From the NCBI GenBank assembly GCA_028687755.1, contig JAQTZL010000001.1, positions 201,404 through 265,403 of the forward strand: a stretch of 64,000 nt of DNA, in the 5' to 3' direction. The position numbers and the translations under genes are program-made. This stretch comes from Candidatus Nanopelagicales bacterium (GTDB lineage: Bacteria > Actinomycetota > Actinomycetes > S36-B12). This document shows, piece after piece, positions 1 to 64,000 of this stretch (within the stretch, counting starts at the first letter, position 1; the number at the start of each line of letters is the position of its first letter). The notes below the pieces were generated by a model that had not been told where the DNA came from, did no database searches, and saw nothing but the letters and a program-made list of their open reading frames with translations.

Positions 1-16
1 GATTGCAGGAGTCAAG

Positions 17-214
17 ATGCCTTTTATTCAGATGACCATGCTCGCTGGACGCTCGGTGGAAACTAAGCGTGAGCTGATCAGCAAACTTAATGCTGCAGCC
101 GCTGAAGTGCTTGGTGGTGATCCCGCTCGAATTCGCATTGCATTGGTAGAAGTCACCGGCGATGACTGGGGAATCGGCGGCGAAACCTTTAACGACATCC
201 AAGCCAAGGGCTAA
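17..214 (+). CDS. 4-oxalocrotonate tautomerase family enzyme
   Basis: 65-aa ORF beginning MPFIQ (Pro1 after Met removal). Size and pattern are typical of the tautomerase superfamily. Confidence 0.8.
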   Translation: MPFIQMTMLAGRSVETKRELISKLNAAAAEVLGGDPARIRIALVEVTGDDWGIGGETFNDIQAKG

Positions 215-223
215 ACCAGCAAC

Positions 224-766
224 TTAAGCGGATACGGGTGTAATTCGCCCGGTATGCACGTCATAAATCGCTCCACCGACGACTAGATCTTTTGGTAGAG
301 CCGGATGCGATCGAATGCGTACGACATCAGTGATGAGGGCGTCTTGTTGATTATCGACAGTACGGAATTCAAAACTACGAGTATTGATGCCGAATTCAGC
401 CTCGATTTTTGAATGAATCTCAGACTCACTCGCGCTCGCCATGCGACAGTCGGTGTGCGGCATCACAAGTACGCGATCGACACCTAACAGGTAGGTAGCC
501 AAGATGAGTGTGCGCATGACGTCGTCAGTGACGCGAGCGCCAGCATTACGAATGATTTTCACATCGCCCGGTTGCATACCCAGCAGGTGAAGGGGGGAAA
601 TGCGCGAATCCATACAGGTGATAACCGCCAGGCCCTTGGCAGCCTGTCCAGTTAGCCCAGAATCAGCGAAGGTTTCCACAAACGCTTCATTGCCCGCCAA
701 TACATCGGCAAAGGCGGCCGTTGGGAAAGCTGCGAGGTTGTTGGCATCGTAAATCGGCATGACCAC
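224..766 (-). CDS. beta-class carbonic anhydrase
   Basis: 180 aa with CMDSR and HTDC zinc-ligand motifs (VITCMDSRI ... VMPHTDCRM). Confidence 0.85.
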   Translation of the reverse strand: MVMPIYDANNLAAFPTAAFADVLAGNEAFVETFADSGLTGQAAKGLAVITCMDSRISPLHLLGMQPGDVKIIRNAGARVTDDVMRTLILATYLLGVDRVLVMPHTDCRMASASESEIHSKIEAEFGINTRSFEFRTVDNQQDALITDVVRIRSHPALPKDLVVGGAIYDVHTGRITPVSA

Positions 767-777
767 AATCTAATGGA

Positions 778-2838
778 TTAGGCGTCGATCCGGTCACGAT
801 CCAGGGATGCTGCACCTTCAACGATGAATTCCTTACGTGGAGCCACATCGTTGCCCATCAACAAATCAAAGACTTCAATTGCCGCGGTTGCATCGTTCAT
901 CGTGATGCGACGCAAAGTGCGATGGGCTGGATCCATGGTGGTTTCACGCAATTGGCTTGCGTCCATTTCGCCCAAGCCCTTGTAGCGCTGAACGGGATCT
1001 TTCACCTTCTTGCCCTTCTTTTCTGCATCCGCGAGCACTGCACGCATTTCAGCATCAGAGTAGGTATAGATCACCTCGTTGGCCTTACTGCCAGCGTTGA
1101 CGATTTCGACCCGGTGCAACGGAGGCACTGCTGCGAAAACGCGACCCGCTTCCAGCATTGGGCGAAGGTATGAGTGAATCAGGGTCAGCAGTAGGCAACG
1201 AATATGAGCACCGTCGACATCCGCATCAGACATCAAAATGATCTTGCCGTAGCGGGCCTGTTCAATATCGAAACTACGGCCAGAACCAGCACCGATCACC
1301 TGAATGATTGCTGCACATTCTGTGTTCTTCAACATGTCAGAAAGGGATGACTTCTGAACGTTCAGAATCTTGCCGCGAATTGGCAACAGTGCCTGGAAGT
1401 CTGAGTTGCGCGCCGTTTTGGCCGTACCAAGAGCACTGTCACCTTCAACGATAAACAGTTCAGAGTGTTCAACCGCATCTGAGCGACAATCGACCAACTT
1501 GGCTGGCAATGCCGATGACTCAAGTGCCGTCTTGCGGCGCTGCGTATCGCGGTGGGCACGCGCGGACACTCGCGCACGCATCGCATTCGCGGCCTTCTCT
1601 AGCACTGCCTTTGTTGCGGCTTTATCTCCGCGCGGTGGAGTGGCGAACCACTTCGTGAGTTCCTTGGTGACCACATTGCCAACGATGCGAGTGGCTGCAG
1701 GTGTACCGAGAATTTCTTTGGTCTGACCTTCGAATTGTGGTTCAGCAAGTCGCACAGCAACAACGGAAGTCAGACCCTCGAACACGTCATCTTTGGTGAC
1801 GTTATCTTCACCGGCGCGCAAAATCTTTTGCGCACGTAGTTGATCATTGAATACCTTGGTAATTGCACGTTCAAAGCCATTCACATGCGTGCCGCCCTTT
1901 GGTGTGGCGATGACGTTCACGAATGAGCGCAGCATTGATTCATAACCTGTGTCCCAACGCATCGCGATGTCCACAACAAGTTCACGTTCAACCTCTTGTG
2001 GTGACATGTGACCTTTGTCGTCGATCACTGGCACGGTTTCATGGAAATGACCTTGACCCGCAAGTCGAACAATCGGTGATACAGCCTCGCTGTTACTCAG
2101 CGACTCGACATATTCGCCAATGCCACCCTTGTGTTGGAACTGCTCTTCGTAGATGTCCCCCGCATCGCGCAAATCGTGCAGCGCAATCGTTAGGCCTGGA
2201 ACAAGGAAGGTGGATTGCATCGCACGATCGCGCAGAGCGGTGCGGTCATACGCTGCATCCTTGGTGAAGATTTGAAGATCTGCCCACCAGCGCACTCGAG
2301 TACCAGTGCGAGTGCGTGGAGCTTTGCCAAGAATGGTGAGTCCTGATTTCTTCGTGAATGACGCGTCAGGACCCTCACCATCGAAAGAACCGGTAACACC
2401 GCGACGGAACGAAACCCCGTGGACCTTGCCAACACGATCAACTTCAACGTCTACTCGAGAAGACAAGGCATTCACAACGGATGCACCTACACCGTGCAGG
2501 CCACCGGAAGCTGCGTATGAGCCGCCACCGAATTTGCCACCTGCATGCAGCTTGGTCATCACGACTTCAACACCGCTGAGCTTGGTCTTTGGTTCTACGT
2601 CGACAGGAATACCGCGACCGTCATCCTTTACTTCGGCAGAGCCGTCTGGATGCAACGTGATATCGATCGTGGAACAGTGGCCAGCTAGTGCTTCGTCAAC
2701 CGCATTGTCGACAATCTCCCAGAGGCAATGCATAAGGCCGCGGCCGTCATTGGAGCCGATGTACATGCCCGGGCGTTTACGAACGGCATCGAGGCCTTCG
2801 AGGACAGAAAGATCTTTTGCTGAGTAATTCGAGGCCAC
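778..2838 (-). CDS. type IIA DNA topoisomerase subunit B (GyrB/ParE family)
   Basis: 686 aa with a GHKL ATPase N-terminus (VRKRPGMYIGS, LWEIVDNAVDE), the Toprim EGDSA motif and PLRGKILNV. Its position near the principal sigma factor matches the second GyrB-like subunit of actinobacteria. Confidence 0.9.
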   Translation of the reverse strand: MASNYSAKDLSVLEGLDAVRKRPGMYIGSNDGRGLMHCLWEIVDNAVDEALAGHCSTIDITLHPDGSAEVKDDGRGIPVDVEPKTKLSGVEVVMTKLHAGGKFGGGSYAASGGLHGVGASVVNALSSRVDVEVDRVGKVHGVSFRRGVTGSFDGEGPDASFTKKSGLTILGKAPRTRTGTRVRWWADLQIFTKDAAYDRTALRDRAMQSTFLVPGLTIALHDLRDAGDIYEEQFQHKGGIGEYVESLSNSEAVSPIVRLAGQGHFHETVPVIDDKGHMSPQEVERELVVDIAMRWDTGYESMLRSFVNVIATPKGGTHVNGFERAITKVFNDQLRAQKILRAGEDNVTKDDVFEGLTSVVAVRLAEPQFEGQTKEILGTPAATRIVGNVVTKELTKWFATPPRGDKAATKAVLEKAANAMRARVSARAHRDTQRRKTALESSALPAKLVDCRSDAVEHSELFIVEGDSALGTAKTARNSDFQALLPIRGKILNVQKSSLSDMLKNTECAAIIQVIGAGSGRSFDIEQARYGKIILMSDADVDGAHIRCLLLTLIHSYLRPMLEAGRVFAAVPPLHRVEIVNAGSKANEVIYTYSDAEMRAVLADAEKKGKKVKDPVQRYKGLGEMDASQLRETTMDPAHRTLRRITMNDATAAIEVFDLLMGNDVAPRKEFIVEGAASLDRDRIDA

Positions 2839-3050
2839 CGGTCGAACCTACTTGCGTGAGGCTGCTAACCCTTGCAATGGCGCGAATGAACCCTTGTTCA
2901 CTCGTGAAAAATGGTCACAATTTGGTTTCGCTTTAGGTGAAACACCCCGGCGTGGCATCGCGGGAATAAGTTCGGGGTGTAAGACTGTTATCCACATTGC
3001 AAAGGCATCCTGCCGAGCTAAGAGTTGGAGGGTTTGACGTGAACGCCACG

Positions 3051-3257
3051 ATGACTGCACCCGTACTCGCTGCAACCGATCGCTGCGATCGTTGCAATGC
3101 TCAGGCCTACGTTCGCGTAGTGCTTCCTGGCGGCTTGGATTTGTTATTTTGCAGCCACCACTGGAACAGCAACGAGGATGCCCTGCGTCCCCAGGCTGTT
3201 GAGGTAGTTGATGAGACTCACCGCTTGCTGACACCAATTACTTCAAGCCCTGAGTAA
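3051..3257 (+). CDS. small conserved actinobacterial Cys-containing protein (DUF7455-like, name from memory)
   Basis: The ORF contains CDRCNAQAYV ... LFCSHH. I moved the start to the internal ATG at 3051. A hairpin terminator follows. Confidence 0.45.
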   Translation: MTAPVLAATDRCDRCNAQAYVRVVLPGGLDLLFCSHHWNSNEDALRPQAVEVVDETHRLLTPITSSPE

Positions 3258-3273
3258 AGGTACCCAAGACAAC

Positions 3274-3303
3274 AACAGGCCCCGGATTTTTCCGGGGCCT
3301 GTT
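3274..3303. terminator. GC-rich hairpin between convergent genes
   Basis: aacaggccccgg / attttt / ccggggcctgtt forms a perfect 12-bp stem. It lies between the 3' ends of the 3051..3257 (+) and 3322..4623 (-) genes. Confidence 0.6.
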
Positions 3304-3321
3304 GCATTGGGCATTGGCTTA

Positions 3322-4623
3322 TTAGCTCAGAATTACCTGCCCTGTTTTTGTATCGATGTACTTGGCGCCGCAGGTTGGCTTTGGATCCGCAACCAATTCG
3401 GTGCCCTTGGCGATCATGAACCAACCACACACCGCAGGATTGCCATTAGGCATGATTCCAGGTGCCTTGAAATTGATCTTTTCGGGAATCAATCCATTTG
3501 CATCCCATGCCGGAGTGTTACGTAATCCATTGATGAACGAGGCGCGCGTTGGGCATTTGCCTGCTTTTTTCACACCAGTAATCAATAGGTCAGCACCTGC
3601 GTATCCCTGTGGAGCTGCCGAGTTGTAAGGGTTAAGCCCAGCTGCTTTCATCGCATTGGTAAAGGTGCGAACGGATGGTCGAGGAACACCAATGGGAACG
3701 GTGCCGTAGTTGGTGCCAAGCGCACCGTCGAGAGCCCCATTAGCCGCCTTAAGAGATGCAGGATCTGACAGACCAACGATGCTCACACCCTTGAGCGAAA
3801 CGCCTTGTTGTTTTAAGGCTTGCATGATCGAAATGGCACCATCAATGAAGCCAACGATGACGGCCCCATCAGCTCCAGAACTTTTGATGCGCAGCGCTGT
3901 TGATGTTGCATCATGTGTGCCCTGTGGCTCATCAGCGATTCGCAACACTTGTGAGAGCCCGCCTACTAGAGGAATCAATCCTGCAGTGGCATTACCCGAT
4001 GCCGATGCACCAGTACTGATGTGGTTAATGTTCGCGATCTTCGTGACACCCATCTGCTTGAGTTTTTCCAAGGTGCCAGTACTGGCAATCGCGGGGTTGG
4101 ATGAAACCGTGGCACCGGTAGTACCAAAAGCATTGCGGTCAGTACCGAAGGCTGGATTGCTAAAACCAGTGACCGGAATACCCTGATCCTTCAAGGTTGC
4201 ATACATCGCCGTTTGACTGGTTTGCGCCGTCAAGGCAAACACGTTGTCTTGCGACAAGGCTTTTTGCACGGCCGAGATTTGATCTGAAGCTGAGGCTTTG
4301 TCGTCATAAATATTGAGCACTAATTTGCGCCCATTCACGCCACCCTTTGCGTTTTCCTGGTCGATTCGCAACTTCGCTGCTTCAGCAGAACCTGTGTAGT
4401 TCGCTGCGGCCGGACCGGTTTTGGGTCCAATCCACCCCAGATTGATCGTGGTTGGTGTGACACCTGGAGTGGCAGGGCATGACGAGTTATTTAACGCCGG
4501 AGACGCTTTGGGTGGTGGTTTCGGCGCGGCTATCGCACCATTGGCCATCAGCCCAACGAGTAGAGAAGTCGTAGCAACCGTCGCTAAGGCGATGGAGCGG
4601 CGATGCTGTTGATGTGAACGCAT
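3322..4623 (-). CDS. ABC transporter substrate-binding protein (LivK/branched-chain amino acid type)
   Basis: 433 aa with an N-terminal signal-like hydrophobic segment and a periplasmic-binding-protein type I pattern. No cognate permease or ATPase is adjacent. Confidence 0.7.
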   Translation of the reverse strand: MRSHQQHRRSIALATVATTSLLVGLMANGAIAAPKPPPKASPALNNSSCPATPGVTPTTINLGWIGPKTGPAAANYTGSAEAAKLRIDQENAKGGVNGRKLVLNIYDDKASASDQISAVQKALSQDNVFALTAQTSQTAMYATLKDQGIPVTGFSNPAFGTDRNAFGTTGATVSSNPAIASTGTLEKLKQMGVTKIANINHISTGASASGNATAGLIPLVGGLSQVLRIADEPQGTHDATSTALRIKSSGADGAVIVGFIDGAISIMQALKQQGVSLKGVSIVGLSDPASLKAANGALDGALGTNYGTVPIGVPRPSVRTFTNAMKAAGLNPYNSAAPQGYAGADLLITGVKKAGKCPTRASFINGLRNTPAWDANGLIPEKINFKAPGIMPNGNPAVCGWFMIAKGTELVADPKPTCGAKYIDTKTGQVILS

Positions 4624-4788
4624 GCAAACCTCCTGAAAGTGTCACGAGCATCGGGATTTCGAAGCCCGCAAGGCAGGAGTACTCCTAGATGTGATCCAGC
4701 ACACAGTCTTGTCCGGACACCGTTATCAATTCGTTATAAACAAAAAGGGACAACAGCAACAATGCGGAAGTTCCCCCCAACGAAAAAT

Positions 4789-4818
4789 GAACGGCCCCAG
4801 ATATATCCGGGGCCGTTC
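4789..4818 (-). terminator. rho-independent terminator downstream of the sigma factor gene
   Basis: gaacggcccc ... ggggccgttc forms a hairpin. On the minus strand it is followed by a T-run (tcatttttcg). Confidence 0.7.
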
Positions 4819-4837
4819 ACGAGATCTGCAATTGACG

Positions 4838-6337
4838 CTAGTCGAGGTAGTCGCGCAATACCTGCGAACGCGATGGGTGACGCAGCTTCGACATCGTCTT
4901 ACTCTCTATTTGTCGAATGCGCTCCCGGGTGACCCCATAGACCTTGCCAATTTCATCGAGAGTCTTTGGCTGACCATCGGTCAATCCAAAGCGCATGCGG
5001 ACCACGCCTGCTTCCCTATCGGACAACGTGTCCAGTACAGACTCAAGCTGTTCTTGGAGCAACGTGAATGAAACAGCATCTGAAGGAACGATTGCTTCAG
5101 AGTCTTCAATGAGGTCACCGAATTCGCTGTCACCTTCTTCGCCGAGTGGCGTGTGCAAGGAAATTGGCTCGCGGCCGTACTTTTGAACTTCCACAACCTT
5201 TTCTGGGGTCATGTCCAATTCTTTAGCAAGCTCTTCTGGGGTCGGTTCGCGACCAAGATCCTGAAGCATCTGACGCTGCACACGTGCCAGCTTGTTAATG
5301 ACTTCAACCATATGCACCGGAATACGAATGGTGCGGGCTTGGTCTGCCATCGCGCGCGTGATTGCCTGACGAATCCACCAGGTTGCGTAGGTCGAGAACT
5401 TGTAACCCTTGGTGTAGTCGAACTTCTCAACTGCACGAATCAAGCCCAAGTTGCCTTCTTGAATCAAGTCGAGGAACAACATGCCACGGCCGGTGTAACG
5501 CTTAGCCAGGGAAACGACCAGACGCAGGTTGGCCTCGAGCAAATGGTTCTTAGCGCGACGGCCGTCTTCAGCAATCCAGCGCATATCGCCTTCAAGCTTC
5601 TTATCCATCTTCTTGGTTTCAGCAAGCTTTTCTTCAGCAAACAATCCAGCTTCGATGCGCTTGGCGAGCTCAACTTCCATCTCAGCGTTGAGCAACGGCA
5701 CCTTGCCGATTTGCTTGAGGTAATCCTTGACCGGGTCAGCGGTTGCACCAGCAACGGTGACGGTCTGGACTGGTTCATCAGTGTCGTCAACATCGGAGAT
5801 GACGAAGCCTTTTTCTTCACCTTCGGCAGGCTTGTCTGCTTCTTTTTCACCATCGGCGTCGTCAGCAACTTCAGCGATGTCTTCTGCAATTTCTGCTTCG
5901 AGTTCAACTTCGAGCTCAGCGACAACCACGAGATCTTCAGCATCGACATCTTCTGCGTTGACATCGACTAGGCCTGCTTCAGTAATGACAACTTCGGCTA
6001 GTTCTTCTTCGTCAATGTCAACCGCTTTGGCACCTTTTTTCGCTGGAGCTGCCTTGATGGGCGCTTCCTTTTTCGCGGCGGCCTTCTTCGCTACTGGTTC
6101 AGGCTTAGTGGCAACCTTTTTTGCAACGGGTGCAGCAGCCTTCTTCGCCGGAGCGACAGCCTTCTTTGCAACAGGTGCCGCGGCCTTTTTCGCCGCAGGC
6201 TTTGCAGCAGCCTTGACCGCTACTTTGGCAGGAGCTGCTTTCTTGGCAGCAGGCGCAGCCTTCTTTGCAGGAGCGGCAGCCTTCTTTGCAGCAGGCGCGG
6301 CTTTCTTTGCTGTGGTCTTTTTTGTTGCGGTCGCCAT
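4838..6337 (-). CDS. rpoD: principal RNA polymerase sigma-70 factor (HrdB/SigA/RpoD)
   Basis: 499 aa carrying [19 protein letters not shown], region 2 ([18 protein letters not shown]) and region 4 ([22 protein letters not shown]). Confidence 0.95.
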
Positions 6338-6439
6338 GTGAGTCTGTAGCGCCTTTCTTCAACCGAGGTCCACGACAAGAGCCCGTGTCAAGCCTTTGCA
6401 GACTTGTACGGGCCGTGGTGAGTCGATTGTGCCATACGC

Positions 6440-7240
6440 CTATTGGCCAGGAGTCAGCACGGCCCGACCCTGGCCAACTGTGACATTGGCGTGGCTTTCT
6501 TGGGTGATCTGCCCATCAACGACAAAGGGGCCTTGTCCGTTGACCGTGTAGGTCGCAGACCACGCCGTTGTGAGGGTCACAGGGAACGTACCGCTATGGC
6601 GGTACCTGTGGCTGACCGCTTGCTGGGGGTAGCGACTTCCCGCTATCGAAGTCGCTAACTGACCTCCATCACCGAATTCCCAAGTCCACGTGGCTCGAGG
6701 AATCAACGTGACCGAAGCCGATCCGAGCCCGTGAGTGGACGCACCAGCATCTTGAGGCTGACCTGAGTCAAAGAGCACCGGTACATGCGGCAATAGCCCG
6801 GCCGGTGGCTGCCAGGTGATGTGAGCAGCGGGTACCGAGCGTTCAAAAGCCGCTTGGAGCTTGGCATCACCTGGATCAACAGCAAGGGTGTTGCCCCCCA
6901 CACAGGTCAGCCCTCGGTCTTCCCAGGTCACGCCATCATCTTGTGAGAACCATTGCCTTCGCTGCTCTTGCCCTGGTGGGCAACCATCCGTGACTGTGCC
7001 GCAGCCAATGTCGTTGTACTGCGAGGAACATGGATCGCCCAACATCCATAGGCAATTGGCACATGCGTGGGTGTTATTGGACTGAGAAGAACCTGAGTGC
7101 TGTTCTTTTTGACTACTTGATCCAACAAATTGATCCGTAGCGTCATTACTTTCCACCTCAACGGCCACAGCGTGAGGTGAATAAGGAACTGCGACCCCCA
7201 AGGCCAAAAGGAGCAACACAAAGATTCTTGATCGACGCAT
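6440..7240 (-). CDS. secreted PKD-like domain protein
   Basis: I chose the start at MRRSRIFVLLLLALGVAV (signal peptide). The C-terminal segment WTWEFGDGG...HRYRHSGTFPVTL resembles a PKD domain. Confidence 0.5.
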   Translation of the reverse strand: MRRSRIFVLLLLALGVAVPYSPHAVAVEVESNDATDQFVGSSSQKEQHSGSSQSNNTHACANCLWMLGDPCSSQYNDIGCGTVTDGCPPGQEQRRQWFSQDDGVTWEDRGLTCVGGNTLAVDPGDAKLQAAFERSVPAAHITWQPPAGLLPHVPVLFDSGQPQDAGASTHGLGSASVTLIPRATWTWEFGDGGQLATSIAGSRYPQQAVSHRYRHSGTFPVTLTTAWSATYTVNGQGPFVVDGQITQESHANVTVGQGRAVLTPGQ

Positions 7241-7310
7241 GCGATCACCGTAAAAAAAATGAAGTGAAATATCTAGGCGAAATTTCGCAACTGTGGATAA
7301 CTCGCCATTG

Positions 7311-8486
7311 CTAGTGAATGCGATCGAGCGCAATCTTGACGAAGACTGCTACCTGTTCATCCTCGACAAGGAAACCGTCATGGCCAACAAGCGACTCAAC
7401 TACATAAAGATGCTCTGCTCCTGGAGCATGATCCACGATGCGCTGTTGCTGGTGCACGGGGAAAAGTCGATCTGAATTAATACCCACGACCGTAAGCGGC
7501 GCAGTGATCTGCGCGAGTGCAGCCTCTACTCCCCCGCGATTACGACCAAGATCAAACAAACTCATTGCATTAGTTAATGCAATATATGTATTGGCATCGA
7601 ACCGTCTCGCGAGCTTGTCGGCATGATGTTCAAGGTACGACTCCAGCGCAAAACGCCCAGAGCGCTTGCCCTGGCTCCAGGCGTATGGATCTTCACCTAG
7701 TTGATGATCTCGACCAAAGCGTTCAGCGAGTTCCACTTCACTTCGATAGGTCAGGTGTGCAAATTGACGAGCAACACCCATGCCACGGTGCGGACCTTGA
7801 CCATCAGGTTGCTCGTAGTAATCGCCATTCAAGAAATATGGATCTGCATATATCGCAGCAAGTTGTGCAGCATGGGTGCCAATTTCATCTGCGCTGACGG
7901 CTGCAGTGGTGCCAAGCACCATGCCGCTAGCAATGCGATCGGGATAACGAAGCATCCAATCTAAGACGCGCATTCCGCCCAGAGAGGGACCCAGCATGAG
8001 TGCCCAACGGTTGATGTCAATGGCGTCGGTGAAACGACGTTCAACTTCGACCATGTCTTCGATCGTGACCGTTGGGAAACGACCACCCCACGGTTTGCCA
8101 TCAGGTGCAAGTGAAGCTGGCCCGGTCGTACCTTGGCAACCACCAAGGATGTTGGCGCAGACAACAAACCACTCATCTGTGTCGATTGCCTTGCCAGCAC
8201 CAACGAGCGCATCCCACCAACCGCCAGTCTTATGACCGATGCCCGCTGTGCCTGCAACATGCGAATCACCCGTGAGTGCATGAGCGATGTACACCGCATT
8301 GGAACCATCTGCATTCAACGTGCCCCAAGTTTCATAGGCGACGCTCACATTGGCAAAGGTGAAACCAGACTCGGTCGTGAATTCACCAATGTCGATAAAG
8401 CGGCGATCGCCTACAGGATCCCCTTCCCGCCAAGCAGCGCTGGCAGGAGGAAGACCCTCGTAGGCGATCGGTCCGTAATTCATCAT
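7311..8486 (-). CDS. metX: homoserine O-acetyltransferase
   Basis: 391-aa alpha/beta hydrolase with the GPSLGGM nucleophile elbow. It lies immediately downstream of metY, and its start overlaps the metY stop (TAATG). Confidence 0.9.
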   Translation of the reverse strand: MMNYGPIAYEGLPPASAAWREGDPVGDRRFIDIGEFTTESGFTFANVSVAYETWGTLNADGSNAVYIAHALTGDSHVAGTAGIGHKTGGWWDALVGAGKAIDTDEWFVVCANILGGCQGTTGPASLAPDGKPWGGRFPTVTIEDMVEVERRFTDAIDINRWALMLGPSLGGMRVLDWMLRYPDRIASGMVLGTTAAVSADEIGTHAAQLAAIYADPYFLNGDYYEQPDGQGPHRGMGVARQFAHLTYRSEVELAERFGRDHQLGEDPYAWSQGKRSGRFALESYLEHHADKLARRFDANTYIALTNAMSLFDLGRNRGGVEAALAQITAPLTVVGINSDRLFPVHQQQRIVDHAPGAEHLYVVESLVGHDGFLVEDEQVAVFVKIALDRIH

Positions 8487-9799
8487 TAGGCCTTTGCTGC
8501 AGCAAATCCCAATTCGAGGTCAGCCAAGATGTCATTGATGTCTTCGATACCAACAGCCAGACGAATGAACCCTGGAGTGACACCAGAAGTGAGTTGTTCT
8601 TCAGGTGTGAGTTGTGAATGCGTGGTAGACGCTGGGTGAATGACCAAACTGCGCACATCACCGATGTTGGCGACATGGCTATGCAGTACGAGACCTTCAA
8701 CGAACTTCACGCCGGACTCCAGGCCGCCTTCAATTTCGAAGCCGAGGACGCCACCGTTGCCCTTAGGCGCGTACTTCTTGCCGAGCGCGTACCAAGGGCT
8801 ACTTTCCAAACCTGAGTAGGAAACGCTCTTGACCTGTGGGTGCTTCTCAAGGAACTTGGCAACAGCAAGGGCGTTGTCGCAATGACGCTGTACGCGCAGT
8901 GACAGTGTTTCAATGCCCTGCGAGATCAAGAACGCATTGAAAGGTGAAACCGCAGCGCCAAGGTCACGGAGCAACTGCACACGAGCCTTGAGAATGAATG
9001 CAAGGTTTACGCCGAAGATGCCGCCAACGCCGAGGTCACGCGCGTAGACCAAGCCGTGGTAACTCGGATCTGGCTGGTTGTAGTTAGGGAAACGCTCTGG
9101 GTACTTGGCGTAGTCAAAGGAACCACCATCAATGATCGCTCCAGCAACCGAGGTTCCATGTCCACCGAGATATTTTGTTGCTGAATGAACCACGTAGTCA
9201 GCTCCATGCTTCAACGGTTGAATCAAATACGGGGTCGCAACAGTGTTGTCGATGATCAACGGAACGCCATAGTCATGTGCAACCTTGGCAACCGCATCAA
9301 TGTCGAGTACATCGTTCTTTGGGTTGGCGATGGACTCTGCATAGAAGGCCTTGGTGTTCGGCTGAATTGCCGCCTTCCATGATTCAGGGTCATCAGGGTT
9401 GTCAACAAAAGTGACGGTAATGCCCAACTTTGGCAAGGTGTAGTGGAACAAGTTGTATGTGCCGCCGTACAGCGATGGACTGGAAACAATGTGATCGCCG
9501 GCTTCTGCAATATTCAAAATTGCAAAGGTTTCTGCTGCTTGGCCTGAAGCCACGAGCAAGCCGCCTACGCCACCTTCAAGTGCTGTGATGCGTTCTTCCA
9601 CCACTGCGGTGGTTGGGTTCATCAAACGGGTGTAGATGTTGCCCAGTTCTTTGAGCGCAAACAGATTTGAAGCATGCGTGGTGTCATTGAAGACATAGGA
9701 CGTTGTTTGATAGATCGGCAAAGCGCGTGCGTTCGTGCTTGCGTCGGGTGACTGACCCGCGTGAATCTGAAGGGTGTCAAAGGACCAGTTCTGGCTCAT
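8486..9799 (-). CDS. metY: O-acetylhomoserine aminocarboxypropyltransferase (sulfhydrylase), PLP-dependent
   Basis: 437 aa of the Cys/Met metabolism PLP family (HSATKYLGGHG lysine motif). A SAM riboswitch lies upstream. Confidence 0.9.
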   Translation of the reverse strand: MSQNWSFDTLQIHAGQSPDASTNARALPIYQTTSYVFNDTTHASNLFALKELGNIYTRLMNPTTAVVEERITALEGGVGGLLVASGQAAETFAILNIAEAGDHIVSSPSLYGGTYNLFHYTLPKLGITVTFVDNPDDPESWKAAIQPNTKAFYAESIANPKNDVLDIDAVAKVAHDYGVPLIIDNTVATPYLIQPLKHGADYVVHSATKYLGGHGTSVAGAIIDGGSFDYAKYPERFPNYNQPDPSYHGLVYARDLGVGGIFGVNLAFILKARVQLLRDLGAAVSPFNAFLISQGIETLSLRVQRHCDNALAVAKFLEKHPQVKSVSYSGLESSPWYALGKKYAPKGNGGVLGFEIEGGLESGVKFVEGLVLHSHVANIGDVRSLVIHPASTTHSQLTPEEQLTSGVTPGFIRLAVGIEDINDILADLELGFAAAKA

Positions 9800-9870
9800 G
9801 TCGTGCCTTTCGTGTAATAGAACTTTGAGTTTTTGGGTACGGAAATAGCAGCCGTGCAGGTGGGGTGTGT

Positions 9871-9980
9871 AAAACCCGCGCTTGCCCTGACGTGCAGGGC
9901 CTGGTCCTCACCCGGAGCACCCCACCGCGGTGGAGGGTTGCCGCTCAACTAGCCGGGGCTTAGTGCTGAGACTCTTGACC
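9871..9980 (-). promoter_or_regulatory. SAM-IV riboswitch in the metY-metX leader
   Basis: The minus strand reads GGUCAAGAGUCUCAGCACUAAGCCCCGGCUAGUUGAGCGGCAACCCUCCACCGCGGUGGGGUGCUCCGGGUGAGGACCAGG...GCAAGCGCGGGUUUU. This matches the conserved SAM-IV core as I remember it. Confidence 0.8.
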
Positions 9981-10028
9981 TCTTTGGAAAATATACATAC
10001 TGCAATTCAGATTTACTACCCGAGGGGC

Positions 10029-11096
10029 CTATTTATTGCCTACGGGAGTGCCACCTGTGCGAACGGCTTCAAAACTCAGGCTGCTCATCATCTCCAGCCA
10101 ACGAGACGGTGGCACCGCATTCGTCAAAGCCATGGCCAATAAGCGACCTAACTCGTAATCAGGATCATCTTCCAATGCAAGTGTTAACGAAATATTTGCT
10201 CGCGCACCATCGCCCATCATCCACGCGTAAATCGCGGAAACAGTCGCAACGGGTGCGCGCTTGCCTAAAGGAACACACCTCACGAGCTCACGTAAACGTG
10301 CAGCCATGGTTCCATCAATTGGTTCAGAACTGAGTTTCCATAAAACACAATCGCGAATACACACATCAGTCAGTGCGCGAGCCGTCATCGCTATCACTTC
10401 GTTGGGTAAATCATCCTGACCAAGATTCCTCCACACGACATCGATCAAATAATCACGCTGTTGTTCATCACCTAGCGCTATTCCCAACCGTGCGTTGCTC
10501 GACAAAATCTCAAGGACTGTTGTCTGCCTGTCGGAGTTTGGAAGCACTTCGGCTTCAAGGTCGGCTCGTTGAGGTACCTGGATGCATCCAGATGCTGCAA
10601 AATCTTGACAGACCTCGGCTTCAATGGCTGGGTCCAGAACTTGCCAATCATCTTGGAATGCCGCCTGACCAAAATCAAAGGCGCACCACTGATCTTCTAT
10701 AACCAACCATGCACCCATTGGATAGATGTCTCGATCAATCACACTGCGACATAGGCCTGCAACCAATGAGTCACACCAGCCGGAATGCTCAGGTGGTGAA
10801 TCTAGGAAGACTGTGATCACTACTTGGTCTGCGACGATGTTGCGAACGGCGCTCGCCACTTCATCAGCCCAAGAATGCAGATCATCTGGTGACGCATTTA
10901 CGTTGGTGCCTACATCCCCGCTGGCAATCACATCTACTCGTTGCGTCAGCTGCACTTTTCCGTGACTCAACCACATGAGCACAACACTGTTGGTGGGATG
11001 AAAGCCCAAAAGAAAAGGAATTGATGCGATCAAGTGATCGGAAGTATGGAGAACAGGAACACGAGTTTTCATTGATGTTGTCATCACCGCACTCAA
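10029..11096 (-). CDS. DUF4192 domain protein
   Basis: The N-terminal pattern LIASIPFLLGFHPTNSVVLMWL is typical of actinobacterial DUF4192. Confidence 0.65.
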   Translation of the reverse strand: MSAVMTTSMKTRVPVLHTSDHLIASIPFLLGFHPTNSVVLMWLSHGKVQLTQRVDVIASGDVGTNVNASPDDLHSWADEVASAVRNIVADQVVITVFLDSPPEHSGWCDSLVAGLCRSVIDRDIYPMGAWLVIEDQWCAFDFGQAAFQDDWQVLDPAIEAEVCQDFAASGCIQVPQRADLEAEVLPNSDRQTTVLEILSSNARLGIALGDEQQRDYLIDVVWRNLGQDDLPNEVIAMTARALTDVCIRDCVLWKLSSEPIDGTMAARLRELVRCVPLGKRAPVATVSAIYAWMMGDGARANISLTLALEDDPDYELGRLLAMALTNAVPPSRWLEMMSSLSFEAVRTGGTPVGNK

Positions 11097-11287
11097 CGAT
11101 GAAATATCGAGAAGCGCTACAAGTCAATGCGCAACTGTGGATGGAAACCACGAAAATCAACGACTGTGGAAAAACACCAAACGGCGAACAAAAAAGTGCC
11201 CGGCCGTCGAAGGCTTCCCCTCCCGCGACGACCGAGCAGTGCAAACATTAGGGGGCGCTTAGGCGCCCTCTCACAGCGACACGCCGC

Positions 11288-12361
11288 TTATGCGGCTGGT
11301 GCTGATGTGGTAGCAAATTTTTGGCCAGCTTTCTTCGTCCAAGCTACTAACGCGATGATGCCAATTGCCATCTGCGGAACGTAAGAAGTGAAACGCCAAA
11401 CTAAATCAGCAGTGCCTGCCAACGTGCTATCCACGCCGAAGGCTGTCAACAGCGAAATCATGACAGCGTCAACTGTGCCTAGACCTCCGGGCGTTATCGG
11501 GATCATCATTCCAATTTGACTGATTGCAAATGCCGCAAAAACGAGTAAGAAAGAAGTACCCGGATTTTCCCAACCCTGAAGACCTCGCAGCGCGACGTAG
11601 AGGATGAGAAATTGCGTGAATGAAACTGCAATCTGGGCAACTGTCAAAGCAGCCCAGCGACGCTTCAATACGTCATACATATTGGACCTGAATGAAACGA
11701 GTGGGCTCACTAAATCGAGATCCTTTAACTTCTTGATTCGACCTCTGAAAGGCTTGAGAATCGCGTTTCCCGCACCCCCAATCCATCGGGCGGCCTTCTC
11801 GGAACGCATGAGCAAGGTGAACCCAACTAGGACAGCAATAAGGACAACGAGGCCCACGACCGCGTACCAGATGTAATCCGACCCGTTTTCTCCGCCAATC
11901 ACGAGAGCCACAACACCCAAAATTGGGAATCCCAGCGAAATGAACGAACTCCAGATGCCTACTGCGGTAATCGCGGATGTTGCAGCGGCGGGAGGAACGT
12001 TGTACGTCGACAACATGCCGTACTGAAAGGCTAAGCCAACTGCTCCGCCGCCAGGAATTCCATTACTGATGGCAAACGCGGCCTGGTTGATCTGCTCTGA
12101 AGGCCAGAACTTCAAACCTGGGGTGGCGGCTTTAAATGGGAATCCATATGTGATCAGGTAAATAACAACGAAGATGCCGACAACTATCAAAGGTCCCCAC
12201 CCCATTTTCCGCAGTGAGTCCGCAACGCCCGCATAACCCTCATCCCCCATAATTTGGGGAATCACTCGGACGAAGATGATCACGATGAAAATGAGACCGA
12301 TCAGACCCAGGATCAGGGACTTCTTCTTATCTATTTGCGCACTGGGCGCTGGTGTCGACAT
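11288..12361 (-). CDS. flippase-like / lysylphosphatidylglycerol synthase TM-region family membrane protein (UPF0104)
   Basis: 357-aa polytopic membrane protein with a Lys-rich N-terminus. The family assignment is by overall pattern only. Confidence 0.5.
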   Translation of the reverse strand: MSTPAPSAQIDKKKSLILGLIGLIFIVIIFVRVIPQIMGDEGYAGVADSLRKMGWGPLIVVGIFVVIYLITYGFPFKAATPGLKFWPSEQINQAAFAISNGIPGGGAVGLAFQYGMLSTYNVPPAAATSAITAVGIWSSFISLGFPILGVVALVIGGENGSDYIWYAVVGLVVLIAVLVGFTLLMRSEKAARWIGGAGNAILKPFRGRIKKLKDLDLVSPLVSFRSNMYDVLKRRWAALTVAQIAVSFTQFLILYVALRGLQGWENPGTSFLLVFAAFAISQIGMMIPITPGGLGTVDAVMISLLTAFGVDSTLAGTADLVWRFTSYVPQMAIGIIALVAWTKKAGQKFATTSAPAA

Positions 12362-12438
12362 GCAGGCAAGACTCCCACAGAAATCGGCAAATGGGGGTCA
12401 ATGTCAGGCCCCAAAATCCCATTGGGCAGGATGCAGTC

Positions 12439-13074
12439 ATGCGGCTTGACCACATCTCATATGCCTGTACCTCCAGCGAACTTCCTGACGTCGTTCAGCG
12501 CATTGGCGCGGACTTAGGAGCCTCGTTCCGCGACGGTGGCAGACACCCGCAATTTGGTACCCGTAACTTCATTTTGCCGTTGGCAAATGGGTGCTACATC
12601 GAAGTTGTTTCAGCTCTTGATCACCCCGCTGCCGCCAAGGCACCGTTTGGTCGCGCAGTGAGCAAGTTCGCCCAAGATGGCGGCGGTTGGATGAGTTGGG
12701 TTGTCTCTGCAGACGACATCGCCCCGATCGAAGAGCGCCTTGGCCGTGAGGCCACACCAGGCCACCGGATCCGTCCAGATGGCGTGCGGTTGGAATGGAA
12801 GCAAATCGGACTGTTGAACACGATGGAAGATCCACAACTTCCGTTCTTCGTGCAGTGGCTCAGCGATCCAGCTCAGCACCCATCATCTGGCGCAACAGAC
12901 ATCACTGTTGCTCGCATTGAAATCTCAGGAGACCCCGCCACCGTGAACCCTTGGATCGACGGTTCATTCATGGATGTCATGGATGGCGTCTACGTTGAAT
13001 GGGTTGATGCTGAGGAGCCAGGCGTGGTTGGAGTTGTCTTCAACACGCCAAACGGACTCGTCCGCATCGATTAA
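12439..13074 (+). CDS. VOC/glyoxalase-like domain protein
   Basis: I moved the start to MRLDHISYAC to remove the overlap with the upstream divergent gene. The pattern is glyoxalase-like. Confidence 0.55.
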   Translation: MRLDHISYACTSSELPDVVQRIGADLGASFRDGGRHPQFGTRNFILPLANGCYIEVVSALDHPAAAKAPFGRAVSKFAQDGGGWMSWVVSADDIAPIEERLGREATPGHRIRPDGVRLEWKQIGLLNTMEDPQLPFFVQWLSDPAQHPSSGATDITVARIEISGDPATVNPWIDGSFMDVMDGVYVEWVDAEEPGVVGVVFNTPNGLVRID

Positions 13075-13179
13075 CTCTGGCGCTGCACCAATCCACCAAG
13101 TTCTGCCACAAAGCACCGCCGTTTTTGCCCGTTGATGGTCTAGCGTTCCCACTAATGACCTTCGAAGGGGTTTGAGCTC

Positions 13180-14271
13180 ATGGCTAACGAAGAAAACGTT
13201 CCAGACACGTTGCGCACCCTTGCTGGGTTCACCTGGCGCATATTGGTAGTAGTCGCGGGCCTTGCCTTCGTGCTGTATATCTTCAATTCGATTTTCCCAG
13301 TGATCTTCGCGTTGTTCTTTGCGCTCTTGGTCACCGCCTGGGCGCAGCCAGTCATGAATCTTTATAACAAATTGCTTCCCAAGGTTGTTTCGCTCATTCT
13401 TGCACTCATCACGATTACCGCCTTGATCGTGGTCATCCTCGGCTCAGTGATCAAGTCCAGTATCGATGAGGGACCAAAACTGGTGGCCTCCATTGGAACC
13501 GGCCTCAATGAAGTTGAATCTTGGTTGAAGACCGGCCCGCTAGGTCTCTCTAACGATCAGTTCTCATCCCTCATCACCAATCTTCAAAATTGGGGAACGT
13601 CAATCCTCAAAGGCTTCGCCGGTGACGCGTTCGGTGCCCTTGGTTCCATCGGAACTCTGATCATTGCTGGGTCAGTCTTTATTTTCGGCGTCATTTTCTT
13701 CCTTATGGCACCGCAGAGTATTTGGAACTGGCTTATGGCCTGGATCCCAAAGAATTTGCGCACCCACCTGGATGTTTCCGGCCATATTGCTTGGGATGCA
13801 ATTTCCGGTTACACCCGCGGCATCGTGGTGATCGCGTTCTTAGATGCGGTTTTAGTGTTCATCGGTCTCCTGATTCTTCAAGTCCCCCTGGCTCCAGCTC
13901 TGGCAGCAGTGGTGTTCCTTGGCGCCTTCATTCCTGTCATTGGTGCACCAATCGCAACCTTCTTCGCTGCGATCGTCGCCCTCGCTGAAAATGGTCCAGT
14001 CACTGCGCTACTCGTGATCGGGCTTACCGTTGTTGTCGGAAGCTTCGATGGTGACGTGATGCAACCACTCGTGATGGGTAAGGCAGTCAATTTGCATCCA
14101 CTGGCAATTGTCATCGTCATCGCCGCCGGATCGATTGCGCTGGGCATTGTTGGCGCCTTGATCGCGGTTCCCATCGCAGGCGCGATCTATGGTGTGGCCA
14201 AGTACGTCACTGGCCGAGATCCTGAGCATCCCTATAAGCCCACTGAACCATTCGATCACTCAACTGCGTAA
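13180..14271 (+). CDS. AI-2E family transporter (PerM-like)
   Basis: 363 aa with about 8 TM segments and an architecture typical of the AI-2E family. Confidence 0.75.
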   Translation: MANEENVPDTLRTLAGFTWRILVVVAGLAFVLYIFNSIFPVIFALFFALLVTAWAQPVMNLYNKLLPKVVSLILALITITALIVVILGSVIKSSIDEGPKLVASIGTGLNEVESWLKTGPLGLSNDQFSSLITNLQNWGTSILKGFAGDAFGALGSIGTLIIAGSVFIFGVIFFLMAPQSIWNWLMAWIPKNLRTHLDVSGHIAWDAISGYTRGIVVIAFLDAVLVFIGLLILQVPLAPALAAVVFLGAFIPVIGAPIATFFAAIVALAENGPVTALLVIGLTVVVGSFDGDVMQPLVMGKAVNLHPLAIVIVIAAGSIALGIVGALIAVPIAGAIYGVAKYVTGRDPEHPYKPTEPFDHSTA

Positions 14272-14672
14272 TCGCAGCCAATCACTGATCGGGCACCTGT
14301 TTCGTCATACCAGTAGATCGCAAACTGTGCGAAGGCAGCGGCGAGTTCACATGCCCGCTCTTGACTGATCCCCCACACCAAGAATCCTGGCTCAGTGAAG
14401 GTTCCATCGGGTGCAGTGTTCAATGATTGCCAGATGCCGAATCCGGATAACACCAGGCGCGTACGCAGTTGCTCGTTGCGCTGCTCATTGACTTGCCTTG
14501 AGTACTGAACGAATCCAGGGTTGCACGCGGTTATGACCGCACACGCTTCATCTCGAAGAACGCAATACAGTGCCGGATCACTCCAAGCTGACTCCAGATC
14601 GGCTACTTCAGGATCCAGCGCTGCCACGATTCCTGCCTCGTAGAGAGCAAATAACGCCTTGCGATCGTTCAT
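14256..14672 (-). CDS. DUF3293 domain protein
   Basis: The ITACNPG ... EPGFLVWGI pattern is present. The start is set at the internal ATG (MNDRKALF). Confidence 0.55.
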   Translation of the reverse strand: MNDRKALFALYEAGIVAALDPEVADLESAWSDPALYCVLRDEACAVITACNPGFVQYSRQVNEQRNEQLRTRLVLSGFGIWQSLNTAPDGTFTEPGFLVWGISQERACELAAAFAQFAIYWYDETGARSVIGCDYAVE

Positions 14673-14790
14673 CTTCGCCACTCTATCGAGAAATTTTCCG
14701 AACTGCTGAGTGCGGTGAACACGGCTCGTGGCAGACTGTTGGCCCTTCATCGGACATTACCGAGAATGGGCGCTGTTACAAGGGGGTGCA

Positions 14791-16938
14791 ATGGACCGAT
14801 CGCTTCAAGACGAGCAAGCGTACGTCGATCATTGCTATGCCCTCCTAGCCGCATACGTCGACCATCTCGAGGAACGTATTAATACGACCTCGCACCAGCT
14901 CAGTACTGGCACGGGCCAAGATGACCTTGAACGTGAGGCCATGATGGACAACCTCACCGCTCAAATTCGCCAGGCTCGCGCTTCAGATACCCGGTTATGT
15001 TTTGGTCGCATCGACGGTGAATTTGGTAGCCACCACATCGGGCGCATCGGCCTTCGAGACGCTGCCGGTGACCCAGCCTTGATTGACTGGCGAGCGCCAA
15101 ATGCCGCGCCGTTCTATCAAGCAACCTTTGCCAATCCGCAAGGCATCAAACTACGCCGCCGCATCGTGTTACGTGATCGCACAGTGACACATGTAGAAGA
15201 TGAAATTCTCAACGACCCCACGTTGACTGAATCGCGAGCAGCGGCTGCAGCACTGGATGCGCCACGAGATGGTCGCATGGGCGACATCATCGCAACCATT
15301 GCCGCGGATCAGGATTCCATTATTCGCAGCCCCTTGAACCAACTCACTGTCGTGCAAGGCGGTCCAGGAACAGGCAAGACAGTTGTCGCTCTGCACCGAG
15401 CAGCTTGGTTGCTCTATACCTTCAGAGACAAATTGGCACGCGATGGTGTTTTGATTGTTGGGCCTTCTCCCACGTTTTTGCATTACATCGATCAAGTACT
15501 GCCTAGCCTTGGCGAGACGGATGTCGTTCTTCTGACACCTGGTCAGCTGTATCCCGGCATTGATGCTCGAATCCATGATGCTGACGAAGTATCAGCAGTC
15601 AAAGGCGATCCTCGAATGGCACAGGTCATTGCGCAAGCAGTAAAGCAGCGCAGGAGAATCCCTAAAAGTGATGTAGTCATCGCTCTAGAAGATCGATCAC
15701 AGGTAAAAATCACTGCGCGACAACTTCAGGACGCCGAGCGTTCTGTTGGTCGTCATCAAAGTTTCCACGGTGGCCGCGATCCATTTTTGCTGCGCGCACT
15801 TGATTATTTGGCTGGATACCGTGCAAAGCAACGAGGTGAAGATTCAGGGGATGCGGATCTGCGCAAGGATTACGTCAGTGAACTTGTGGAAGACAAAAAC
15901 ATTCGACGTGAACTTAACTCAATGTGGTTACCTATCAAGCCTGAGGATTTCATTCGTCGCTTGCTCAGTGATCCATGGATGCTTGCCGATGCGGCCGATG
16001 GCATTTTGAATGCACGTGAACAACTCAGCATTTTGCGCGACCCATTAGCTCCATGGACGATCGATGACATTCCATTAATTGATGAAGCCGCCGAACTTCT
16101 TGGCCCGTGGGATCCCGAATCCGCACGCGCCAGCGCACGTGAATCCGCCGAGCTCCGCCACGAACTTCAACATGCCTCTGCAGCTTTGGCGAACACCGAT
16201 ATGGGCGGCTGGATCGATGCAGCCGGTCTCGTGGGGCGCATGAATAGTTCCAGTGAACGCCGCTCAGTTGCTGAATTGGCGTCAGCAGATCGCACCTGGG
16301 TCTACGGCCACATCGTGGTGGACGAAGCCCAAGAGCTGTCACGCATGGCCTGGCGAGTACTTTCACGCCGGGCTACTCGCAAATCCATGACTATCGTGGG
16401 TGACGTTCAACAAACCAGTCATCCCGCTGGCGCACGCAATTGGGAAGAAGCCCTTGGCGGCGTCAAAGGCAAGCCCGATCTCCACGTACTGACAGTCACG
16501 TACCGCATCACTTCGCAGATTGCAGATGTCGCTACCGCACTGCTCACCGCAGCAGGCGGCGATGCACCTGAGTTGCATCCTGTGCGTGACGGTGCGCCAG
16601 TAGTTGAGCACATGCTGAAACCAGATCAACTCGCACACATCATTACCAGCACTGTTGCTGATCTCGCTGGCCGCACAGCTGTCATTGTTCCCGATGATCA
16701 AATTGATCAACTCGCGCAAGTTCTTCTTGCGGCAAGCGACGAATTTGGCATTGGTGATTCCGCTTTGGACGCACCAATAGCTATTTTGACAGCACGTGAC
16801 ACCAAGGGACTGGAGTTCGATGTTGTCTTTGTGATCGACCCCGAAGGAATGTCACAGCAAACCAAACGAGGCGCAGATCTCTATGTGGCGGCTACTCGCG
16901 CAACTCAAGTGATGCACCTGGTGCGTTGGCAGCGCTAG
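14791..16938 (+). CDS. HelD/UvrD-like superfamily 1 helicase
   Basis: Walker A motif VVQGGPGTGKT, a DEAQE box (VVDEAQELS) and a C-terminal UvrD-like motif (GLEFDVVFV) are present. The start is moved to 14791. Confidence 0.75.
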   Translation: MDRSLQDEQAYVDHCYALLAAYVDHLEERINTTSHQLSTGTGQDDLEREAMMDNLTAQIRQARASDTRLCFGRIDGEFGSHHIGRIGLRDAAGDPALIDWRAPNAAPFYQATFANPQGIKLRRRIVLRDRTVTHVEDEILNDPTLTESRAAAAALDAPRDGRMGDIIATIAADQDSIIRSPLNQLTVVQGGPGTGKTVVALHRAAWLLYTFRDKLARDGVLIVGPSPTFLHYIDQVLPSLGETDVVLLTPGQLYPGIDARIHDADEVSAVKGDPRMAQVIAQAVKQRRRIPKSDVVIALEDRSQVKITARQLQDAERSVGRHQSFHGGRDPFLLRALDYLAGYRAKQRGEDSGDADLRKDYVSELVEDKNIRRELNSMWLPIKPEDFIRRLLSDPWMLADAADGILNAREQLSILRDPLAPWTIDDIPLIDEAAELLGPWDPESARASARESAELRHELQHASAALANTDMGGWIDAAGLVGRMNSSSERRSVAELASADRTWVYGHIVVDEAQELSRMAWRVLSRRATRKSMTIVGDVQQTSHPAGARNWEEALGGVKGKPDLHVLTVTYRITSQIADVATALLTAAGGDAPELHPVRDGAPVVEHMLKPDQLAHIITSTVADLAGRTAVIVPDDQIDQLAQVLLAASDEFGIGDSALDAPIAILTARDTKGLEFDVVFVIDPEGMSQQTKRGADLYVAATRATQVMHLVRWQR

Positions 16939-17876
16939 TCGCCCAAATATTTGGCAAGGAACTCTGCACGCTGACGAAATACCCGCGGCAATAACTCGGG
17001 GCTAAAGACTTCAAAACCATGTGGCGCACCGTGCCGAAGGTGGAATTCCACGTCCACGCCCGCTGCTTGGAGATCGTTTGCAAACTTTTCATCTTCATCA
17101 CGGAATAAATCAAGTGTGCCAACCTCAACATACGTTGGTGGAAGCCCTCCAAGATTCGTTGCACGTGCTGGCGCGGCATACTCAGGAACATCATCTGTAC
17201 CTGCCTTGCCTTCAAGAAGGGCATTCCAACCAGTCTGATTATCAGCAACGGTCCACGTGAGAAATTTCGATGCCATTGTTCCGGCACTGTCAGTGCGATC
17301 ATCAAGCATCGGATACACCAATAGCTGACAAGCGATTGGGTGCTCCCCCGCATCTCGCAATCGCAAACTCACACCAGCAGCGATACCGCCGCCAGCACTT
17401 TCGCCGACTAATCCAATGCGCGCGCGATCAATATTGAGTTCACCTGCATGCGAATGCGCCCAAGCGATTGCTTCAATGACGTCGTCTTGTTGTGCTGGGT
17501 AGGGATGCTCTGGTGCGAGTCGGTAGCCAACTGAGAGCGCTGTGATGCCGGTGCGCTCGACATAGCGGGAAACCGTGAGGTGATTGGAATCTATGGATCC
17601 CATAATCATGCCGCCACCATGGACAAACACCATCAGGCCACGATTTGTCGAGCCCTTCTTGCGATACACCCGAGCTGGAATGCGCTGACCATGGCGCCCC
17701 GTGACCACAATGTCAGTGGTGGTGAGTTCAGCATGAACATCGTCGAGAGCAGCTAACTTCTCATCGAATTCACGATAGGCCGTACGGCGTGATTCAACAT
17801 CGCCCACGCCACCGGTTGAGCCTTTGCGCATGCCCAACCCAAGCTTGACCGATTCAGTGATTCTCTTCAGCTTCAC
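16935..17876 (-). CDS. alpha/beta hydrolase, hormone-sensitive-lipase-like esterase
   Basis: HGGG oxyanion motif (VFVHGGGMIMG) and nucleophile elbow GESAGG. Its stop overlaps the helicase stop (CTAG). Confidence 0.8.
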   Translation of the reverse strand: MKLKRITESVKLGLGMRKGSTGGVGDVESRRTAYREFDEKLAALDDVHAELTTTDIVVTGRHGQRIPARVYRKKGSTNRGLMVFVHGGGMIMGSIDSNHLTVSRYVERTGITALSVGYRLAPEHPYPAQQDDVIEAIAWAHSHAGELNIDRARIGLVGESAGGGIAAGVSLRLRDAGEHPIACQLLVYPMLDDRTDSAGTMASKFLTWTVADNQTGWNALLEGKAGTDDVPEYAAPARATNLGGLPPTYVEVGTLDLFRDEDEKFANDLQAAGVDVEFHLRHGAPHGFEVFSPELLPRVFRQRAEFLAKYLGD

Positions 17877-17921
17877 ACAATGATGCTAGGCCATCTGAGT
17901 GTCAAGGCCCATGCACCGCAC

Positions 17922-18958
17922 TTAGGAACGTCGACGATTTCCTCGCTTGAAGGCTGGATTTGGAGCGCTATGGCTCATCCCCGGAGCCATGTAGCCCACT
18001 GGGCAGATCGCGTCGATGGCATCCAAGGTGGCAGCATCGAGGGTGACATCTGATGCCGCAATGGCATCGTCAAGCTGTGCACGTGTGCGCGGCCCGATAA
18101 TCGTGGCTGTGATAGCAGGGTGAGCATCCACGAAGCCATAGGCCAATTGCGTCAGAGTGATTCCAGCATTCTGGGCGACCTCATCGAGGCGTTCAACAAG
18201 GTCATACCTGGCATCAAGAACTTCAGGTTGTTCTTCCAACTTGGACATGCGGGCAAAGTTGCCACCGCTGCCAAATCGTGAATCCTTGGGTAAACCAATC
18301 TCGCGACGATACTTTCCAGTGAGCCAACCACCTGCCAGTGGACTCCAAGGAATCACACCCATGTTGTGGCGCGCAGCGGTCGGCAACACATCCGTTTCAA
18401 TCCCGCGGGCAAAGATTGAGTACTGCGGCTGTTCGCAGATAAACCGTTGCGTATTGCGGCGACGTGCGGCCCACTGTGCTTCCACAATCCACTCGGCCGG
18501 GTAGGTGGACGAACCTATGTAACGCACCTTGCCCTGTTGAACAAGCCATGACATTGCATCCATGATTTCTTCAATGTCCACATCCCAATCCAGACGATGA
18601 ACTTGATACAAATCTATGTAGTCAGTGTTCAGTCGACGAAGTGAATCCTCACAGGCCTGGATCACCCAGCGTCGTGACGTGCCACGACGGTTCAGCCTTG
18701 CCCAATTGGGTTGAACACCTTGGTCGCCACGATGGCATCGTCACGGCGACCAGCAAGCGCCTTACCAAGAATTATTTCGCTTTCACCTTGTGAATAGGCG
18801 TCGGCCGTGTCAATGAAATTGATGCCTGAATCCATTGCATGATGAATCTGAGAAATGCAGTCGTCGTGATCGGTGTTACCCATCGCTCCGTACATCATTG
18901 TTCCAAGACATTGAGTACTTACTTCAATACCAGTGGTTCCAAGTTTGCGGTAACGCAT
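17922..18958 (-). pseudogene. aldo/keto reductase interrupted by a 1-nt frameshift
   Basis: Two adjacent ORFs (18692..18958 and 17922..18665) together give one full AKR. The first ends ...ATKVFNPIGQG and the second continues NRRGTSRRWVIQACEDSLRRL... in another frame, with the junction near 18692-18697. Confidence 0.75.
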
Positions 18959-19006
18959 ACGTTCTCCTTCATCATCACGATTGAAGAGTGCTTACCGTAC
19001 AAGAAT

Positions 19007-19828
19007 CTAGGCATCGCGACGGGCGAATAGCCAAGCTGCCACCGCAATACTGAGCACAACCCAGCCAACAAACACACAGATACCTGGCACCAACGCTAAT
19101 AAATCAGCGCGAACCGTAACTTCGGTAAATGGAGCCGCAGCATTAGATGGCAAATACTTCAACACAGAGCGCCAGCTTTCCGGCAACAATGATGTGAGCA
19201 GTGCAGGAAGAATCAGCACTCCGCCGATCACTGTGGCAATAGCTCCAGGCATAGAGCGCATGGCTATACCAAGCGCTAAACCAATAACCGCCATACCCGT
19301 GATGTACCCAGCAAGGCCAATCAATACTCGTTGTGCTGTGCTGTCCGACAACGAAACCGTGGCTTCTCCCGCACCGGATAACACGGCCATCCCTAGGTAA
19401 AACGCACCAAGCCCAGCCAAGATGGCAACAGGCAGCACAAAGGCCACCAACATCAACACTTTTGCCCACAGCACTGGAAGGCGCTTTGGAACAAAGGCCA
19501 AGGTGGTGCGGATCATTCCGCTTCCGTATTCGCGCGCACCAGCAAGCACTCCGAACACGGCCATGATGAGCAGCGCGAATCCTGCACCAGTCAACACTGT
19601 GGTGACCGGATCAAGACCGAAGCCTCGTGGCGGGCCGCCTTGTGCGTCGTTAATCTGGCCGGTTGACGCTAATGCAGCGATTGCGCCAAAAGCAATAAAA
19701 AGAATCAACATTGAACCCAACAAAATCCACGTTGAACGCAGTGTGCGTAGTTTGATGAACTCCGAACGCAGAACTCGACCAAAACTAAGACCGGCATGTG
19801 CAGGAATTTCATGTGTTGAGCGACTCAT
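19007..19828 (-). CDS. ABC-2 type transporter permease
   Basis: 273 aa with six predicted TM segments. It overlaps the upstream ATPase gene by 4 nt. Confidence 0.7.
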   Translation of the reverse strand: MSRSTHEIPAHAGLSFGRVLRSEFIKLRTLRSTWILLGSMLILFIAFGAIAALASTGQINDAQGGPPRGFGLDPVTTVLTGAGFALLIMAVFGVLAGAREYGSGMIRTTLAFVPKRLPVLWAKVLMLVAFVLPVAILAGLGAFYLGMAVLSGAGEATVSLSDSTAQRVLIGLAGYITGMAVIGLALGIAMRSMPGAIATVIGGVLILPALLTSLLPESWRSVLKYLPSNAAAPFTEVTVRADLLALVPGICVFVGWVVLSIAVAAWLFARRDA

Positions 19829-20739
19829 GCTGCAACCTCGCCCGTGTGGAATTGAACAGAATCTTTGGTCAACTCCATAAAGGCAGCTTCGAGTGACACA
19901 CTCAATGGCGTCAGTTCAAGCACAACTATTCCCGCACCAAATGCTGCTTGCCCGATCTCAGCCGCCTGAAGTCCAGTGACGATTAATGCTCCATGATGAT
20001 CCAGCTCAAAGCCATTTGCTCGATCCGCTAGCACCCCCTGGAGCGCTGCAGCATCTGAGCAGAGCACGCGCACGCGATTGGATGACCACGATTCAATGAA
20101 TTGAGTCATGGTGGTATCGGCCAAAATCTTTCCGCGACCGATGATGATCAATTGATCGGCAATGAGTTCCATCTCGGTCATCAAATGTGAACTCAGAAAC
20201 ACGGTGCGACCTTCGTCAGCCAAGGCACGCAGCAGATTTCGAATCCAAAGCACGCCATCAGGATCAAGGCCATTAACCGGCTCATCAAGCATCACGATTC
20301 CAGGGTCGCCCAACAACGCGACTGCAATTCCTAGCCGTTGACCCATGCCTAGCGAAAACCCGCCGGCTTTTTGGCGCGCAACATCACTGAGACCCACTAG
20401 AGCGAGTACTTCATCGACACGGGCTGCGCCAATGCCCGCAGATGCCCCTAGGGCTAACAGATGGTTGCGCGCTGAACGGGCCTTATCAAAACCCTTGGCC
20501 TCCAGCAACGCACCGATTTCATGTACCGGAGCACCTGACTTGCGATACGCCGCTCCATTGACCAGAACCGAACCTTGTGTTGGTCGATCAAGCCCCAGAA
20601 TCATCCGCATCGTGGTCGATTTCCCTGCGCCATTTGGTCCAAGGAACCCGGTGACTAACCCTGGATGAACGGTGAAGGAAATGTCATCAACAGCCGTGAC
20701 ACTCCCGTATTGCTTACTCAGGTTGCGGACTTCAATCAT
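19825..20739 (-). CDS. ABC transporter ATP-binding protein
   Basis: Walker A GPNGAGKST, signature FSLGMGQR and Walker B VMLDEP are present. Confidence 0.9.
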   Translation of the reverse strand: MIEVRNLSKQYGSVTAVDDISFTVHPGLVTGFLGPNGAGKSTTMRMILGLDRPTQGSVLVNGAAYRKSGAPVHEIGALLEAKGFDKARSARNHLLALGASAGIGAARVDEVLALVGLSDVARQKAGGFSLGMGQRLGIAVALLGDPGIVMLDEPVNGLDPDGVLWIRNLLRALADEGRTVFLSSHLMTEMELIADQLIIIGRGKILADTTMTQFIESWSSNRVRVLCSDAAALQGVLADRANGFELDHHGALIVTGLQAAEIGQAAFGAGIVVLELTPLSVSLEAAFMELTKDSVQFHTGEVAA

Positions 20740-20832
20740 CTCCCCACACTAACCTTTCAATTGCCAAACATGGGAACCCCTCGTGTACGAGCACCGTCTG
20801 AGTTTCAAGATTCCACAACCAAAGGATGAATC

Positions 20833-21243
20833 ATGCGTAAGACCACAGCCCTTCTTGCCGGCTCCATCGCTGTTGTTGGCGCCTGCGCCCTCATCGCCCC
20901 AAGCGCCATGGCCGCTACCGCAACCCCAACTCCAACTCCAAGCACGTCAACTGGGGCAATGGTGGGCACGAATCCGGGCACCTGGACTCCAGTTACTGTC
21001 AAGAAGGCAGCAAAGGGTTCAACCATTAAATTGGTCAAGGATCAGGCTTTTATTTTCCATGGTTTCGTTGACAAGGTGAAGTTCAAATCCAGCAACCCAA
21101 AGGTTGTAGTTGTCACTAATGCTGAAGGTAAAGGCACCTACACCGCTTCAGCTGGCGGACATGCAGTCGCTCCAGGTACCGCCAAGGTCACTGCAACCAA
21201 TGGCAAGACTGTTGTGGCTACCTATACCTTTGAAGTGAAGTAA
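20833..21243 (+). CDS. secreted Ig-like (Big_2-type) domain protein
   Basis: Signal peptide, a Thr/Pro linker, and then SSNPKVVVV...APGTAKVTAT, which resembles bacterial Ig-like group 2 domains. Confidence 0.55.
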   Translation: MRKTTALLAGSIAVVGACALIAPSAMAATATPTPTPSTSTGAMVGTNPGTWTPVTVKKAAKGSTIKLVKDQAFIFHGFVDKVKFKSSNPKVVVVTNAEGKGTYTASAGGHAVAPGTAKVTATNGKTVVATYTFEVK

Positions 21244-21269
21244 CACAACAATTCAGCACTAAAGCAAAT

Positions 21270-21299
21270 GAAGGCCCGCTGCTTTTGCAGCGGGCCTTC
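21270..21299 (+). terminator. rho-independent-type hairpin
   Basis: gaaggcccgctgc / tttt / gcagcgggccttc forms a perfect 13-bp stem 27 nt after the stop at 21243. Confidence 0.65.
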
Positions 21300-21402
21300 A
21301 TAAGTTACGGGTCACTGATTGCTTGACTGCAGCGTTCTACAAGCGTCTCGATGACATAGGCGCGCTAGTCGCGCTTTTCATGGAGTCATCTAGGGTCCTT
21401 TC

Positions 21403-21822
21403 ATGGCTGACATCACGATGCTTACCGTTGCAAATCGAGCAGAAATTCAAAATGGCAACCTTTACGGCTTAGGTATTGGCTGGAATTGGACCTTCTGCCC
21501 TGTTGCGCCCATGTCACTCGTGGTGCGCACCCATGTGAGCCCAACCCGCATGAGCTTGGGCGACCTCACCTGGAATTTTGTGTTGTCCGATGCTGACGGG
21601 CAACCAGTGGATGTCCCACTCGCGATGAATTTCGAATATCACGCAGGTGCCACCTTGCCCAATGGTTCATATCCAGGAGTTGAAGTCCCGCTCTGGGCCA
21701 TTTTTCATTTTGCACCAATCGACCTCACCCCGGGTCGCTACCAATGGCGAGTGACATTTGATGATGCGGCCGCTACGTATCCATTCACCGTAGTAGACCC
21801 GCAACAAACCAATGCGAACTAA
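21403..21822 (+). CDS. hypothetical protein
   Basis: 139-aa ORF with coding-like composition. I recognised no family. Confidence 0.4.
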   Translation: MADITMLTVANRAEIQNGNLYGLGIGWNWTFCPVAPMSLVVRTHVSPTRMSLGDLTWNFVLSDADGQPVDVPLAMNFEYHAGATLPNGSYPGVEVPLWAIFHFAPIDLTPGRYQWRVTFDDAAATYPFTVVDPQQTNAN

Positions 21823-21861
21823 AGCGGTGCGCAACTCTCAACGACAACGATCCAACGAGAA

Positions 21862-22827
21862 TTAACCTGTCGGCTTTTCAAACACTGATGTACGTACGAG
21901 CCCAGCGGCCCGACCTTTTGCGGAAATCACCAACGCCATCTTGCGTGATGCTTCATCAATCATTTCCGAACCAAGCATCACCGCGCCACGTGCGCCGCCA
22001 TCAACTGACGTGTAATAGTCATACGCGTCCAAAATCAATTCAGCATGATCGTAATCCGCTTGTCTTGGCGCAAAGACCTCATTCGCAGCTGCAATCTGAT
22101 CGGGATGTAGCACCCATTTTCCATCAAAACCTAAAGCTGCTGAGCGACCCGCTACTCGTCTAAAGCCATCAAGATCTTTAATAGCAAGATAAGGACCGTC
22201 AATTGCAAGTCGGTCGTAAGCCCTTGCAGCGATTAAAATGCTCATCAAAATAAAGTGATACGCATCCCCCACGTCGTAACCCTGTGGCTGTTCACCTACG
22301 ACCAAGGTGCGCATATTGATGGAAGCCATGAAATCCGCAGGGCCAAAAATCACCGTTTCCAACCGAGACGATGCGGCGGAAATTGCATTGACATGCGTCA
22401 ACCCAAGGGCAGTTTCAATTTGAGCCTCGATCCCGATTCGGCCAATAGGTAATCCCATTGACTGTTCAAGTGTGGTTATCAGCGCATCGAGTTCAACGAT
22501 CTGCTCTGCTGTTTGCACCTTCGGCAACATGATGCAGTCGAGTGTGGATCCAGCGCCTTCGATCACTGTGGTGACATCGTCAATTGCCCAGGGCGTTGCC
22601 CAATCATTGACTCGAACCGAAAGGATCTTTGATCCATAACCGCCTTCATTGAGTGCGGCGATGATGTTTTTGCGTGCATCGGCCTTTGCAGCGGGTGCGA
22701 CCGCATCCTCAAGATCCATGAAGAGTGAATCAGCGTCAAGTCCTTTAGCCTTATCCAGCATCTTGGTACTAGATCCAGGCACAGCCAGAGTTGAACGTCG
22801 ACTTCGACCTTTACCTGCGGATTCCAT
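21862..22827 (-). CDS. HpcH/HpaI aldolase / citrate lyase beta (CitE)-like lyase
   Basis: RRSTLAVPGSS ... DLEDAVAP ... the overall pattern is typical of the CitE / malyl-CoA lyase family. Confidence 0.75.
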   Translation of the reverse strand: MESAGKGRSRRSTLAVPGSSTKMLDKAKGLDADSLFMDLEDAVAPAAKADARKNIIAALNEGGYGSKILSVRVNDWATPWAIDDVTTVIEGAGSTLDCIMLPKVQTAEQIVELDALITTLEQSMGLPIGRIGIEAQIETALGLTHVNAISAASSRLETVIFGPADFMASINMRTLVVGEQPQGYDVGDAYHFILMSILIAARAYDRLAIDGPYLAIKDLDGFRRVAGRSAALGFDGKWVLHPDQIAAANEVFAPRQADYDHAELILDAYDYYTSVDGGARGAVMLGSEMIDEASRKMALVISAKGRAAGLVRTSVFEKPTG

Positions 22828-22920
22828 TTGAACCGAACCTTTCAAGACATGGTTGCGTGCGTGCGCGTAACCCTACGACAGGACGAGGCAACATCTGGGA
22901 AAGCGGCGTACAGTGAACTC

Positions 22921-23616
22921 ATGGCCATCAGGCTGTTCTTAAGTTCTCAGGGGTTGGGCGACAACCCTGAGTTACTTGGACCCAATTCGCCCAGTGAAAA
23001 TCATGCACTCGTCGTGCTGAATGCGTTGGATCCGTATCCCAATGCTCGGCAGTATGCATTACCAAATGAGATGGCCGACCTCGCGTCTTTGGGATATCAA
23101 TCCCTAGAGCTTGATCTACGCAATCACTTTCAGCGAAGTACCGATAACCGTCAACATAATCGTGCCAAGACCACCGCCCTGACAGATATTTTGATCCAAG
23201 CTCATCTCATCTGGGTTGTTGGCGGGAACACCTTCACCTTGGCACGAGCTATGACCCAAAGTCACTTCAAAGAAGCGCTCGCCAGTGCGAGCAGAACAGC
23301 TCAACACACCATCACGTACGGCGGATACTCAGCCGGAGCCGCAGTAGTTGGACCAGACCTCCAAGGCATCGATCTGATGGATGACCCGCAGGTAGTTCCT
23401 GAGTTCTATGACCCAGTCGTCGAAGCGGTCTCTCTTGCGCTCATTGAGATCCGAATCATCCCGCATGTTGGCTCACCGAGCGACGACGGCAATAACGCCG
23501 TGAAAGCTATCGATTCCCTACGACGTGCGCAGCTTGATTACCGCACATTAAGCGATGGTGAGGTGTGGATCACTAACGCCGAGATGCATACATCGCCTCA
23601 TCAGCAACCTGAATGA
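22921..23616 (+). CDS. peptidase S51 / type 1 glutamine amidotransferase-like protein
   Basis: GGNTFTL and GYSAGA motifs are present. The start is set at MAIRLFLSSQG. Confidence 0.6.
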   Translation: MAIRLFLSSQGLGDNPELLGPNSPSENHALVVLNALDPYPNARQYALPNEMADLASLGYQSLELDLRNHFQRSTDNRQHNRAKTTALTDILIQAHLIWVVGGNTFTLARAMTQSHFKEALASASRTAQHTITYGGYSAGAAVVGPDLQGIDLMDDPQVVPEFYDPVVEAVSLALIEIRIIPHVGSPSDDGNNAVKAIDSLRRAQLDYRTLSDGEVWITNAEMHTSPHQQPE

Positions 23617-24577
23617 GCCTTGTGACATCGTCGTCAGGACTAAACGATGTACCTACGGAGATTTCGCCACCCCAGGCATGACCAATGCCATCAAGATTCA
23701 TCATGGTGTTGACTCGTTCGGAAAACTCAAGCGGCTGCGGGACGGGGCCAATACCGACAACAAGAAATTCATCTCCGCCCCATCGAGCAACAACATCGGA
23801 ATCGCGTGAAGCCTGCGCAACCGCATGGGCCACTCGCTCAATCACGAGGTCACCAGTGGTGTGACCATGATTGTCATTCACTTGCTTCAGTCCAACGATG
23901 TCAACAAACACCACAAACATTGGCTGTCCGGTGCGCACGGCTATTGCGCGTAACTGCAATGCTGACTCTTCTAATCCATGACGATTCAACAGGCCTGTTG
24001 CTTGGTCTCGTGTAGCCATGTCTTCAATCGTGATCGAAGCAATTGCTAGATCGAGTGCTGAACGACGGCGGGCAAACAGCAAGGCGGCGGAAGCCCCTAC
24101 GCCTGTAAGTACCGTAACGATCCAGCCAGATGAATAGTCAGGGTTATAAGTAATCAAGGTGTATGTCACGACTGCAACCATGATGGCGGCTGAAATCAGG
24201 AAAGGCTTCCAAACCGCCAGCAATCCTCCAAACAACACCATCGTCATCACCATCACACCGACAGCCGTGCCCGTGTTATCCACGGAATACTGATATGAAA
24301 GTGCAATCGAGTTGACCACGATTGCCGCAGCGAACACCCAGGGTGCATATTTCGCTGAAACAACACCCGACTTCAAAGCAATGGCGCACAGCACAAAGAA
24401 GGCACCTTGAATGAAATCAGAGACGTAATATCCAAAGGGTGCGATTAATCCAACTAGCGCGAAACCAATATCAAAAAAGACAATGAGGCCGGCAAGAATG
24501 AGCATCACCCAAGGCGTTTCGCGCGCCACCTGATCGGTAATGATCTGGTCGCGTTTTTGAGCAATTCGAGTCTCCAC
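23573..24577 (-). CDS. membrane-anchored diguanylate cyclase (GGDEF)
   Basis: About six N-terminal TM segments followed by a GGDEF domain (DQATGLLNR ... RWGGDEFLV). Confidence 0.8.
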   Translation of the reverse strand: METRIAQKRDQIITDQVARETPWVMLILAGLIVFFDIGFALVGLIAPFGYYVSDFIQGAFFVLCAIALKSGVVSAKYAPWVFAAAIVVNSIALSYQYSVDNTGTAVGVMVMTMVLFGGLLAVWKPFLISAAIMVAVVTYTLITYNPDYSSGWIVTVLTGVGASAALLFARRRSALDLAIASITIEDMATRDQATGLLNRHGLEESALQLRAIAVRTGQPMFVVFVDIVGLKQVNDNHGHTTGDLVIERVAHAVAQASRDSDVVARWGGDEFLVVGIGPVPQPLEFSERVNTMMNLDGIGHAWGGEISVGTSFSPDDDVTRLIQVADEAMYASRR

Positions 24578-24728
24578 AACGCTCCCCTGTTTCGTGGATC
24601 AACAAATAACGAAGCAGTAAGCATCGCCTGTGTCGGCTTTGACGCAAGAGCACAAGCGTGGGTTCCCCTGTCAATGTCCGGTCTAGCAAGTAGAACCTGT
24701 CCCATCTTCACGGGCTATCGGGACTGCG

Positions 24729-25325
24729 TTACTCCCCGTAAATAAAATATTCAATATCGCGGATAGCCACGGCCAATGGCGCCGTGAGTGTTGGACTCAC
24801 GCCAACCTTGATCCCAATACGCAGGCATTCCTTGTAATAGTGAATGATTTCAGCAGGAGTGCCGTGAAACTTATTGAGTTCACCAAGCCCATAAATCTGA
24901 AGATCGGTCACGAGGGCACGTGAGTTATGTACCTTGTCAGCAATGGACACCATGACAAGTTCAGCCGGCTCTGTTTCCAATCGATCGAGGTAATTCTGCT
25001 TGCGCTCCCAGTAGCCCATCCATTGATCGTCATCATCAACGTTGTCTGAACAACCCAACACAATCGCAGCAACCCGTGGCCCAAAGAGGCGCTTGATATC
25101 CGCAAGACGGGCACTGCCACCTGCATCTTCGACCGCATCATGCAGAAGACCCGCGATTGCTTGATCTTCATCACCGCCAGCTTCAATAATCAGCGAGGAG
25201 ACTCCGAGCAAGTGCGACATGTATGCGATGTTGCCGCCTTTGCGACTTTGCCATGAGTGCGCATGCGAGGTGTAGGCAACGGCATTGAAATACCGATCGC
25301 TGAGCACCAAGTGCGGGCGAGCCAT
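24729..25325 (-). CDS. HD domain hydrolase, SpoT/Mesh1-like (possible small alarmone hydrolase)
   Basis: H...HD...ED pattern (MSHLLGV ... AGLLHDAVEDAG ... FGPRVAAIVLGCSD), as in RelA/SpoT hydrolase domains. Confidence 0.6.
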   Translation of the reverse strand: MARPHLVLSDRYFNAVAYTSHAHSWQSRKGGNIAYMSHLLGVSSLIIEAGGDEDQAIAGLLHDAVEDAGGSARLADIKRLFGPRVAAIVLGCSDNVDDDDQWMGYWERKQNYLDRLETEPAELVMVSIADKVHNSRALVTDLQIYGLGELNKFHGTPAEIIHYYKECLRIGIKVGVSPTLTAPLAVAIRDIEYFIYGE

Positions 25326-25403
25326 GACAGACCTTTCACAACCAAAGAAGCTGAATGAGATCTCGATTCTATGGCTCCCGAGCGGCGGGTAGGGCGAGTT
25401 CCG

Positions 25404-26117
25404 CTAAGAGCGCGTTGGTTGTCGAGCCAACCACTCCTGAAATTCTCGATCCTGCTGTTCGCGCCACAGATCCACTGTTGCTGAGAGTTCAGTGATAGAA
25501 AACTCACTGAGCTCGGGGTACGCAGCCAACTCGGCTAGGAAGATTTGCCCCGCAACTCGAGCATCGGCTTCAGCGCCATGCCAATCCTGTTCGGATAGCT
25601 CGATGCCATAGCGATCAGCTGTGGGCTTGAGTCGGCGTTGCGCCTTGCCTTTGACATATTTATTGCATTGCTTATCGATCACATACGAACACAACACCTG
25701 ATCTGTGGGCAACAGATCCAATTCCAGGCGAGCCAAATTTGCATTAAAAAGCGGAATGTCGAATCCGGAGTTAAAACACACGATCGGCATCCCTGAATCG
25801 GCGAGAAAATCACGAATTTCGACTAGCGCTTCGGTTTGCCCCTGACCATCGCGCTGACTCATTTCATTGGTGATGCCATGAACGGCAGTTGTCACTTCCG
25901 GAATATCAACATCAACTTTGATAAGCCAAGAACGCGTATAAAGCGGGGTTGATCCCTCAAACACCACAGCCGCTGCCGTAACGATCCGGGCAGAATCAAC
26001 TTCGACACCAGTGGTTTCGGTGTCAAAGGCAATGAACCCTTCGTGAATCCAGTGCTCAGCGAGGTCGGTGGACATAAGAGCATCGAACCATGCAGAACTG
26101 ACATTCTCCGGCATCAC
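25404..26117 (-). CDS. DnaQ-like DEDDh 3'-5' exonuclease
   Basis: ExoI FDTETTG, ExoII pattern, and ExoIII H-x4-D (WHGAEADARV). Its start (GTGATG) overlaps the stop of the upstream GGDEF ORF. Confidence 0.75.
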   Translation of the reverse strand: MMPENVSSAWFDALMSTDLAEHWIHEGFIAFDTETTGVEVDSARIVTAAAVVFEGSTPLYTRSWLIKVDVDIPEVTTAVHGITNEMSQRDGQGQTEALVEIRDFLADSGMPIVCFNSGFDIPLFNANLARLELDLLPTDQVLCSYVIDKQCNKYVKGKAQRRLKPTADRYGIELSEQDWHGAEADARVAGQIFLAELAAYPELSEFSITELSATVDLWREQQDREFQEWLARQPTRS

Positions 26118-26584
26118 CCCACAGGGATGACCACTACTTGAGCGCGGCCCGCATTCTTGGCCTGAAACATCGCCTTATCTGCTCGCTCGATCATGGAGTC
26201 AATAGCTTCATCTTTGCCACTTAGTGTCACCCCGATACTGATGGAAATCGGAATTTCCACCCCATGAGTTACCATCGGCACACTTACTGCGCTGCGAATT
26301 TTCTCAGCAATCTGCCCTGCTTCGTAGAGGTGATGAACGCCATCAAGGACAACTAAAAACTCGTCGCCACCCATTCGTGCCACGGTGTCAGCGGTACGTA
26401 CCTCTTGCGTTATTCGCCTGGCAACCTCGACTAGTACGTCGTCACCACCACTGTGTCCAAATTTCTCATTGGTAGATTTGAATGCGTCAATATCGCAAAA
26501 CAACACTCCTGTTTCTTCTCCAGTTCGACGGACATGGTGGGTGGCAAGAGCCAGACGAACCATCGCTTCATCGCGCTGAAACAC
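26114..26584 (-). CDS. short stand-alone GGDEF domain protein (probably a truncated PAS-GGDEF)
   Basis: VLFCDIDAFKSTNEKFGHSGGD ... RMGGDEFLV is present with no sensor domain in frame. The YDDLTG linker and a PAS-like tail lie just upstream in other frames. Confidence 0.7.
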   Translation of the reverse strand: MFQRDEAMVRLALATHHVRRTGEETGVLFCDIDAFKSTNEKFGHSGGDDVLVEVARRITQEVRTADTVARMGGDEFLVVLDGVHHLYEAGQIAEKIRSAVSVPMVTHGVEIPISISIGVTLSGKDEAIDSMIERADKAMFQAKNAGRAQVVVIPVG

Positions 26585-26733
26585 ACCGGTTAAATCGTCG
26601 TATTTGGCTCTCCGATTCTTCTAACAGCATTTGGATCTTGGTTACTTCATCCACGTTACGCAGCCCGACAACTGCATACGTAAATTCACCTCGCAAAGTA
26701 CTGCGGCCGCTTTCTTGTGGAGTTTCGCGCGGG

Positions 26734-27165
26734 CTACGCCAACGTATTGTCGAGCGTGTAGCTACCTGTTTCGGTAGCAGCTGGGCCACCCTTAGGGAAC
26801 GCAACGTCAACCTTGGAGAACACGTTCAGGTTCGGAGCTGAAGCAACGCCGCCCATCGTGATCGTGACTGGGTATTTCACCGTCACGCCAGCAACACAAG
26901 TCTTAGGTAGGCAGGTATTCCAAGAAAGAACGCCTGTGCCCTTGGCAGTGTTGAGATCCCAAGAACTCCACTTGATTTTGTTGATCGATACGTTGGCATC
27001 AGCGCACGTAATCACGATCGATGCAGGCTTCGTGACCTTCTTGCCTGCGCAGTTAATGATGTAGTTCGTGGTGTCTGCAGCATTTGCGGTGGCAACCATG
27101 CCCAGGCCACTGCCCGCGACCATGCCAGCAACAGCGACTACACCAAAAGCCTTGCGAAAATTCAT
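26734..27165 (-). CDS. secreted hypothetical protein
   Basis: The start is set at MNFRKAFGVVAVAGMVAGSG...ANA (signal peptide). The mature part is Cys-containing. Confidence 0.5.
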   Translation of the reverse strand: MNFRKAFGVVAVAGMVAGSGLGMVATANAADTTNYIINCAGKKVTKPASIVITCADANVSINKIKWSSWDLNTAKGTGVLSWNTCLPKTCVAGVTVKYPVTITMGGVASAPNLNVFSKVDVAFPKGGPAATETGSYTLDNTLA

Positions 27166-27280
27166 AACTTCTCCAGATACATTGAAATGAGCCAACGGCT
27201 CACGGCGAACAGATTGCCACAGCCTGCGAAAAGTTCCCGTAAAGCCACGGCGAACAGCGAGATTCATCTAATCTGCCCTC

Positions 27281-28024
27281 ATGGCTAATCCTGAACTCAT
27301 TGCATTCGTCGAAGAGACGTACCCGCTCATTAACAAGGTCGGCGGTGCCTACTACTTCACGCCAGAAACCCTGGCCTACGGCAAGAGCATTGGCCTCAAT
27401 GGTTTGCAGTTCTACTTCGGCGGGCGCGGTGGGGTTCTCGGTGATGTTGAAGAGCCTGTGATCACCAGCGCCTTCGCCTACTTCGCGCCATCAATGGTGA
27501 AGAAGTTTTGGGATGGCGCCAAAGCAGTGATGCCTCCTCGTCAAATCGCCAGAGAGCACTTCATCTGCGCTCATGAGTTCGGCCGCAACCTCATCGGCGC
27601 AGTCGAAGGCCTCGTGGAATTCAATGCCATCGCAACAAAGGTTCGCAGCACCATTGATCCTGCAGGTTTGGCACTTTACGCAGGTCTGGCAGGCGAACCT
27701 ATGCCAGCTGATCCTCAAGCAGCCGCCTACCAACACATCATGGTGCTGCGTGAATTCCGCGGTAGTGCTCATATCGTGGCAATTTTGGGTAGCGGGTTAG
27801 ACATCCATGTCGCCGATGCCATCTCAAGCCCTGAGAACATCAAAGTGCATGGCTATCCAGAAGACGCATTACCCATTCCAAATGATGAAGAACGCGCCAT
27901 CATGGAGGAAGCCAATGCGCTCACCAACGAGTTAACGGCGAAGGCTTACGCAACCCTGACTCCGCTAGAGCGCGAACATTTCGTTGCGACCCTAACCAAC
28001 ATTGCGAATCGATTGCCGCAATAG
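27281..28024 (+). CDS. conserved actinobacterial hypothetical protein (SCO6745-like, name from memory)
   Basis: 247-aa ORF with the pattern YYFTPE...GLNGLQFYFGGRGGVLG. Confidence 0.4.
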   Translation: MANPELIAFVEETYPLINKVGGAYYFTPETLAYGKSIGLNGLQFYFGGRGGVLGDVEEPVITSAFAYFAPSMVKKFWDGAKAVMPPRQIAREHFICAHEFGRNLIGAVEGLVEFNAIATKVRSTIDPAGLALYAGLAGEPMPADPQAAAYQHIMVLREFRGSAHIVAILGSGLDIHVADAISSPENIKVHGYPEDALPIPNDEERAIMEEANALTNELTAKAYATLTPLEREHFVATLTNIANRLPQ

Positions 28025-28054
28025 CAAGTCGCACGACTGCAGCAACTTGCACGA

Positions 28055-28468
28055 CTACATCAATACGACATCACAGTGACGCGACGCTGCGCGAGCCAAC
28101 GGCGCATCTCGAGTCACGAGCGTGCCGTCAATTGCTTCAGTGAGGGCTACGTAGCACGCGTCATAGGCTGAAAAATTATCGCGCAACGCAAGAACCCGAC
28201 TAAGCAGAAAACCTGGCTCGTATCGAGTCATAGGTGTTGTGAGGTGCGCGCTCACCATTGCCATCGCTTCGGTTTCCGAAATGCGATTCAGCAATAAATA
28301 TTTTCGGATTACAGCAACAACTTCAACATCGATATGTACCGGTGCGTGCACATCACACTCGCCCCCAGCAATAACCTCTTCGAGAAATCTTTGACGCGTT
28401 GATGCAAAGAGAACGAGATCAGCGGCGATCGACGAGTCGAGAATAAAGTTGTTGCTCACGATTTTCAC
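28055..28468 (-). CDS. vapC: PIN-domain toxin VapC
   Basis: ILDSS acidic motif near the N-terminus and a C-terminal LVTRD. The start is trimmed to GTG near 28468, because the long ORF extension overlaps vapB. Confidence 0.7.
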   Translation of the reverse strand: MKIVSNNFILDSSIAADLVLFASTRQRFLEEVIAGGECDVHAPVHIDVEVVAVIRKYLLLNRISETEAMAMVSAHLTTPMTRYEPGFLLSRVLALRDNFSAYDACYVALTEAIDGTLVTRDAPLARAASRHCDVVLM

Positions 28469-28691
28469 GCTCCTCTCGAATGACTGCCACGACATCGAGA
28501 GGCTCACCTTCGATATGTATGCCAAGAGCATCCAGACGCGCAAAGTAGTCACGCATGGTGCCCCTCTTGGTGAGCGCTGTGAGTTCACGTCCCACATATT
28601 CAGACAGGCTCATTCCTGCGTCCTTTGCTCGACGAGTCAAGGTCTCGTGCACTTCATCAGGGAGGTTGCGCACTTGCAGCAATTTGGCCAT
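28419..28691 (-). CDS. vapB: ribbon-helix-helix (Arc/FitA-like) antitoxin VapB
   Basis: MAKLLQVRNLPDEVHETLTRRAKDAGMSLSEY is a typical RHH antitoxin N-terminus. It sits directly upstream of, and overlaps, the PIN gene. Confidence 0.7.
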   Translation of the reverse strand: MAKLLQVRNLPDEVHETLTRRAKDAGMSLSEYVGRELTALTKRGTMRDYFARLDALGIHIEGEPLDVVAVIREERENREQQLYSRLVDRR

Positions 28692-28804
28692 ACATCATGA
28701 TTGCATGCACAATGCATGCATTCAACTGTGGACACGGACCCACGTGGCCTACATCTGTGGACAACAACCAAAAACTGCAGCCCAATAACCCCAGAAACAC
28801 ACAA

Positions 28805-28824
28805 GGCCCGGCAAAAGCCGGGCC
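28805..28824 (-). terminator. rho-independent terminator after the enoyl-CoA hydratase gene
   Basis: ggcccggc / aaaa / gccgggcc forms a hairpin. On the minus strand it is followed by the T-rich ttgtgtgttt. Confidence 0.65.
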
Positions 28825-28845
28825 CAGCGCGTGATCAATGTTCGG

Positions 28846-29619
28846 TTAGCGTGACTTCCACTGTGGAGCGCGCTTCTCAGCAAAAGCGGTCGCACCCTCG
28901 CGAGCATCTTCTGATGCAAAGACGGGGCCAACCACGCTCTGCTGCCAGGCCATGAACTCAGCATCGGTGTAGCGTGCTGAAGCTGCCAGAACTTCTTTGG
29001 TTGCACGCACAGCCAGCGGGCCGTTCGCGGCAATCTTCTCAGCGATTTCCAAAGCTGCATCAAGGGCGTTGCCTGTTTCGGTGAGCACAGTAACCATGCC
29101 CATCTCCTTGGCCTGCTCTGCGGAAATGATGTCGCCGGTCAATGCGAGCAATGCCGCATTTTGGTAGCTCATCACCTTTGGCATGCGGTACAGACCGCCA
29201 CCAGCTGCAACCAAACCACGCTTGACCTCGGGAATGCCGAACTTGGAGTCGCGACCAGCCACGATGATGTCGCAAGCAAGAGCTGTCTCACAGCCACCAG
29301 CGAGCGCGTAACCCTCGACTGCCGCAATGACAGGCTTGGCAGGTGGCTGCTGTGAAAGGTATGGGTGCTCACTCTTGGGAGCGGTTGATCCACCGGAAAC
29401 AAATTCCTTGAGGTCCATGCCTGAGCAGAATGTGCCACCAGCGCCAGTGACGACTGCAACTACGAGGGAATCATCGGTCTCAAGGCGATGCATCGCCTCA
29501 GAAATGCCGTACATGACCGCACCATTGAGGGCGTTCTTCTGGGCCGGACGATTCAGGGTCACGATCAAGACCCCGCCACGGACTTCGGTTAACAATTCGT
29601 CGCTCACGCGAACCTCCAC
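28846..29619 (-). CDS. enoyl-CoA hydratase/isomerase (crotonase) family
   Basis: 257 aa with LNRPAQKNAL, GAGGTFCSGMDL and AAVEGYALAGGCE motifs. Confidence 0.85.
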   Translation of the reverse strand: MEVRVSDELLTEVRGGVLIVTLNRPAQKNALNGAVMYGISEAMHRLETDDSLVVAVVTGAGGTFCSGMDLKEFVSGGSTAPKSEHPYLSQQPPAKPVIAAVEGYALAGGCETALACDIIVAGRDSKFGIPEVKRGLVAAGGGLYRMPKVMSYQNAALLALTGDIISAEQAKEMGMVTVLTETGNALDAALEIAEKIAANGPLAVRATKEVLAASARYTDAEFMAWQQSVVGPVFASEDAREGATAFAEKRAPQWKSR

Positions 29620-29715
29620 ATTGAAAGATTAAGTACACGCAGGTTACCGCCCCGAGCCAAACCATAGGCACCTTTTGGGTCGCCTGTGACCGATCTCCCT
29701 CTATCTTGTCTATCG

Positions 29716-30762
29716 CTAGGCCTCAGCATCGCTCCGGCGACGAAGCCACATAAACATAAACGCCGCGGCAATGAGGCATCCCAGGGCTGTTGCCGTGGTT
29801 CGGTAATGAATGGTTTCGCGCAGTGGATCCCCATTGAGACTGAACACCCCAACCACCAGCATGGTGACACCAACCACTGAAATTGAATAGTTGGATCGCA
29901 CGAACACCAAACAGGTGAACACCCCTAGGGCCATGAACAGCGCAAGGCCATACGAGTGCAGCTGCAAACCTTCGATAATCGCTAGGCACACGAGTAGCCC
30001 CGCAAGGGTTCCAATGAATCGGTGCACAACTCGGTAATCGGTTCCGTCGCGATCTGGTTTGCTCACCCATGCCACAGTCATCGGAATCCAATACAGGTGT
30101 GGCCAGGCCAAGTAATCTGACACAGCCGTAGCAACAATCATGGCCAGTGCAAGGCGCAGGGCATGTTGAAAGAACGCGTTTTTTATATCAAAGCCCTGAC
30201 GCAACCGATCCAGAAACGGTGCTGAGGCATGGGCGGCAGATCGAAGCGAGGATCGAGAAAACAGCATCACTGGGATCACAAAAACCAGCACTTGCACCGT
30301 TCCGCCTAGCGCTACCAACCCGGTGTTCTCCCAATTGGTGAGAATCGTGATGGGTGAGCCCGCAAAAATGGCATACATCACCAGCGCGAGCATGCCGTTC
30401 AATGCTCCGCGCTGGCCTACCACTCCCGCTAAACCGCACAGGAACCCAACGACCATCACCACAATGAGTTCTTCATAGCCCAGCCGGGAACTAAACCCGC
30501 CAAGTAAAGTACCGATCGTTAGCCAAAGTGCGGTCCACGACATTGAACGCCAATGAATGCCGATGGGTTCTGCAACATCAGCCAGACCCGTGAAGAATGC
30601 CCCAACAACAAGGGGGATCGCCATTTGGGGTTGCCCGATAGCGATCGTGATGGAACACAACACCCCAGCAACAATTGCCGCGCGCAACGGACGTTTCCAA
30701 TGCACCACTGATCGATCGATCGTCGTTGTACTCGCTACTAAACTTCCCACTCTCGATGACAC
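29716..30762 (-). CDS. FUSC-like integral membrane protein
   Basis: 348-aa polytopic membrane protein. The family assignment is tentative. Confidence 0.45.
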   Translation of the reverse strand: MSSRVGSLVASTTTIDRSVVHWKRPLRAAIVAGVLCSITIAIGQPQMAIPLVVGAFFTGLADVAEPIGIHWRSMSWTALWLTIGTLLGGFSSRLGYEELIVVMVVGFLCGLAGVVGQRGALNGMLALVMYAIFAGSPITILTNWENTGLVALGGTVQVLVFVIPVMLFSRSSLRSAAHASAPFLDRLRQGFDIKNAFFQHALRLALAMIVATAVSDYLAWPHLYWIPMTVAWVSKPDRDGTDYRVVHRFIGTLAGLLVCLAIIEGLQLHSYGLALFMALGVFTCLVFVRSNYSISVVGVTMLVVGVFSLNGDPLRETIHYRTTATALGCLIAAAFMFMWLRRRSDAEA

Positions 30763-30839
30763 AGGGCAATGCTGTCAGATAGCCCGCGAAAACTTGTAAA
30801 AACACCGCACACCTCGCACCGCAACTGCCAAGATGTCGT

Positions 30840-31685
30840 ATGCGCTCTATCCAGGTGCTTCGCCATGGTCACGTCAATCAATTCGCCAGAAACTATGACC
30901 ATGTCCTCAACTTCTATCGCACCGTCTTTGATGCAGATGTCTTTTTGGAATTCGAGGAACCAGATTTTGGTGGCAAGAATGCCGTGTATGTCGCCGGTGC
31001 GGCCTGTTTTGAACTGTTCGCTCCAACGAATCCCGATATGGCCATCGGTGCAAGCATTGCGCGCTTTGGTGAGCGCTGGCATTCATTGGAGTGGACCGTA
31101 CCCAATCTTGACGAAGCAATTGACATCGTTACTGAACGAGGCATTCGCATCACTGATCGCTCGCCTGGCAATTACATTTTCGTGCACCCGCGCGATTGCC
31201 ATGGCTTGTGCTTGGAACTCACCACGCATTTCTTTAACAACGATCCACGCGATGCAGTTGACTTCGATTCAGTAAAAGGCGTTAACAGCAATCCACTGGC
31301 ATTGACCGGTGGCCCCATTATCACCATGGTGAGTTCCGATGCTCAAGAGTCAATAGCTTGGGTTGCCGATTTCACTGGACGCACTCCCGATAGCACGCAT
31401 CAAGGAACCCGAGCCAATGCTCATGCAATTAATTTTGGTGACCACGTCATTGAATACGTCACGCCGAACCAGTCAGAGAGCGACAAGGAACTACACACAC
31501 AAATCACGACTCATGGCGCTTCAATGTTTTCCGTGACCTTGCCCGTACGGGACTTAGAACATGCACAGCGCGAACTAGAACGCCACAATCTGGTAGTTGC
31601 GTTAGTGCCCAGCGCACCAGTGCCCTTACTCGCGCTCGATCTCAAGCAAACCGATGGTGCACGTCTGCAATTCATGCAGGCTTAG
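30840..31685 (+). CDS. two-domain VOC (glyoxalase/dioxygenase) family protein
   Basis: 281 aa with two tandem glyoxalase-like beta-alpha-beta-beta-beta modules judged by pattern. Confidence 0.55.
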   Translation: MRSIQVLRHGHVNQFARNYDHVLNFYRTVFDADVFLEFEEPDFGGKNAVYVAGAACFELFAPTNPDMAIGASIARFGERWHSLEWTVPNLDEAIDIVTERGIRITDRSPGNYIFVHPRDCHGLCLELTTHFFNNDPRDAVDFDSVKGVNSNPLALTGGPIITMVSSDAQESIAWVADFTGRTPDSTHQGTRANAHAINFGDHVIEYVTPNQSESDKELHTQITTHGASMFSVTLPVRDLEHAQRELERHNLVVALVPSAPVPLLALDLKQTDGARLQFMQA

Positions 31686-31720
31686 CAGGAAAATATTGCC
31701 GAAACCAGGATGCACATCAT

Positions 31721-32758
31721 CTAGCCCGCGCGCACTAAATTTCGCCCTGCTAATTTCGCGCAGTACATTGCTTCATCCACCCGCACCAACCAATTATCCA
31801 GACTTCGTTCCGGATCAAATTCTGCAACTCCAACACTGATCGTGACAGTGCCTGCATCCTTGAACGATTCACTACCGATGACATGACGCAACTGTTCGGC
31901 TAATGCTTGTGCCCCATGGAGTCGACTGTGCGGTGTAAGAATCATGAATTCTTCTCCGCCCCACCGGCACAACACATCCTCCGCTCGAATTCGCTGTTTA
32001 AGGCGACTCACTAATTCAATAAGAACGAGATCCCCAACATGATGGCCAAAGTGATCATTGACGTTCTTAAACCCATCGACGTCAATCATGAGTAGTGACA
32101 GTGACTGCCCGTAACGCATTGATCGTGCTACTTCACCCTCGAGTACCTTTTCGAAATATCGTCGGTTCCATGCTTCAGTAAGCGGATCCATTGTGGATAA
32201 ACGCTCAAGTTCCTGTGTGGCAGACACCAGTTCTGCGTTTACACGCAGCAGTTCATCTTTGGCCTCCTGCAGCGCAATGAGAGCTGCTTTGCTTTCGGAA
32301 ATGTCTCGTGAGACGCCAAGAATTTCCACAACGTTGCCGTGTTCATCAAGGTGCGGGAGTACATGTACTTGCGTCCAGACCGTAGTTCCATCTTTACGGT
32401 AATACTCAAGCTCCCCTTTGAACTCAGGCAGTTCCCCACCATCGTGTATCGCTGCTCCCAGCGCAGTGAAATAGTCAATTGAATGGACGGCCGAGGAGAG
32501 TGGGTGAATTTGGTCAATAGTTTGCGTCAACGCCTCGTCAACAGAAATTCCCCGCAAGCGCTCGACCGAGGGTGACACATACGTGATGTTGCCATCTAAC
32601 GACATCGTCCAAATCACATCATTCGCATGTTCTGAAATGAGTCGATGCCGCTCTTCGCTCACCTGCATTTGCTCTAAGACATTCGCCAAATCAACATGAT
32701 CAAGATTGTGGGCCGGCAGCGAATGCTTTGGTTCCACTGGCGGTATCTGGACATCCAT
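31721..32758 (-). CDS. PAS-GGDEF diguanylate cyclase
   Basis: PAS segment (HANDVIWTMSLDGNITYVSPS...), coiled linker, then DPLTEAWNRR ... HHVGD ... RWGGEEFMIL. Confidence 0.85.
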   Translation of the reverse strand: MDVQIPPVEPKHSLPAHNLDHVDLANVLEQMQVSEERHRLISEHANDVIWTMSLDGNITYVSPSVERLRGISVDEALTQTIDQIHPLSSAVHSIDYFTALGAAIHDGGELPEFKGELEYYRKDGTTVWTQVHVLPHLDEHGNVVEILGVSRDISESKAALIALQEAKDELLRVNAELVSATQELERLSTMDPLTEAWNRRYFEKVLEGEVARSMRYGQSLSLLMIDVDGFKNVNDHFGHHVGDLVLIELVSRLKQRIRAEDVLCRWGGEEFMILTPHSRLHGAQALAEQLRHVIGSESFKDAGTVTISVGVAEFDPERSLDNWLVRVDEAMYCAKLAGRNLVRAG

Positions 32759-32950
32759 ACGTCACCCCACCTCTTGAGATGCAACGTGACGGCACACCAT
32801 TGGCATCCGGAAACAATTACGAGGCCAATGTAGGGCGATGGCATTGCTCAAAACTCATTGAAATCTGCACAACGGATAGTTTTGTCCGCTGGTGTCCGGA
32901 CAAAACTTGCGCTCATCCAGTACCACGATTAAACGGGCTGCATCAAGGAT

Positions 32951-33871
32951 CTATGCAACGTTCAAGAACGAATTCAGCACTTTCACGAGCCCAGCAGGGT
33001 TATCGCTTTGGATTGAATGACCGGCATCGGGAACGATCTCGAACCGCAGTGATGCAGCACGCGAGGTGAATTCTGCAACATGTTCATCAGTGACAAAAGC
33101 AGAAGCACCGCCACGGATCAACATCATCGGCAACTGGATCGCAGAAACGTCTTCCCACAGTGCATCGAAGGAAGCGGCTGGGTTTGCATCGTCTTTTTCA
33201 TCCGACGACAACTTGTCGTAACGCCAACCCCACTGACCATCCTCATATTTGCGGGCATTGTGCACCACACCACGCTCAATGAGAATCGCTGGGCGATTTG
33301 GTGCAAGGGCTGCGGTCGCGTCGATCATTTCTGCCAACGACGCATAACGCGTGGGACCTTGGGTGAGCGCTGTAGTGCCGCGTTCTTCCTTCGTCATCTT
33401 CTTCATCTGTTCAAGCTGGCTAGGCGTGACGTCAATGACCGTGACAGATGTGAATAAATCTGGGCGCAACGCAGCTAATCGAATTGCAGTTAGCCCGCCC
33501 AAAGACATGCCAATTAATGCAACTGGAGCAGGGAGCTGCATTTGGTCCAATACATCAGCAATCGCAGTTGCGTTCGTGAACGGCCAATAGGCCTTGTCTT
33601 CACGCCAATCTGAATGTCCATGCCCAGGAAGGTCGATGGCAATGATGGATTGGTCGAGCAAGAGTGCAACGGCATCCCATGTGTGAGCATTTTGACCGCC
33701 ACCATGAAGGAATACTGCTGTTGGTGACTCGACTCCCCAATGCAGGGAGGAGATAGCAGTGCCATCGGCCAGTTTCCAAAAACGCCGTTCTAAGGCAGGT
33801 TCAGCCCAAGTGACACCTAGATGATCCGCTGTCTGTTCCAGCAGATGCTTCTCTGAGATGGTCTCACTCAC
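32951..33871 (-). CDS. alpha/beta hydrolase
   Basis: HGGGQNAHTWD and nucleophile elbow GMSLGG are present, with a C-terminal GH. Confidence 0.8.
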   Translation of the reverse strand: MSETISEKHLLEQTADHLGVTWAEPALERRFWKLADGTAISSLHWGVESPTAVFLHGGGQNAHTWDAVALLLDQSIIAIDLPGHGHSDWREDKAYWPFTNATAIADVLDQMQLPAPVALIGMSLGGLTAIRLAALRPDLFTSVTVIDVTPSQLEQMKKMTKEERGTTALTQGPTRYASLAEMIDATAALAPNRPAILIERGVVHNARKYEDGQWGWRYDKLSSDEKDDANPAASFDALWEDVSAIQLPMMLIRGGASAFVTDEHVAEFTSRAASLRFEIVPDAGHSIQSDNPAGLVKVLNSFLNVA

Positions 33872-34079
33872 AGCTTCGCTCCTTTATTACATGCGGGCAC
33901 TTCTGAACTTGATGGTACGGAACTTCATCATCAACGAGGTGCTGTTTCCTCACTTTGCTCAAAGAATGAGGACATGCATCGTGGAATTCTTGCCAAATTG
34001 CCGGAACTTCCAATTGGCGCAACGCTCAAATCACGCAACACAACCACAATTTTGATCAACTCCTGCCTAGGCTCACACA

Positions 34080-34925
34080 GTGAGCGATCGATATGGGTCA
34101 GATGTGCTGGGTGGCCCCTTAGCTGGGCGTTCCCCTGCTCGGCCAACACCACCACAAGTCGCAGCCGAGCTTGGCATGGTTCTTGAATGCCCGCATACGG
34201 GTTGGGTCGGTGCCATCACCGGGATTAATAAAGGTCCGCAAGGTTGGGCGGTTGCCTTGGAAGATCGCAAAGGTCGAACCAAGATGTTTCTCTTCACCGA
34301 TCCCCTGTTCCTTGAAGGTGAACTCATTGCCTTAACCAGATCAACCTCACCTTCGTCTACAACTCGAAAGCGCACAGCTTCGGGCTCACTTGCAGTCACT
34401 GATGAACGCGCCAGAGTTGCTCGCGGCTCGCGCATTTGGGTTGAAGGCAAACAAGACGCCGAACTCGTGGAAAAAATCTGGGGCGCTGACCTTCGCGTTG
34501 AGGGTGTTATCGTTGAAGAACTTGGTGGCGCTGATGCATTACTCGCGGCAGTGCAAAATTTTCAACCTGATGCACAACACAAAATCGGGATCCTGCTCGA
34601 TCACTTAGTTCCTCACAGTAAAGAGCAGCGAATTGCAGACGAGGTCAATCGCGCCTTCCCGCAGCACGTGCTCATTCTCGGGCATCCGTATGTCGACGTG
34701 TGGCAAGCAGTACGCCCACAGACACTCAATATTGATCAATGGCCAACGATTCCCAAATCCATCGGATGGAAGGAAGGGGTGTGTGCACACTTCCAATGGG
34801 ATGCAGACACGTCAGCAACGTGGAGAACGATCCTGAGCAAGGTCAACACCTTCACTGACCTTGAAACAAGCCTACTTGGCCGGGTTGAAGAGCTGATTGA
34901 CTTCGTTACTGACTCACACACATAA
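34080..34925 (+). CDS. DUF3097 domain protein
   Basis: Conserved actinobacterial pattern (CPHTGWVGAI...WVEGKQDAELVEKIWG...). Confidence 0.6.
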   Translation: MSDRYGSDVLGGPLAGRSPARPTPPQVAAELGMVLECPHTGWVGAITGINKGPQGWAVALEDRKGRTKMFLFTDPLFLEGELIALTRSTSPSSTTRKRTASGSLAVTDERARVARGSRIWVEGKQDAELVEKIWGADLRVEGVIVEELGGADALLAAVQNFQPDAQHKIGILLDHLVPHSKEQRIADEVNRAFPQHVLILGHPYVDVWQAVRPQTLNIDQWPTIPKSIGWKEGVCAHFQWDADTSATWRTILSKVNTFTDLETSLLGRVEELIDFVTDSHT

Positions 34926-35048
34926 CTCCTGACAAACCATGCACAAAGAAATTATTCGTGAAGGTTCCAAATCTAAAAAGGCAGCACTCGCGGCACTGTT
35001 GAAGGAAATGCGCGCGCAGTCTCAACAACATCTGAAGCTTTTCAGTAG

Positions 35049-35663
35049 CTAGCAAAAATACATGTCTTGATTGCTAAGCATGCCTTGCACTGTTGGGGAC
35101 AAGCGCCCAATGACAGCAACAGATGGCGACGCCCAAGCAATGGCCAAGACTGCCTGCTTCTTACCTCGACCCGGCATGGTGCCACGGGCCACAGAAACGT
35201 TAATCGTGGTTGATGAAGCTGTTGTACCTGCCCAACAGGCACTGGCCTGCTTGCGCGATTGCGCCTGATGGGAAGTCAAAGTTCGACCAGGTGTTCCAAC
35301 TCCCCCAAGAACAATGTTGGTCACTGCTTGGGTATTTGACTCCCAAGGTGCCGATACCGCGAATGATGAACCTGGAGTAAACGCGGTAGGAATAGAAAGG
35401 ATTGCGACACCATTGCGCACCTTTGCCAATGGTCCATTCCAGTATTCGGGTTGAGCTGGCTCAACCATGGTCGCGGGTTCATTAAGCAGGCCGCGCTGAA
35501 TCCCAATCGTGCAGCCTTCGCAGTTACGCACGACTAACCGAATGATTGTTGATTGACCCAAAGATGGCACAGGAGTTGCAGCGCTTGCTGAGTCAACGAG
35601 AACTACGCCGGCACTGGCAATCATGGCCACAATCGCCATACAAGCTGTGACAAGTCGCTTCAT
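35049..35663 (-). CDS. secreted hypothetical protein
   Basis: Signal peptide MKRLVTACMAIVAMIASAGVVLV...SASA. I recognised no family. Confidence 0.5.
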   Translation of the reverse strand: MKRLVTACMAIVAMIASAGVVLVDSASAATPVPSLGQSTIIRLVVRNCEGCTIGIQRGLLNEPATMVEPAQPEYWNGPLAKVRNGVAILSIPTAFTPGSSFAVSAPWESNTQAVTNIVLGGVGTPGRTLTSHQAQSRKQASACWAGTTASSTTINVSVARGTMPGRGKKQAVLAIAWASPSVAVIGRLSPTVQGMLSNQDMYFC

Positions 35664-35778
35664 GTATCCCCCGTCAGGACGAGCCCAGCGGGCTGCACAA
35701 TGGCGGCAACTTTAGACCTTAATCTCTCGTTCACATTGCAGGAACCTCGCCGACATCCGCACATGTCACAGTTCAATC

Positions 35779-36099
35779 ATGAAGACACATCTGGCCAATC
35801 ACACGGGGGATGAATCCATGAACAATCAAGAAGCAAACTTCGCCTGGATACAGCAGAATTACACCCTGCAGTTGCTCGCAGATTCGCGCACTGTGCGCTC
35901 ACCGCAAGAAGCTGTGGTTGCCCATCTTCGCTGTTGGGAAAAAGTAATGAGCGAAAACAGCGATTGCCGCTCATCTATCCTCAAACTCAACATTGAAGAC
36001 ATCATCAACTTCCGCGACACCACATTGGCGACAATCACTGCCGAGCATTACGGCTACACCATTAATGATCTAGCCATCCACCTGCGTATTGCTGCGTAA
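35779..36099 (+). CDS. hypothetical protein
   Basis: 106-aa ORF in an otherwise empty interval. No family was recognised. Confidence 0.3.
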   Translation: MKTHLANHTGDESMNNQEANFAWIQQNYTLQLLADSRTVRSPQEAVVAHLRCWEKVMSENSDCRSSILKLNIEDIINFRDTTLATITAEHYGYTINDLAIHLRIAA

Positions 36100-36149
36100 C
36101 TCAACAACGTCACCAGTACACAAGACAGCAGGAACCTGTCGCCAATAAC

Positions 36150-38093
36150 TTATGCCCCGATATTGAGTAAATCAGGCGAAGTTGGCCGCGCAAGGGCGGG
36201 ATCTGGTGCCGGAACTAAGCGCTTAGCTGCTCTTTGTTGATCCAGAAGTACTTTGAGCGCTGCAACCGTGCCCGCCGAAGCGCGGTCATCGGCGAGGTTG
36301 CGCAACTCGGTTGGATCAGCAGTGATGTTGTAACACTCAAACTGATCGGCAGGCGGTGCGATCTGTCCGGCAGTTGGATTCAATGATGTGACCGTCGTGG
36401 TGGCACTCTTAGTTCCGGGTGCTGAAAGGTTTCCAGCAATGATGGTTTCTACGTTCTGCTGATTTGGTGTAGTCCAAAACTGCGGGTTATCCCAGTAGCG
36501 GGTGTACTTCCATTGCTCCATTGTTCCGCCGACACCTGTAGGCATCATGGCAACGACAGTTTCCAAGCTGCTTGGCGCGGCGACGGATGGATACATCGCA
36601 CCCTTCCATGACACCTGCTTTGCTCCCGTGAACGGTGCATCATCGGTCATGAAGAACACAGGGGCTGGCGTGATCATCTTGTCTTCGCCGAGCAGGAATC
36701 CCGAGAGATCGCGACCAGGTAACGCCGTGGCTTGGGTATGCGTTTGCTCCAACGTACGTAGCGCCTTCTTTTGATCAATGCCCGCAAGCCCCAACATTGT
36801 TGGCAATAGATCTGCATGCGAGGTCAGATCGGAGGACGCAACCGCCTTGGGGAACAACTTCGGATTGTGGAACATCAATGGCACCTTTAACACTTCGTCA
36901 TAGGCGTTGTGCCACTTTTGGAACATGCCGCCGTGTGCACCCAGAAGTTCACCGTGGTCAGATAGATAGACCACCACAGTGTCGCGATACGCATTGCGAT
37001 CCTGGGTCAAAGCGCGAATGACGCGACCGATCTGGTCATCGACTTCCTTTTGCAGCTGGTAGTAAAAACGCTGATGCCCCGAACCAGCCTGTGTGGGCTG
37101 CAACGCCAACTGGTACGTATCTCGGTAGCTGGCTTGAGTCGATGGCTTATTGGACAAGGTTTCAGCAGCTGATGCAGTGAATCCATCCGTGAACAAATTC
37201 ATCGGAACATTCGAACCGACCAGTTGCTGTGCCAGATAAAAGTTTTGCTGCGCCAAAGTCAGGTCGCCCCACAGTGTGATGTCATGTGGGTTGACGAATG
37301 AAGTGACCAACAACCATGGGTTCTTTGCGTGACGCAGACGCCGCAGCTCATTCACACCCTGCGTTGCAAATTGCTCGTCGCGGCCACGGCCACCTGGTGC
37401 CGATGATCCTGAATTCAGCGGATTCTTGCCGTGTGGTTCAGGCCCGACCCAACCATCGAAACCAAATTCGTCTAGTTGATTAGCTTCCAAATAAATTTTC
37501 TCGGCCGCCGGCACCGGAACGCTGTTGTTATCGAATGTATTGAGTGTGTTGTAACTGCCTGGTTCATAGAGATCCGCATCGGAAATATGCCACTTGCCCT
37601 TGTAATACGTGTCATACCCGCCAGCGCGGAACCAGTCGCCCATTGTTGGAACAGTTGTGGGGTCCAACCAATACAGATCAGTCTCAATTGCACTCTTGGC
37701 TGCTCCCGATGTCTGTGAAACACCGTGGAGTGAGGGGTACTGACCCGTGAAGATTGATGCACGACTTGGTGCGCACGCTGCAGCCATCACGTGGTGGTTA
37801 TTGAATTCCATCGCATGCTCGCGCAAAAAATTCTGGGCTGACAAATTGCGCCGACGCCATAGCGCGAGTTCTTGAGTTTCGTAGGTCGGAGCCATCCGCT
37901 GCTCATCAACCATGACCACTAAAAAGTTCGGGCGGCGAGTGAGCCGACCCCGAGGAGTAAACGGCCCAAGATTTGCAGCCGATGCCGTTTGCCCTCCCGC
38001 ACCTACCAACGCAGCGGCTGCGCCGGTAACACCCATGGCCTGCAGGAGACGACGACGATTGAGGCCAGTGGTTGACTCTTCAGATTGCGACAT
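36150..38093 (-). CDS. Tat-exported sulfatase
   Basis: Twin-arginine signal (NRRRLLQAMGVTGAAAAL) and the formylglycine motif CAPSRASIFTG. Confidence 0.85.
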   Translation of the reverse strand: MSQSEESTTGLNRRRLLQAMGVTGAAAALVGAGGQTASAANLGPFTPRGRLTRRPNFLVVMVDEQRMAPTYETQELALWRRRNLSAQNFLREHAMEFNNHHVMAAACAPSRASIFTGQYPSLHGVSQTSGAAKSAIETDLYWLDPTTVPTMGDWFRAGGYDTYYKGKWHISDADLYEPGSYNTLNTFDNNSVPVPAAEKIYLEANQLDEFGFDGWVGPEPHGKNPLNSGSSAPGGRGRDEQFATQGVNELRRLRHAKNPWLLVTSFVNPHDITLWGDLTLAQQNFYLAQQLVGSNVPMNLFTDGFTASAAETLSNKPSTQASYRDTYQLALQPTQAGSGHQRFYYQLQKEVDDQIGRVIRALTQDRNAYRDTVVVYLSDHGELLGAHGGMFQKWHNAYDEVLKVPLMFHNPKLFPKAVASSDLTSHADLLPTMLGLAGIDQKKALRTLEQTHTQATALPGRDLSGFLLGEDKMITPAPVFFMTDDAPFTGAKQVSWKGAMYPSVAAPSSLETVVAMMPTGVGGTMEQWKYTRYWDNPQFWTTPNQQNVETIIAGNLSAPGTKSATTTVTSLNPTAGQIAPPADQFECYNITADPTELRNLADDRASAGTVAALKVLLDQQRAAKRLVPAPDPALARPTSPDLLNIGA

Positions 38094-38249
38094 AGTCGCA
38101 TCCTGTCACTAAATCAACACATAATCAGACGTGTTCACATGTGTGAGGCCAAACCCCTGCATCTCATTGAGACATTGACATGGTTATCTGCGCCCAGATG
38201 TACACAAACATTAGGTGAAGTTTAGTGACCCAGTGTGGAACGAGGGCCG

Positions 38250-38945
38250 CTAACGGCGGCCCTGTCCACTTCCATTACCAACGCCGGCACCTTTACTGGC
38301 GCCTTTACCCGCACCCATGCCATTGCCTTTGCCTTTGCCTTGACTTTGACCCTTGCTATGACCAGCTTCCTGACCGCTGGTGGTCGCAGTTGGGTCAGCC
38401 TGGAGTGCAGTGAATGCCTTGAGATGGTTTTGCGAACCGCGTAGCAAGTTATTGAGCACCCGCGTGATGTCCGCTGCCGGATTTGTTGCGATGGCCTTCT
38501 GTAAATCACTGATATCCAGTTTCTCAATGGAAATACCAGCTTGCGCTGCAGCTTGGATTGATGTGGAACCCGATGCAATCAATTGGTTGTAAAGCGCCTG
38601 CAATTCAGGATCATCAAATTTGCCCACTGCATCACCAACCGTGGGATCAGTAACACCGTACGCAGCAAGTAACTTCTGAATACTTGCTTGGTGACGGGCT
38701 TCACTTGCAGCAATATTCTCGAAGGTATTCACGTCGAATGTCTCGCCAAGAACGGTGTACACATCGTGGGCTAATTTTTCTTCAGCCACCATGTGCGTCA
38801 GGATGGTTGCGGTGCTATCCGACACTGTTGCAGCGCTGGCACCTCCAGCGATTGCTAGCGACATTGGTGCCGCCAGAGCGGTTACTAGTGCTGTTGTAAT
38901 AATGCGATGAGAGCCTTTGCGATTGATGATGAATCCAGTATTCAT
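38250..38945 (-). CDS. secreted ferritin-like DUF2202 protein with a Gly/Lys-rich tail
   Basis: EEKLAHDVY ... NIAASEARH pattern is present. The C-terminus is the low-complexity GKGKGNGMGAGKGASKGAGVGNGSGQGRR. Confidence 0.6.
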   Translation of the reverse strand: MNTGFIINRKGSHRIITTALVTALAAPMSLAIAGGASAATVSDSTATILTHMVAEEKLAHDVYTVLGETFDVNTFENIAASEARHQASIQKLLAAYGVTDPTVGDAVGKFDDPELQALYNQLIASGSTSIQAAAQAGISIEKLDISDLQKAIATNPAADITRVLNNLLRGSQNHLKAFTALQADPTATTSGQEAGHSKGQSQGKGKGNGMGAGKGASKGAGVGNGSGQGRR

Positions 38946-39156
38946 GATCGTGCTCCTTTCTTGATATCTCCAGATTTACGGGCCAGCATCAAGAAGTCAT
39001 CACGCATAGGTCAACGTGATGTAAGAGCTTGGTTGCAATGGCAAGAATCCATCACTTGGCAGGTCTAAAGACTCTGCAACATCTGTCTGCGATAGGGCTT
39101 TGGTCCCGACGCAATTAGCACGACGGGTCCGAGTGAATAATGGTCCCGTGAAAAAC

Positions 39157-39936
39157 ATGCGTTTGGTGTGCGTGGGTGATTCCTTTACCGAAGGTATGTG
39201 CGATGAGTTGCGTGAAGATGACAACTACCTCGGTTGGGCAGATCGCCTGGCTCAGCAATTAGCAATGCAGGAAGAAACGCAAGTCCAATATGCCAACTTG
39301 GCGATCAGAGGAAAACTCTTAGATCAAGTGGTGGATGAACAGATCGACGCAGCGTTAGTGCTTAACCCGACGATCATCACCTTCCATGCTGGCCCTAACG
39401 ATGTGTTGCGCAGAGGCACTGACCTTGAGGATTTGTTCACGAGGTACAGCAACGCCGTTCGACGGCTCTGTGAAAACCCGGCTACAACCGTTGTTCTCTT
39501 CACCGCGATTGGTCGCGCAGGTGGCACCGGCAAAGTCGCCCAACTCCTTGCTGATCGATTTGCCAGGTTCAATGCCAATGTCAGAGCTACGGCAAAAGAA
39601 CATGACTGCATCGTGGTTGATCTCGAACCTATCGACGTGCTCACCGATCGACGGTTGTGGTTTGAAGATCGCCTCCATCTCAATGCCGATGGTCATGCCA
39701 GAGTTGCTGCTGCAGCATTCAGTGTCCTTACGAATAAACAGAAAGACCCAGAAATCGCACAGTGGTGGATTCAACCACTTCCCACACAACCGAAGATAAG
39801 CAAAACTCAGGCCCTCAAGGCTGATGCCTTATGGGTGAAGAACCACATGTTGCCTTGGGTGGGTAGACGACTCAAAGGTGTATCAAGCGGCGATGGGCGC
39901 CAGCCTAAAGATCAAGGATTGCGGGAAATTCGTTAG
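39157..39936 (+). CDS. SGNH/GDSL hydrolase
   Basis: The start is set at MRLVCVGDSFTEG (block I GDS). Block V DRLHLN is present. Confidence 0.8.
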   Translation: MRLVCVGDSFTEGMCDELREDDNYLGWADRLAQQLAMQEETQVQYANLAIRGKLLDQVVDEQIDAALVLNPTIITFHAGPNDVLRRGTDLEDLFTRYSNAVRRLCENPATTVVLFTAIGRAGGTGKVAQLLADRFARFNANVRATAKEHDCIVVDLEPIDVLTDRRLWFEDRLHLNADGHARVAAAAFSVLTNKQKDPEIAQWWIQPLPTQPKISKTQALKADALWVKNHMLPWVGRRLKGVSSGDGRQPKDQGLREIR

Positions 39937-40439
39937 ATCAGACCGCGATTCTTGAGGTATTCCTCTACATCAGAAACGACTTCATCGCGGATCATGTCTG
40001 GACCCCACACTTGATCACAGATGTCCCAAACCTGCACAAGTTGCGTAAAGTTCAGGATTTCGCAAAGAACTCCTACATCTTGAAGATCACGGATTCCACG
40101 ACCCGCTCTCACTTTCATCGCAAGTAAGTGTTCGGGAGATGCGACTTGAACCAAAATTCCAGGTGCTGCAAACATTTCCCAACTGCGTGAGTCCGCAATT
40201 CTTGGAAGTAACGGCGCTACTTGATCGTTGAGCCAATTTGGAGCAAGGTCACCGCGCTCGTGTGCCATCTCGGCAGCAATTTGATCAATGACTCCCACCG
40301 GCGTAATCCGTGCATCGATATCGCGCGTCACAGTTGAACGGTCATATCCCAACAACATCGCCGCTCCGCCAACCAGGTAAATCTCTACTTCCAAACCACG
40401 CGCATCGAGTCGCTCACCAAGTTCGGTGAGTATTTCCAT
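39933..40439 (-). CDS. nucleotidyltransferase-fold protein (DUF6036-like), candidate toxin/effector
   Basis: The start is trimmed to MEILTELGERL. The pattern YLVGGAAMLL ... TRDIDA resembles minimal NTase-fold proteins. Confidence 0.45.
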   Translation of the reverse strand: MEILTELGERLDARGLEVEIYLVGGAAMLLGYDRSTVTRDIDARITPVGVIDQIAAEMAHERGDLAPNWLNDQVAPLLPRIADSRSWEMFAAPGILVQVASPEHLLAMKVRAGRGIRDLQDVGVLCEILNFTQLVQVWDICDQVWGPDMIRDEVVSDVEEYLKNRGLI

Positions 40440-40464
40440 GATTTGATCTTTTGTCGTGAACACA

Positions 40465-41067
40465 TCACACCGACGCAAGATTGGATCGATCCACAAGGAT
40501 GCCACGGCTACGCAAGCTAGGAATCCCCTCGCAGAGCGCCCGGCAGCGAAGTCCGGGTAACGATTCTGAAATTCCCACCCACCACAGTTCCCGAAGGAAG
40601 TACTGGGGTTCACGCGTCCACGATGGTGCACGATCTAATCCAGCGGCTCGACTCCAATGCACCGCCATCCCAGCAAGTAACGCATCGATGCGTCTATCTC
40701 CTGTGGAGGCTGGTTGCGTCAGGAACAACATTTGGTCAGAAATTAATGAAGTTTTTGCGAACGCATCGTTCATACCAACCACGTAGCGAAGAATGTCGAG
40801 GTCCAAATCACCCAATTGCGCGTTCGAAGTTTTCTTCAAGGCTCGAAGATTCACCGCGTGCGAAGCCATGGTTCCCAACCACGTTCCGGTATGCATTGTT
40901 CCTGGCTTCAGTTCCAAAAAGAGATCAATACGGTCAGTAACCGTCTGGCCAGCGGACAAACTTCCGGCCTCATAAGCACTGATGTTGGCTTGACGGGTGC
41001 CTAATAAGAATGCGACATGGGATTGCGTCATCCCTAACTGCATTCGTTGTTGTTCAAGGCCTTTCAT
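40465..41067 (-). CDS. XRE-family HTH protein with an uncharacterised C-terminal domain, candidate antitoxin
   Basis: RMQLGMTQSHVAFLLGTRQANISAYEAG is a Cro/C1-type HTH. It lies 25 nt upstream of the NTase-fold gene. Confidence 0.55.
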   Translation of the reverse strand: MKGLEQQRMQLGMTQSHVAFLLGTRQANISAYEAGSLSAGQTVTDRIDLFLELKPGTMHTGTWLGTMASHAVNLRALKKTSNAQLGDLDLDILRYVVGMNDAFAKTSLISDQMLFLTQPASTGDRRIDALLAGMAVHWSRAAGLDRAPSWTREPQYFLRELWWVGISESLPGLRCRALCEGIPSLRSRGILVDRSNLASV

Positions 41068-41225
41068 TTCGCCACTATATAACAATTTTTTATTTATATA
41101 TATTGCCTTGGCGCACACTTACAAGCCTTCAACAAATACGGGTGGGTACAGCTTCAATGAGAATGTGTATTTCCAAACAATGGTGACTAATAAATAGACC
41201 TAATGCGGCTCACTAGGGTTACGCA

Positions 41226-42086
41226 ATGAAGTTTTCGCACCTTGTAGCGTCGGCCAGTTTTTCGCTGTTGATTCCAGTCACACTCATTGCAACCCCAGCC
41301 ATGGCGCACCCATCGAGTGCTGCTGTCGCAAAGGTCAAGAGCGCCATGCCTCAAGGCCCTGCTCTTGTCCACCTTGAGGCATCAACGGCAAGTGTGAGTG
41401 CCAAGCCTGCTGGCTTCCAAAAGTTGACGTTGACGCTGAATTCTCCAAAGACGGTTCACTGGCTGGGTGAAGTGAAAAACGCGCAAGGCCAAGACATAGT
41501 CACGCACGGAGTACAACCAGCTTCGCAACTTCCCGTTGACTGGAAGCCTCTTGGCCATGCACAAAATCTTGGTGCAATGGCAACGCTTACCTGGAACACA
41601 CACACGACTAACCCTCGTTACGCGCTTGTGCAGATGGAAAAACCTAGTTACAACTCACGCAAGCAGTCGATTCAGGCACGCTTCACAACCCAAGACGCCA
41701 TTCCCGCACAGATCGCCGATGTGTCATTGAATGTGCATCGAGCACCTGCCAAATCAAACCGTGGATTTCCAGCAACAACACTGTTCAATTTCACGGCAAC
41801 CACTCTTGGTCAAACCGTGCAAACGAACACAACCATGGTGCAAGAAAGCATCATCAATGGCGACATGATGTGTTATCAATTTGGTCTCATCCAGCAGGCG
41901 CCTGTTGCCACACTGCCTAATAATTTGAATTGTGGAGGAGACGTGATATTCATCAATGGGCAATTTTCTATGAACATCCCCACACCGACCCAAACCGGCC
42001 AAGTTATTTTTAATGGCGAGTTAGTCAGCAACGGCGGACAACCAATGCCGTTTTACGGAGTTATCGCCCAATTGCAATATTCGTAA
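41226..42086 (+). CDS. secreted hypothetical protein
   Basis: Signal peptide MKFSHLVASASFSLLIPVTLIATPAMA. No family was recognised. Confidence 0.5.
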   Translation: MKFSHLVASASFSLLIPVTLIATPAMAHPSSAAVAKVKSAMPQGPALVHLEASTASVSAKPAGFQKLTLTLNSPKTVHWLGEVKNAQGQDIVTHGVQPASQLPVDWKPLGHAQNLGAMATLTWNTHTTNPRYALVQMEKPSYNSRKQSIQARFTTQDAIPAQIADVSLNVHRAPAKSNRGFPATTLFNFTATTLGQTVQTNTTMVQESIINGDMMCYQFGLIQQAPVATLPNNLNCGGDVIFINGQFSMNIPTPTQTGQVIFNGELVSNGGQPMPFYGVIAQLQYS

Positions 42087-42097
42087 CCCAAGAAGAC

Positions 42098-42313
42098 TTA
42101 CTCCTTGGGCATACTGAAAATGCGAATGCCTGCGTAAATCGTGCCGATAACGAAGCCAAGCGCTGGCCACATTGGCCAGAAGTAGCCCTGACCGGTGAGA
42201 CCCCACACCACAACACAAATCACCCAGACGGCGACGAAGCCGGCAACTGTTCGCCAGAAACCGTCAATTGACGCTGCTCGCTTTGCTGCTACATCACTCA
42301 TCATCAAGCCCAT
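42098..42313 (-). CDS. small two-TM membrane protein
   Basis: 71 aa with two hydrophobic helices and host-like base composition. Confidence 0.45.
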   Translation of the reverse strand: MGLMMSDVAAKRAASIDGFWRTVAGFVAVWVICVVVWGLTGQGYFWPMWPALGFVIGTIYAGIRIFSMPKE

Positions 42314-42345
42314 CTCTCATCTACCGGTGTTGCGGTGCCCCAGCG

Positions 42346-43083
42346 TCAGTGTTGAGGTTTCGTGAAGGTGGCGGCTTCTTCGGGTCCGGCCTCGCAGGCG
42401 TCGCTGCAGCCGCAGCCGTCGGCCGGTTCCTCGCCCACCGGTCCGGGGACGCAGGCGCATGCCTTGCCCTGCCATGCCTCGCGGCCCTCCCGCAGCGCCA
42501 GGCCCGCGACCACCAGGCCCACGACCGGGTCGGCCCACCACCAGCCCAGCAGCGAGTTCAGTAGCAGCCCGACGAGCAGGACGGCGGAGAGGTATGTGCA
42601 CAGCAGCGTCTGCTTGGAGTCCGCCACCACGGTCACCGACCCCAGTGCCCGTCCGGTGCGGCGCTGCGCCCACGACAGCGTCGGCATGATCGCCAGCGAC
42701 AGCGCCGCGATCACGATGCCGACCGTGGAATGCTCCGGCGCCTCCCGCGTGAGCAGCGTCTTGACCGACTCGAAGGCCACGTAGCCGGCCAGCGCGAAGA
42801 ACGAGATCGCGATGGCCCGCAGCGCCGCCCGTTCCCGGGTCTCGGGCAGCCGATGCCGGAACTGCCACAGAATGATCAGCCCGGACGACATCTCCACTAC
42901 CGAGTCCAGCCCGAACCCGACCAGCGCGACCGACGATGCCGCGGCCCCGGCCGCGATCGCCACCACCGCCTCGACCGCGTTGTAGGCCACCGACGCCCCC
43001 GCCAGCCACTGCGCCCGACGTCCCAGCCTGCGCCGGTCCGACGCGGTCAACGCCAGCCGAGCCGGGGCCGCTGTCCCGGTCAT
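42346..43083 (-). CDS. cation diffusion facilitator (CDF) family metal efflux protein
   Basis: The start ATG at 43083 overlaps the ArsR stop (ATGA). Six TM helices are present with AYNAVEA and DSVVE-type motifs, plus a Cys-rich C-terminal tail. Confidence 0.75.
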   Translation of the reverse strand: MTGTAAPARLALTASDRRRLGRRAQWLAGASVAYNAVEAVVAIAAGAAASSVALVGFGLDSVVEMSSGLIILWQFRHRLPETRERAALRAIAISFFALAGYVAFESVKTLLTREAPEHSTVGIVIAALSLAIMPTLSWAQRRTGRALGSVTVVADSKQTLLCTYLSAVLLVGLLLNSLLGWWWADPVVGLVVAGLALREGREAWQGKACACVPGPVGEEPADGCGCSDACEAGPEEAATFTKPQH

Positions 43084-43478
43084 GACCGCGCCCGCGTGCC
43101 GTAGGTGGGACACAGCGTGACCGCCTCGCCGGTGTCCGCCAGCAGGACCTCCGCCGCCTCCAGCAGCCCGACCAGCGCGGGCTCGGCGGCCAGGGAGTAC
43201 ACCGACGCCCGGCCCTGCGCCCGGACCTGAACCATCCCGCAGTCCAGCAGGCACCGCAGATGCGCCGACACCGTCGACTGCGCAAGCCCAAGGTGCTCGG
43301 TCAACTCCACGACCCTGTGCTCACCCAGCATCAGATGCGTCAGGATCGACAACCGCGACGGGTCACCCAGACTCCGGAACAGACTCGCCGCCGCCGCGAT
43401 CGCGGCCGCGTCCACCCCAGTCCCCGAACCGTCGCGACCCCCCGCTGGACTACTCGCCACCATCGCTGTCATCGCCAT
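43080..43478 (-). CDS. ArsR/SmtB family metalloregulator
   Basis: LFRSLGDPSRLSILTHL ... VVELTEHLGLAQSTVSAHLRCL is a classic winged-HTH ArsR pattern. Confidence 0.85.
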   Translation of the reverse strand: MAMTAMVASSPAGGRDGSGTGVDAAAIAAAASLFRSLGDPSRLSILTHLMLGEHRVVELTEHLGLAQSTVSAHLRCLLDCGMVQVRAQGRASVYSLAAEPALVGLLEAAEVLLADTGEAVTLCPTYGTRARS

Positions 43479-43547
43479 GCGACGATGATAGGCCGTTGGG
43501 CTGGAGCGGCGCGAGGCACGGGTGTAGCGAACCGCTCGCGGTCGTCC

Positions 43548-43810
43548 TCAACCGGAGCCCAGGCGGCGGCGCAACTCTAGGTTCTCCGCCTGCGCGGTGG
43601 CCAAGGCATGGCGCAGTTGCTGGACCTCGGACTGATGCTGGGACCGCATCTGCTTCAGTTGCGTGGACAGCGCCCGCACGGCCGACGATGAGGACTGGGC
43701 CGCCGGTTCGGCGTCGTCTTGGTCGTGGCGGTGCTGCGGCCGGGCGCGTAGGTCGGTGATCAGTGACCGCAGTTCGGGGTGCCGGCCAACAATGCGGGTG
43801 CATCGTGCCA
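43548..43810 (-). pseudogene. 5'-truncated DUF6262-like gene fragment
   Basis: The GRHPELRSLITDLRAR ... coiled-coil tail AQAENLELRRRL resembles the C-terminal part of DUF6262 proteins of high-GC actinomycetes (from memory). The N-terminal HTH part is missing where the GC content drops. Confidence 0.35.
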
Positions 43811-43842
43811 TCTGTATGTTGCGAGGATCATATGAGGCAAAC

Positions 43843-44154
43843 TCACGGATTCTGGTAAATCGCATGGTTGCCTATCCTGCGCCACCGCACGAGTAATTCA
43901 CCGTCACGTTCATTGAACTCAAAGGTTGCTCGACTGTCAGGTGACGCAAACGACCACGTCATTTCCCACACCCTCGGCGCACTGACCATGCGACGTACGT
44001 GCAATGCGGAAGGCCAAACACTTGATTGCCTTGATGCTTCAAACGCTACACATCCATCATGGAACTGCTGAACGACAGACATGAATGCACGGCGGTGCTC
44101 ACTGGGTAATCCCAAGAAGTCACGATCAAATCGCGGTGTGGCCTCGAACTTCAT
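43843..44154 (-). CDS. RelE/ParE-superfamily-like toxin
   Basis: 103 aa. The C-terminal RVWEMTW...LLVRWRRIGNHAIY resembles the RelE/ParE fold pattern. It overlaps the upstream antitoxin gene by ATGA. Confidence 0.5.
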   Translation of the reverse strand: MKFEATPRFDRDFLGLPSEHRRAFMSVVQQFHDGCVAFEASRQSSVWPSALHVRRMVSAPRVWEMTWSFASPDSRATFEFNERDGELLVRWRRIGNHAIYQNP

Positions 44155-44468
44155 TCAGCGATTGAATCTAAGTTCTCAAGTGCTTGCACAAAGTTATCCA
44201 CATCGGAGTACGCGCGTACTTCACCACGAGCAACGAGCTCATCAACTTCGCGCTCGCCTGCCTGCCAGCCTTCTTGCCAGAACCATGCTTCATCTGCAGG
44301 AACCGCAACAGTTGGTCGAAATTCCAAGATGCCATCGGCACGCTCAGTGATCTCTACCTGTGCACCTGGTTCATCGAGACGATATTTCTTACGCAGTGCC
44401 GCAGGCAGGGCAACTAAGCCTCGTGCCTGAACGGCTACAAATCCGTGGAAGGGAACAGCTGAACTCAT
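44151..44468 (-). CDS. AbrB/MazE/SpoVT-type antitoxin
   Basis: VAVQARGLVALPAALRKKYRL...GAQVEITE matches the swapped-hairpin AbrB-like DNA-binding pattern. Confidence 0.65.
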   Translation of the reverse strand: MSSAVPFHGFVAVQARGLVALPAALRKKYRLDEPGAQVEITERADGILEFRPTVAVPADEAWFWQEGWQAGEREVDELVARGEVRAYSDVDNFVQALENLDSIAE

Positions 44469-44483
44469 GTGCCACGATTAGCC

Positions 44484-44521
44484 GTATTGCAGTAATTCAG
44501 CAATACAGCAATACAGCAATC
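44484..44521 (-). promoter_or_regulatory. candidate operator array upstream of the AbrB-type TA operon
   Basis: An inverted repeat gtattgc-N9-gcaatac overlaps three tandem 8-mers (cagcaata cagcaata cagcaatc). The array lies 16-53 nt upstream of the antitoxin start. Confidence 0.35.
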
Positions 44522-44550
44522 TTTCGACCCTAAACACAGAAGGTGGGTAC

Positions 44551-44994
44551 TTACCCCGCCCGCAACACCAACATGTACTGACCGCCACCAGGTTCAATCG
44601 ACGTCGACAAGGCCATGCCTGGCACAAAGCGGGAGAGCCGATCGAGTAACCAGTCAGAGGCCTCTTGAGCGTCCGATTCACTTGGGCAACGAGCAATAAC
44701 CTCTCGCCCACCCTTACGGGAAAGACGATCAACAGTGGCAACGATCGGCGAAGGATCGACCACCAGAAGATCTGGTGACCACGCAACGACTGGGGCGACC
44801 TTGCCCTTCTTGGTGTTGCAGTCGCGGTGAGCCAGGCGCTCAACCATGACCGCGCCTTTCTTTCCCTTGGCAGCCGCAAACCCATCAACGGACGGGCCGC
44901 GATCGGAATTCACGGAGGCTTCTGGATCTACCGGGGCATCACAGAGCCAGCAACGCCAACCATCGCGTTCGCCGATCTCATTTAGGTCACTCAT
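44551..44994 (-). CDS. HNH-type nuclease domain protein
   Basis: GWRCWLCDAPV ... RLAHRDCNTKKG has a Cys pair plus an H-N pattern in the N-terminal 70 aa. The C-terminal half is uncharacterised. Confidence 0.5.
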   Translation of the reverse strand: MSDLNEIGERDGWRCWLCDAPVDPEASVNSDRGPSVDGFAAAKGKKGAVMVERLAHRDCNTKKGKVAPVVAWSPDLLVVDPSPIVATVDRLSRKGGREVIARCPSESDAQEASDWLLDRLSRFVPGMALSTSIEPGGGQYMLVLRAG

Positions 44995-45073
44995 GTGGGC
45001 AGGCTATGCCATTGAGACACAGACCCATCGCCCCGTGCTGTTCTTAACTGAGTAGATCCAGCACACGTCTGCG

Positions 45074-45772
45074 TTATGGATAAGTGTTGTGGATACCTGC
45101 GGTGCGCTCAACCCAACCGCCTGCACTCGTACAAGCATTATCAAATGACGTGCTCTCCGAACTTGCGAGAACAGAACCTGGCGGTGTGATCTCAGATCCG
45201 CTCTTGGACATACAGATAGCCATCGGCGGAAAGTTCGTGGTGGTGGTTGTCACATCGTCGATAAACAAGCTCACAGCATCAAAAGTTGCAGGCGGTGTGG
45301 CGTAGGCCTTATTCACGAGATTTTTTGCACCAACAGAGATCACATTGGGCGCAAGCACTACTGCATGGAACTTCAATGTCGACGCATCGATCAACTGTGG
45401 CTTGGTGAGTTCAACAACAAATGAATCACTGGCGCCATCGGAATTATGTTCAACCAACACGGCATTTGGTGCAGCATCTGCAAACACCTGTGGCCATACC
45501 TGCACGGCGCGTGAAAGTGAACTCACACTTGAGTCGCGATATGGGCGATCAGTGAAGGCGATGATGCTTTCGTCAGTGCCATTGAGGGTGAGCTCGTATG
45601 AGCCATCCGCATTGGGTTGCAGCGTTCCTGAATCCGAAGTCAGACTAAAAAGCCAATTGCGTTCTGATGAATCTGCCCCGGTTTGCGGTGAGTACACAGA
45701 AGTTGCCCAGGCCATGACCACAACAGTTGCAATTCCAGCGAGAGCGAAAATGGCCCAGAGCTTTTTGTTCAT
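45074..45772 (-). CDS. secreted hypothetical protein, paralog A
   Basis: Signal peptide MNKKLWAIFALAGIATVVVMAWA. It shares FTDRPYR / APNAVL / SLFIDD motifs with the 50651..51481 product. Confidence 0.5.
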   Translation of the reverse strand: MNKKLWAIFALAGIATVVVMAWATSVYSPQTGADSSERNWLFSLTSDSGTLQPNADGSYELTLNGTDESIIAFTDRPYRDSSVSSLSRAVQVWPQVFADAAPNAVLVEHNSDGASDSFVVELTKPQLIDASTLKFHAVVLAPNVISVGAKNLVNKAYATPPATFDAVSLFIDDVTTTTTNFPPMAICMSKSGSEITPPGSVLASSESTSFDNACTSAGGWVERTAGIHNTYP

Positions 45773-45821
45773 GCGACAACGGTATCTGCTTTTCAAATAA
45801 CACACACCATCGCAATAACAA

Positions 45822-45862
45822 GTGCAGGCGCCACTACCTCACATCTGTAGTGACGCCTGCAC
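45822..45862 (-). terminator. hairpin downstream of the phytase-like gene
   Basis: gtgcaggcgccact ... agtgacgcctgcac forms a 14-bp stem with one mismatch and a 13-nt loop. It lies 13 nt after the stop at 45875. Confidence 0.5.
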
Positions 45863-45874
45863 TTTAAATTTGAG

Positions 45875-47299
45875 CTACTTCTTGATTGCGGCCTTTGCAG
45901 GTGCTTTTGCTGACACCTTTGACTTCGCCTTTGCAGCGGCTGTCACCTTCGCCGAGTTAGCGCTCTTTGCAAGTGCCTTGACTTCAGCATCCGGTGTGGT
46001 TGGCAGATTTTGTGCCAAGGTCACGTAGAGGAACTGCGTTGGTGCACCTGTCGGCACGATGGCCTTGAGCTTGGTGTCATAGATGAAGGCGAAGTCGTTG
46101 TCGTTGACGAACGCCAAGGTGTTTGCATTCTCAACGGCCATGCCTTCGACCTTCTTTGGCATTTCAGGTACCGACGTGCTGCGGAAGATCACGTTCTTGA
46201 ATGGCAACATCGAAGTCACCGCTGAATCTGTTGGCTTGAGGGATTCCAAGGTTGGGGCATTTGACGTGTCAAAAGTACTGCCGAGGATTGATTGAGCTGG
46301 GTTCAAGGCAACCTGAGAAACAATGAAGGAGTTGTCCGTGCGCTCTTGCACCAACATGATGTTGTTGGTCAATGCCACCATTGCTGAAAGTTTCAAATCA
46401 GCAGGCTTGGTTGTGGTTGGGTCAACAGCCTCTGGAGCCTCAAACTTATAGACCCATTCAGCATCAATGACCTTGGTCGCGAGGTCCATCCGCAAGATTC
46501 GGGTCTGCAAGGAAGCATCGCCTGTCTTCTTATCTGGGTTCAGCAGTGGGCTTTGAAGCCCGATGAACAAGTACTTCTCATCTGGTGACATTGCCAGTGC
46601 TTCGAATCCACGATTGCCCTTGCGGGTCAACAACACTGCAGGCAAGGAATCGGTAACTGGGTAGCCAGCGCCTGTCCCCTTCCAGCCCTTTGGAACGAAA
46701 CGGTTTTTAACGACGCCGTCAGCATCAGTCTGAATCAGCGATGGGCCGTACTCATCCACCAACCAGAAGTCACCATTCTTGGTACGCACTACGCCTTCAG
46801 TGTCCAAACCATTGACGTTGTAGTTGATTGGAGCGCCTGCTGGCGTCGTTGGTACCTGGTCGTAGCCAGGAACGTTTGGCAGGCCAGTGACGCCAACACC
46901 CTTGATCGTCTGAATTGCAATCTTTTCAGCGATGGTCGCTGAACCACCCGCAACCTTGATCTTCATGATCAGTGGTGAGAAGTCAGGAACAGGAAAACCA
47001 AGGCCTGCATTGCCGTCAGCCATCACCGTGTCGTTGTTTGGCCCGCGGTCGGTGACCACCCAGTACTCGCCTTTGCTGCCTGGACTGCGAAACAGATCTG
47101 AGCCGAATCCACCTAACTGAATTCCTGAGTCATTTTTCACCGAACCTGGCAGAGCCGCATTTGATGCTGCAGCAAGTCCTTCTGATGGGAAGGTATAAAT
47201 ACTCACGCCAGTGGTAGCGGCGAAAGCCGGGACCGCCGCGACGGTGAGGGCTGCAGCGCTCAAGCCCAAGATTGCAATGCGTGCACGCACGTTGTTCAT
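45875..47299 (-). CDS. secreted esterase-like-activity-of-phytase family protein with a Lys/Ala-rich tail
   Basis: The start is set at MNNVRARIAILGLSAAALTV. A beta-propeller-like body is present (GFEALAMSPDEKYLF). The C-terminal tail is KVTAAAKAKSKVSAKAPAKAAIKK. Confidence 0.55.
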   Translation of the reverse strand: MNNVRARIAILGLSAAALTVAAVPAFAATTGVSIYTFPSEGLAAASNAALPGSVKNDSGIQLGGFGSDLFRSPGSKGEYWVVTDRGPNNDTVMADGNAGLGFPVPDFSPLIMKIKVAGGSATIAEKIAIQTIKGVGVTGLPNVPGYDQVPTTPAGAPINYNVNGLDTEGVVRTKNGDFWLVDEYGPSLIQTDADGVVKNRFVPKGWKGTGAGYPVTDSLPAVLLTRKGNRGFEALAMSPDEKYLFIGLQSPLLNPDKKTGDASLQTRILRMDLATKVIDAEWVYKFEAPEAVDPTTTKPADLKLSAMVALTNNIMLVQERTDNSFIVSQVALNPAQSILGSTFDTSNAPTLESLKPTDSAVTSMLPFKNVIFRSTSVPEMPKKVEGMAVENANTLAFVNDNDFAFIYDTKLKAIVPTGAPTQFLYVTLAQNLPTTPDAEVKALAKSANSAKVTAAAKAKSKVSAKAPAKAAIKK

Positions 47300-47579
47300 C
47301 CTTACGTTGAAGTATTGAAATAACGCGTGAGCAAACCAGCCTTTGATGAACACCAATCAGTGGAAAACACTCGCCCACATGACGTGAAGATGAACTTCTC
47401 TGTGCAACCTGCAGCCACGTGTGCGCAGAAAGGCAGTAACTACATTCTCTGGGTACTACAAAAAGACGTTATCGATGCGCCAAGCCCCCCAGGTATTCAC
47501 CAACGTGCGCAGCAGCGAACGACCGGAACATGGTGAAACCCTTTGAATCATGCCCCCAGCACGGCGGAAACCTTTTGAG

Positions 47580-48146
47580 TTACGAGCGCAGCTGAACTTC
47601 GAGCAAGACTTCATTGCGACGAAGAAACCACGGCTTCCAAGGCGGGTCATACCGCGCCCACACTGCAGGGCCGACGGCTTCGTATCCAGAAAAGTTGCCG
47701 ACCTGCGAATCAGCGCCAGCACCAGCACCAGCACCAGCACCAGCACCAGCACCAGCAAGAAGCCTACGCAACTCAGCTTCATGTTCCATCACACTCGAAT
47801 ATGTCCATCGACCAGACCAGCGAGCTGCAAGCGCAAGATGCGAAGGAATTTCGCGCAAGGTTATTTGTGCATCATCAGGCAGCGGATAGTCACCGATCCC
47901 TTTTCTGCCAGGCAACACGAAACTCACTACCCACGCATCAGTTTCAGAAGACGCGGCTTGCAGCACAGGTGCAGTCATCGAGATTTGCTTGGCCGAGATA
48001 TATCGAACAAGTGACCCAAAGGCTTTGTTTCCTACCCGATCGGCGGAACCTGTCATCACAACATCGGCGACTGTGCAACGCTCATATCTGCGCAATTCAA
48101 CATTGCCGGAAACCTCAACTACTTCGTACTTTTGCTGCTCAGTCAT
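47580..48146 (-). CDS. SOUL/HEBP heme-binding family protein with an internal (Ala-Gly)n insert
   Basis: The start at 48146 is preceded by GAGGAGG. YEVVEV...YERC...ISMTAPV is the SOUL pattern. Confidence 0.65.
   Translation of the reverse strand: MTEQQKYEVVEVSGNVELRRYERCTVADVVMTGSADRVGNKAFGSLVRYISAKQISMTAPVLQAASSETDAWVVSFVLPGRKGIGDYPLPDDAQITLREIPSHLALAARWSGRWTYSSVMEHEAELRRLLAGAGAGAGAGAGAGADSQVGNFSGYEAVGPAVWARYDPPWKPWFLRRNEVLLEVQLRS
47716..47757. repeat. perfect hexanucleotide microsatellite (CCAGCA)x7
   Basis: Read directly from the sequence. It lies inside the SOUL-family CDS and encodes AGAGAGAGAGAGAGA on the minus strand. Confidence 0.95.
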
Positions 48147-48259
48147 TCGGACCTCCTCGCGATGCCTCAACCACACGTGCTCCGTTACCCCAGTATGAGC
48201 GTGAGGATCCCAAAAGGACGATCATTGACTTACGTAACTAGTAATGTATATTACCTGTT

Positions 48260-48853
48260 ATGAAAACGAAGGAATCTCCACTGCTTCCTATGTTGCGCTC
48301 TCGCGTACAAGGAGACATGTTGGCCATGCTTTTCCTTGACCCTGATCGCTCCTACAGCCTCACTGACCTTGCTCACCGTTCAGGAGCAAGCGTTCGAGCC
48401 ATTCACGCTGAAGCTAATCGACTTGTTGAAGCTGATTGGGTGCACGAAAGGCGGGTCGGTAACAACCGGATGCTTCAAGCAAACTCATCATCGATCATTG
48501 CCAGTGCACTCTCCCAACTTCTTCTTGTCACATATGGACCATTACCTCTCCTGACTGACGCCCTCATCGGACTTCCAGATATCTCGCGTGCCTACATATA
48601 TGGATCTTGGGCGGCCCGTCATGAAGGTCTACCAGGGCCTGCCCCACAAGACATTGACGTGCTCGTAGTTGGCACGATCGATCTTGATCTTGTTCATGAT
48701 GCAGTTGAGCCTGTTGCACAACGATTGAAACGCGAAGTGAATATTCGTCGGGTGAGTGAAAAGCAATGGCGCAATTATGAAGACGACCCGTTCCTCAAGA
48801 CGCTGCACTCAAGCCCGTTAGTCGAGTTATCACGTGAGGCGATGACACGATGA
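48260..48853 (+). CDS. winged-HTH plus minimal nucleotidyltransferase (MNT-like) protein
   Basis: The N-terminal wHTH is YSLTDLAHRSGASVRAIHAEANRLVEADWV. The NTase motif is YIYGSWAAR...DIDVLVVG. Confidence 0.6.
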   Translation: MKTKESPLLPMLRSRVQGDMLAMLFLDPDRSYSLTDLAHRSGASVRAIHAEANRLVEADWVHERRVGNNRMLQANSSSIIASALSQLLLVTYGPLPLLTDALIGLPDISRAYIYGSWAARHEGLPGPAPQDIDVLVVGTIDLDLVHDAVEPVAQRLKREVNIRRVSEKQWRNYEDDPFLKTLHSSPLVELSREAMTR

Positions 48854-49329
48854 CGAATCAATGGAATCAAGGGCGCGAACTCATCCTTGCAATGCTTGCA
48901 GATAACCGACTGAGTCAGATCACGCCTAATCGCGATCAGGCGGAGGTCCTCCTAACGCAAGCACGTCAGCATCTGTCTAGCGCAACAACCTTGGCTTTGT
49001 CCGATCCTGAAGGTAGCTACGTGCTCGCATACGACGCAGCGCGCAAAGCACTCACTGCAGTTCTTGAAGTTCAGGGCTTGCGCACATCAAGTGCACGAGG
49101 GCACCACCTCAACCTCTTTGACGCTGTGGTGGCCCAACTTGATCCGCCAATGGGTAAAGACCTTCGTCCATTTTCTCGAATGAGGAGAAGACGGAACGAA
49201 GTTGAATATCCCTCGATCGAAATGCCAGCGATGACGGCAACGGACGTGCTCGAAGATGTCGGAAAAGCAAGTGTGATTGTTGAAGTATGCAGCAAAGTCA
49301 TTGATCATCTGCCTGCATTTGCGTTCTAA
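48850..49329 (+). CDS. HEPN domain protein
   Basis: It overlaps the MNT-like gene by ATGA. The helical pattern plus RRRRNEVEYP resembles actinobacterial HEPN toxins of the R-x4-6-H type (SAV_6107-like, from memory). Confidence 0.55.
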   Translation: MTNQWNQGRELILAMLADNRLSQITPNRDQAEVLLTQARQHLSSATTLALSDPEGSYVLAYDAARKALTAVLEVQGLRTSSARGHHLNLFDAVVAQLDPPMGKDLRPFSRMRRRRNEVEYPSIEMPAMTATDVLEDVGKASVIVEVCSKVIDHLPAFAF

Positions 49330-49331
49330 AA

Positions 49332-49706
49332 CTATTTTGATCCCAGTGCAACCAACAGCACCACGATCACGATTGCCATCACGACGATCGCCACGGTTTT
49401 CCCCGTTGACTTGTGCTGATCGCTAGTGGTGTTGCGAGCTCCGGGGGCAATAACTAAGCCGGGTGAGCTAGTTGGCTCAGCTAGATTTGTATGCTCGCGC
49501 GTGTCCTCTGGGGCAGCACCCACATGACCAACCACTTCAGTGTCATACACACCCGTGCCGGGAAGGCCCACCGTGCGCCGCACCTGACCCTTGGAGTTCA
49601 CGCCAACGCGTGCGCCCTTGACGCCCAGTGACGCAGACATCCCGCGCTTGGTTGCCGTGACTCGTAATGGACCAAACCCCACTGAGCGCCGAAACTGTAA
49701 TCCCAT
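49332..49706 (-). CDS. DUF4236 protein with a C-terminal membrane anchor
   Basis: MGLQFRRSVGFGPLRVTATKRGMSASLGVKGARVG is the DUF4236 signature. The C-terminus has the hydrophobic helix VAIVVMAIVIVVLLVALG. Confidence 0.65.
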   Translation of the reverse strand: MGLQFRRSVGFGPLRVTATKRGMSASLGVKGARVGVNSKGQVRRTVGLPGTGVYDTEVVGHVGAAPEDTREHTNLAEPTSSPGLVIAPGARNTTSDQHKSTGKTVAIVVMAIVIVVLLVALGSK

Positions 49707-49937
49707 ACTTCGATCATCCCCCATCCGACTGACAAAGCGTCACAATTCCTGCAGACCGAGATGGAAAGTCGGGGAACTACTGAAGGCACGCCATGACATG
49801 GCATGTCTCACCATCACAACAGGCTTTGCCCGCATTGGCGTTGAGGCGAGTCGATTGGGCGCAGTGTCAGTGTCCAAATTCTCAGCGCTGCCTGGGGTCT
49901 CAACGACGGCAACCGGTGCCCAACTGGCCAGACGGGT

Positions 49938-50654
49938 TTGGACAACATTCCCGTCACCTTTAACTGGTTCATCAAGAACGACAGCATTGCTGTCACAGAC
50001 TTCCTCATCACCAGAAGTGATGGCACCACAGTCAACCCCACCTGTGCGCTGCAGTATCCGCCTGATGAATTAAATGATGCCCAAACCGTGAACCTCATTG
50101 GCAACTTCGGTGATCCCAAAGCTGCACGCCCCATCACGGTGACTCTGACCGGTGAACTCCAAGGTCATATTCCAGGAGCACAAACAACCACAACTCCCAA
50201 CGCACTGCAATGGAAAACCATCGCTCCAGGTTTGAGTGCTCCAATCGTTCAGATTGAAGCGGGCCCAGATATTTCTGATGCATGGCGAATCACCCCAGCA
50301 CTCATGGCTGGCGATAAGAACGCCTGCACCGTAGGTGAAACCTTTGTGCGTGTGGTGTGGTCAAACGGAATGACGGCCTACCCCACCGGTGCTGAGATCG
50401 GCCAAGCAGCAACGAACTCCTACCGTGCGCTGTTCACACTGCCCAACAAAACAGTGATCAATATGCGACCACTCGCAGTTGCCGACCTTGCTGACCACAG
50501 CACCCCAGCCATGGACGACAACATGCATGATCTCTGCCTACCCAAGGTGCCTAAAGGTGCAGTGTTGAGCCAGATCAGGATCGGTGCGAAGTTCCTGCAG
50601 GATCCCAATGGTGATCCCAATGCCGTTCAGCGCTTCAAGGTTCGCAACGCTTAA
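49938..50654 (+). CDS. hypothetical protein (TTG start in the ORF track)
   Basis: 238-aa ORF with no signal peptide and no recognised family. The start codon is uncertain. Confidence 0.35.
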   Translation: MDNIPVTFNWFIKNDSIAVTDFLITRSDGTTVNPTCALQYPPDELNDAQTVNLIGNFGDPKAARPITVTLTGELQGHIPGAQTTTTPNALQWKTIAPGLSAPIVQIEAGPDISDAWRITPALMAGDKNACTVGETFVRVVWSNGMTAYPTGAEIGQAATNSYRALFTLPNKTVINMRPLAVADLADHSTPAMDDNMHDLCLPKVPKGAVLSQIRIGAKFLQDPNGDPNAVQRFKVRNA

Positions 50655-51481
50655 CCTGAAACAGCCATCTGCTGCTTGAGGTTCGCGACGTACTGACCAC
50701 CGCTCATCAATTGCATCGTGACTGTGCACGTCATATACCCGTTTAGCACCATCTGTGCATTGAATGGAGTCATGCAGCTCACCGTGTAAGCCTGCGAGGC
50801 GGTGGCGCCCATGAGATTGCCGGTGCCGTTCATCCAGGCCTGATTCATGATCGCGGAAAGTGACGAGGTTGCTGCTGCCCAGGTGGTTGCGTTGTTCGGG
50901 GCAAACACATATTGCTGCAGCGACTGCTGCAACGAGGCAACGAGTGCGTCGGTTGAACCACTCCCCGCATCGTCAATGAACAGGCTTGCGGATACAAAGG
51001 TGCGTGGGGTCACCGGGCGCACCCAGTTCGAGCCCTTTTGCAATGGATCAACAGCACGATAGGTACGAGTTGCAGTGAATGACAGCGAACGACCAGATGC
51101 CGAGTAGCGCGGGTGCGAAAGTGTGACCACGATCGAAGACGGAGCAATGCCAGCACCGCGTGAATAGGTCAGCACGGCATTGGGTGCTGACGAAGCAAAC
51201 CAAGAATTCCAATTCGAGACCAGCGCCGATGGAGACATCACCGAGGCTGATCGAAAGGGACGATCGGCGAACTTCGTGACCGGATCGACACCGCGCAAGG
51301 AAAGCGTGAAGCGCTCGTCGACACCAGGACCGGCGGGCAAGACGGATGTGGAGCCCGACACTGACTGCACTGTGAATAGGTATGACGGCGTTGCAGCATT
51401 AACTTCGGAAATAGATACAAAGGAAAGCGCAAACGAAATCAATATTGAAGTTAACTTTGTGACAAAACTAATTGCTCTCAC
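50651..51481 (-). CDS. secreted hypothetical protein, paralog B
   Basis: It has a signal peptide and shares the FADRPFR / APNAVL / SLFIDD motifs with paralog A. It carries a distinct C-terminal module of about 85 aa. Confidence 0.5.
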   Translation of the reverse strand: MRAISFVTKLTSILISFALSFVSISEVNAATPSYLFTVQSVSGSTSVLPAGPGVDERFTLSLRGVDPVTKFADRPFRSASVMSPSALVSNWNSWFASSAPNAVLTYSRGAGIAPSSIVVTLSHPRYSASGRSLSFTATRTYRAVDPLQKGSNWVRPVTPRTFVSASLFIDDAGSGSTDALVASLQQSLQQYVFAPNNATTWAAATSSLSAIMNQAWMNGTGNLMGATASQAYTVSCMTPFNAQMVLNGYMTCTVTMQLMSGGQYVANLKQQMAVSG

Positions 51482-51647
51482 AACTTTCCTCTCTCATACG
51501 TCGATTGTCTAAGAGAAATCCAAGCAACCACGCGCGCAAGTGAATCATATTCATAGATGGCTAAAGAGAGTGAGTTGCGTTCATATCTCCTGTTTAGAAG
51601 AGTGAATACATACGCATGCACCCAAGCCCTGCAATAAGATTCAGAAC

Positions 51648-52643
51648 ATGAGCAATAAGGGGGATAAATTGCAACCTGAATCTGTCCGGCTGTTTGTTGA
51701 TACAACTCGCCAAATGCTCAATAGAGAAGAATTCCTATTTCCATATATTTGGGCACAGAGGCAATACCGCGATGACAATTATCAGATGGCTTCAGCGAGT
51801 TTGCTAGAAGATTTGTTCTTTGACACTTTGGGAACATATACAAAGCAGCAATTTCCCGGGGCCTCATTTTCCCGCAGACAAGGCCGCGAACCCTGGGATT
51901 ATGAATTTAGTGGTGTTGAATTTAGTCATAAAGAAGGTCAAACACCTATGTTCACGGCCGTATGGCAGGCCGGCAGTGGAGAAAGAAATAAGACTCCCAT
52001 CTATGAATTCTGGGACTACTCACACCCAATCACATTCGTTTACACTCCTCCATCGATGACAATTGACTGGGAACTGCTATCACCTAATCAGCTTGGAAAT
52101 GCGGAAGTTTTTGGCAAAGCAAAATTTCTTACACCCCGCTCGCTTGCACAAAGACTGCCAGAGAATTCTGTTATCGCTTATGGAAAATTGTCCGGCGATT
52201 TTTTTACTGTCGAACTTATATTCGAACTAAGGGAATTCGTTGACTTCTCAATACAAGATGTTCGGGAACGCATCGGGTCATCTGATTTGCTGAGTTCTGA
52301 TTTCTTACTGATCACTCATATCTCTCCGAATGGACGGATTTCTGACTCACTTGATAGTCAGAATGACCCAACTACGATTCACTTAAAGAATAATCCCTTC
52401 CTGCCAGGCATTTACGTCCTTGCGGGGGATGAAATAATGAACGTCCCCATGGAATCCAATAACAAAGCCCACTTTGTTCCAAGAGCCGAAGTGCTCAGTC
52501 GAATGGACAGCGCAAGAAAGGATGGCAGATTTATACATTTGCCATTGTGGCCGTCACTTTATGCCGATATGACACCACCAAATCTTTACATGATTCAGCG
52601 TAAGCAGTTTGATGAAATTTTTCAGGCGCGTAAGCGGATTTAA
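51648..52643 (+). CDS. candidate type II restriction endonuclease (uncharacterised)
   Basis: 331-aa ORF, visibly AT-richer than its surroundings. It is convergent with the C5-methyltransferase gene and their 3' ends overlap by 4 nt. No family was recognised. Confidence 0.4.
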   Translation: MSNKGDKLQPESVRLFVDTTRQMLNREEFLFPYIWAQRQYRDDNYQMASASLLEDLFFDTLGTYTKQQFPGASFSRRQGREPWDYEFSGVEFSHKEGQTPMFTAVWQAGSGERNKTPIYEFWDYSHPITFVYTPPSMTIDWELLSPNQLGNAEVFGKAKFLTPRSLAQRLPENSVIAYGKLSGDFFTVELIFELREFVDFSIQDVRERIGSSDLLSSDFLLITHISPNGRISDSLDSQNDPTTIHLKNNPFLPGIYVLAGDEIMNVPMESNNKAHFVPRAEVLSRMDSARKDGRFIHLPLWPSLYADMTPPNLYMIQRKQFDEIFQARKRI

Positions 52644-53977
52644 TGCTGCAGTTTCGCTAAGGCCACATCCGGGGACTTTCCTGATTCCTGTATCGCTTGG
52701 AGCAGTTTCGGAGCGTGCTTTTTAAGATGATCCTCGTCTCGCCCTGCCAGAGAATTCATGACGTACCAAATGGCTCCAACTGAAACTCCATTACCCAACT
52801 GCTTATATGTTGTCGAAGACTTTTGCCCCGAGAAGTCGAACCATTCAGGGAGACCTTGTAACCGGGCTGCTTCACGAGGTGAAAGTCGCCGCTCCCTAGG
52901 ACCAACAATGCTGGTCTGAGTTATTGCAACAAGTGCAGGCACATAAGTTGGGGCCTTTGCGCGAATACCTGACGGACGCAAGTGCATAACTGCGTCCCAA
53001 AGGGAAGGCGTGTCTTGAGCCTGCCATTCGAGTTTTCTCCGTGATGCGGGGAACGCATCTGTATACACTCCCCATTTTTTCGCCCAAGCATCAATTGCTT
53101 TCTTATGCGCGGTGTAGAACTCCGCGTTCTTCCTTAGGTAATCAGACTTCCATTTAGGAGTGTCTTTTGGAATCACTAAATTTTTTGTCAGGACCCATTC
53201 ATCAGCCCACAATGGAAACCCAGGTAAACGTCGCCCTTCGCGTGCTTCCCACATTTTGACAACAAAGTCATTCCAAGCATCAATCCAAAGCCGCTCTGAC
53301 TGACTCAGATCACAATCTTCAGCATGATGATCTGCATCGAGAGGAAGGTCGGACTCGAGATGCCAAGTAGACGGATCCCATCCGGCTACAGGCCTGTTTT
53401 CAAATGCAGGATCCACATCAAGTTCATGACGACTCACGCCTTTACCAACATACGTGGCTGTTATGAAAACTCGTTCACGTACTTGAGGACGGCCACCCAT
53501 ATCCGGCGGCAATAAATGTGGAGAGAAGATGGATGGCTGCTTGGAAACTCGGTAGCCCTCATCTTGAAGGGTCTCAATAATGACCTGCCACTCATGAAGG
53601 TGACGGGGTCCTGCAAGATTTCGAACGTTTTCAAGAAGCACGATTGACGGATGATGGGCCTGAATAATCTTGAGAATGTTCCAATAAAGCGTTCCGCGAG
53701 TCTCATCCATGCCGCGCTGGGCGCCACTCTTGCTAAATGGCTGACAAGGAAATCCTGCCGCAAGAACGTCATGTGGAGGGACGTTCATAACGTCGTCATT
53801 CGCGTCTTGAGTTAAATCTGAAAGTGGGTTCAATCCCCAGTTTTGTTTGTAAATTTTTGCAGCGGCAGGATCAATTTCAGAAGCGTAGACACATTGCCCG
53901 CCCATTCCGGAAAGTGCAGCATGGAACCCACCGATCCCTGCAAAGAGGTCGATGAACGTGAAGGCAGGCTTCGTCAT
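52640..53977 (-). CDS. dcm: DNA (cytosine-5)-methyltransferase
   Basis: Motif I FIDLFAGIGGF, motif IV GFPCQPFS, motif VI ENV, motif VIII QVRERVF and motif X QLGNGVSV are present, with a long variable region between VIII and IX. Confidence 0.9.
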   Translation of the reverse strand: MTKPAFTFIDLFAGIGGFHAALSGMGGQCVYASEIDPAAAKIYKQNWGLNPLSDLTQDANDDVMNVPPHDVLAAGFPCQPFSKSGAQRGMDETRGTLYWNILKIIQAHHPSIVLLENVRNLAGPRHLHEWQVIIETLQDEGYRVSKQPSIFSPHLLPPDMGGRPQVRERVFITATYVGKGVSRHELDVDPAFENRPVAGWDPSTWHLESDLPLDADHHAEDCDLSQSERLWIDAWNDFVVKMWEAREGRRLPGFPLWADEWVLTKNLVIPKDTPKWKSDYLRKNAEFYTAHKKAIDAWAKKWGVYTDAFPASRRKLEWQAQDTPSLWDAVMHLRPSGIRAKAPTYVPALVAITQTSIVGPRERRLSPREAARLQGLPEWFDFSGQKSSTTYKQLGNGVSVGAIWYVMNSLAGRDEDHLKKHAPKLLQAIQESGKSPDVALAKLQH

Positions 53978-54038
53978 GCTGCGACCTTACGGTTCATGTC
54001 TGACATTGCCCTATCTCCGAATTGATTCCACAAACTGG

Positions 54039-54077
54039 CGAATGGGGCCCTAACCAAAGTTGGTCGGGCCCCATTCG
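54039..54077 (-). terminator. hairpin downstream of nrdJ
   Basis: cgaatggggccc ... gggccccattcg forms a perfect 12-bp stem 13 nt after the nrdJ stop. Confidence 0.6.
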
Positions 54078-54089
54078 TTGAGTTATCGA

Positions 54090-56966
54090 TTAGCTGCAAC
54101 CACTGGTGCTGCCGCAACCCTCACACACGTAGCAGCTGCCTGCTGGCCGCATCTTGATACCGCAGGTCATGCACAGCGGTGCATCACTTGCAGTGCCCGT
54201 GATCTGCTCCATGAGTTCAGCACTCGAGTGAGCGATCTTGACTTCTTGCTTGGTTGATGCTGCTGGTGCTGCAGTTTGAGTTGCAGTAGCAGTTGCTTCA
54301 GCTGCAACTTCAGTGGCTGCATCTTCAACATCGTTGTCGAAGTCAGCTGCTGGAGCTGGGTTGTAGCTTGCCGCAACCGTTGCGGTGCGCTCATCGGCAC
54401 TGAAGATGCCTAGGGCTTCGCGCTGCTCGTATGGCAAGTAATCCAATGCCAAGCGACGGAAGATGTAGTCCATGATCGACTGGCTGATCCGGATATCTGG
54501 ATCGTCGGTCATGCCTGCAGGCTCAAAGCGCATGTTCACGAACTTGCTCACGAAGGCTTCCAGCGGCACGCCGTACTGAATGGCGATGCTGATCGCGATC
54601 GAGAACGCATCCATCACACCAGCAAGCGTGGAACCCTGCTTGCCGAGCTTGAGGAATACCTCACCAAGCGCACCATCTTCGTAGCTGCCTGCGGTCATAT
54701 AGCCCTCGGCGCCAGCGACACTAAATGATGTCGTGCGGCTTGGACGTGACTTAGGAAGACGACGACGAGTTGGCTTGCCAGCAAGTTCAGCAATAGCTTC
54801 GGCGGTCAGCTCGATAATGTCATCGACCTTCTTTGCCTTGGCATCGCTGAGCGGCTGGCCAACCTTGCAGTTGTCGCGGTAGATCGCAAGCGCCTTGACG
54901 CCCATCTTCCATGCTTCGAAGTAGATCTCCTCAACTTCGTCGATGGTGGCATCTTCTGGCATGTTCACGGTCTTTGAAATTGCACCGGAGATGAATGGCT
55001 GCACTGCTGCCATCATGCGCACGTGACCCATTGGGGTGATGGAGCGAGCACCCATAGCGGTGTCGAAGATCGCGTAATGCTCGAGCTTCAAACCTGGGGC
55101 GTCGATCACGTGACCGTTTTCGCCAATGAATTCAACAATGGCTTCAATGGTTTCTTCGGTGTAGTTCAAGCGACGAAGCGCCAACGGAATGGTCTGGTTG
55201 ACGATCTGCATTGAGCCGCCGCCAACAAGCTTCTTGAACTTGACCAATGAGAAGTCAGGCTCGATACCGGTGGTGTCGCAATCCATCATGAAGCCGATGG
55301 TGCCGGTTGGTGCAAGCACGGAGGCTTGCGCGTTACGCCAGCCGTTCTTCTCACCTGTCTTGAGTGCTTCAGCCCAGGTCTTGGTTGCGACCTTGAGCAC
55401 ATCGCCATCAAGGGAAGAGAAGGCGCGCACGTTGTCGTTAGCCGAAGCATGCTTGCGCATGACGCGCTTGTGACCTTCTTCGTTGCGCTTGTAACCGTCG
55501 TAAGCACCAACGATGCCTGCGAGCTCTGCTGAGCGCTTGTAAGCAGAAGCGTTCATCAAGCTGGTGATGCTTGCTGCAAATGCGCGGCCAGCTTCTGAGT
55601 CATAAGGAAGGCCGGTTGCCATCAACAATGCACCGAGGTTTGCGTAACCGATGCCAAGCTGACGGTAACGACGAGTGGTGTCACCAATTGGTGCGGTTGG
55701 GAAGTCAGCAAAGCAGATGGAGATGTCCATTGCGGTGATGATGAATTCCGCAGCCTTAGCAAAACGCTTGGCGTCGAATGTTCCGTCTTCCTTCAAGAAC
55801 TTGAGCAAGTTCAAGCTTGCAAGGTTGCAAGAAGAGTTGTCCAGGCTCATGTATTCAGAGCAAGGGTTTGATGCGTTGATGCGACCGGTTTCTGGGTTGG
55901 TGTGCCAGTCATTGATGGTGTCGTCGTACTGGATACCAGGATCGGCGCAAGCCCATGCTGCTTCGCTCATCTTGCGGAAGAGCTGCTTTGCATTGATGGT
56001 TTCAACAACTGCACCGTCGGTGCGTGCGGTCAAACCAAATGGCTCGTCGTTCTCAACAGCGCGCATGAACAGATCGCTAACGCGAACTGAGTTGTTTGCG
56101 TTCTGATACTGAACAGAAACGATGTCTTTGCCACCAAGATCCATGTCGTAGCCAGCGTCGCGAAGTACGCGGATCTTGTCTTCTTCGCGAACCTTGGTCT
56201 CGATGAATTCTTCGATGTCTGGGTGATCAACATCGAGCACGACCATCTTTGCTGCACGGCGAGTTGCGCCGCCGCTCTTGATGGTGCCTGCTGATGCGTC
56301 AGCGCCGCGCATGAAGCTCACTGGGCCTGATGCGGTGCCACCTGAACTCTTGAGAAGTTCTTTCGCACTGCGGATTCTTGAGAGGTTGAGGCCTGCGCCT
56401 GATCCGCCCTTGAAGATCATGCCTTCTTCGCGGTACCAGTTCAGGATCGAATCCATGGTGTCGTCAACGCTGAGGATGAAGCATGCGCTGACCTGCTGTG
56501 GTGAGTTGGTGCCAACGTTGAACCACACTGGTGAGTTGAAGCTGAACACCTGGTTCAACAACATGTCGGTGAGTTCGAGTTCAAAGATGTCGCCGTCAGC
56601 TTCGGTGCGGAAGTATCCGTTTTCGCGGCCAGCCTTGGTGTAGGTAAGCACGACTCTGTCGATGAGCTGCTTAAGGCTCCACTCGCGGTTCTCTGCGCCC
56701 ACTGCACCACGGAAGTACTTGGTGGTGACGATGGTTGAAGCGTTCACGCTCCAAAAATCAGGGAATTCAACGCCGCGCTGCTCGAAGACGATCTCGCCGG
56801 TCTTCCAGTTCGTCTGAACAACGTCGCGACGTTCCCACGTCACGGTGTCGTATGGGTGCTTACCTTCAGCGGTGTAAAGGCGCTCCATTACGAGGCCTGG
56901 CTTGTTCAGGGTGTTATGGATAAAACCCTCTTTGGTACTGGCCGGAGTACTTGTGGTGACCGACAT
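54090..56966 (-). CDS. nrdJ: class II (adenosylcobalamin-dependent) ribonucleotide reductase
   Basis: 958 aa with NPCSEY active-site region, the ATP-cone-less long form, and a C-terminal Cys cluster (CMTCG...CYVCEGCG). It lies directly downstream of nrdR. Confidence 0.9.
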   Translation of the reverse strand: MSVTTSTPASTKEGFIHNTLNKPGLVMERLYTAEGKHPYDTVTWERRDVVQTNWKTGEIVFEQRGVEFPDFWSVNASTIVTTKYFRGAVGAENREWSLKQLIDRVVLTYTKAGRENGYFRTEADGDIFELELTDMLLNQVFSFNSPVWFNVGTNSPQQVSACFILSVDDTMDSILNWYREEGMIFKGGSGAGLNLSRIRSAKELLKSSGGTASGPVSFMRGADASAGTIKSGGATRRAAKMVVLDVDHPDIEEFIETKVREEDKIRVLRDAGYDMDLGGKDIVSVQYQNANNSVRVSDLFMRAVENDEPFGLTARTDGAVVETINAKQLFRKMSEAAWACADPGIQYDDTINDWHTNPETGRINASNPCSEYMSLDNSSCNLASLNLLKFLKEDGTFDAKRFAKAAEFIITAMDISICFADFPTAPIGDTTRRYRQLGIGYANLGALLMATGLPYDSEAGRAFAASITSLMNASAYKRSAELAGIVGAYDGYKRNEEGHKRVMRKHASANDNVRAFSSLDGDVLKVATKTWAEALKTGEKNGWRNAQASVLAPTGTIGFMMDCDTTGIEPDFSLVKFKKLVGGGSMQIVNQTIPLALRRLNYTEETIEAIVEFIGENGHVIDAPGLKLEHYAIFDTAMGARSITPMGHVRMMAAVQPFISGAISKTVNMPEDATIDEVEEIYFEAWKMGVKALAIYRDNCKVGQPLSDAKAKKVDDIIELTAEAIAELAGKPTRRRLPKSRPSRTTSFSVAGAEGYMTAGSYEDGALGEVFLKLGKQGSTLAGVMDAFSIAISIAIQYGVPLEAFVSKFVNMRFEPAGMTDDPDIRISQSIMDYIFRRLALDYLPYEQREALGIFSADERTATVAASYNPAPAADFDNDVEDAATEVAAEATATATQTAAPAASTKQEVKIAHSSAELMEQITGTASDAPLCMTCGIKMRPAGSCYVCEGCGSTSGCS

Positions 56967-57020
56967 GGGTGGTGCCTTTCTTTCATTTTCGGATAAGGAC
57001 CGGGAAGCCTTTGTGGGGAA

Positions 57021-57509
57021 CTACTTGGTGGTGCTGGTGGTGCTCGGCTCTTGTCCGAGTGGTTCGCCCTCTGCGCGCAGCAGTGCGATCTCGGCTTCGA
57101 AATCCTCAAGGGTGTCGAAGGAGCGGTAGACGGAAGCAAAGCGGAGGTAGGCAACTTCATCGAGTTCACGAAGCGGCCCCAGGATGGCTAGGCCAACCTC
57201 TTGGGTAGGGACTTCAGACGCACCAGCGGCACGCAAGGTGTCTTCTACCTGTTGAGCTAATCGAGCAAGATCGTCATCACTGACGGGACGGCCTTGGCAG
57301 GCTTTGCGCACACCGTTGACCACCTTTTGGCGATTGAAGGTTTCCAGAGCGCCAGATCGCTTCGCGATCAGGAGGATTGAGGTCTCAGCCGTAGTGAACC
57401 GGCGACCACATTGGGCGCATTCGCGACGACGACGGATAGCTAGGCCATCCTCAGCCGCCCGGGAGTCGACCACGCGGGAATCGTCTTCTTTGCAGAATGG
57501 GCATCTCAT
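57021..57509 (-). CDS. nrdR: transcriptional repressor NrdR
   Basis: [17 protein letters not shown] zinc ribbon, a second Cys pair ([10 protein letters not shown]), then an ATP-cone. Confidence 0.95.
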
Positions 57510-57616
57510 CGGTGTCTCTCCCTTCTCATCTGTTTACTTCCGTAACATCTGTTTCACTTCTTCGGCCGTCTTGGGGATTTCTTGGGGGAAATCTTGTGGA
57601 CAACCTGTGGTTAGCG

Positions 57617-57664
57617 AACCACTACCTGTGGAGTAATCACGACGTTGTAACTACTACATCTAGG
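57617..57664 (-). promoter_or_regulatory. probable tandem NrdR boxes upstream of nrdR-nrdJ
   Basis: Two related 16-mers, aaccactacctgtgga (57617-57632) and aactactacatctagg (57649-57664), lie 32 bp apart. This matches the tandem, helically phased arrangement reported for NrdR boxes. The match to the published consensus was judged from memory. Confidence 0.45.
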
Positions 57665-57989
57665 GGTCGAAACATTACTGTGCGCTAGGCCACTTTGCAA
57701 GATTTCGACACCGACACGCCGCCACGATTCTTTTTTGCCCCTGATTTGGTCGTGCTGTGTGGGTTTTGCTCGAGTATTCGGGTCATTCCTGGGGTCCACT
57801 GCCCCACTTCTTTTACTTTCGCGTTATCCACAAGCCCTATCTATAGGGGCTAGCTCTGACATTGGGGTTTGCCTGCTTTTCTCCTTGAGCGCTCGTTGGT
57901 TATCCACTGCAGGTGGAATGTCTGGATTGCGTCCACAGATTGCGAGTCTGGCCTTTTCTTCTTGGTGTCTAGTAGATTAGACAGCAAGG

Positions 57990-58199
57990 GTGAAACGTCG
58001 AGAATTTATCGCGATCCTGAGCACCTTGGCTCACGAGGCAGGCGTTGAGTTTGTCTTTGTGCGCAATGGAAGCCGCCATGACATCTATCGCGTCCATCAC
58101 CTCCCGATCAGCATTCCTCGGCATCGGGAACTTTCAGAAAGATTGACAGTTCGAGAAATTGGCAATTGCAAGAAATACCTCAAGGAGTTGAAGCCATGA
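57990..58199 (+). CDS. hicA: HicA-family mRNA interferase toxin
   Basis: 69 aa with GSRHDIYRV ... IPRHRELS, a HicA-like pattern. Its stop overlaps the downstream start (ATGA). Confidence 0.65.
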   Translation: MKRREFIAILSTLAHEAGVEFVFVRNGSRHDIYRVHHLPISIPRHRELSERLTVREIGNCKKYLKELKP

Positions 58200-58591
58200 G
58201 AAAAAAGTACAAGGTCTTTGCGGTTCAAGACGGCCCTTGGTGGTCATTACATATTCCAGGCATTGAAGGCGCCCTTGGCGGTGAAATCAATACGCAAGCT
58301 CGCAGAATTAATCGCATTGAGAGTATGGCTCGAGATGCAATTTCACTCATGCTCGAAGCTCCTGCAGATTCTTTTGATATCGATATCCACTTCGAGATGA
58401 CAGATGAGATGCGCGCAGTGCTCAATGAAATCAACGAAGCAAAAGCTTCCGCTCTCCAAGCTCAGTCACTACTTGCTCAACGCACACGTTCAGCCGTGCG
58501 GTATTTACAAGCCCATGGTTTGAGTACTCGCGATAGCGGCACACTCATTGGCCTTTCAGCACAAAGGGTTTCGCAGTTACTTTCTGAGTGA
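58196..58591 (+). CDS. hicB: HicB-like antitoxin with a C-terminal HTH
   Basis: The start is set at MRKKYKVFAVQDGPWWSLHIPGI (HicB-like N-terminal fold pattern). The C-terminal HTH is GLSTRDSGTLIGLSAQRVSQLL. Confidence 0.6.
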   Translation: MRKKYKVFAVQDGPWWSLHIPGIEGALGGEINTQARRINRIESMARDAISLMLEAPADSFDIDIHFEMTDEMRAVLNEINEAKASALQAQSLLAQRTRSAVRYLQAHGLSTRDSGTLIGLSAQRVSQLLSE

Positions 58592-58635
58592 GCGATCCTC
58601 AACCATTGATCTAGAACAAAAAGTGCTGCACGATA

Positions 58636-58959
58636 TTGATCATGGCATCTCAAACCCACAGTCATAGCGATCGTCGGATCACACTCGCCCTCACCGAGAG
58701 CGAACTTGCTGACCTCAATCAAATAATCGCAGACCGGTCACTTCGTGAAGCCCTTGAAGAACTTTCTCATAGCGAAGTCACGGCAACCCACGACACTGAC
58801 TCAGGGCTCATTCGCGCTATTTTGGTTTGCGGGATGAGCGCAGTTCATGGTCACGCCGAAACCCAGGGCTACAGAGAACTTGCTAATTCACTAACAGCAG
58901 AAGATGTTGAAGAAAGACTCCATTACGCCACTCGACACCGTGCTAACTGGACCGACTAA
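58636..58959 (+). CDS. hypothetical protein
   Basis: 107-aa acidic helical ORF with no recognised family. Confidence 0.3.
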   Translation: MIMASQTHSHSDRRITLALTESELADLNQIIADRSLREALEELSHSEVTATHDTDSGLIRAILVCGMSAVHGHAETQGYRELANSLTAEDVEERLHYATRHRANWTD

Positions 58960-59010
58960 CGACACGCCATTCGAATGAATTCTCATTCGATCCGTGATTG
59001 ACGCTAACGA

Positions 59011-59310
59011 CTAGTCGCAGTCCAGGCAGACAGGCTTCTTCAGATCGCCATTGGCAAGCTGGGTGTTGTTCTTCACCAGGAAGCAACGAGTGCAGGTGAA
59101 CTCGTTTGACTGAATAGGCACCACGCGAACCTCAAGGGAAAGGCCCGACAGGTCAGCACCAGGAAGCTCGATGTCTTCGGCACTGATGTCGTTCTCATCG
59201 ATCTCAATGGGGGTCTGCGATTGGGCAGCAGCAGCCTCTTTGAGGTGCTCAAGACTTTCGGCAGCCTCTTCAGAGTCGGTCTTACGCGGGGCGTCGTAGT
59301 CAGTTGCCAT
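59011..59310 (-). CDS. DUF4193 protein
   Basis: The start is set at MATDYDAPRK. The C-terminal FTCTRCFLV...CLDC Cys motif is typical of this conserved actinobacterial family. Confidence 0.75.
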   Translation of the reverse strand: MATDYDAPRKTDSEEAAESLEHLKEAAAAQSQTPIEIDENDISAEDIELPGADLSGLSLEVRVVPIQSNEFTCTRCFLVKNNTQLANGDLKKPVCLDCD

Positions 59311-59638
59311 GGTGTTGGTGCTCTCCTTGATGTTCTTCGCCACGTAGATGGTCGAAGGAGGCGGACTTTACCTTGACTCCCCCACAGATTAGGGACGTGG
59401 GGCAGGCGCGTGTTCGGTCCGTTGTCCTGTTCAACAATCCTTAACGCTTTTTATTCCACTCGGGGCAAAACGGACAGGCGATATCGCCTCGTTTTCCACA
59501 AGGTCTTATCGCCTGGATCTCGTCCACAGATCGAGGTATGCGGCTTCCACTGGGCTTTGCCCCATCCCATGCTCGCCGCATGAATCAGCTTCAACCCTTG
59601 CCATCTGGATATTTTCGTACTACGTTAATGAGCGTCTG

Positions 59639-59893
59639 GTGTTAATCATCAACTCCAGCGCCAGAAAACATGGAATAGCTGAGGCTGACATAGAGCACGC
59701 AATTGCTTGGGGGTTTTATCAACGAATCCTCGAAGAAGAGATACCCAGGCGAGTGCTTCATGTCGGCCCCGATGGTTCAGGCAATCCCCTGGAAATCATC
59801 ACCTTGCATTTTGATGATTCCAAAACCGTTGTGATTCATGCCATGAAAGTCACTCAGCAGTACCAGTGGATTCTCAAGGAGCGAGCAAAATGA
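59639..59893 (+). CDS. putative toxin of a type II TA pair (uncharacterised family)
   Basis: 84-aa ORF whose stop overlaps (ATGA) the start of an RHH antitoxin-like gene. Confidence 0.45.
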   Translation: MLIINSSARKHGIAEADIEHAIAWGFYQRILEEEIPRRVLHVGPDGSGNPLEIITLHFDDSKTVVIHAMKVTQQYQWILKERAK

Positions 59894-60168
59894 AAAAGAA
59901 TGATCAAGGCGAAGAAATACTTGGATATTCAGGCGGCATGGCGATAACTCAATCGATCATCGAAGAGCTTGCCGCCGAAGCCGAACGCGGTTACACCCGC
60001 GAACAGTTGCGACGAGGGCGCCCATATTTGGGTTCTGCGATTGCTAAAACCGTGCAAGTGAAATTGAGCCCAGAGCTTCACGTGTTACTGGAAAAACGTG
60101 TTGCGGCTGAAGGAAAATCACGCAGCGAGGTGGTGCGCGAAGCTTTGACGAAATACCTTGCAAGTTAG
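59890..60168 (+). CDS. CopG/ribbon-helix-helix antitoxin-like protein
   Basis: The C-terminal segment VQVKLSPELHVLLEKRVAAEGKSRSEVVREALTKYL is an RHH pattern. Confidence 0.6.
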   Translation: MKKNDQGEEILGYSGGMAITQSIIEELAAEAERGYTREQLRRGRPYLGSAIAKTVQVKLSPELHVLLEKRVAAEGKSRSEVVREALTKYLAS

Positions 60169-60227
60169 CGAATTACTGGCACCACAATCGATTGTCCACC
60201 AGGACATGAAACGGCTTGTCGATTAAG
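60165..60227 (-). pseudogene. remnant of a LysM-gene 3' end
   Basis: The minus strand reads LNRQAVSCPGGQSIVVPVIR-stop. The intact partial LysM gene at 63793.. ends GQSIVVPVVR-stop. The two share an exact 18-mer, tactggcaccacaatcga. Confidence 0.45.
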
Positions 60228-60233
60228 CGTTAT

Positions 60234-61871
60234 CTAAAACACCAACTGCAAGCGAGTACTGAATTCATCCGAGTCAACCTTGATCTGCTCACTCAACACC
60301 GCCCCCAACCATACGTTCCCCATTCCAAGCGGTGCGCTTTCATTCAAGAGAGCGTTCGTGCGAGCATCAAGATGCAGGTCTTCCCCATGGTTGGTCAGTG
60401 AGAACGTAATTTGGGTTGCGCCAGCGCGACGCACAGCATTCGTCACCACTTCTTCAATCGCTGCCACAACAAGACTTAGCCGTGAATCACTGACATCAAC
60501 AGAGGCCGCGATATCAAGATCTATTGCCGCAATCCCCTGCCACGCCTGTTGAATCCTCTCAATGCGCTGCAATGGCGTGAGTTGACTCTTATGAAAATCC
60601 TGCGCAATCGAGCGATTCACTAACGCGGCTAGACGCTCCCATGATTCCTCTGCCGCTTTCGTGCCCGGCGTTGCTTGATCAAGCTGTAGCGCTAAACCGG
60701 TGAGCTCTGATTGCAACGTGTTGTGCAGATAACTCGACATCGCCTGATGCTCTAACGGGGTCAACGTGTCAACGCGCTCTTCGATCACTTTCAAAATTTG
60801 GGTGCGATCTTGCTGGTCCAGTTTCAATGAGGCTGAGCCAATAACTAAGAACAACATTGCGAAGGGAACGAAGGCATACGTAACGATCGGAGCTGCCGGA
60901 TTTACCCATGAGCCTTGAAGGTTCATAACGAGATCCGCGGCGATTACTGGGAGATACACACTTGCCAACACCAATAGTGGCGCCAAGAACTTGTTGGGCC
61001 AGCTACGGATCACTCGCGCACTCAAGGTCAACGCCAAAAAGAAAAAGGCAGAATTCACTGCCGCACTCAGCACACCTCGCTGGGTTCCGAACAACACCGG
61101 AGCGCCAATCGTTGCAACAATCCACCACAGCAGCACTACTGGCACGATGGGAACAGTGAAGCCGACAATCGCATCGCGAATCACCATTGAATAGCGAGCA
61201 TGGGGTTCACGTGACTGCCCACTAAACCAAATGCGATGACTCAGCGGACGAATTCGGTGTTCGATCTCCCATCGAATCGCTGCAGCAGCGTCATCCAAAT
61301 CCTGCTGCGTGGGTTCTACTGTCGTAGCTGCATCGGCAAGAGCTGACTTCAATTGAGACACTTCAGCAAGCCCCTCAAGGTGCCGAGCAACATTTCGCAC
61401 CGCAACTTGATGAACAAGATCTTGATATCGCGTGCGGTACTGGCGCTCCTTGGCAACGATGATGCTTGAAGCTGGCAGCCAAACCAACGCTGCCAGAACT
61501 GCGTTGATGAAACGCAATGGGCCAAGCCAGTGTTCACCATGCTGTGACACTGCGACGACCAATGCGAACGTGACCGCCCGCACCACGCCAACCACAGCTG
61601 ACACCAGTACCAGCGACCACACACCACGGATGAGGGTTGCCAACAGGAACGAAGACGCAACAGTCATCACGCCGACAACAAACGCAGCCAGCACACGCCA
61701 AGCCACGCTTACTTCCCACGTCAATGCAACGGTGAGGGCTGATACTGCACCAAAAATCCACATGGTGATGGGAGTGAAGCGAGCCTGCTGCACCCACTGG
61801 AGCCACATATGCGCTCCATGATCATGTGCACCGCGGGTTTTGCCAAGAACTTCCTTCACTTGGTTACGCAC
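60234..61871 (-). CDS. membrane sensor histidine kinase-like protein (atypical)
   Basis: 545 aa with many TM helices. A candidate H-box is SSYLHNTLQSELTGLAL (HisKA_3-like), and the C-terminal segment is ATPase-like. Its start overlaps the stop of the NarL-type regulator gene. Confidence 0.5.
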   Translation of the reverse strand: MRNQVKEVLGKTRGAHDHGAHMWLQWVQQARFTPITMWIFGAVSALTVALTWEVSVAWRVLAAFVVGVMTVASSFLLATLIRGVWSLVLVSAVVGVVRAVTFALVVAVSQHGEHWLGPLRFINAVLAALVWLPASSIIVAKERQYRTRYQDLVHQVAVRNVARHLEGLAEVSQLKSALADAATTVEPTQQDLDDAAAAIRWEIEHRIRPLSHRIWFSGQSREPHARYSMVIRDAIVGFTVPIVPVVLLWWIVATIGAPVLFGTQRGVLSAAVNSAFFFLALTLSARVIRSWPNKFLAPLLVLASVYLPVIAADLVMNLQGSWVNPAAPIVTYAFVPFAMLFLVIGSASLKLDQQDRTQILKVIEERVDTLTPLEHQAMSSYLHNTLQSELTGLALQLDQATPGTKAAEESWERLAALVNRSIAQDFHKSQLTPLQRIERIQQAWQGIAAIDLDIAASVDVSDSRLSLVVAAIEEVVTNAVRRAGATQITFSLTNHGEDLHLDARTNALLNESAPLGMGNVWLGAVLSEQIKVDSDEFSTRLQLVF

Positions 61872-62518
61872 TAACTTGGCATCGCTTTGCCGGAAAGTTG
61901 CACATACGCGCGCGTTAATAACACCCGAGGGTTTCCTTGAGCCGAATCCAGGGATAACGCTTCCATTACGCGGGAAATTGTGCGCTCAACTGCTTTATTG
62001 CTCACCTGCATCGCAAGCGCAATCTCTGCATTAGTGCGACCTTCGGCAACAAGCTTGAGTACCTGCATTTGATTGTCTGTCAGTTCGCGCACCATGGAAG
62101 CCGAAGACGTTAACTTCAGTGGCTCACGCACTGCCTGCAAGAGTGTCGTGCGAAGCAAATCCACGTCATCGAGTGCAGTTTTGATGAGATAGCGGGCCCC
62201 TCTGGGAAGCGCGCGTTCACTTGGATCCTTGATTCGTGGATCAGAGAAACTTGTGAGAAGAATAAGGCCGATATTTGGCAAACGCTCTCGAAGTGCATAA
62301 GCCAAATCAATACCTGACGGCCCAGCTCCTAAATCCAAATCCAAGAGCGCAATTTCCACTGGCTCACCCCTTGCCCCTGCATCCTCAAAGGCTGCAAGTG
62401 CTTGCGCAGAGTTCGCACTTTGCCCAACGACAACAAAACCCAATGAGGTCAGTGACGTGACAAGCAACGCACGCGTAAAGGCTTCGTCTTCAACTAGGAG
62501 CACCCGAGCGTGAATCAC
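61871..62518 (-). CDS. NarL/LuxR-family response regulator
   Basis: The start is trimmed to GTG at 62518 (VIHARVLLVEDEAF...). A receiver domain (LLDLDLG) is followed by a LuxR HTH (LTDNQMQVLKLVAEGRTNAEIALAMQVSNKAVERTI). Confidence 0.85.
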   Translation of the reverse strand: MIHARVLLVEDEAFTRALLVTSLTSLGFVVVGQSANSAQALAAFEDAGARGEPVEIALLDLDLGAGPSGIDLAYALRERLPNIGLILLTSFSDPRIKDPSERALPRGARYLIKTALDDVDLLRTTLLQAVREPLKLTSSASMVRELTDNQMQVLKLVAEGRTNAEIALAMQVSNKAVERTISRVMEALSLDSAQGNPRVLLTRAYVQLSGKAMPS

Positions 62519-62552
62519 TTGACCATTATTGGCCGTCAAGTGTCGACCTGCG

Positions 62553-63719
62553 CTATCGCACAGACCAAGTGCTCGCTGAGTTGTAATAGGGCTGACGCAC
62601 GCACACAAACCCACCGGTGCCGCCATTGGGCCATTGCGCCCAGCTACGACCCCAAGCCTGATCCTTAAGACTGGCCAAGGCTGGGAAATCTGCGAGGTCC
62701 TTTGGTTGAATTTCGCAGGTTCCATCGCTTGTTCGGGCGTACTGCTGCATTGCTGCGGTGGGAATGTTGTCACCAAAGAGCTGAGCGACCAGTGAAATGA
62801 AAGTGACCGTGTTGTCGGTGGCGTTGAGGACATACGCACGCGTTGCGTCAGCGTTCACAGCAACATCTGTTGCCCCGGCACCTACTGGATATGTAGCCGA
62901 CACTGCGCCTGTTACTAGTGAGAAGACTTTCAGTAACCGCCCTGTGCCGTCAGTTACATATCCAACGCCGCGGGCGCTTTGCACAGCAATGCTCGAAAGG
63001 TTTCCACCGATAACTAGTTGACTATTCGGCCCACCAGTTCGGCGAAACACATCAACGATTCCGCTTGTTTCAGGCACATAAGAAGTTACGCCATCATCGG
63101 AAATCGCAAGGCCAGTAATAACGCCTGTCGCCATGAAGTTGATACCACTGTTGATGTAACGAACTACGGACGTTCCGGAAACAGCAAGCTCAGATGCATT
63201 TTGCGAAACCGCGACAAAATAGCGATCGATCGATCCGGTATACACAATTGAAGTGGCGTAGGTGTTGGTATCAATCGCAGCAACTCTGAAATTTCCACTG
63301 CCGCAGGCGATATAGACGGCACCACCCAATGGGTTATAGGCCATAGCTCGAGGATCAGTACACCCCGAGATCGATGACACTGCCTGTACAAGTGTTCCAT
63401 TTGCAGCGTTGATAATTTTATAGGCCGCGCCCGCAATCACAACGATTACGCGGGTGCCATCTGGGCTGATCGCGATCGCTGTAGGTGAACCAGTCACATT
63501 CCACGTATCAATCACCTGATTGGTGCTCGTGCTCACTACTGAGACAGCGTTGTTGGTGTTACTAGTGACGAATGCTTTTGATCCATCAGGACTCAACACC
63601 ATGTGTTGCGAACCAGTGGGCAGAGCAACAGTGGCAACCACTGCGCCTGCTTGTGCCTGCGAGATACCCGCGAAGCTAAGGGTCAAGACGGATAAACCTA
63701 GGAGAACAATGCGTCGCAT
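62553..63719 (-). CDS. secreted YVTN-type beta-propeller repeat protein
   Basis: Signal peptide, then repeated segments of about 40 aa (AISPDGTRV, AVSQNASEL, AVNADATRAYVLN...). The C-terminal ~70 aa form a Cys/Trp-containing module. Confidence 0.6.
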   Translation of the reverse strand: MRRIVLLGLSVLTLSFAGISQAQAGAVVATVALPTGSQHMVLSPDGSKAFVTSNTNNAVSVVSTSTNQVIDTWNVTGSPTAIAISPDGTRVIVVIAGAAYKIINAANGTLVQAVSSISGCTDPRAMAYNPLGGAVYIACGSGNFRVAAIDTNTYATSIVYTGSIDRYFVAVSQNASELAVSGTSVVRYINSGINFMATGVITGLAISDDGVTSYVPETSGIVDVFRRTGGPNSQLVIGGNLSSIAVQSARGVGYVTDGTGRLLKVFSLVTGAVSATYPVGAGATDVAVNADATRAYVLNATDNTVTFISLVAQLFGDNIPTAAMQQYARTSDGTCEIQPKDLADFPALASLKDQAWGRSWAQWPNGGTGGFVCVRQPYYNSASTWSVR

Positions 63720-63792
63720 TACTGCAGGCTAGAAAAGCTGCATTGCCTTGCCTAATCACATGTGGGGATGTCCCCACCATGACGCCGACTGA

Positions 63793-64000
63793 CTATCGAA
63801 CTACTGGCACCACAATCGACTGACCAACTGCAACCACAGCGGTGTTCATGCCGTTGAGATCCTTGATGTCATTGATCGTTGCGCGAGGGTCCTGATCAGG
63901 CGCAATGGTTTGCGCAATTGACCACAGTGACTCACCTGGCTGCACGACAACGGTTGCTGTTGCTGGCCCAGCATTCGTTGATGTTGCAATTGCCTTGGAA
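63793..64000 (-). CDS. LysM domain protein, 3' part (gene continues beyond the window)
   Basis: My own minus-strand translation reads ...VVVQPGESLWSIAQTIAPDQDPRATINDIKDLNGMNTAVVAVGQSIVVPVVR-stop. It is absent from the ORF track because its start lies outside the window. Confidence 0.75.
   Translation of the reverse strand, partial: SKAIATSTNAGPATATVVVQPGESLWSIAQTIAPDQDPRATINDIKDLNGMNTAVVAVGQSIVVPVVR

Follow-up and report, generated by a model that had tools for sequence, protein, structure and literature searches.

How did a short and very GC-rich segment carrying metal-resistance genes come to lie between mid-GC host genes in this Candidatus Nanopelagicales genome, and what could it do there? 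In the window, by which we mean the whole 64,000-nucleotide stretch analysed, we mapped a foreign insert of 1,458 bp at 42327-43784 (no strand assigned), with a GC content of 71.5% against 52.6% for the rest of the window (z = 10.4); the maximum among 1,193 other segments of the same length is 56.5%. Measured per 200 nt, GC is 68-78% from about 42300 to 43800 and 38-62% in the flanks (38000-48000), while each 1-kb block outside the insert has 46-59%. The tetranucleotide L1 distance between the insert and the rest of the window is 0.733, with a maximum of 0.427 elsewhere. Furthermore, GC3 is 0.84-0.90 in the three insert genes versus 0.41-0.61 in ten host genes and, with a genome GC3 of around 0.5, this shows that the composition of the insert is unameliorated. 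The first-pass annotation had described an abrupt GC-rich segment at 42320-43810. GC content and tetranucleotide profile both bear out the segment itself; its exact edges had to be moved slightly inwards, and the mapped limits may shift by 3 nt because the triplet CCG is present at both junctions. The stacked open reading frames in many frames that it had seen only here are indeed confined to the segment, but this is trivial since high-GC DNA has few stop codons. No Rfam match was found in 41000-45000, and no tRNA gene that could serve as an integration target is present in the window. Two large proteins encoded in the window had no exact match among known proteins, probably owing to the choice of start codons.

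So abrupt a shift in composition could also result from an assembly or binning error, in which a high-GC contaminant fragment is wrongly joined to a mid-GC contig. However, a Logan contig from SRR22315507 (L001) runs continuously through both junctions, with 100% identity to the window. In a second sample, SRR22387809, the assembly breaks, or its graph branches, on either side of the insert, which could be read in favour of an artefact. Nonetheless, a 1,515-bp contig of that sample (L077) contains the insert flanked by 36 nt and 21 nt of host DNA, and it overlaps the flank contig L075 by exactly 30 nt, that is k-1, as for neighbouring nodes of one assembly graph. Its junctions are identical to those of the window, while its insert differs by 8 SNPs, corresponding to a divergence of 0.55% in the insert versus 1.5% in the adjacent host DNA (p = 0.0035). 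Because this second sample has the same junctions with 8 SNPs, the insert is not an assembly chimera. Moreover, the host spacer is cleanly split. An artefact is thus already contradicted by existing data, and its probability is negligible.

The site before insertion could be reconstructed. An empty site in a relative, which the first-pass annotation had proposed to look for, is found in the syntenic contig L076, where the gene of a 2TM-domain protein adjoins the gene of a 103-aa protein with a spacer of 71 nt. In the window, these genes lie at 42098-42313 and 43843-44154, both on the minus strand, and the 103-aa gene overlaps a 105-aa gene at 44151-44468. The spacer of L076 is fully accounted for by 13 nt on the left (42314-42326) and 58 nt on the right (43785-43842, unstranded), and no host base was lost at insertion. 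Indeed, L076 8200-9400 aligns to window 41126-42326, and 9398-10560 to 43782-44936. When the window up to 42326 is joined to 43785 onwards, the resulting empty site aligns to L076 without gaps over 143 nt; the sequence at the joint, marked by a slash, reads CTACCG/GCCAACAATG, with the variant TCACCG/ACC. The CCG triplet is single in the empty site (L076 9398-9400) and is found twice in the window, at 42324-42326 and 43782-43784 (both unstranded). L076 is a fairly distant relative (74-89% nucleotide identity) and the sole empty site seen. A search of genome contigs with the flanking phytase-like protein gave relatives of at most 74% amino acid identity (75% for the best local segment), with no synteny and no empty site, and a search of metagenome contigs with the 103-aa protein gave only distant homologues (43-50%), in high-GC contigs.

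With one empty-site relative alone directly inspected, it might be argued that the segment is an old resident locus that was precisely deleted in L076. This is very improbable. A deletion restoring a gap-free spacer is unlikely, the GC3 of the insert has not been ameliorated, a truncated transposon gene lies at its edge, all close homologues are found in high-GC genomes, and the clusters of its CDF and ArsR proteins are tiny compared with those of the host genes. The insert has all the features by which a horizontally acquired genomic islet is recognised: its composition is atypical, a relative has the empty site, and the junctions are confirmed independently. We propose, with a probability of about 0.85, that it is a horizontally acquired metal-resistance operon on a fragment of a Tn554-related transposon from a high-GC actinobacterium, captured in the spacer. 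The recent transfer from a high-GC actinomycete that had first been suggested is supported by the empty site, by the unameliorated GC3 and by homologues of 69-74% GC. Here “recent” is a relative term, as the insert is older than, or has spread across, strains whose flanks are 1.5% apart. The acquisition is real and fairly recent; it concerns a metal-resistance operon of known type, and the event is an ordinary one that brings no new kind of system.

The link with transposons comes from the right end of the insert. There, at 43548-43784 on the minus strand, lies the remnant of a DUF6262/TnpC-like gene, which keeps residues 53-130 of a 130-aa protein and the stop codon. The last 78 codons are kept, the N-terminal 52 residues are gone, and the cut falls exactly at the insert edge, the right CCG being the minus-strand CGG codon (Arg53), the first one kept. 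The remnant is 100% identical over 78 residues to residues 53-130 of a 130-aa protein (P0136) that passes Pfam DUF6262 (PF19776; 42 bits, cutoff 29). By itself it has no DUF6262 match even at E <= 10 and gives only spurious coiled-coil matches. The fragment had been called DUF6262-like from the start: its N-terminal truncation at the GC edge holds, while its putative family membership comes through P0136 and not from a Pfam match of its own. At the DNA level, its homology begins at 43785 with L064 and at 43780 with L063. The insertion also created a chimeric 105-aa reading frame (43548-43865, minus strand), whose first 27 codons derive from the host, in part from the 3′ end of the 103-aa gene and in part from the spacer. 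In the PGAP annotation it starts at an ATG at 43811 and has 87 aa (PHN51_01330), and it is probably not functional.

DUF6262 homologues are always preceded by the genes of a tyrosine recombinase of ~385 aa and then of one of ~730 aa, with variable cargo next. This order of a short and a long tyrosine recombinase, a TnpC-like gene and cargo is that of the actinobacterial Tn554-related transposons (Van Houdt et al. 2012, PMC3414803). Both tnpA and tnpB are present in all homologous loci; they are absent from the window, in which host DNA starts at 43785. Since both recombinase genes are absent, the insert is now immobile and, judged from its sequence, it is a transposon remnant and no longer a member of the Tn554-related transposons. 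The initial statement that no mobility gene is left is thus right for a working one, but the truncated TnpC-like gene is itself a mobility remnant. No element end or att site of a Tn554-related transposon could be defined in the window, and a scan of viral contigs with the TnpC protein was empty.

How the fragment entered the spacer can be proposed with less precision. The original element would have been a Tn554-related transposon, with short and long tyrosine recombinases, the TnpC-like DUF6262 gene and cargo, in an actinobacterium of roughly 70% GC. What was kept of this element would be the first cargo operon and, of the tnpC-like gene, the 3′ 60%. Integration would have been a single event in the 71-nt spacer between the 103-aa and 2TM genes, most likely through illegitimate joining of the ends of a DNA fragment, with 3-4 nt of microhomology. 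The CCG triplet cannot distinguish between microhomology joining, a 3-bp target duplication and a recombinase crossover core, as it is compatible with all three alike, and no convincing inverted repeats were found at the insert ends. A complete Tn554-related transposon (tnpA-tnpB-tnpC-arsR-cdf, perhaps with further cargo) may instead have inserted first by means of its own tyrosine recombinases, a later deletion then taking tnpA, tnpB and the first 52 codons of tnpC. This route is the less likely one, though it deserves consideration. The remnant corresponds to the third gene of these elements and is oriented to the cargo as expected, CCG could be the crossover core, and Tn554-type elements integrate without inverted repeats or classical duplications (see also PMC3414803). 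However, with all 71 nt of the host spacer present, one endpoint of the deletion would have to fall exactly at the boundary between element and host. Such a loss could come about, for instance, by an abortive recombinase reaction at a pseudo-site within tnpC. Moreover, no recombinase fragment or element end remains, and neither of the two strains seen shows an intermediate form. For these reasons we favour the single capture of a fragment over insertion followed by deletion.

The cargo starts with an ArsR/SmtB metalloregulator gene at 43080-43478 on the minus strand, encoding 132 aa from the ATG at 43478; PGAP places the start at a GTG at 43415 (111 aa). The protein matches Pfam HTH_5 (PF01022; 54.3 bits, cutoff 22) and NF033788 (82.4 bits, cutoff 55). 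As it scores far below the cutoff of the NCBIfam CmtR equivalog NF047906 (58.5 versus 150 bits), it is best named CmtR-like and not CmtR. Its best solved relative is CmtR from M. tuberculosis (PDB 2JSC, E 8e-12). The motif HLRCLLDCG aligns to HLSCLRGCG of 2JSC, so that the Cys-x3-Cys pair of α4, equivalent to Cys57 and Cys61, is kept. CmtR also has a C-terminal Cys (Cys102), and the protein of the window carries a Cys in its tail (TLCPTYG), beyond the block that aligns. Upstream, we identified a conserved candidate promoter/operator at 43469-43490 (minus strand), with a -10-like TATCAT at 43485-43490, 6 nt ahead of the ATG at 43478, and an inverted repeat, TCATCG-N8-CGATGA, at 43469-43488. Both are conserved in four loci (the window, L002, L005 and L006), and the surrounding upstream DNA is not. 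A scan with the sigma-70 consensus returned no promoter, and a scan of viral contigs with the operator element was empty. As had been noticed from the sequence, the stop of the regulator gene overlaps the start of the next gene, with ATGA at 43080-43083.

This next gene (42346-43083, minus strand) encodes a short cation transporter of the CDF family, of 245 aa. It is above the cutoff for PF01545 (51 versus 26.6 bits) and under that of TIGR01297 (57 versus 82). Its AlphaFold model (pLDDT 82.5) has six transmembrane helices and a disordered tail, whose Cys-rich character agrees with what had been reported, and its best PDB match is the membrane domain of YiiP (TMq 0.70). No match to the cytoplasmic C-terminal domain (ZT_dimer, PF16916) was found, the protein ending ~40 residues past TM6; its homologues do likewise, and those of 204-275 aa number in the thousands. 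In TM5, Q158-x3-C162 stands where YiiP has H155-x3-D159, so that the canonical His/Asp of site A are absent, and D60-x3-E64 of TM2 is its site-A counterpart by position only. D60, E64, Q158 and C162 are invariant in 55 homologues. Because there is neither a cytoplasmic domain nor the canonical site-A His/Asp, the activity of this protein is not to be assumed from YiiP. As a speculation, this short clade, with its invariant Gln and Cys, may form a branch of the CDF family that is uncharacterised and specific for soft metals.

Where does the cassette come from? The closest one, from a metagenomic organism of 74% GC, is 88% identical in amino acids and 86% in nucleotides over 42386-43493, and the homologues of the cassette sit in contigs of uniformly 69-74% GC. 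At 86% identity, this best cassette DNA is too distant to point to a donor. A megablast search of plasmids with the 1.5 kb gave one weak match (73%, a Nonomuraea replicon) and no near-identical donor, and no complete tnpA-tnpB-tnpC-arsR-cdf element was recovered, so that the donor architecture comes from homologues. The near-identical match in Streptomyces or other high-GC actinomycetes that had been proposed as a check was not found. Streptomyces as the source is unsupported and was rejected, the named relatives being other Actinomycetota of the Nanopelagicales, Kineosporiaceae and Nocardioides types. In the closest cassettes, a second, full-length CDF gene with a dimerisation domain lies directly downstream; it is missing in the window. 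Moreover, a 42-nt stretch at 42326-42367 (minus strand), which runs from the last codons of the CDF gene through its stop and 20 nt further, matches L002 7137-7178; in L002, the closest cassette, this DNA lies downstream of the second CDF gene. In 100 shuffles, no such match arose by chance. The match implies that, compared with the L002 cassette, the second CDF has been either gained or lost.

From what is known of these families, the cargo would form a self-contained operon for metal resistance. Its CmtR-like repressor would bind the inverted repeat over its own -10 element and keep arsR-cdf off. A thiophilic divalent metal (of the Cd/Pb type, possibly Zn) bound by the α4 Cys pair and the C-terminal Cys would release the repressor, and the translationally coupled short CDF would then export the metal against the proton gradient. 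The cassette might instead be a decaying passenger without function in its host, either silenced or with a CDF disabled by the loss of CDF2 and of its original C-terminus. Besides the missing second CDF, the last ~13 CDF codons differ from the closest homologue, and two of the three protein-changing SNPs in the insert lie in ArsR. We nonetheless regard this as unlikely, since both reading frames are intact and full length when compared with 55 homologues, all invariant residues are kept, the promoter/operator-like element is retained, and cassettes without CDF2 exist elsewhere (L006-L009). In addition, the SNPs in the CDF gene between the strains (4 synonymous, 1 non-synonymous) fit with purifying selection.

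A functional operon could also affect its new neighbour. The 2TM gene (Pfam 2TM) encodes 71 aa, or 68 aa if translation starts at the ATG at 42304. It is on the strand of the CDF gene and now follows the CDF stop by 32 nt. Strain L075 has the same protein, although its gene differs at 5 synonymous positions. The gene in the window had been said to have only foreign DNA upstream; this is mostly so, yet 13 native nucleotides are kept before its start. Our scan detected no terminator-like site in the insert and a single one inside the 2TM gene, so that this gene is probably co-transcribed with arsR-cdf as the last gene of what would be a metal-responsive unit. PADLOC gave no convincing defence match for the neighbour genes. 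At 90% identity, the cluster of the CDF has 4 members versus 32 for the host 2TM protein, 4 of the 32 being on contigs of 64,029, 122,181, 271,849 and 350,576 bp; these cluster sizes suggest that the insert is rare among relatives. More speculatively, and with the odds rather against it, the insert may be a presence/absence polymorphism that is now spreading between co-occurring strains of Nanopelagicales through homologous recombination in the flanking DNA; its divergence between two strains, lower than that of the host DNA beside it, and the graph branching on either side of it in one sample would agree with this. We would then be seeing, in the act, a transposon fragment that crossed lineages and was joined by microhomology. 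It would give a streamlined freshwater actinobacterium an efflux system for thiophilic metals and also bring a native 2TM gene under the control of a metal-responsive promoter.

The locus offers a base-pair-resolved case of gene flow from high-GC Actinomycetota to a mid-GC freshwater lineage of Nanopelagicales. It indicates that a metal-resistance operon, complete and with its own regulator, can be brought in by a non-autonomous fragment of a Tn554-related transposon that keeps no working mobility gene. Since the abrupt GC island is genuine rather than chimeric, it can serve to calibrate the detection of horizontal transfer in metagenome-assembled genomes, and it can be of use in studying how streamlined planktonic bacteria gain metal tolerance. 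It also draws attention to a very common and uncharacterised clade of short CDF proteins paired with CmtR-like sensors.

Finally, each part of the insert can be set beside a known system. With the Tn554-related transposons, including Tn554 of Staphylococcus aureus, it shares the DUF6262/TnpC-like third gene, but it lacks both recombinase genes and 40% of tnpC. Its regulator resembles CmtR (Rv1994c), a sensor of Cd(II) and Pb(II), by its winged-helix core, its α4 Cys pair and tail Cys, and the co-oriented metal exporter gene next to it. It differs by its N-terminal extension, which is perhaps translated, and by its partner, which is a CDF and not a P-type ATPase (CtpG in M. tuberculosis). Like YiiP/FieF, the transporter matches Cation_efflux, has a six-helix bundle that superposes, and conserves the TM5 Asp (D155) and the WWWAD motif; unlike them, it has no ZT_dimer domain, has Q158 and C162 in site A and ends in a Cys-rich disordered tail. 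As a whole, the cassette is closest to the ArsR-CDF(-CDF2) modules of high-GC Actinomycetota, such as those of L002, L005 and Nocardioides dokdonensis (“ferrous iron efflux protein F”), with which it shares the gene order, the 4-nt overlap of arsR and cdf, the upstream element and 70-88% amino acid identity. Those modules, often with a second CDF, are chromosomal or lie in metal-resistance islands of uniformly high-GC genomes, whereas the module of the window is an isolated 1.46-kb island in a genome of 52.6% GC.

The first-pass annotation described an abrupt segment of about 70% GC between flanks of about 50%, and the composition of the stretch bears this out. Sliding-window analysis gives one sharp plateau of 68-78% GC at about 42300-43800; the flanks (38000-48000, 200-nt windows) range from 38 to 62%, and all 1-kb blocks of the window beyond the insert from 46 to 59%. 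Composition and alignment to an empty site delimit the insert to 42327-43784 (1,458 bp), with 71.5% GC versus 52.6% for the rest of the window. Across 1,193 further windows of the same size the mean GC is 52.6% (sd 1.8, maximum 56.5%), which places the insert at z = 10.4, and its tetranucleotide L1 distance to the rest is 0.733, compared with a mean of 0.258 and a maximum of 0.427 elsewhere. GC3 reaches 0.90 in the CDF gene, 0.86 in arsR and 0.84 in the tnpC remnant, against 0.41-0.61 in ten host genes. Long open reading frames are stacked here as had been noticed, but stop codons are scarce in high-GC DNA, and this alone accounts for them.

An empty site was found in a syntenic relative, L076, an ENA scaffold of 10.6 kb (52% GC) that encodes a 75%-identical homologue of the 286-aa left-flank protein. 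The shared order comprises DUF3097, sulfatase, GDSL lipase, nucleotidyltransferase, HTH, 286-aa, 2TM, 103-aa and 105-aa genes, and in L076 the 103-aa gene directly follows the 2TM gene after a spacer of 71 nt. BLAST matches L076 8200-9400 to window 41126-42326 and L076 9398-10560 to window 43782-44936. The two halves of the window spacer, 13 nt (42314-42326) and 58 nt (43785-43842), sum to exactly 71 nt, and removal of 42327-43784 gives a gap-free alignment to L076 across 143 nt. The trinucleotide CCG stands at both junctions (42324-42326 and 43782-43784) and in single copy in L076.

The proteins near the insert are annotated as MDD2817416-22 (PHN51_01310-01340). In run SRR22315507, a 36.5-kb Logan contig spans both junctions and matches window 33080-47742 at 100% identity. 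In run SRR22387809, contig L075 matches 38401-42320 at 98.5% (59 mismatches) and contig L077 (1,515 bp) matches 42291-43805 at 99.47% (8 mismatches), with 36 nt of host flank on the left and 21 nt on the right; the two contigs overlap by exactly 30 nt, that is k-1 for k = 31. Given these mismatches, the second run represents a strain that can be told apart from the first, with the same insert in the same position, and this rules out a chimeric assembly.

The two strains differ less in the insert (8/1458) than in the adjacent flank (59/3920; Fisher p = 0.0035). The insert may have arrived only after the strains diverged and then spread through recombination, or L075 and L077 may derive from different co-occurring strains. 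In the SRR22387809 assembly the insert stands as a separate contig, with breaks lying 6 nt ahead of the left junction and 21 nt past the right one. Both breaks fall at bases where the window and the empty-site relative disagree (42321 C/T, 43806 T/G), which hints at co-occurring alleles. A broader reading takes the insert for a presence/absence polymorphism that is still being spread through recombination, and its CDF protein for a member of a distinct soft-metal clade. This reading draws on the lower divergence of the insert and on the branching of the SRR22387809 assembly graph on both sides, and we consider it rather improbable.

At the right-hand edge, a 105-aa ORF (43548-43865, minus strand) ends in the tnpC remnant. 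By itself it has no Pfam match; its homologues are DUF6262 proteins of 128-150 aa. A cluster look-up showed that 78 residues (from RHPELRSL to the end) are identical in P0136, a full-length 130-aa homologue that scores 42 bits against Pfam DUF6262 (cutoff 29). The window therefore retains residues 53-130 and lacks the first 52, in agreement with the truncation initially proposed at the drop in GC. Since the right-hand CCG is the CGG codon of Arg53, the truncation matches the insert edge to the base. We inspected DUF6262 loci for the homologues P0125 (five places), P0124 (one) and P0123 (eight), plus the annotated Mycobacterium adipatum plasmid pMYC1. In every one, three genes run in the same direction and the DUF6262 gene comes third, after a ~385-aa tyrosine recombinase and an unusually long one of ~730 aa, an order read only where the contig extends far enough upstream, as several end early. 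The start of the DUF6262 gene overlaps the end of the ~730-aa recombinase gene, and variable cargo genes lie 3′ of it. Two tyrosine recombinases and a TnpC-like third gene define the actinobacterial Tn554-related transposons (Van Houdt et al. 2012, PMC3414803); the window order, tnpC remnant, arsR and cdf, is that expected at the cargo end of such an element.

The insertion is clean, with zero host bases lost, 3-4 nt of shared sequence at the joints and one end lying mid-gene in tnpC; neither terminal inverted repeats at the insert ends nor a tRNA as insertion target was found. The route that fits these features best is the capture of a DNA fragment through illegitimate joining at microhomologies, to which we give a probability of about one half. 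Insertion of a whole Tn554-related element would require a later deletion ending exactly at the element-host boundary, and we hold it to be possible though rather doubtful.

The regulator (43080-43478, minus strand) belongs to the ArsR/SmtB family (HTH_5, 54 bits; NF033788, 82 bits, cutoff 55). As first described, its stop overlaps the CDF start by ATGA (43080-43083), and the same 4-nt overlap recurs in homologous loci. Its best solved relative is M. tuberculosis CmtR (2JSC), whose HLSCLRGCG aligns to HLRCLLDCG with both alpha4 cysteines retained; a further cysteine lies in the C-terminal tail. The NCBIfam CmtR equivalog score is below cutoff (58.5 vs 150), so that "CmtR-like" is the proper label. 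Translation may start at ATG 43478 (132 aa) or at GTG 43415 (111 aa, PGAP). The shorter form better fits the CmtR N-terminus, and the 21-residue extension is the most variable part among cluster members. The upstream ATG falls within a conserved palindromic element, and gene callers choose the equivalent start in four diverged loci. This 22-nt element (43469-43490), kept in four otherwise diverged loci, holds TATCAT six bases 5′ of ATG 43478 and an inverted repeat, TCATCG-N8-CGATGA. It looks like a candidate -10 box with an overlapping operator, and the transcript would then have a short leader or none.

The 245-aa CDF protein (42346-43083, minus strand; PF01545, 51 bits, cutoff 26.6) is modelled with six helices and a disordered tail, the Cys-rich nature of which had already been noticed (pLDDT 82.5). 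In structure it most resembles YiiP membrane domains (TMq 0.70); it lacks the cytoplasmic domain, and the YiiP transport ligands H155 and D159 are replaced by Q158 and C162. These residues and the TM2 pair D60/E64, assigned by position only, are invariant among 55 homologues. The transport-site thiol, the Cys-rich tail and the thiolate-based sensor suggest that the substrate of the cassette may be a soft metal, for example Cd or Pb and perhaps Zn; ArsR would act as repressor and the CDF protein as exporter. Four synonymous differences and one non-synonymous difference between the two strains fit selection on the CDF gene.

Homologous cassettes reveal an internal rearrangement. In L002 and L005, arsR-cdf is followed by a second full-length CDF gene with a ZT_dimer domain (CDF2). 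Sequence similarity with the last part of the first CDF gene breaks off at 42386, and window 42326-42367 (last CDF codons, stop and 20 nt more) matches L002 7137-7178, downstream of CDF2. Relative to L002, about 1 kb with CDF2 is missing, and the final ~13 codons of the window CDF gene are DNA that is intergenic in L002. As pairs without CDF2 also occur (L006-L009), CDF2 was either gained or lost.

CDF homologues number in the thousands, the closest being P0002 (88% aa). All named ones are Actinomycetota (Nanopelagicales, Kineosporiaceae, Nocardioides), on contigs of uniformly 69-74% GC, and the nearest DNA (L002-L004) is 86% identical across 42386-43493. The donor thus appears to be some high-GC actinobacterium, as had been thought, but the near-identical matches sought in Streptomyces and other actinomycetes did not emerge. 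Nothing points to a Streptomyces origin; plasmid-borne family members there, in Arthrobacter and in others share just 55-62% aa. Clusters of the insert genes at 90% identity have 2-5 members, besides the source MAG's own all on short contigs, versus 32 for the host 2TM gene (four on contigs of 64-351 kb), which suggests that few relatives carry the insert. In a 70% GC MAG labelled Candidatus Nanopelagicales (L006, GCA_046330715.1 contig JAXLSG010000005.1; L007, ERZ773282), a 77%-identical arsR-cdf pair adjoins an rve-family transposase, near a copper P-type ATPase, a two-component system and a TrwC relaxase. These surroundings resemble a conjugative island for metal resistance, which would be a further vehicle of the module.

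On the left, the insert adjoins the 2TM gene (42098-42313), which was said to have only foreign DNA upstream; in fact 13 nt of native DNA are left. With 32 nt between the CDF stop and the 2TM start and no terminator-like site in the insert, this native gene is probably now read through from the cassette. Its protein is identical in the window and L075 while the genes differ at five positions, all synonymous; it is a conserved, selected small membrane-protein gene. Between its HTH and 286-aa genes, L076 also has a segment of ~1.39 kb (L076 6816-8199) that holds two additional genes, of 321 and 154 aa. The segment is absent from the window at 41126-41128, in the window's most AT-rich spacer (41000-41200, 38% GC). 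With this second difference, at least two indels that arose independently mark the neighbourhood as flexible. At 39933-41067, a 168-aa nucleotidyltransferase (faint AbiEii/DUF6036 matches) adjoins a 200-aa HTH protein, both kept in L075 and L076; the two resemble a type IV toxin-antitoxin or AbiE-like system. On the right, the overlapping 105-aa (weak AbrB-type match) and 103-aa genes (43843-44468) are laid out like a toxin-antitoxin pair, and Pfam, NCBIfam and PADLOC assigned them no family.

Altogether, this is a classical case of a small islet gained by horizontal transfer. Apart from the recipient, a freshwater Nanopelagicales lineage, only its resolution is unusual: the breakpoints are mapped exactly, the truncated gene has a full-length counterpart, and both an empty site and a second strain could be compared. 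All its parts come from known families, namely a CmtR-type ArsR/SmtB regulator, a CDF transporter and an actinobacterial Tn554-related transposon.

Follow-up and report, generated by a model that had tools for sequence, protein, structure and literature searches.

A sensory operon inserted at the 3' end of a LysM gene, with an orphan copy of that end beside a toxin/antitoxin pair

In the DNA stretch analysed here (64,000 nt, hereafter the window), a three-gene sensory operon lies directly 3' of a LysM-domain gene, and a short orphan copy of the LysM 3' end is found at the far side of the operon, next to a toxin/antitoxin pair. The scar was probably made by LysM-anchored homologous/illegitimate recombination, a "3'-end displacement", to which a probability of about 0.55 is assigned. 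Read in this way, the locus is a clean, datable case in which an accessory sensory operon enters the chromosome and pushes aside the 3' end of a conserved gene, which stays intact; its importance is modest, and neither the mobile-element type nor the mechanism is a new one.

A repeat search of the window detected two directly repeated segments, at 60166-60198 and 63794-63826, which are identical at 29 of 33 positions and spaced by 3628 nt. The initial annotation had described the pair as a 32-nt string in two copies with 28 identities, and the same count was obtained by re-reading the sequence. Allowing up to two mismatches, a 17-mer core is observed twice in the window, against 0.02 expected occurrences, and the 18-mer TACTGGCACCACAATCGA matches just two sites, the two repeat copies, in the whole 2.5-Mb genome; the genome-wide search for this 18-mer, proposed in the annotation, revealed no dispersed motif. 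Both copies are on the minus strand, in the same frame, directly before a stop codon. The right one had been taken for the true LysM 3' end, correctly: the homologous segment (63793..63830, minus strand) terminates the 140-aa LysM-domain gene with ...GQSIVVPVVR and a TAG stop at 63793-63795. The left copy belongs to a stub (60165..60202, minus strand), made up of a TAA stop at 60165-60167 plus 35 nt and ending in ...GGQSIVVPVIR-stop. This had been annotated as an orphan stub at 60165-60227; its nature as an orphaned LysM end holds, while its extent was reduced, blastn similarity to the LysM 3' ends of two relatives, G008 and G006, ending at 60202. The stop codon of the stub overlaps that of the convergent RHH gene (TTAG), to be compared with the TTAA overlap where RHH meets an intact LysM gene in G007 and G008. 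Judged from these sequences, the stub is the displaced original LysM 3' end, a non-coding remnant.

Comparison with G007 and G008, two sister species, provided empty sites, in which RHH abuts an intact LysM gene with overlapping stops and no cargo. In an alignment with L037, a sister lineage which carries the insertion, G007 lacks just the insert, and a 27-nt segment aligns two times. The alignment with relatives suggested in the initial annotation shows that the 3.6 kb were inserted into an ancestral locus that lacked them. The cargo was not found in any of the 12 other species representatives of the same genus, and a search of 173 family genomes for the kinase gave a best match of just 37%. 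The same arrangement is present in 12 independent metagenome contigs, where the stub is 100% identical, and contigs from 8 runs (landfill, wastewater, freshwater, groundwater) are collinear with the locus. In the sister lineage the kinase is 82% identical, and the stub has decayed to 28 nt (SIVFPVIH-stop). Stub and true end are identical over 18 nt here, match at 14 of 17 core positions in strain L028 and at about 20 of 28 in the sister lineage. Identity along the locus is strongly variable, a pattern of mosaic divergence. The insertion is an old, fixed chromosomal islet.

The cargo is co-directional with the SOS-regulated LysM gene and lies 73 nt downstream of it. Its first gene (62553..63719, minus strand) encodes a secreted YVTN-type beta-propeller of 388 aa, with the TIGR02276 repeat of lactonase-type propellers; the C-terminal domain is conserved and the central blades are hypervariable between strains, nucleotide identity being 54-74% at about 62850-63550 and 99-100% in the flanks. 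The second (61871..62518, minus strand) encodes a NarL/LuxR-type response regulator, in which both the receiver (Response_reg, 3e-9) and the LuxR/GerE HTH domain (GerE, 5e-9) were detected by Pfam; in metagenome contigs the regulator is predicted as 215-222 aa. The third (60234..61871, minus strand) encodes a polytopic membrane histidine kinase of 545 aa, of a divergent HisKA_3-like type. No match was obtained for it at the Pfam default threshold, HATPase_c_2 reaching just E=0.11, and a profile of the kinase family matches the ATPase domains of DevS, DosT and VraS weakly (E=0.002-0.45); the residues H383, N478, G516 and G518 do not vary among 9 homologues.

A receiver plus GerE regulator, the H-box His, N-box Asn and G2 box of the kinase, the weak profile match to the ATP-binding domains of DevS/DosT/VraS and a palindromic operator, putative in the cargo, are features in common with NarL-family HisKA_3 systems (DevS/DosT-DevR, VraSR, LiaSR). 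The cargo system differs in the sensor part of its kinase (~350 aa, with many TM segments), in a degenerate G1 box, with Pfam domain models below threshold, and in being partnered by a secreted, strain-variable beta-propeller. The putative operator is an inverted repeat, GTGGGGA-TG-TCCCCAC, located 5' of the propeller gene (63762..63777). The perfect copy is unique in the genome, the repeat is also present at the equivalent position of the sister lineage, and GTGGGG-N4-CCCCAC is found in the intergenic region between regulator and propeller of distant homologous modules from another genus (L022 7696, L023 2875). This repeat is probably the operator of the cargo's own regulator; since it is kept in the distant modules, the cargo would be a self-contained unit. 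GC and GC3 of the cargo fall inside the host range (20th-67th percentile), with no compositional anomaly.

The LysM gene (63793..64000, minus strand) extends outside the window to 64215, corresponding to L003 7793-8215. Its translation includes a hydrophobic segment, LVVFFAVVVALFAAMMLFG, and a C-terminal LysM domain at residues 90-137 (Pfam LysM, 7e-9), as in a small membrane protein. The lexA gene is divergent, and the 200-nt spacer between the two contains three TCGAAC-N4-GTTCGA boxes with 0-1 mismatch each (L003 8284-8367). On these grounds the gene is a candidate for an SOS-induced inhibitor of cell division such as ChiZ, DivS and YneA. Like ChiZ (Rv2719c), DivS and YneA, the small protein combines a basic N-terminus with a single TM segment and a LysM domain at its C-terminus, and the gene is located between nrdR and a divergent lexA, with three predicted LexA boxes; its match to the NCBIfam YneA model NF010723 falls short of the cut-off (51.2 bits, cut-off 60). 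The position of a two-component system and a propeller directly 3' of such a gene suggests transcriptional coupling.

According to the preferred explanation, the ancestral order would have been the toxin/RHH pair, a convergent LysM gene with overlapping stops, and then divergent lexA. The incoming DNA, a self-contained operon (operator, propeller, NarL-type regulator and kinase) that brought along a LysM 3' terminus, would have recombined into the resident LysM gene within its final 30-40 nt. LysM would now be completed by the incoming terminus, which encodes the same C-terminal peptide (I to V), and the resident terminus would have been shifted 3.6 kb downstream, to survive as the 38-nt non-coding stub beside the antitoxin gene. 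The donor would have been a related strain, with LysM/lexA homology as the anchor of recombination at one end; at the other, joining may have been illegitimate or based on very short homology, with no dedicated integrase. Once made, the stub-cargo-LysM structure could spread to naive relatives via the same homology. This mode of recombination is inferred, as is any transcription that would run on into the cargo from the promoter of LysM.

Two observations fit displacement directly. The stub directly adjoins the resident antitoxin gene, the end of the toxin/RHH pair (59639..60168, plus strand; a toxin-like ORF of 84 aa, DUF4258 only at E=0.02, and an RHH antitoxin of 92 aa, RHH_1 9e-9) abutting the stub as homologous pairs abut intact LysM in G007 and G008. 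In addition, the terminal allele type at the true LysM end goes with the cargo, as judged from positions 1, 10 and 16 of the true end, which are the same in the true end of the sister lineage and different in G007, G008 and G006. The repeat statistics, empty sites, distribution, fixation, age, absence of mobility genes and composition were also counted in favour of displacement, along with a further scar in G006, the mosaic divergence, the cargo-linked terminus, the self-contained unit and the precedent of PMC5361080. In that paper and its references, 3'-end displacement is proposed for rhs and T6SS arrays, by homology-facilitated illegitimate recombination. There, as here, the arriving module is anchored by conserved sequence upstream and supplies a new 3' end, and the resident one ends up further downstream as an orphan; the process needs no recombinase, and the locus is a recombination hotspot in which other scars are visible. 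In contrast to those arrays, the displaced piece measures only 38 nt and a single displacement is visible, the LysM gene is not a polymorphic toxin and its encoded C-terminus is unchanged, and no donor arrangement was found in the collections searched. Such a donor, with the cargo directly 3' of LysM and no stub, is required by displacement, and its absence from 173 family genomes, a 5.8-billion protein set, JGI metagenomes and GTDB contigs counts against this mechanism, without amounting to proof. Furthermore, stub and true end here have three synonymous 18-mer states in common which are absent from relatives, so that gene conversion or a crossover inside the identical core is needed. An excess of LysM sites at which G000 and L037 have the same state was also found, which may be the product of fast LysM evolution alone.

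The initial annotation had interpreted the repeats as attL/attR of an integrative element. In this reading, possible but rather unlikely, a tyrosine or serine recombinase, since lost or working in trans, acted at an attB site within the last 30-40 nt of LysM. It would account for the direct repeats bracketing the insert, the almost perfect regeneration of the LysM end and the exact 18-nt core, unique in the genome, and recombinases that could act in trans are encoded elsewhere, on C17 and C8. The two cargo-bearing lineages provide further points in its favour: they differ in antitoxin-gene type, each stub resembles its own type at similar length (38 and 28 nt), and the 28-nt stub of the sister lineage has the same length as its terminal segment of cargo-linked allele type. 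If these stubs derive from independent events, a defined attachment site is favoured over random illegitimate joins. Comparison of the left junction spacer, from stub to kinase stop (60203..60233), with the sister-lineage spacer revealed nothing significant beyond ACATGAAA (its score was equalled in 78 of 2000 shuffles).

Tests for mobility gave no support to such an element. As already annotated, there is no integrase, none of the three cargo ORFs being a recombinase by Pfam, and no recombinase, excisionase or other mobility gene was found in about 15 versions of the locus, by Pfam on cargo ORFs and by the gene tables of related contigs; the recombinases of the genome are on other contigs or 250 kb distant. 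No third (attP) core copy was found in the genome or in GTDB representatives, and no excision joint or empty form in the 12 contigs or the contigs of the 8 runs, which are assemblies, from which rare variants drop out. Moreover, core identity seems not to be maintained, the 18 nt identical here giving way to 14 of 17 in strain L028, and the cargo is an ordinary sensory operon of host-like composition. Genomic islands, prophages and actinomycete integrative elements at the 3' ends of tRNA or protein genes, which carry a replacement 3' end, are likewise bracketed by direct repeats, regenerate the end of the target gene and have empty sites in close relatives, but the insert described here lacks integrase, excisionase and transfer genes, neither attP copy nor excision product was seen, its core varies across strains, and it carries just one sensory operon, which is fixed in the species. 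The attL/attR interpretation is rather unlikely; the locus bears no sign of a live mobile element and is an ordinary fixed insertion scar.

A broader proposal, that the last 30-40 nt of LysM are a dedicated, reusable attachment site in the genus, entered independently by the operon in two lineages with different left neighbours, is doubtful. Entry would proceed by a recombinase in trans, or by an integrase-free cassette re-entering via its own flanking LysM-end repeats; were this true, the insertion would also expose the sensory operon to transcription reading through from a promoter induced by DNA damage.

Integrase-free integration of the Campbell type is less probable still. Here a circle, excised by RecA between the flanking repeats of a donor, would enter the chromosome by a single crossover, with some 30-40 nt of the LysM 3' end as homology. 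This model predicts the same direct-repeat pattern and a recipient-type left arm in each stub, and needs no recombinase, but the homology is at the established lower limit for RecA, no circles or deletions were seen in contigs from the 8 runs, and the origin of the first copy is left unexplained. It is very improbable that the stub is kept for a function, for instance by belonging to an expressed gene, by terminating transcription of the convergent antitoxin and kinase genes or by acting as a regulatory site. Its complete identity in the 12 contigs, and the fact that it lies in the kinase reading frame 22 codons past the TAG stop, may be cited in favour; however, the identity carries no extra signal because the adjacent kinase gene is conserved alike (99.8%), the sister-lineage stub is decayed and shorter, no ORF of at least 40 aa and no terminator-like site are present, and its folding does not stand out (z -0.3 and -1.6). 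The stub should accordingly not be annotated as a gene. Chance similarity or a dispersed repeat, for which nothing speaks except the short length, was rejected on the basis of the counts (2 observed against 0.02 expected; two copies in the genome), the common frame and stop codon, and the geometry of the RHH junction, which is that of the intact gene in relatives.

The insert lies within the nrdR-LysM-lexA region, in which gene order is otherwise stable throughout Actinobacteria. The adjacency of LysM and nrdR, stated in the initial annotation, holds in relatives: nrdR and lexA are the immediate neighbours of LysM in nine of nine loci from other genera and in one species of the same genus. Here nrdR, the conserved left anchor (57021..57509, minus strand), is 6283 nt from LysM. 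The gap of about 6.3 kb initially reported is right in size, but only 3.6 kb are accounted for by the insert; the other 2.7 kb consist of toxin-antitoxin cassettes, variable genus-wide, and DUF4193. This cassette region, from nrdR to the toxin/RHH pair (57510..59638), differs in content between species and strains; here it comprises a HicA/HicB-like pair (57990-58591; HicA match only E=0.06), a 107-aa ORF (58636-58959) and DUF4193 (59011-59343, minus strand, 6e-32). Comparison of the region across the genus detected no LysM stubs left behind. The nrdR-LysM spacer may be flagged as a recombination hotspot in this freshwater/groundwater genus; in G006 a 13-15-nt leftover of an RHH gene end, beside LysM, constitutes another scar.

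A repeat search identified a 33-nt direct repeat, 88% identical, at 60166-60198 and 63794-63826, with a spacing of 3628 nt. On the minus strand an open frame runs through each copy to a stop codon, and the two encoded peptides are near-identical, GQSIVVPV(V/I)R*. A 17-nt core of the repeat, searched allowing up to 2 mismatches, was observed twice in the window, against 0.02 expected. The 18-mer TACTGGCACCACAATCGA, searched with the same tolerance over the whole 2.5-Mb assembly as suggested in the initial annotation, occurs only within the two copies, and no third copy of the core was found in the assembly, in which the window occupies C5:201404-265403. These counts exclude chance similarity, and the proposed pair of repeats, each ending a frame, is confirmed.

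The right copy is the end of a 140-aa protein that has a basic N-terminus, a single hydrophobic segment and, at the C-terminus, a LysM domain (Pfam, 7e-9). Its best NCBIfam match is YneA, a division suppressor, with 51 bits where the cut-off is 60. The divergent lexA gene is 200 nt apart, and in the spacer the actinobacterial SOS box TCGAAC-N4-GTTCGA is matched three times (TCGAACACCTGTTCGA, TCGAACGTATGTGCGA and TCGAACATGTGTTTGA; 8284-8367 of the extended locus L003, corresponding to window coordinates 64284-64367, outside the window). The LysM domain, the YneA match and the adjoining lexA with its SOS boxes point to a ChiZ/DivS/YneA-type SOS gene, in agreement with the divS/chiZ identity previously given to it.

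The left copy had been described as an orphan LysM 3' end extending over 63 nt (60165-60227). It is indeed an orphan end, but its similarity to the LysM 3' end, evaluated by blastn against the same-genus species G008 and G006, stops at 60202, which reduces the stub to 38 nt. In G008 and in G007, the closest species representative, whose nrdR product is 100% identical, an intact LysM gene converges on a RHH antitoxin gene, with overlapping stop codons (TTAA) and no cargo. In the window, the RHH gene abuts the stub in matching geometry (TTAG). The G007 sequence aligns to L037, a cargo-bearing contig of a sister lineage, as though the insert had been removed from the latter, 27 nt being aligned twice. 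From these alignments with relatives, which the initial annotation had called for, the stub is the original end of the LysM gene. No LysM stubs were found beside other cassettes among 40 loci; a stub therefore marks this insert alone and does not characterize the hotspot in general.

The nrdR gene was located in 37 of 41 related genomes; 16 loci were fetched and the window proteins mapped onto them. The order nrdJ-nrdR-LysM-lexA holds in each of the nine loci taken from other genera and families, and one same-genus species (G001) has nrdR and LysM contiguous, as expected from the adjacency claimed for other actinobacteria. In those nine loci the nrdR-LysM gap measures 220-590 nt, or about 1-1.4 kb when it includes a secreted SGNH-type hydrolase; this was the content of the ~1-kb gaps, in which no recombinase was found. 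The SGNH/GDSL-type gene is present in three other genera (L013 1806-2522, L014 11707-12477, L015 1731-2819), hence the gap takes accessory genes outside the studied genus too. The remaining genus members carry differing mixes of cassettes (HicA/HicB-like pairs, toxin/RHH pairs, a 105-107-aa ORF, PemK pairs, DUF4193, a DUF915 protein), and the gap is therefore a genus-wide variable region. The distance of about 6.3 kb, initially read as a break in synteny, is real, but 2.7 kb of it is explained by this variable region.

The insert (60203-63792) contains three co-directional genes, coding for a secreted YVTN-type beta-propeller, a receiver+GerE regulator and a 545-aa polytopic kinase, whose family retains the H-box His, the N-box Asn and the G2 glycines and weakly matches the ATP-binding domains of DevS/DosT/VraS. 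GC and GC3 of the cargo fall inside the normal range of the host. An inverted repeat, GTGGGGA-TG-TCCCCAC, is located upstream of the propeller gene (63762-63777). This repeat, GTGGGGATGTCCCCAC, is the candidate operator of the cargo regulator; it has a single perfect copy in the genome and is kept in the sister lineage, and GTGGGG-N4-CCCCAC is also present between the regulator and propeller genes of modules in another genus, which share only 33-57% protein identity. The insert therefore brought its own putative operator and is a self-contained unit. No terminator-like site separates LysM from the propeller gene, so transcription from the SOS promoter could read through into the cargo.

The central propeller blades (62850-63550, residues ~65-265) show 54-74% nucleotide identity between conspecific strains, the same strains being 98-100% identical in the flanking kinase, regulator and propeller ends (99.8% for the kinase gene) and 96% in nrdJ; against the sister lineage, synonymous sites in the blades are saturated. 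Such divergence resembles the outcome of allele replacement or of diversifying selection acting on a surface that is exposed.

The cargo is absent from all 12 other same-genus representatives, and among 173 genomes from the family the best kinase match reaches 37%, with no close homologue. In a set of 5.8 billion proteins the sole near relative is 82% identical and comes from three NCBI MAGs; its contig, L037, reads lexA-LysM-propeller-RR-HK-RHH gene-DUF4193-PemK pair-nrdR, with a stub and the same cargo order as the genome under study. Twelve metagenome contigs from several studies have the arrangement of the studied genome with an identical stub and varying left-hand cassettes, and eight runs (landfill, wastewater, freshwater, groundwater) yielded contigs that remain collinear over both junctions. 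The insertion is old and fixed. The dS values between lineages, ranging from 0.18 to saturation, are too mosaic across cargo and flanks to date the event or to tell one acquisition from two.

The absence of an integrase, already pointed out in the initial annotation, holds for every version of the locus, none of which encodes a recombinase; the four tyrosine-recombinase matches and the one large serine recombinase of the genome are all on other contigs or 250 kb away. No excision joint was seen in contigs from the eight runs, where the only long skips connect the LysM end with DNA upstream of nrdR and derive from other organisms in the source sample. Searches for an empty site or a donor arrangement gave no match for the exact LysM protein, and only cargo-bearing contigs for the RHH protein and the kinase. 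JGI metagenome scans, with the stub junction and with the kinase alignment, and a GTDB contig scan with the kinase gave no matches; the cargo-type LysM end, scanned against GTDB, matched once by chance, within a deltaproteobacterial ORF that is unrelated. The initial interpretation is partly supported: the target-gene end is duplicated around an insertion that has no integrase. Nothing shows this insertion to be a mobile element, and the bulk of the evidence favors a recombination scar, old and fixed, in a hotspot.

Because the LysM C-terminus was regenerated, the incoming DNA must have brought a LysM 3' end with it, which rules out random illegitimate insertion of unrelated DNA. The favored reading, with a probability of about 0.55, is a homology-anchored displacement occurring without an integrase, favored by the lack of recombinases, the host-like composition of the cargo and the strongly mosaic identity of the locus. 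In G006 a further junction scar lies beside LysM, 13-15 nt left over from the end of an RHH gene, which none of 2000 shuffles equaled in score. The event adds one more case to a kind already known, paralleling the "C-terminal displacement" by homology-facilitated illegitimate recombination described in rhs and T6SS arrays (PMC5361080). As the RHH stop overlaps the LysM stop, joins further left would destroy the antitoxin, and viable joins would be confined to LysM. A site-pattern test for co-transfer of LysM and cargo gave a nominal p=0.002, not relied on because LysM is star-like (19:21:21).

Integration by an integrase at a defined attachment site is a less probable alternative, and several observations speak for such a site. 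Local distances are ((G000,G007),L037), G000 being the genome under study, though G007 lacks the cargo; the two cargo-bearing lineages differ in RHH-gene type, each stub being similar to the lineage of its own neighbour; and at 38 and 28 nt the stubs are of comparable length. The two true ends have in common a terminal allele type (CTA stop, TAC.GGCAC) unseen in G007, G008 and G006; the first 16 nt contain 3 such sites, where 0.4 would be expected. The missing recombinase weighs against it. An integrase-free crossover of the Campbell type appears improbable. Whichever mechanism operated, at least one crossover must have been resolved within the 66-78 nt that separate the RHH stop from the kinase stop, where the stub is the sole sequence shared with cargo-free genomes; spacer homology at the left junction between the two lineages was unconvincing, with only an 8-mer in common. 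IMEX/dif and Tn7-like origins were both rejected on sequence and geometry, since a dif-like core is absent and a 38-nt duplication within a gene is inconsistent with them.

Maintenance of the stub for a function is unlikely, because the stub of the sister lineage is shorter and decayed (28 nt, SIVFPVIH*); a terminator or structural role found no support. The TAG stop of the kinase shares the reading frame of the stub, whose TAA comes after 22 sense codons (60165-60236), and read-through of the TAG would add ...GGQSIVVPVIR; the shared frame, a 1 in 3 event, is probably a coincidence.

In G006, the remnant (L006 3293-3306) corresponds to the 3' end of a G008-type RHH gene, placed directly against the LysM stop, with a different toxin/RHH pair 100 nt further left; it represents a second kind of junction scar in the hotspot. 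A bipartite motif built of DnaA-box-like words, TT[AT]TCCAC.. ~12 nt ..[CG]TGGATCTC[AG]TCCACAGAT, precedes both toxin-antitoxin cassettes (57895-57940 and 59487-59531) and recurs in each unit of a tandem repeat (355 nt x 3.4) situated immediately downstream of lexA (L003 9264-10472, window coordinates ~65264-66472, outside the window). At these positions it is conserved in G007, G006, L037 and another compared locus, L027. The genome has about nine good copies, of which five lie in this 9-kb locus; Rfam gave no match for the motif, nor any across the 18-kb locus. A second small pair of overlapping ORFs lies beside a DinG-like helicase gene (L003 14895-15645, ~7 kb right of the window end). Its first ORF ends in ...LLVIHAMDLRKKW, resembling the 84-aa toxin-like ORF at 59639-59893, and the two ORFs may form a paralogous toxin/antitoxin pair.
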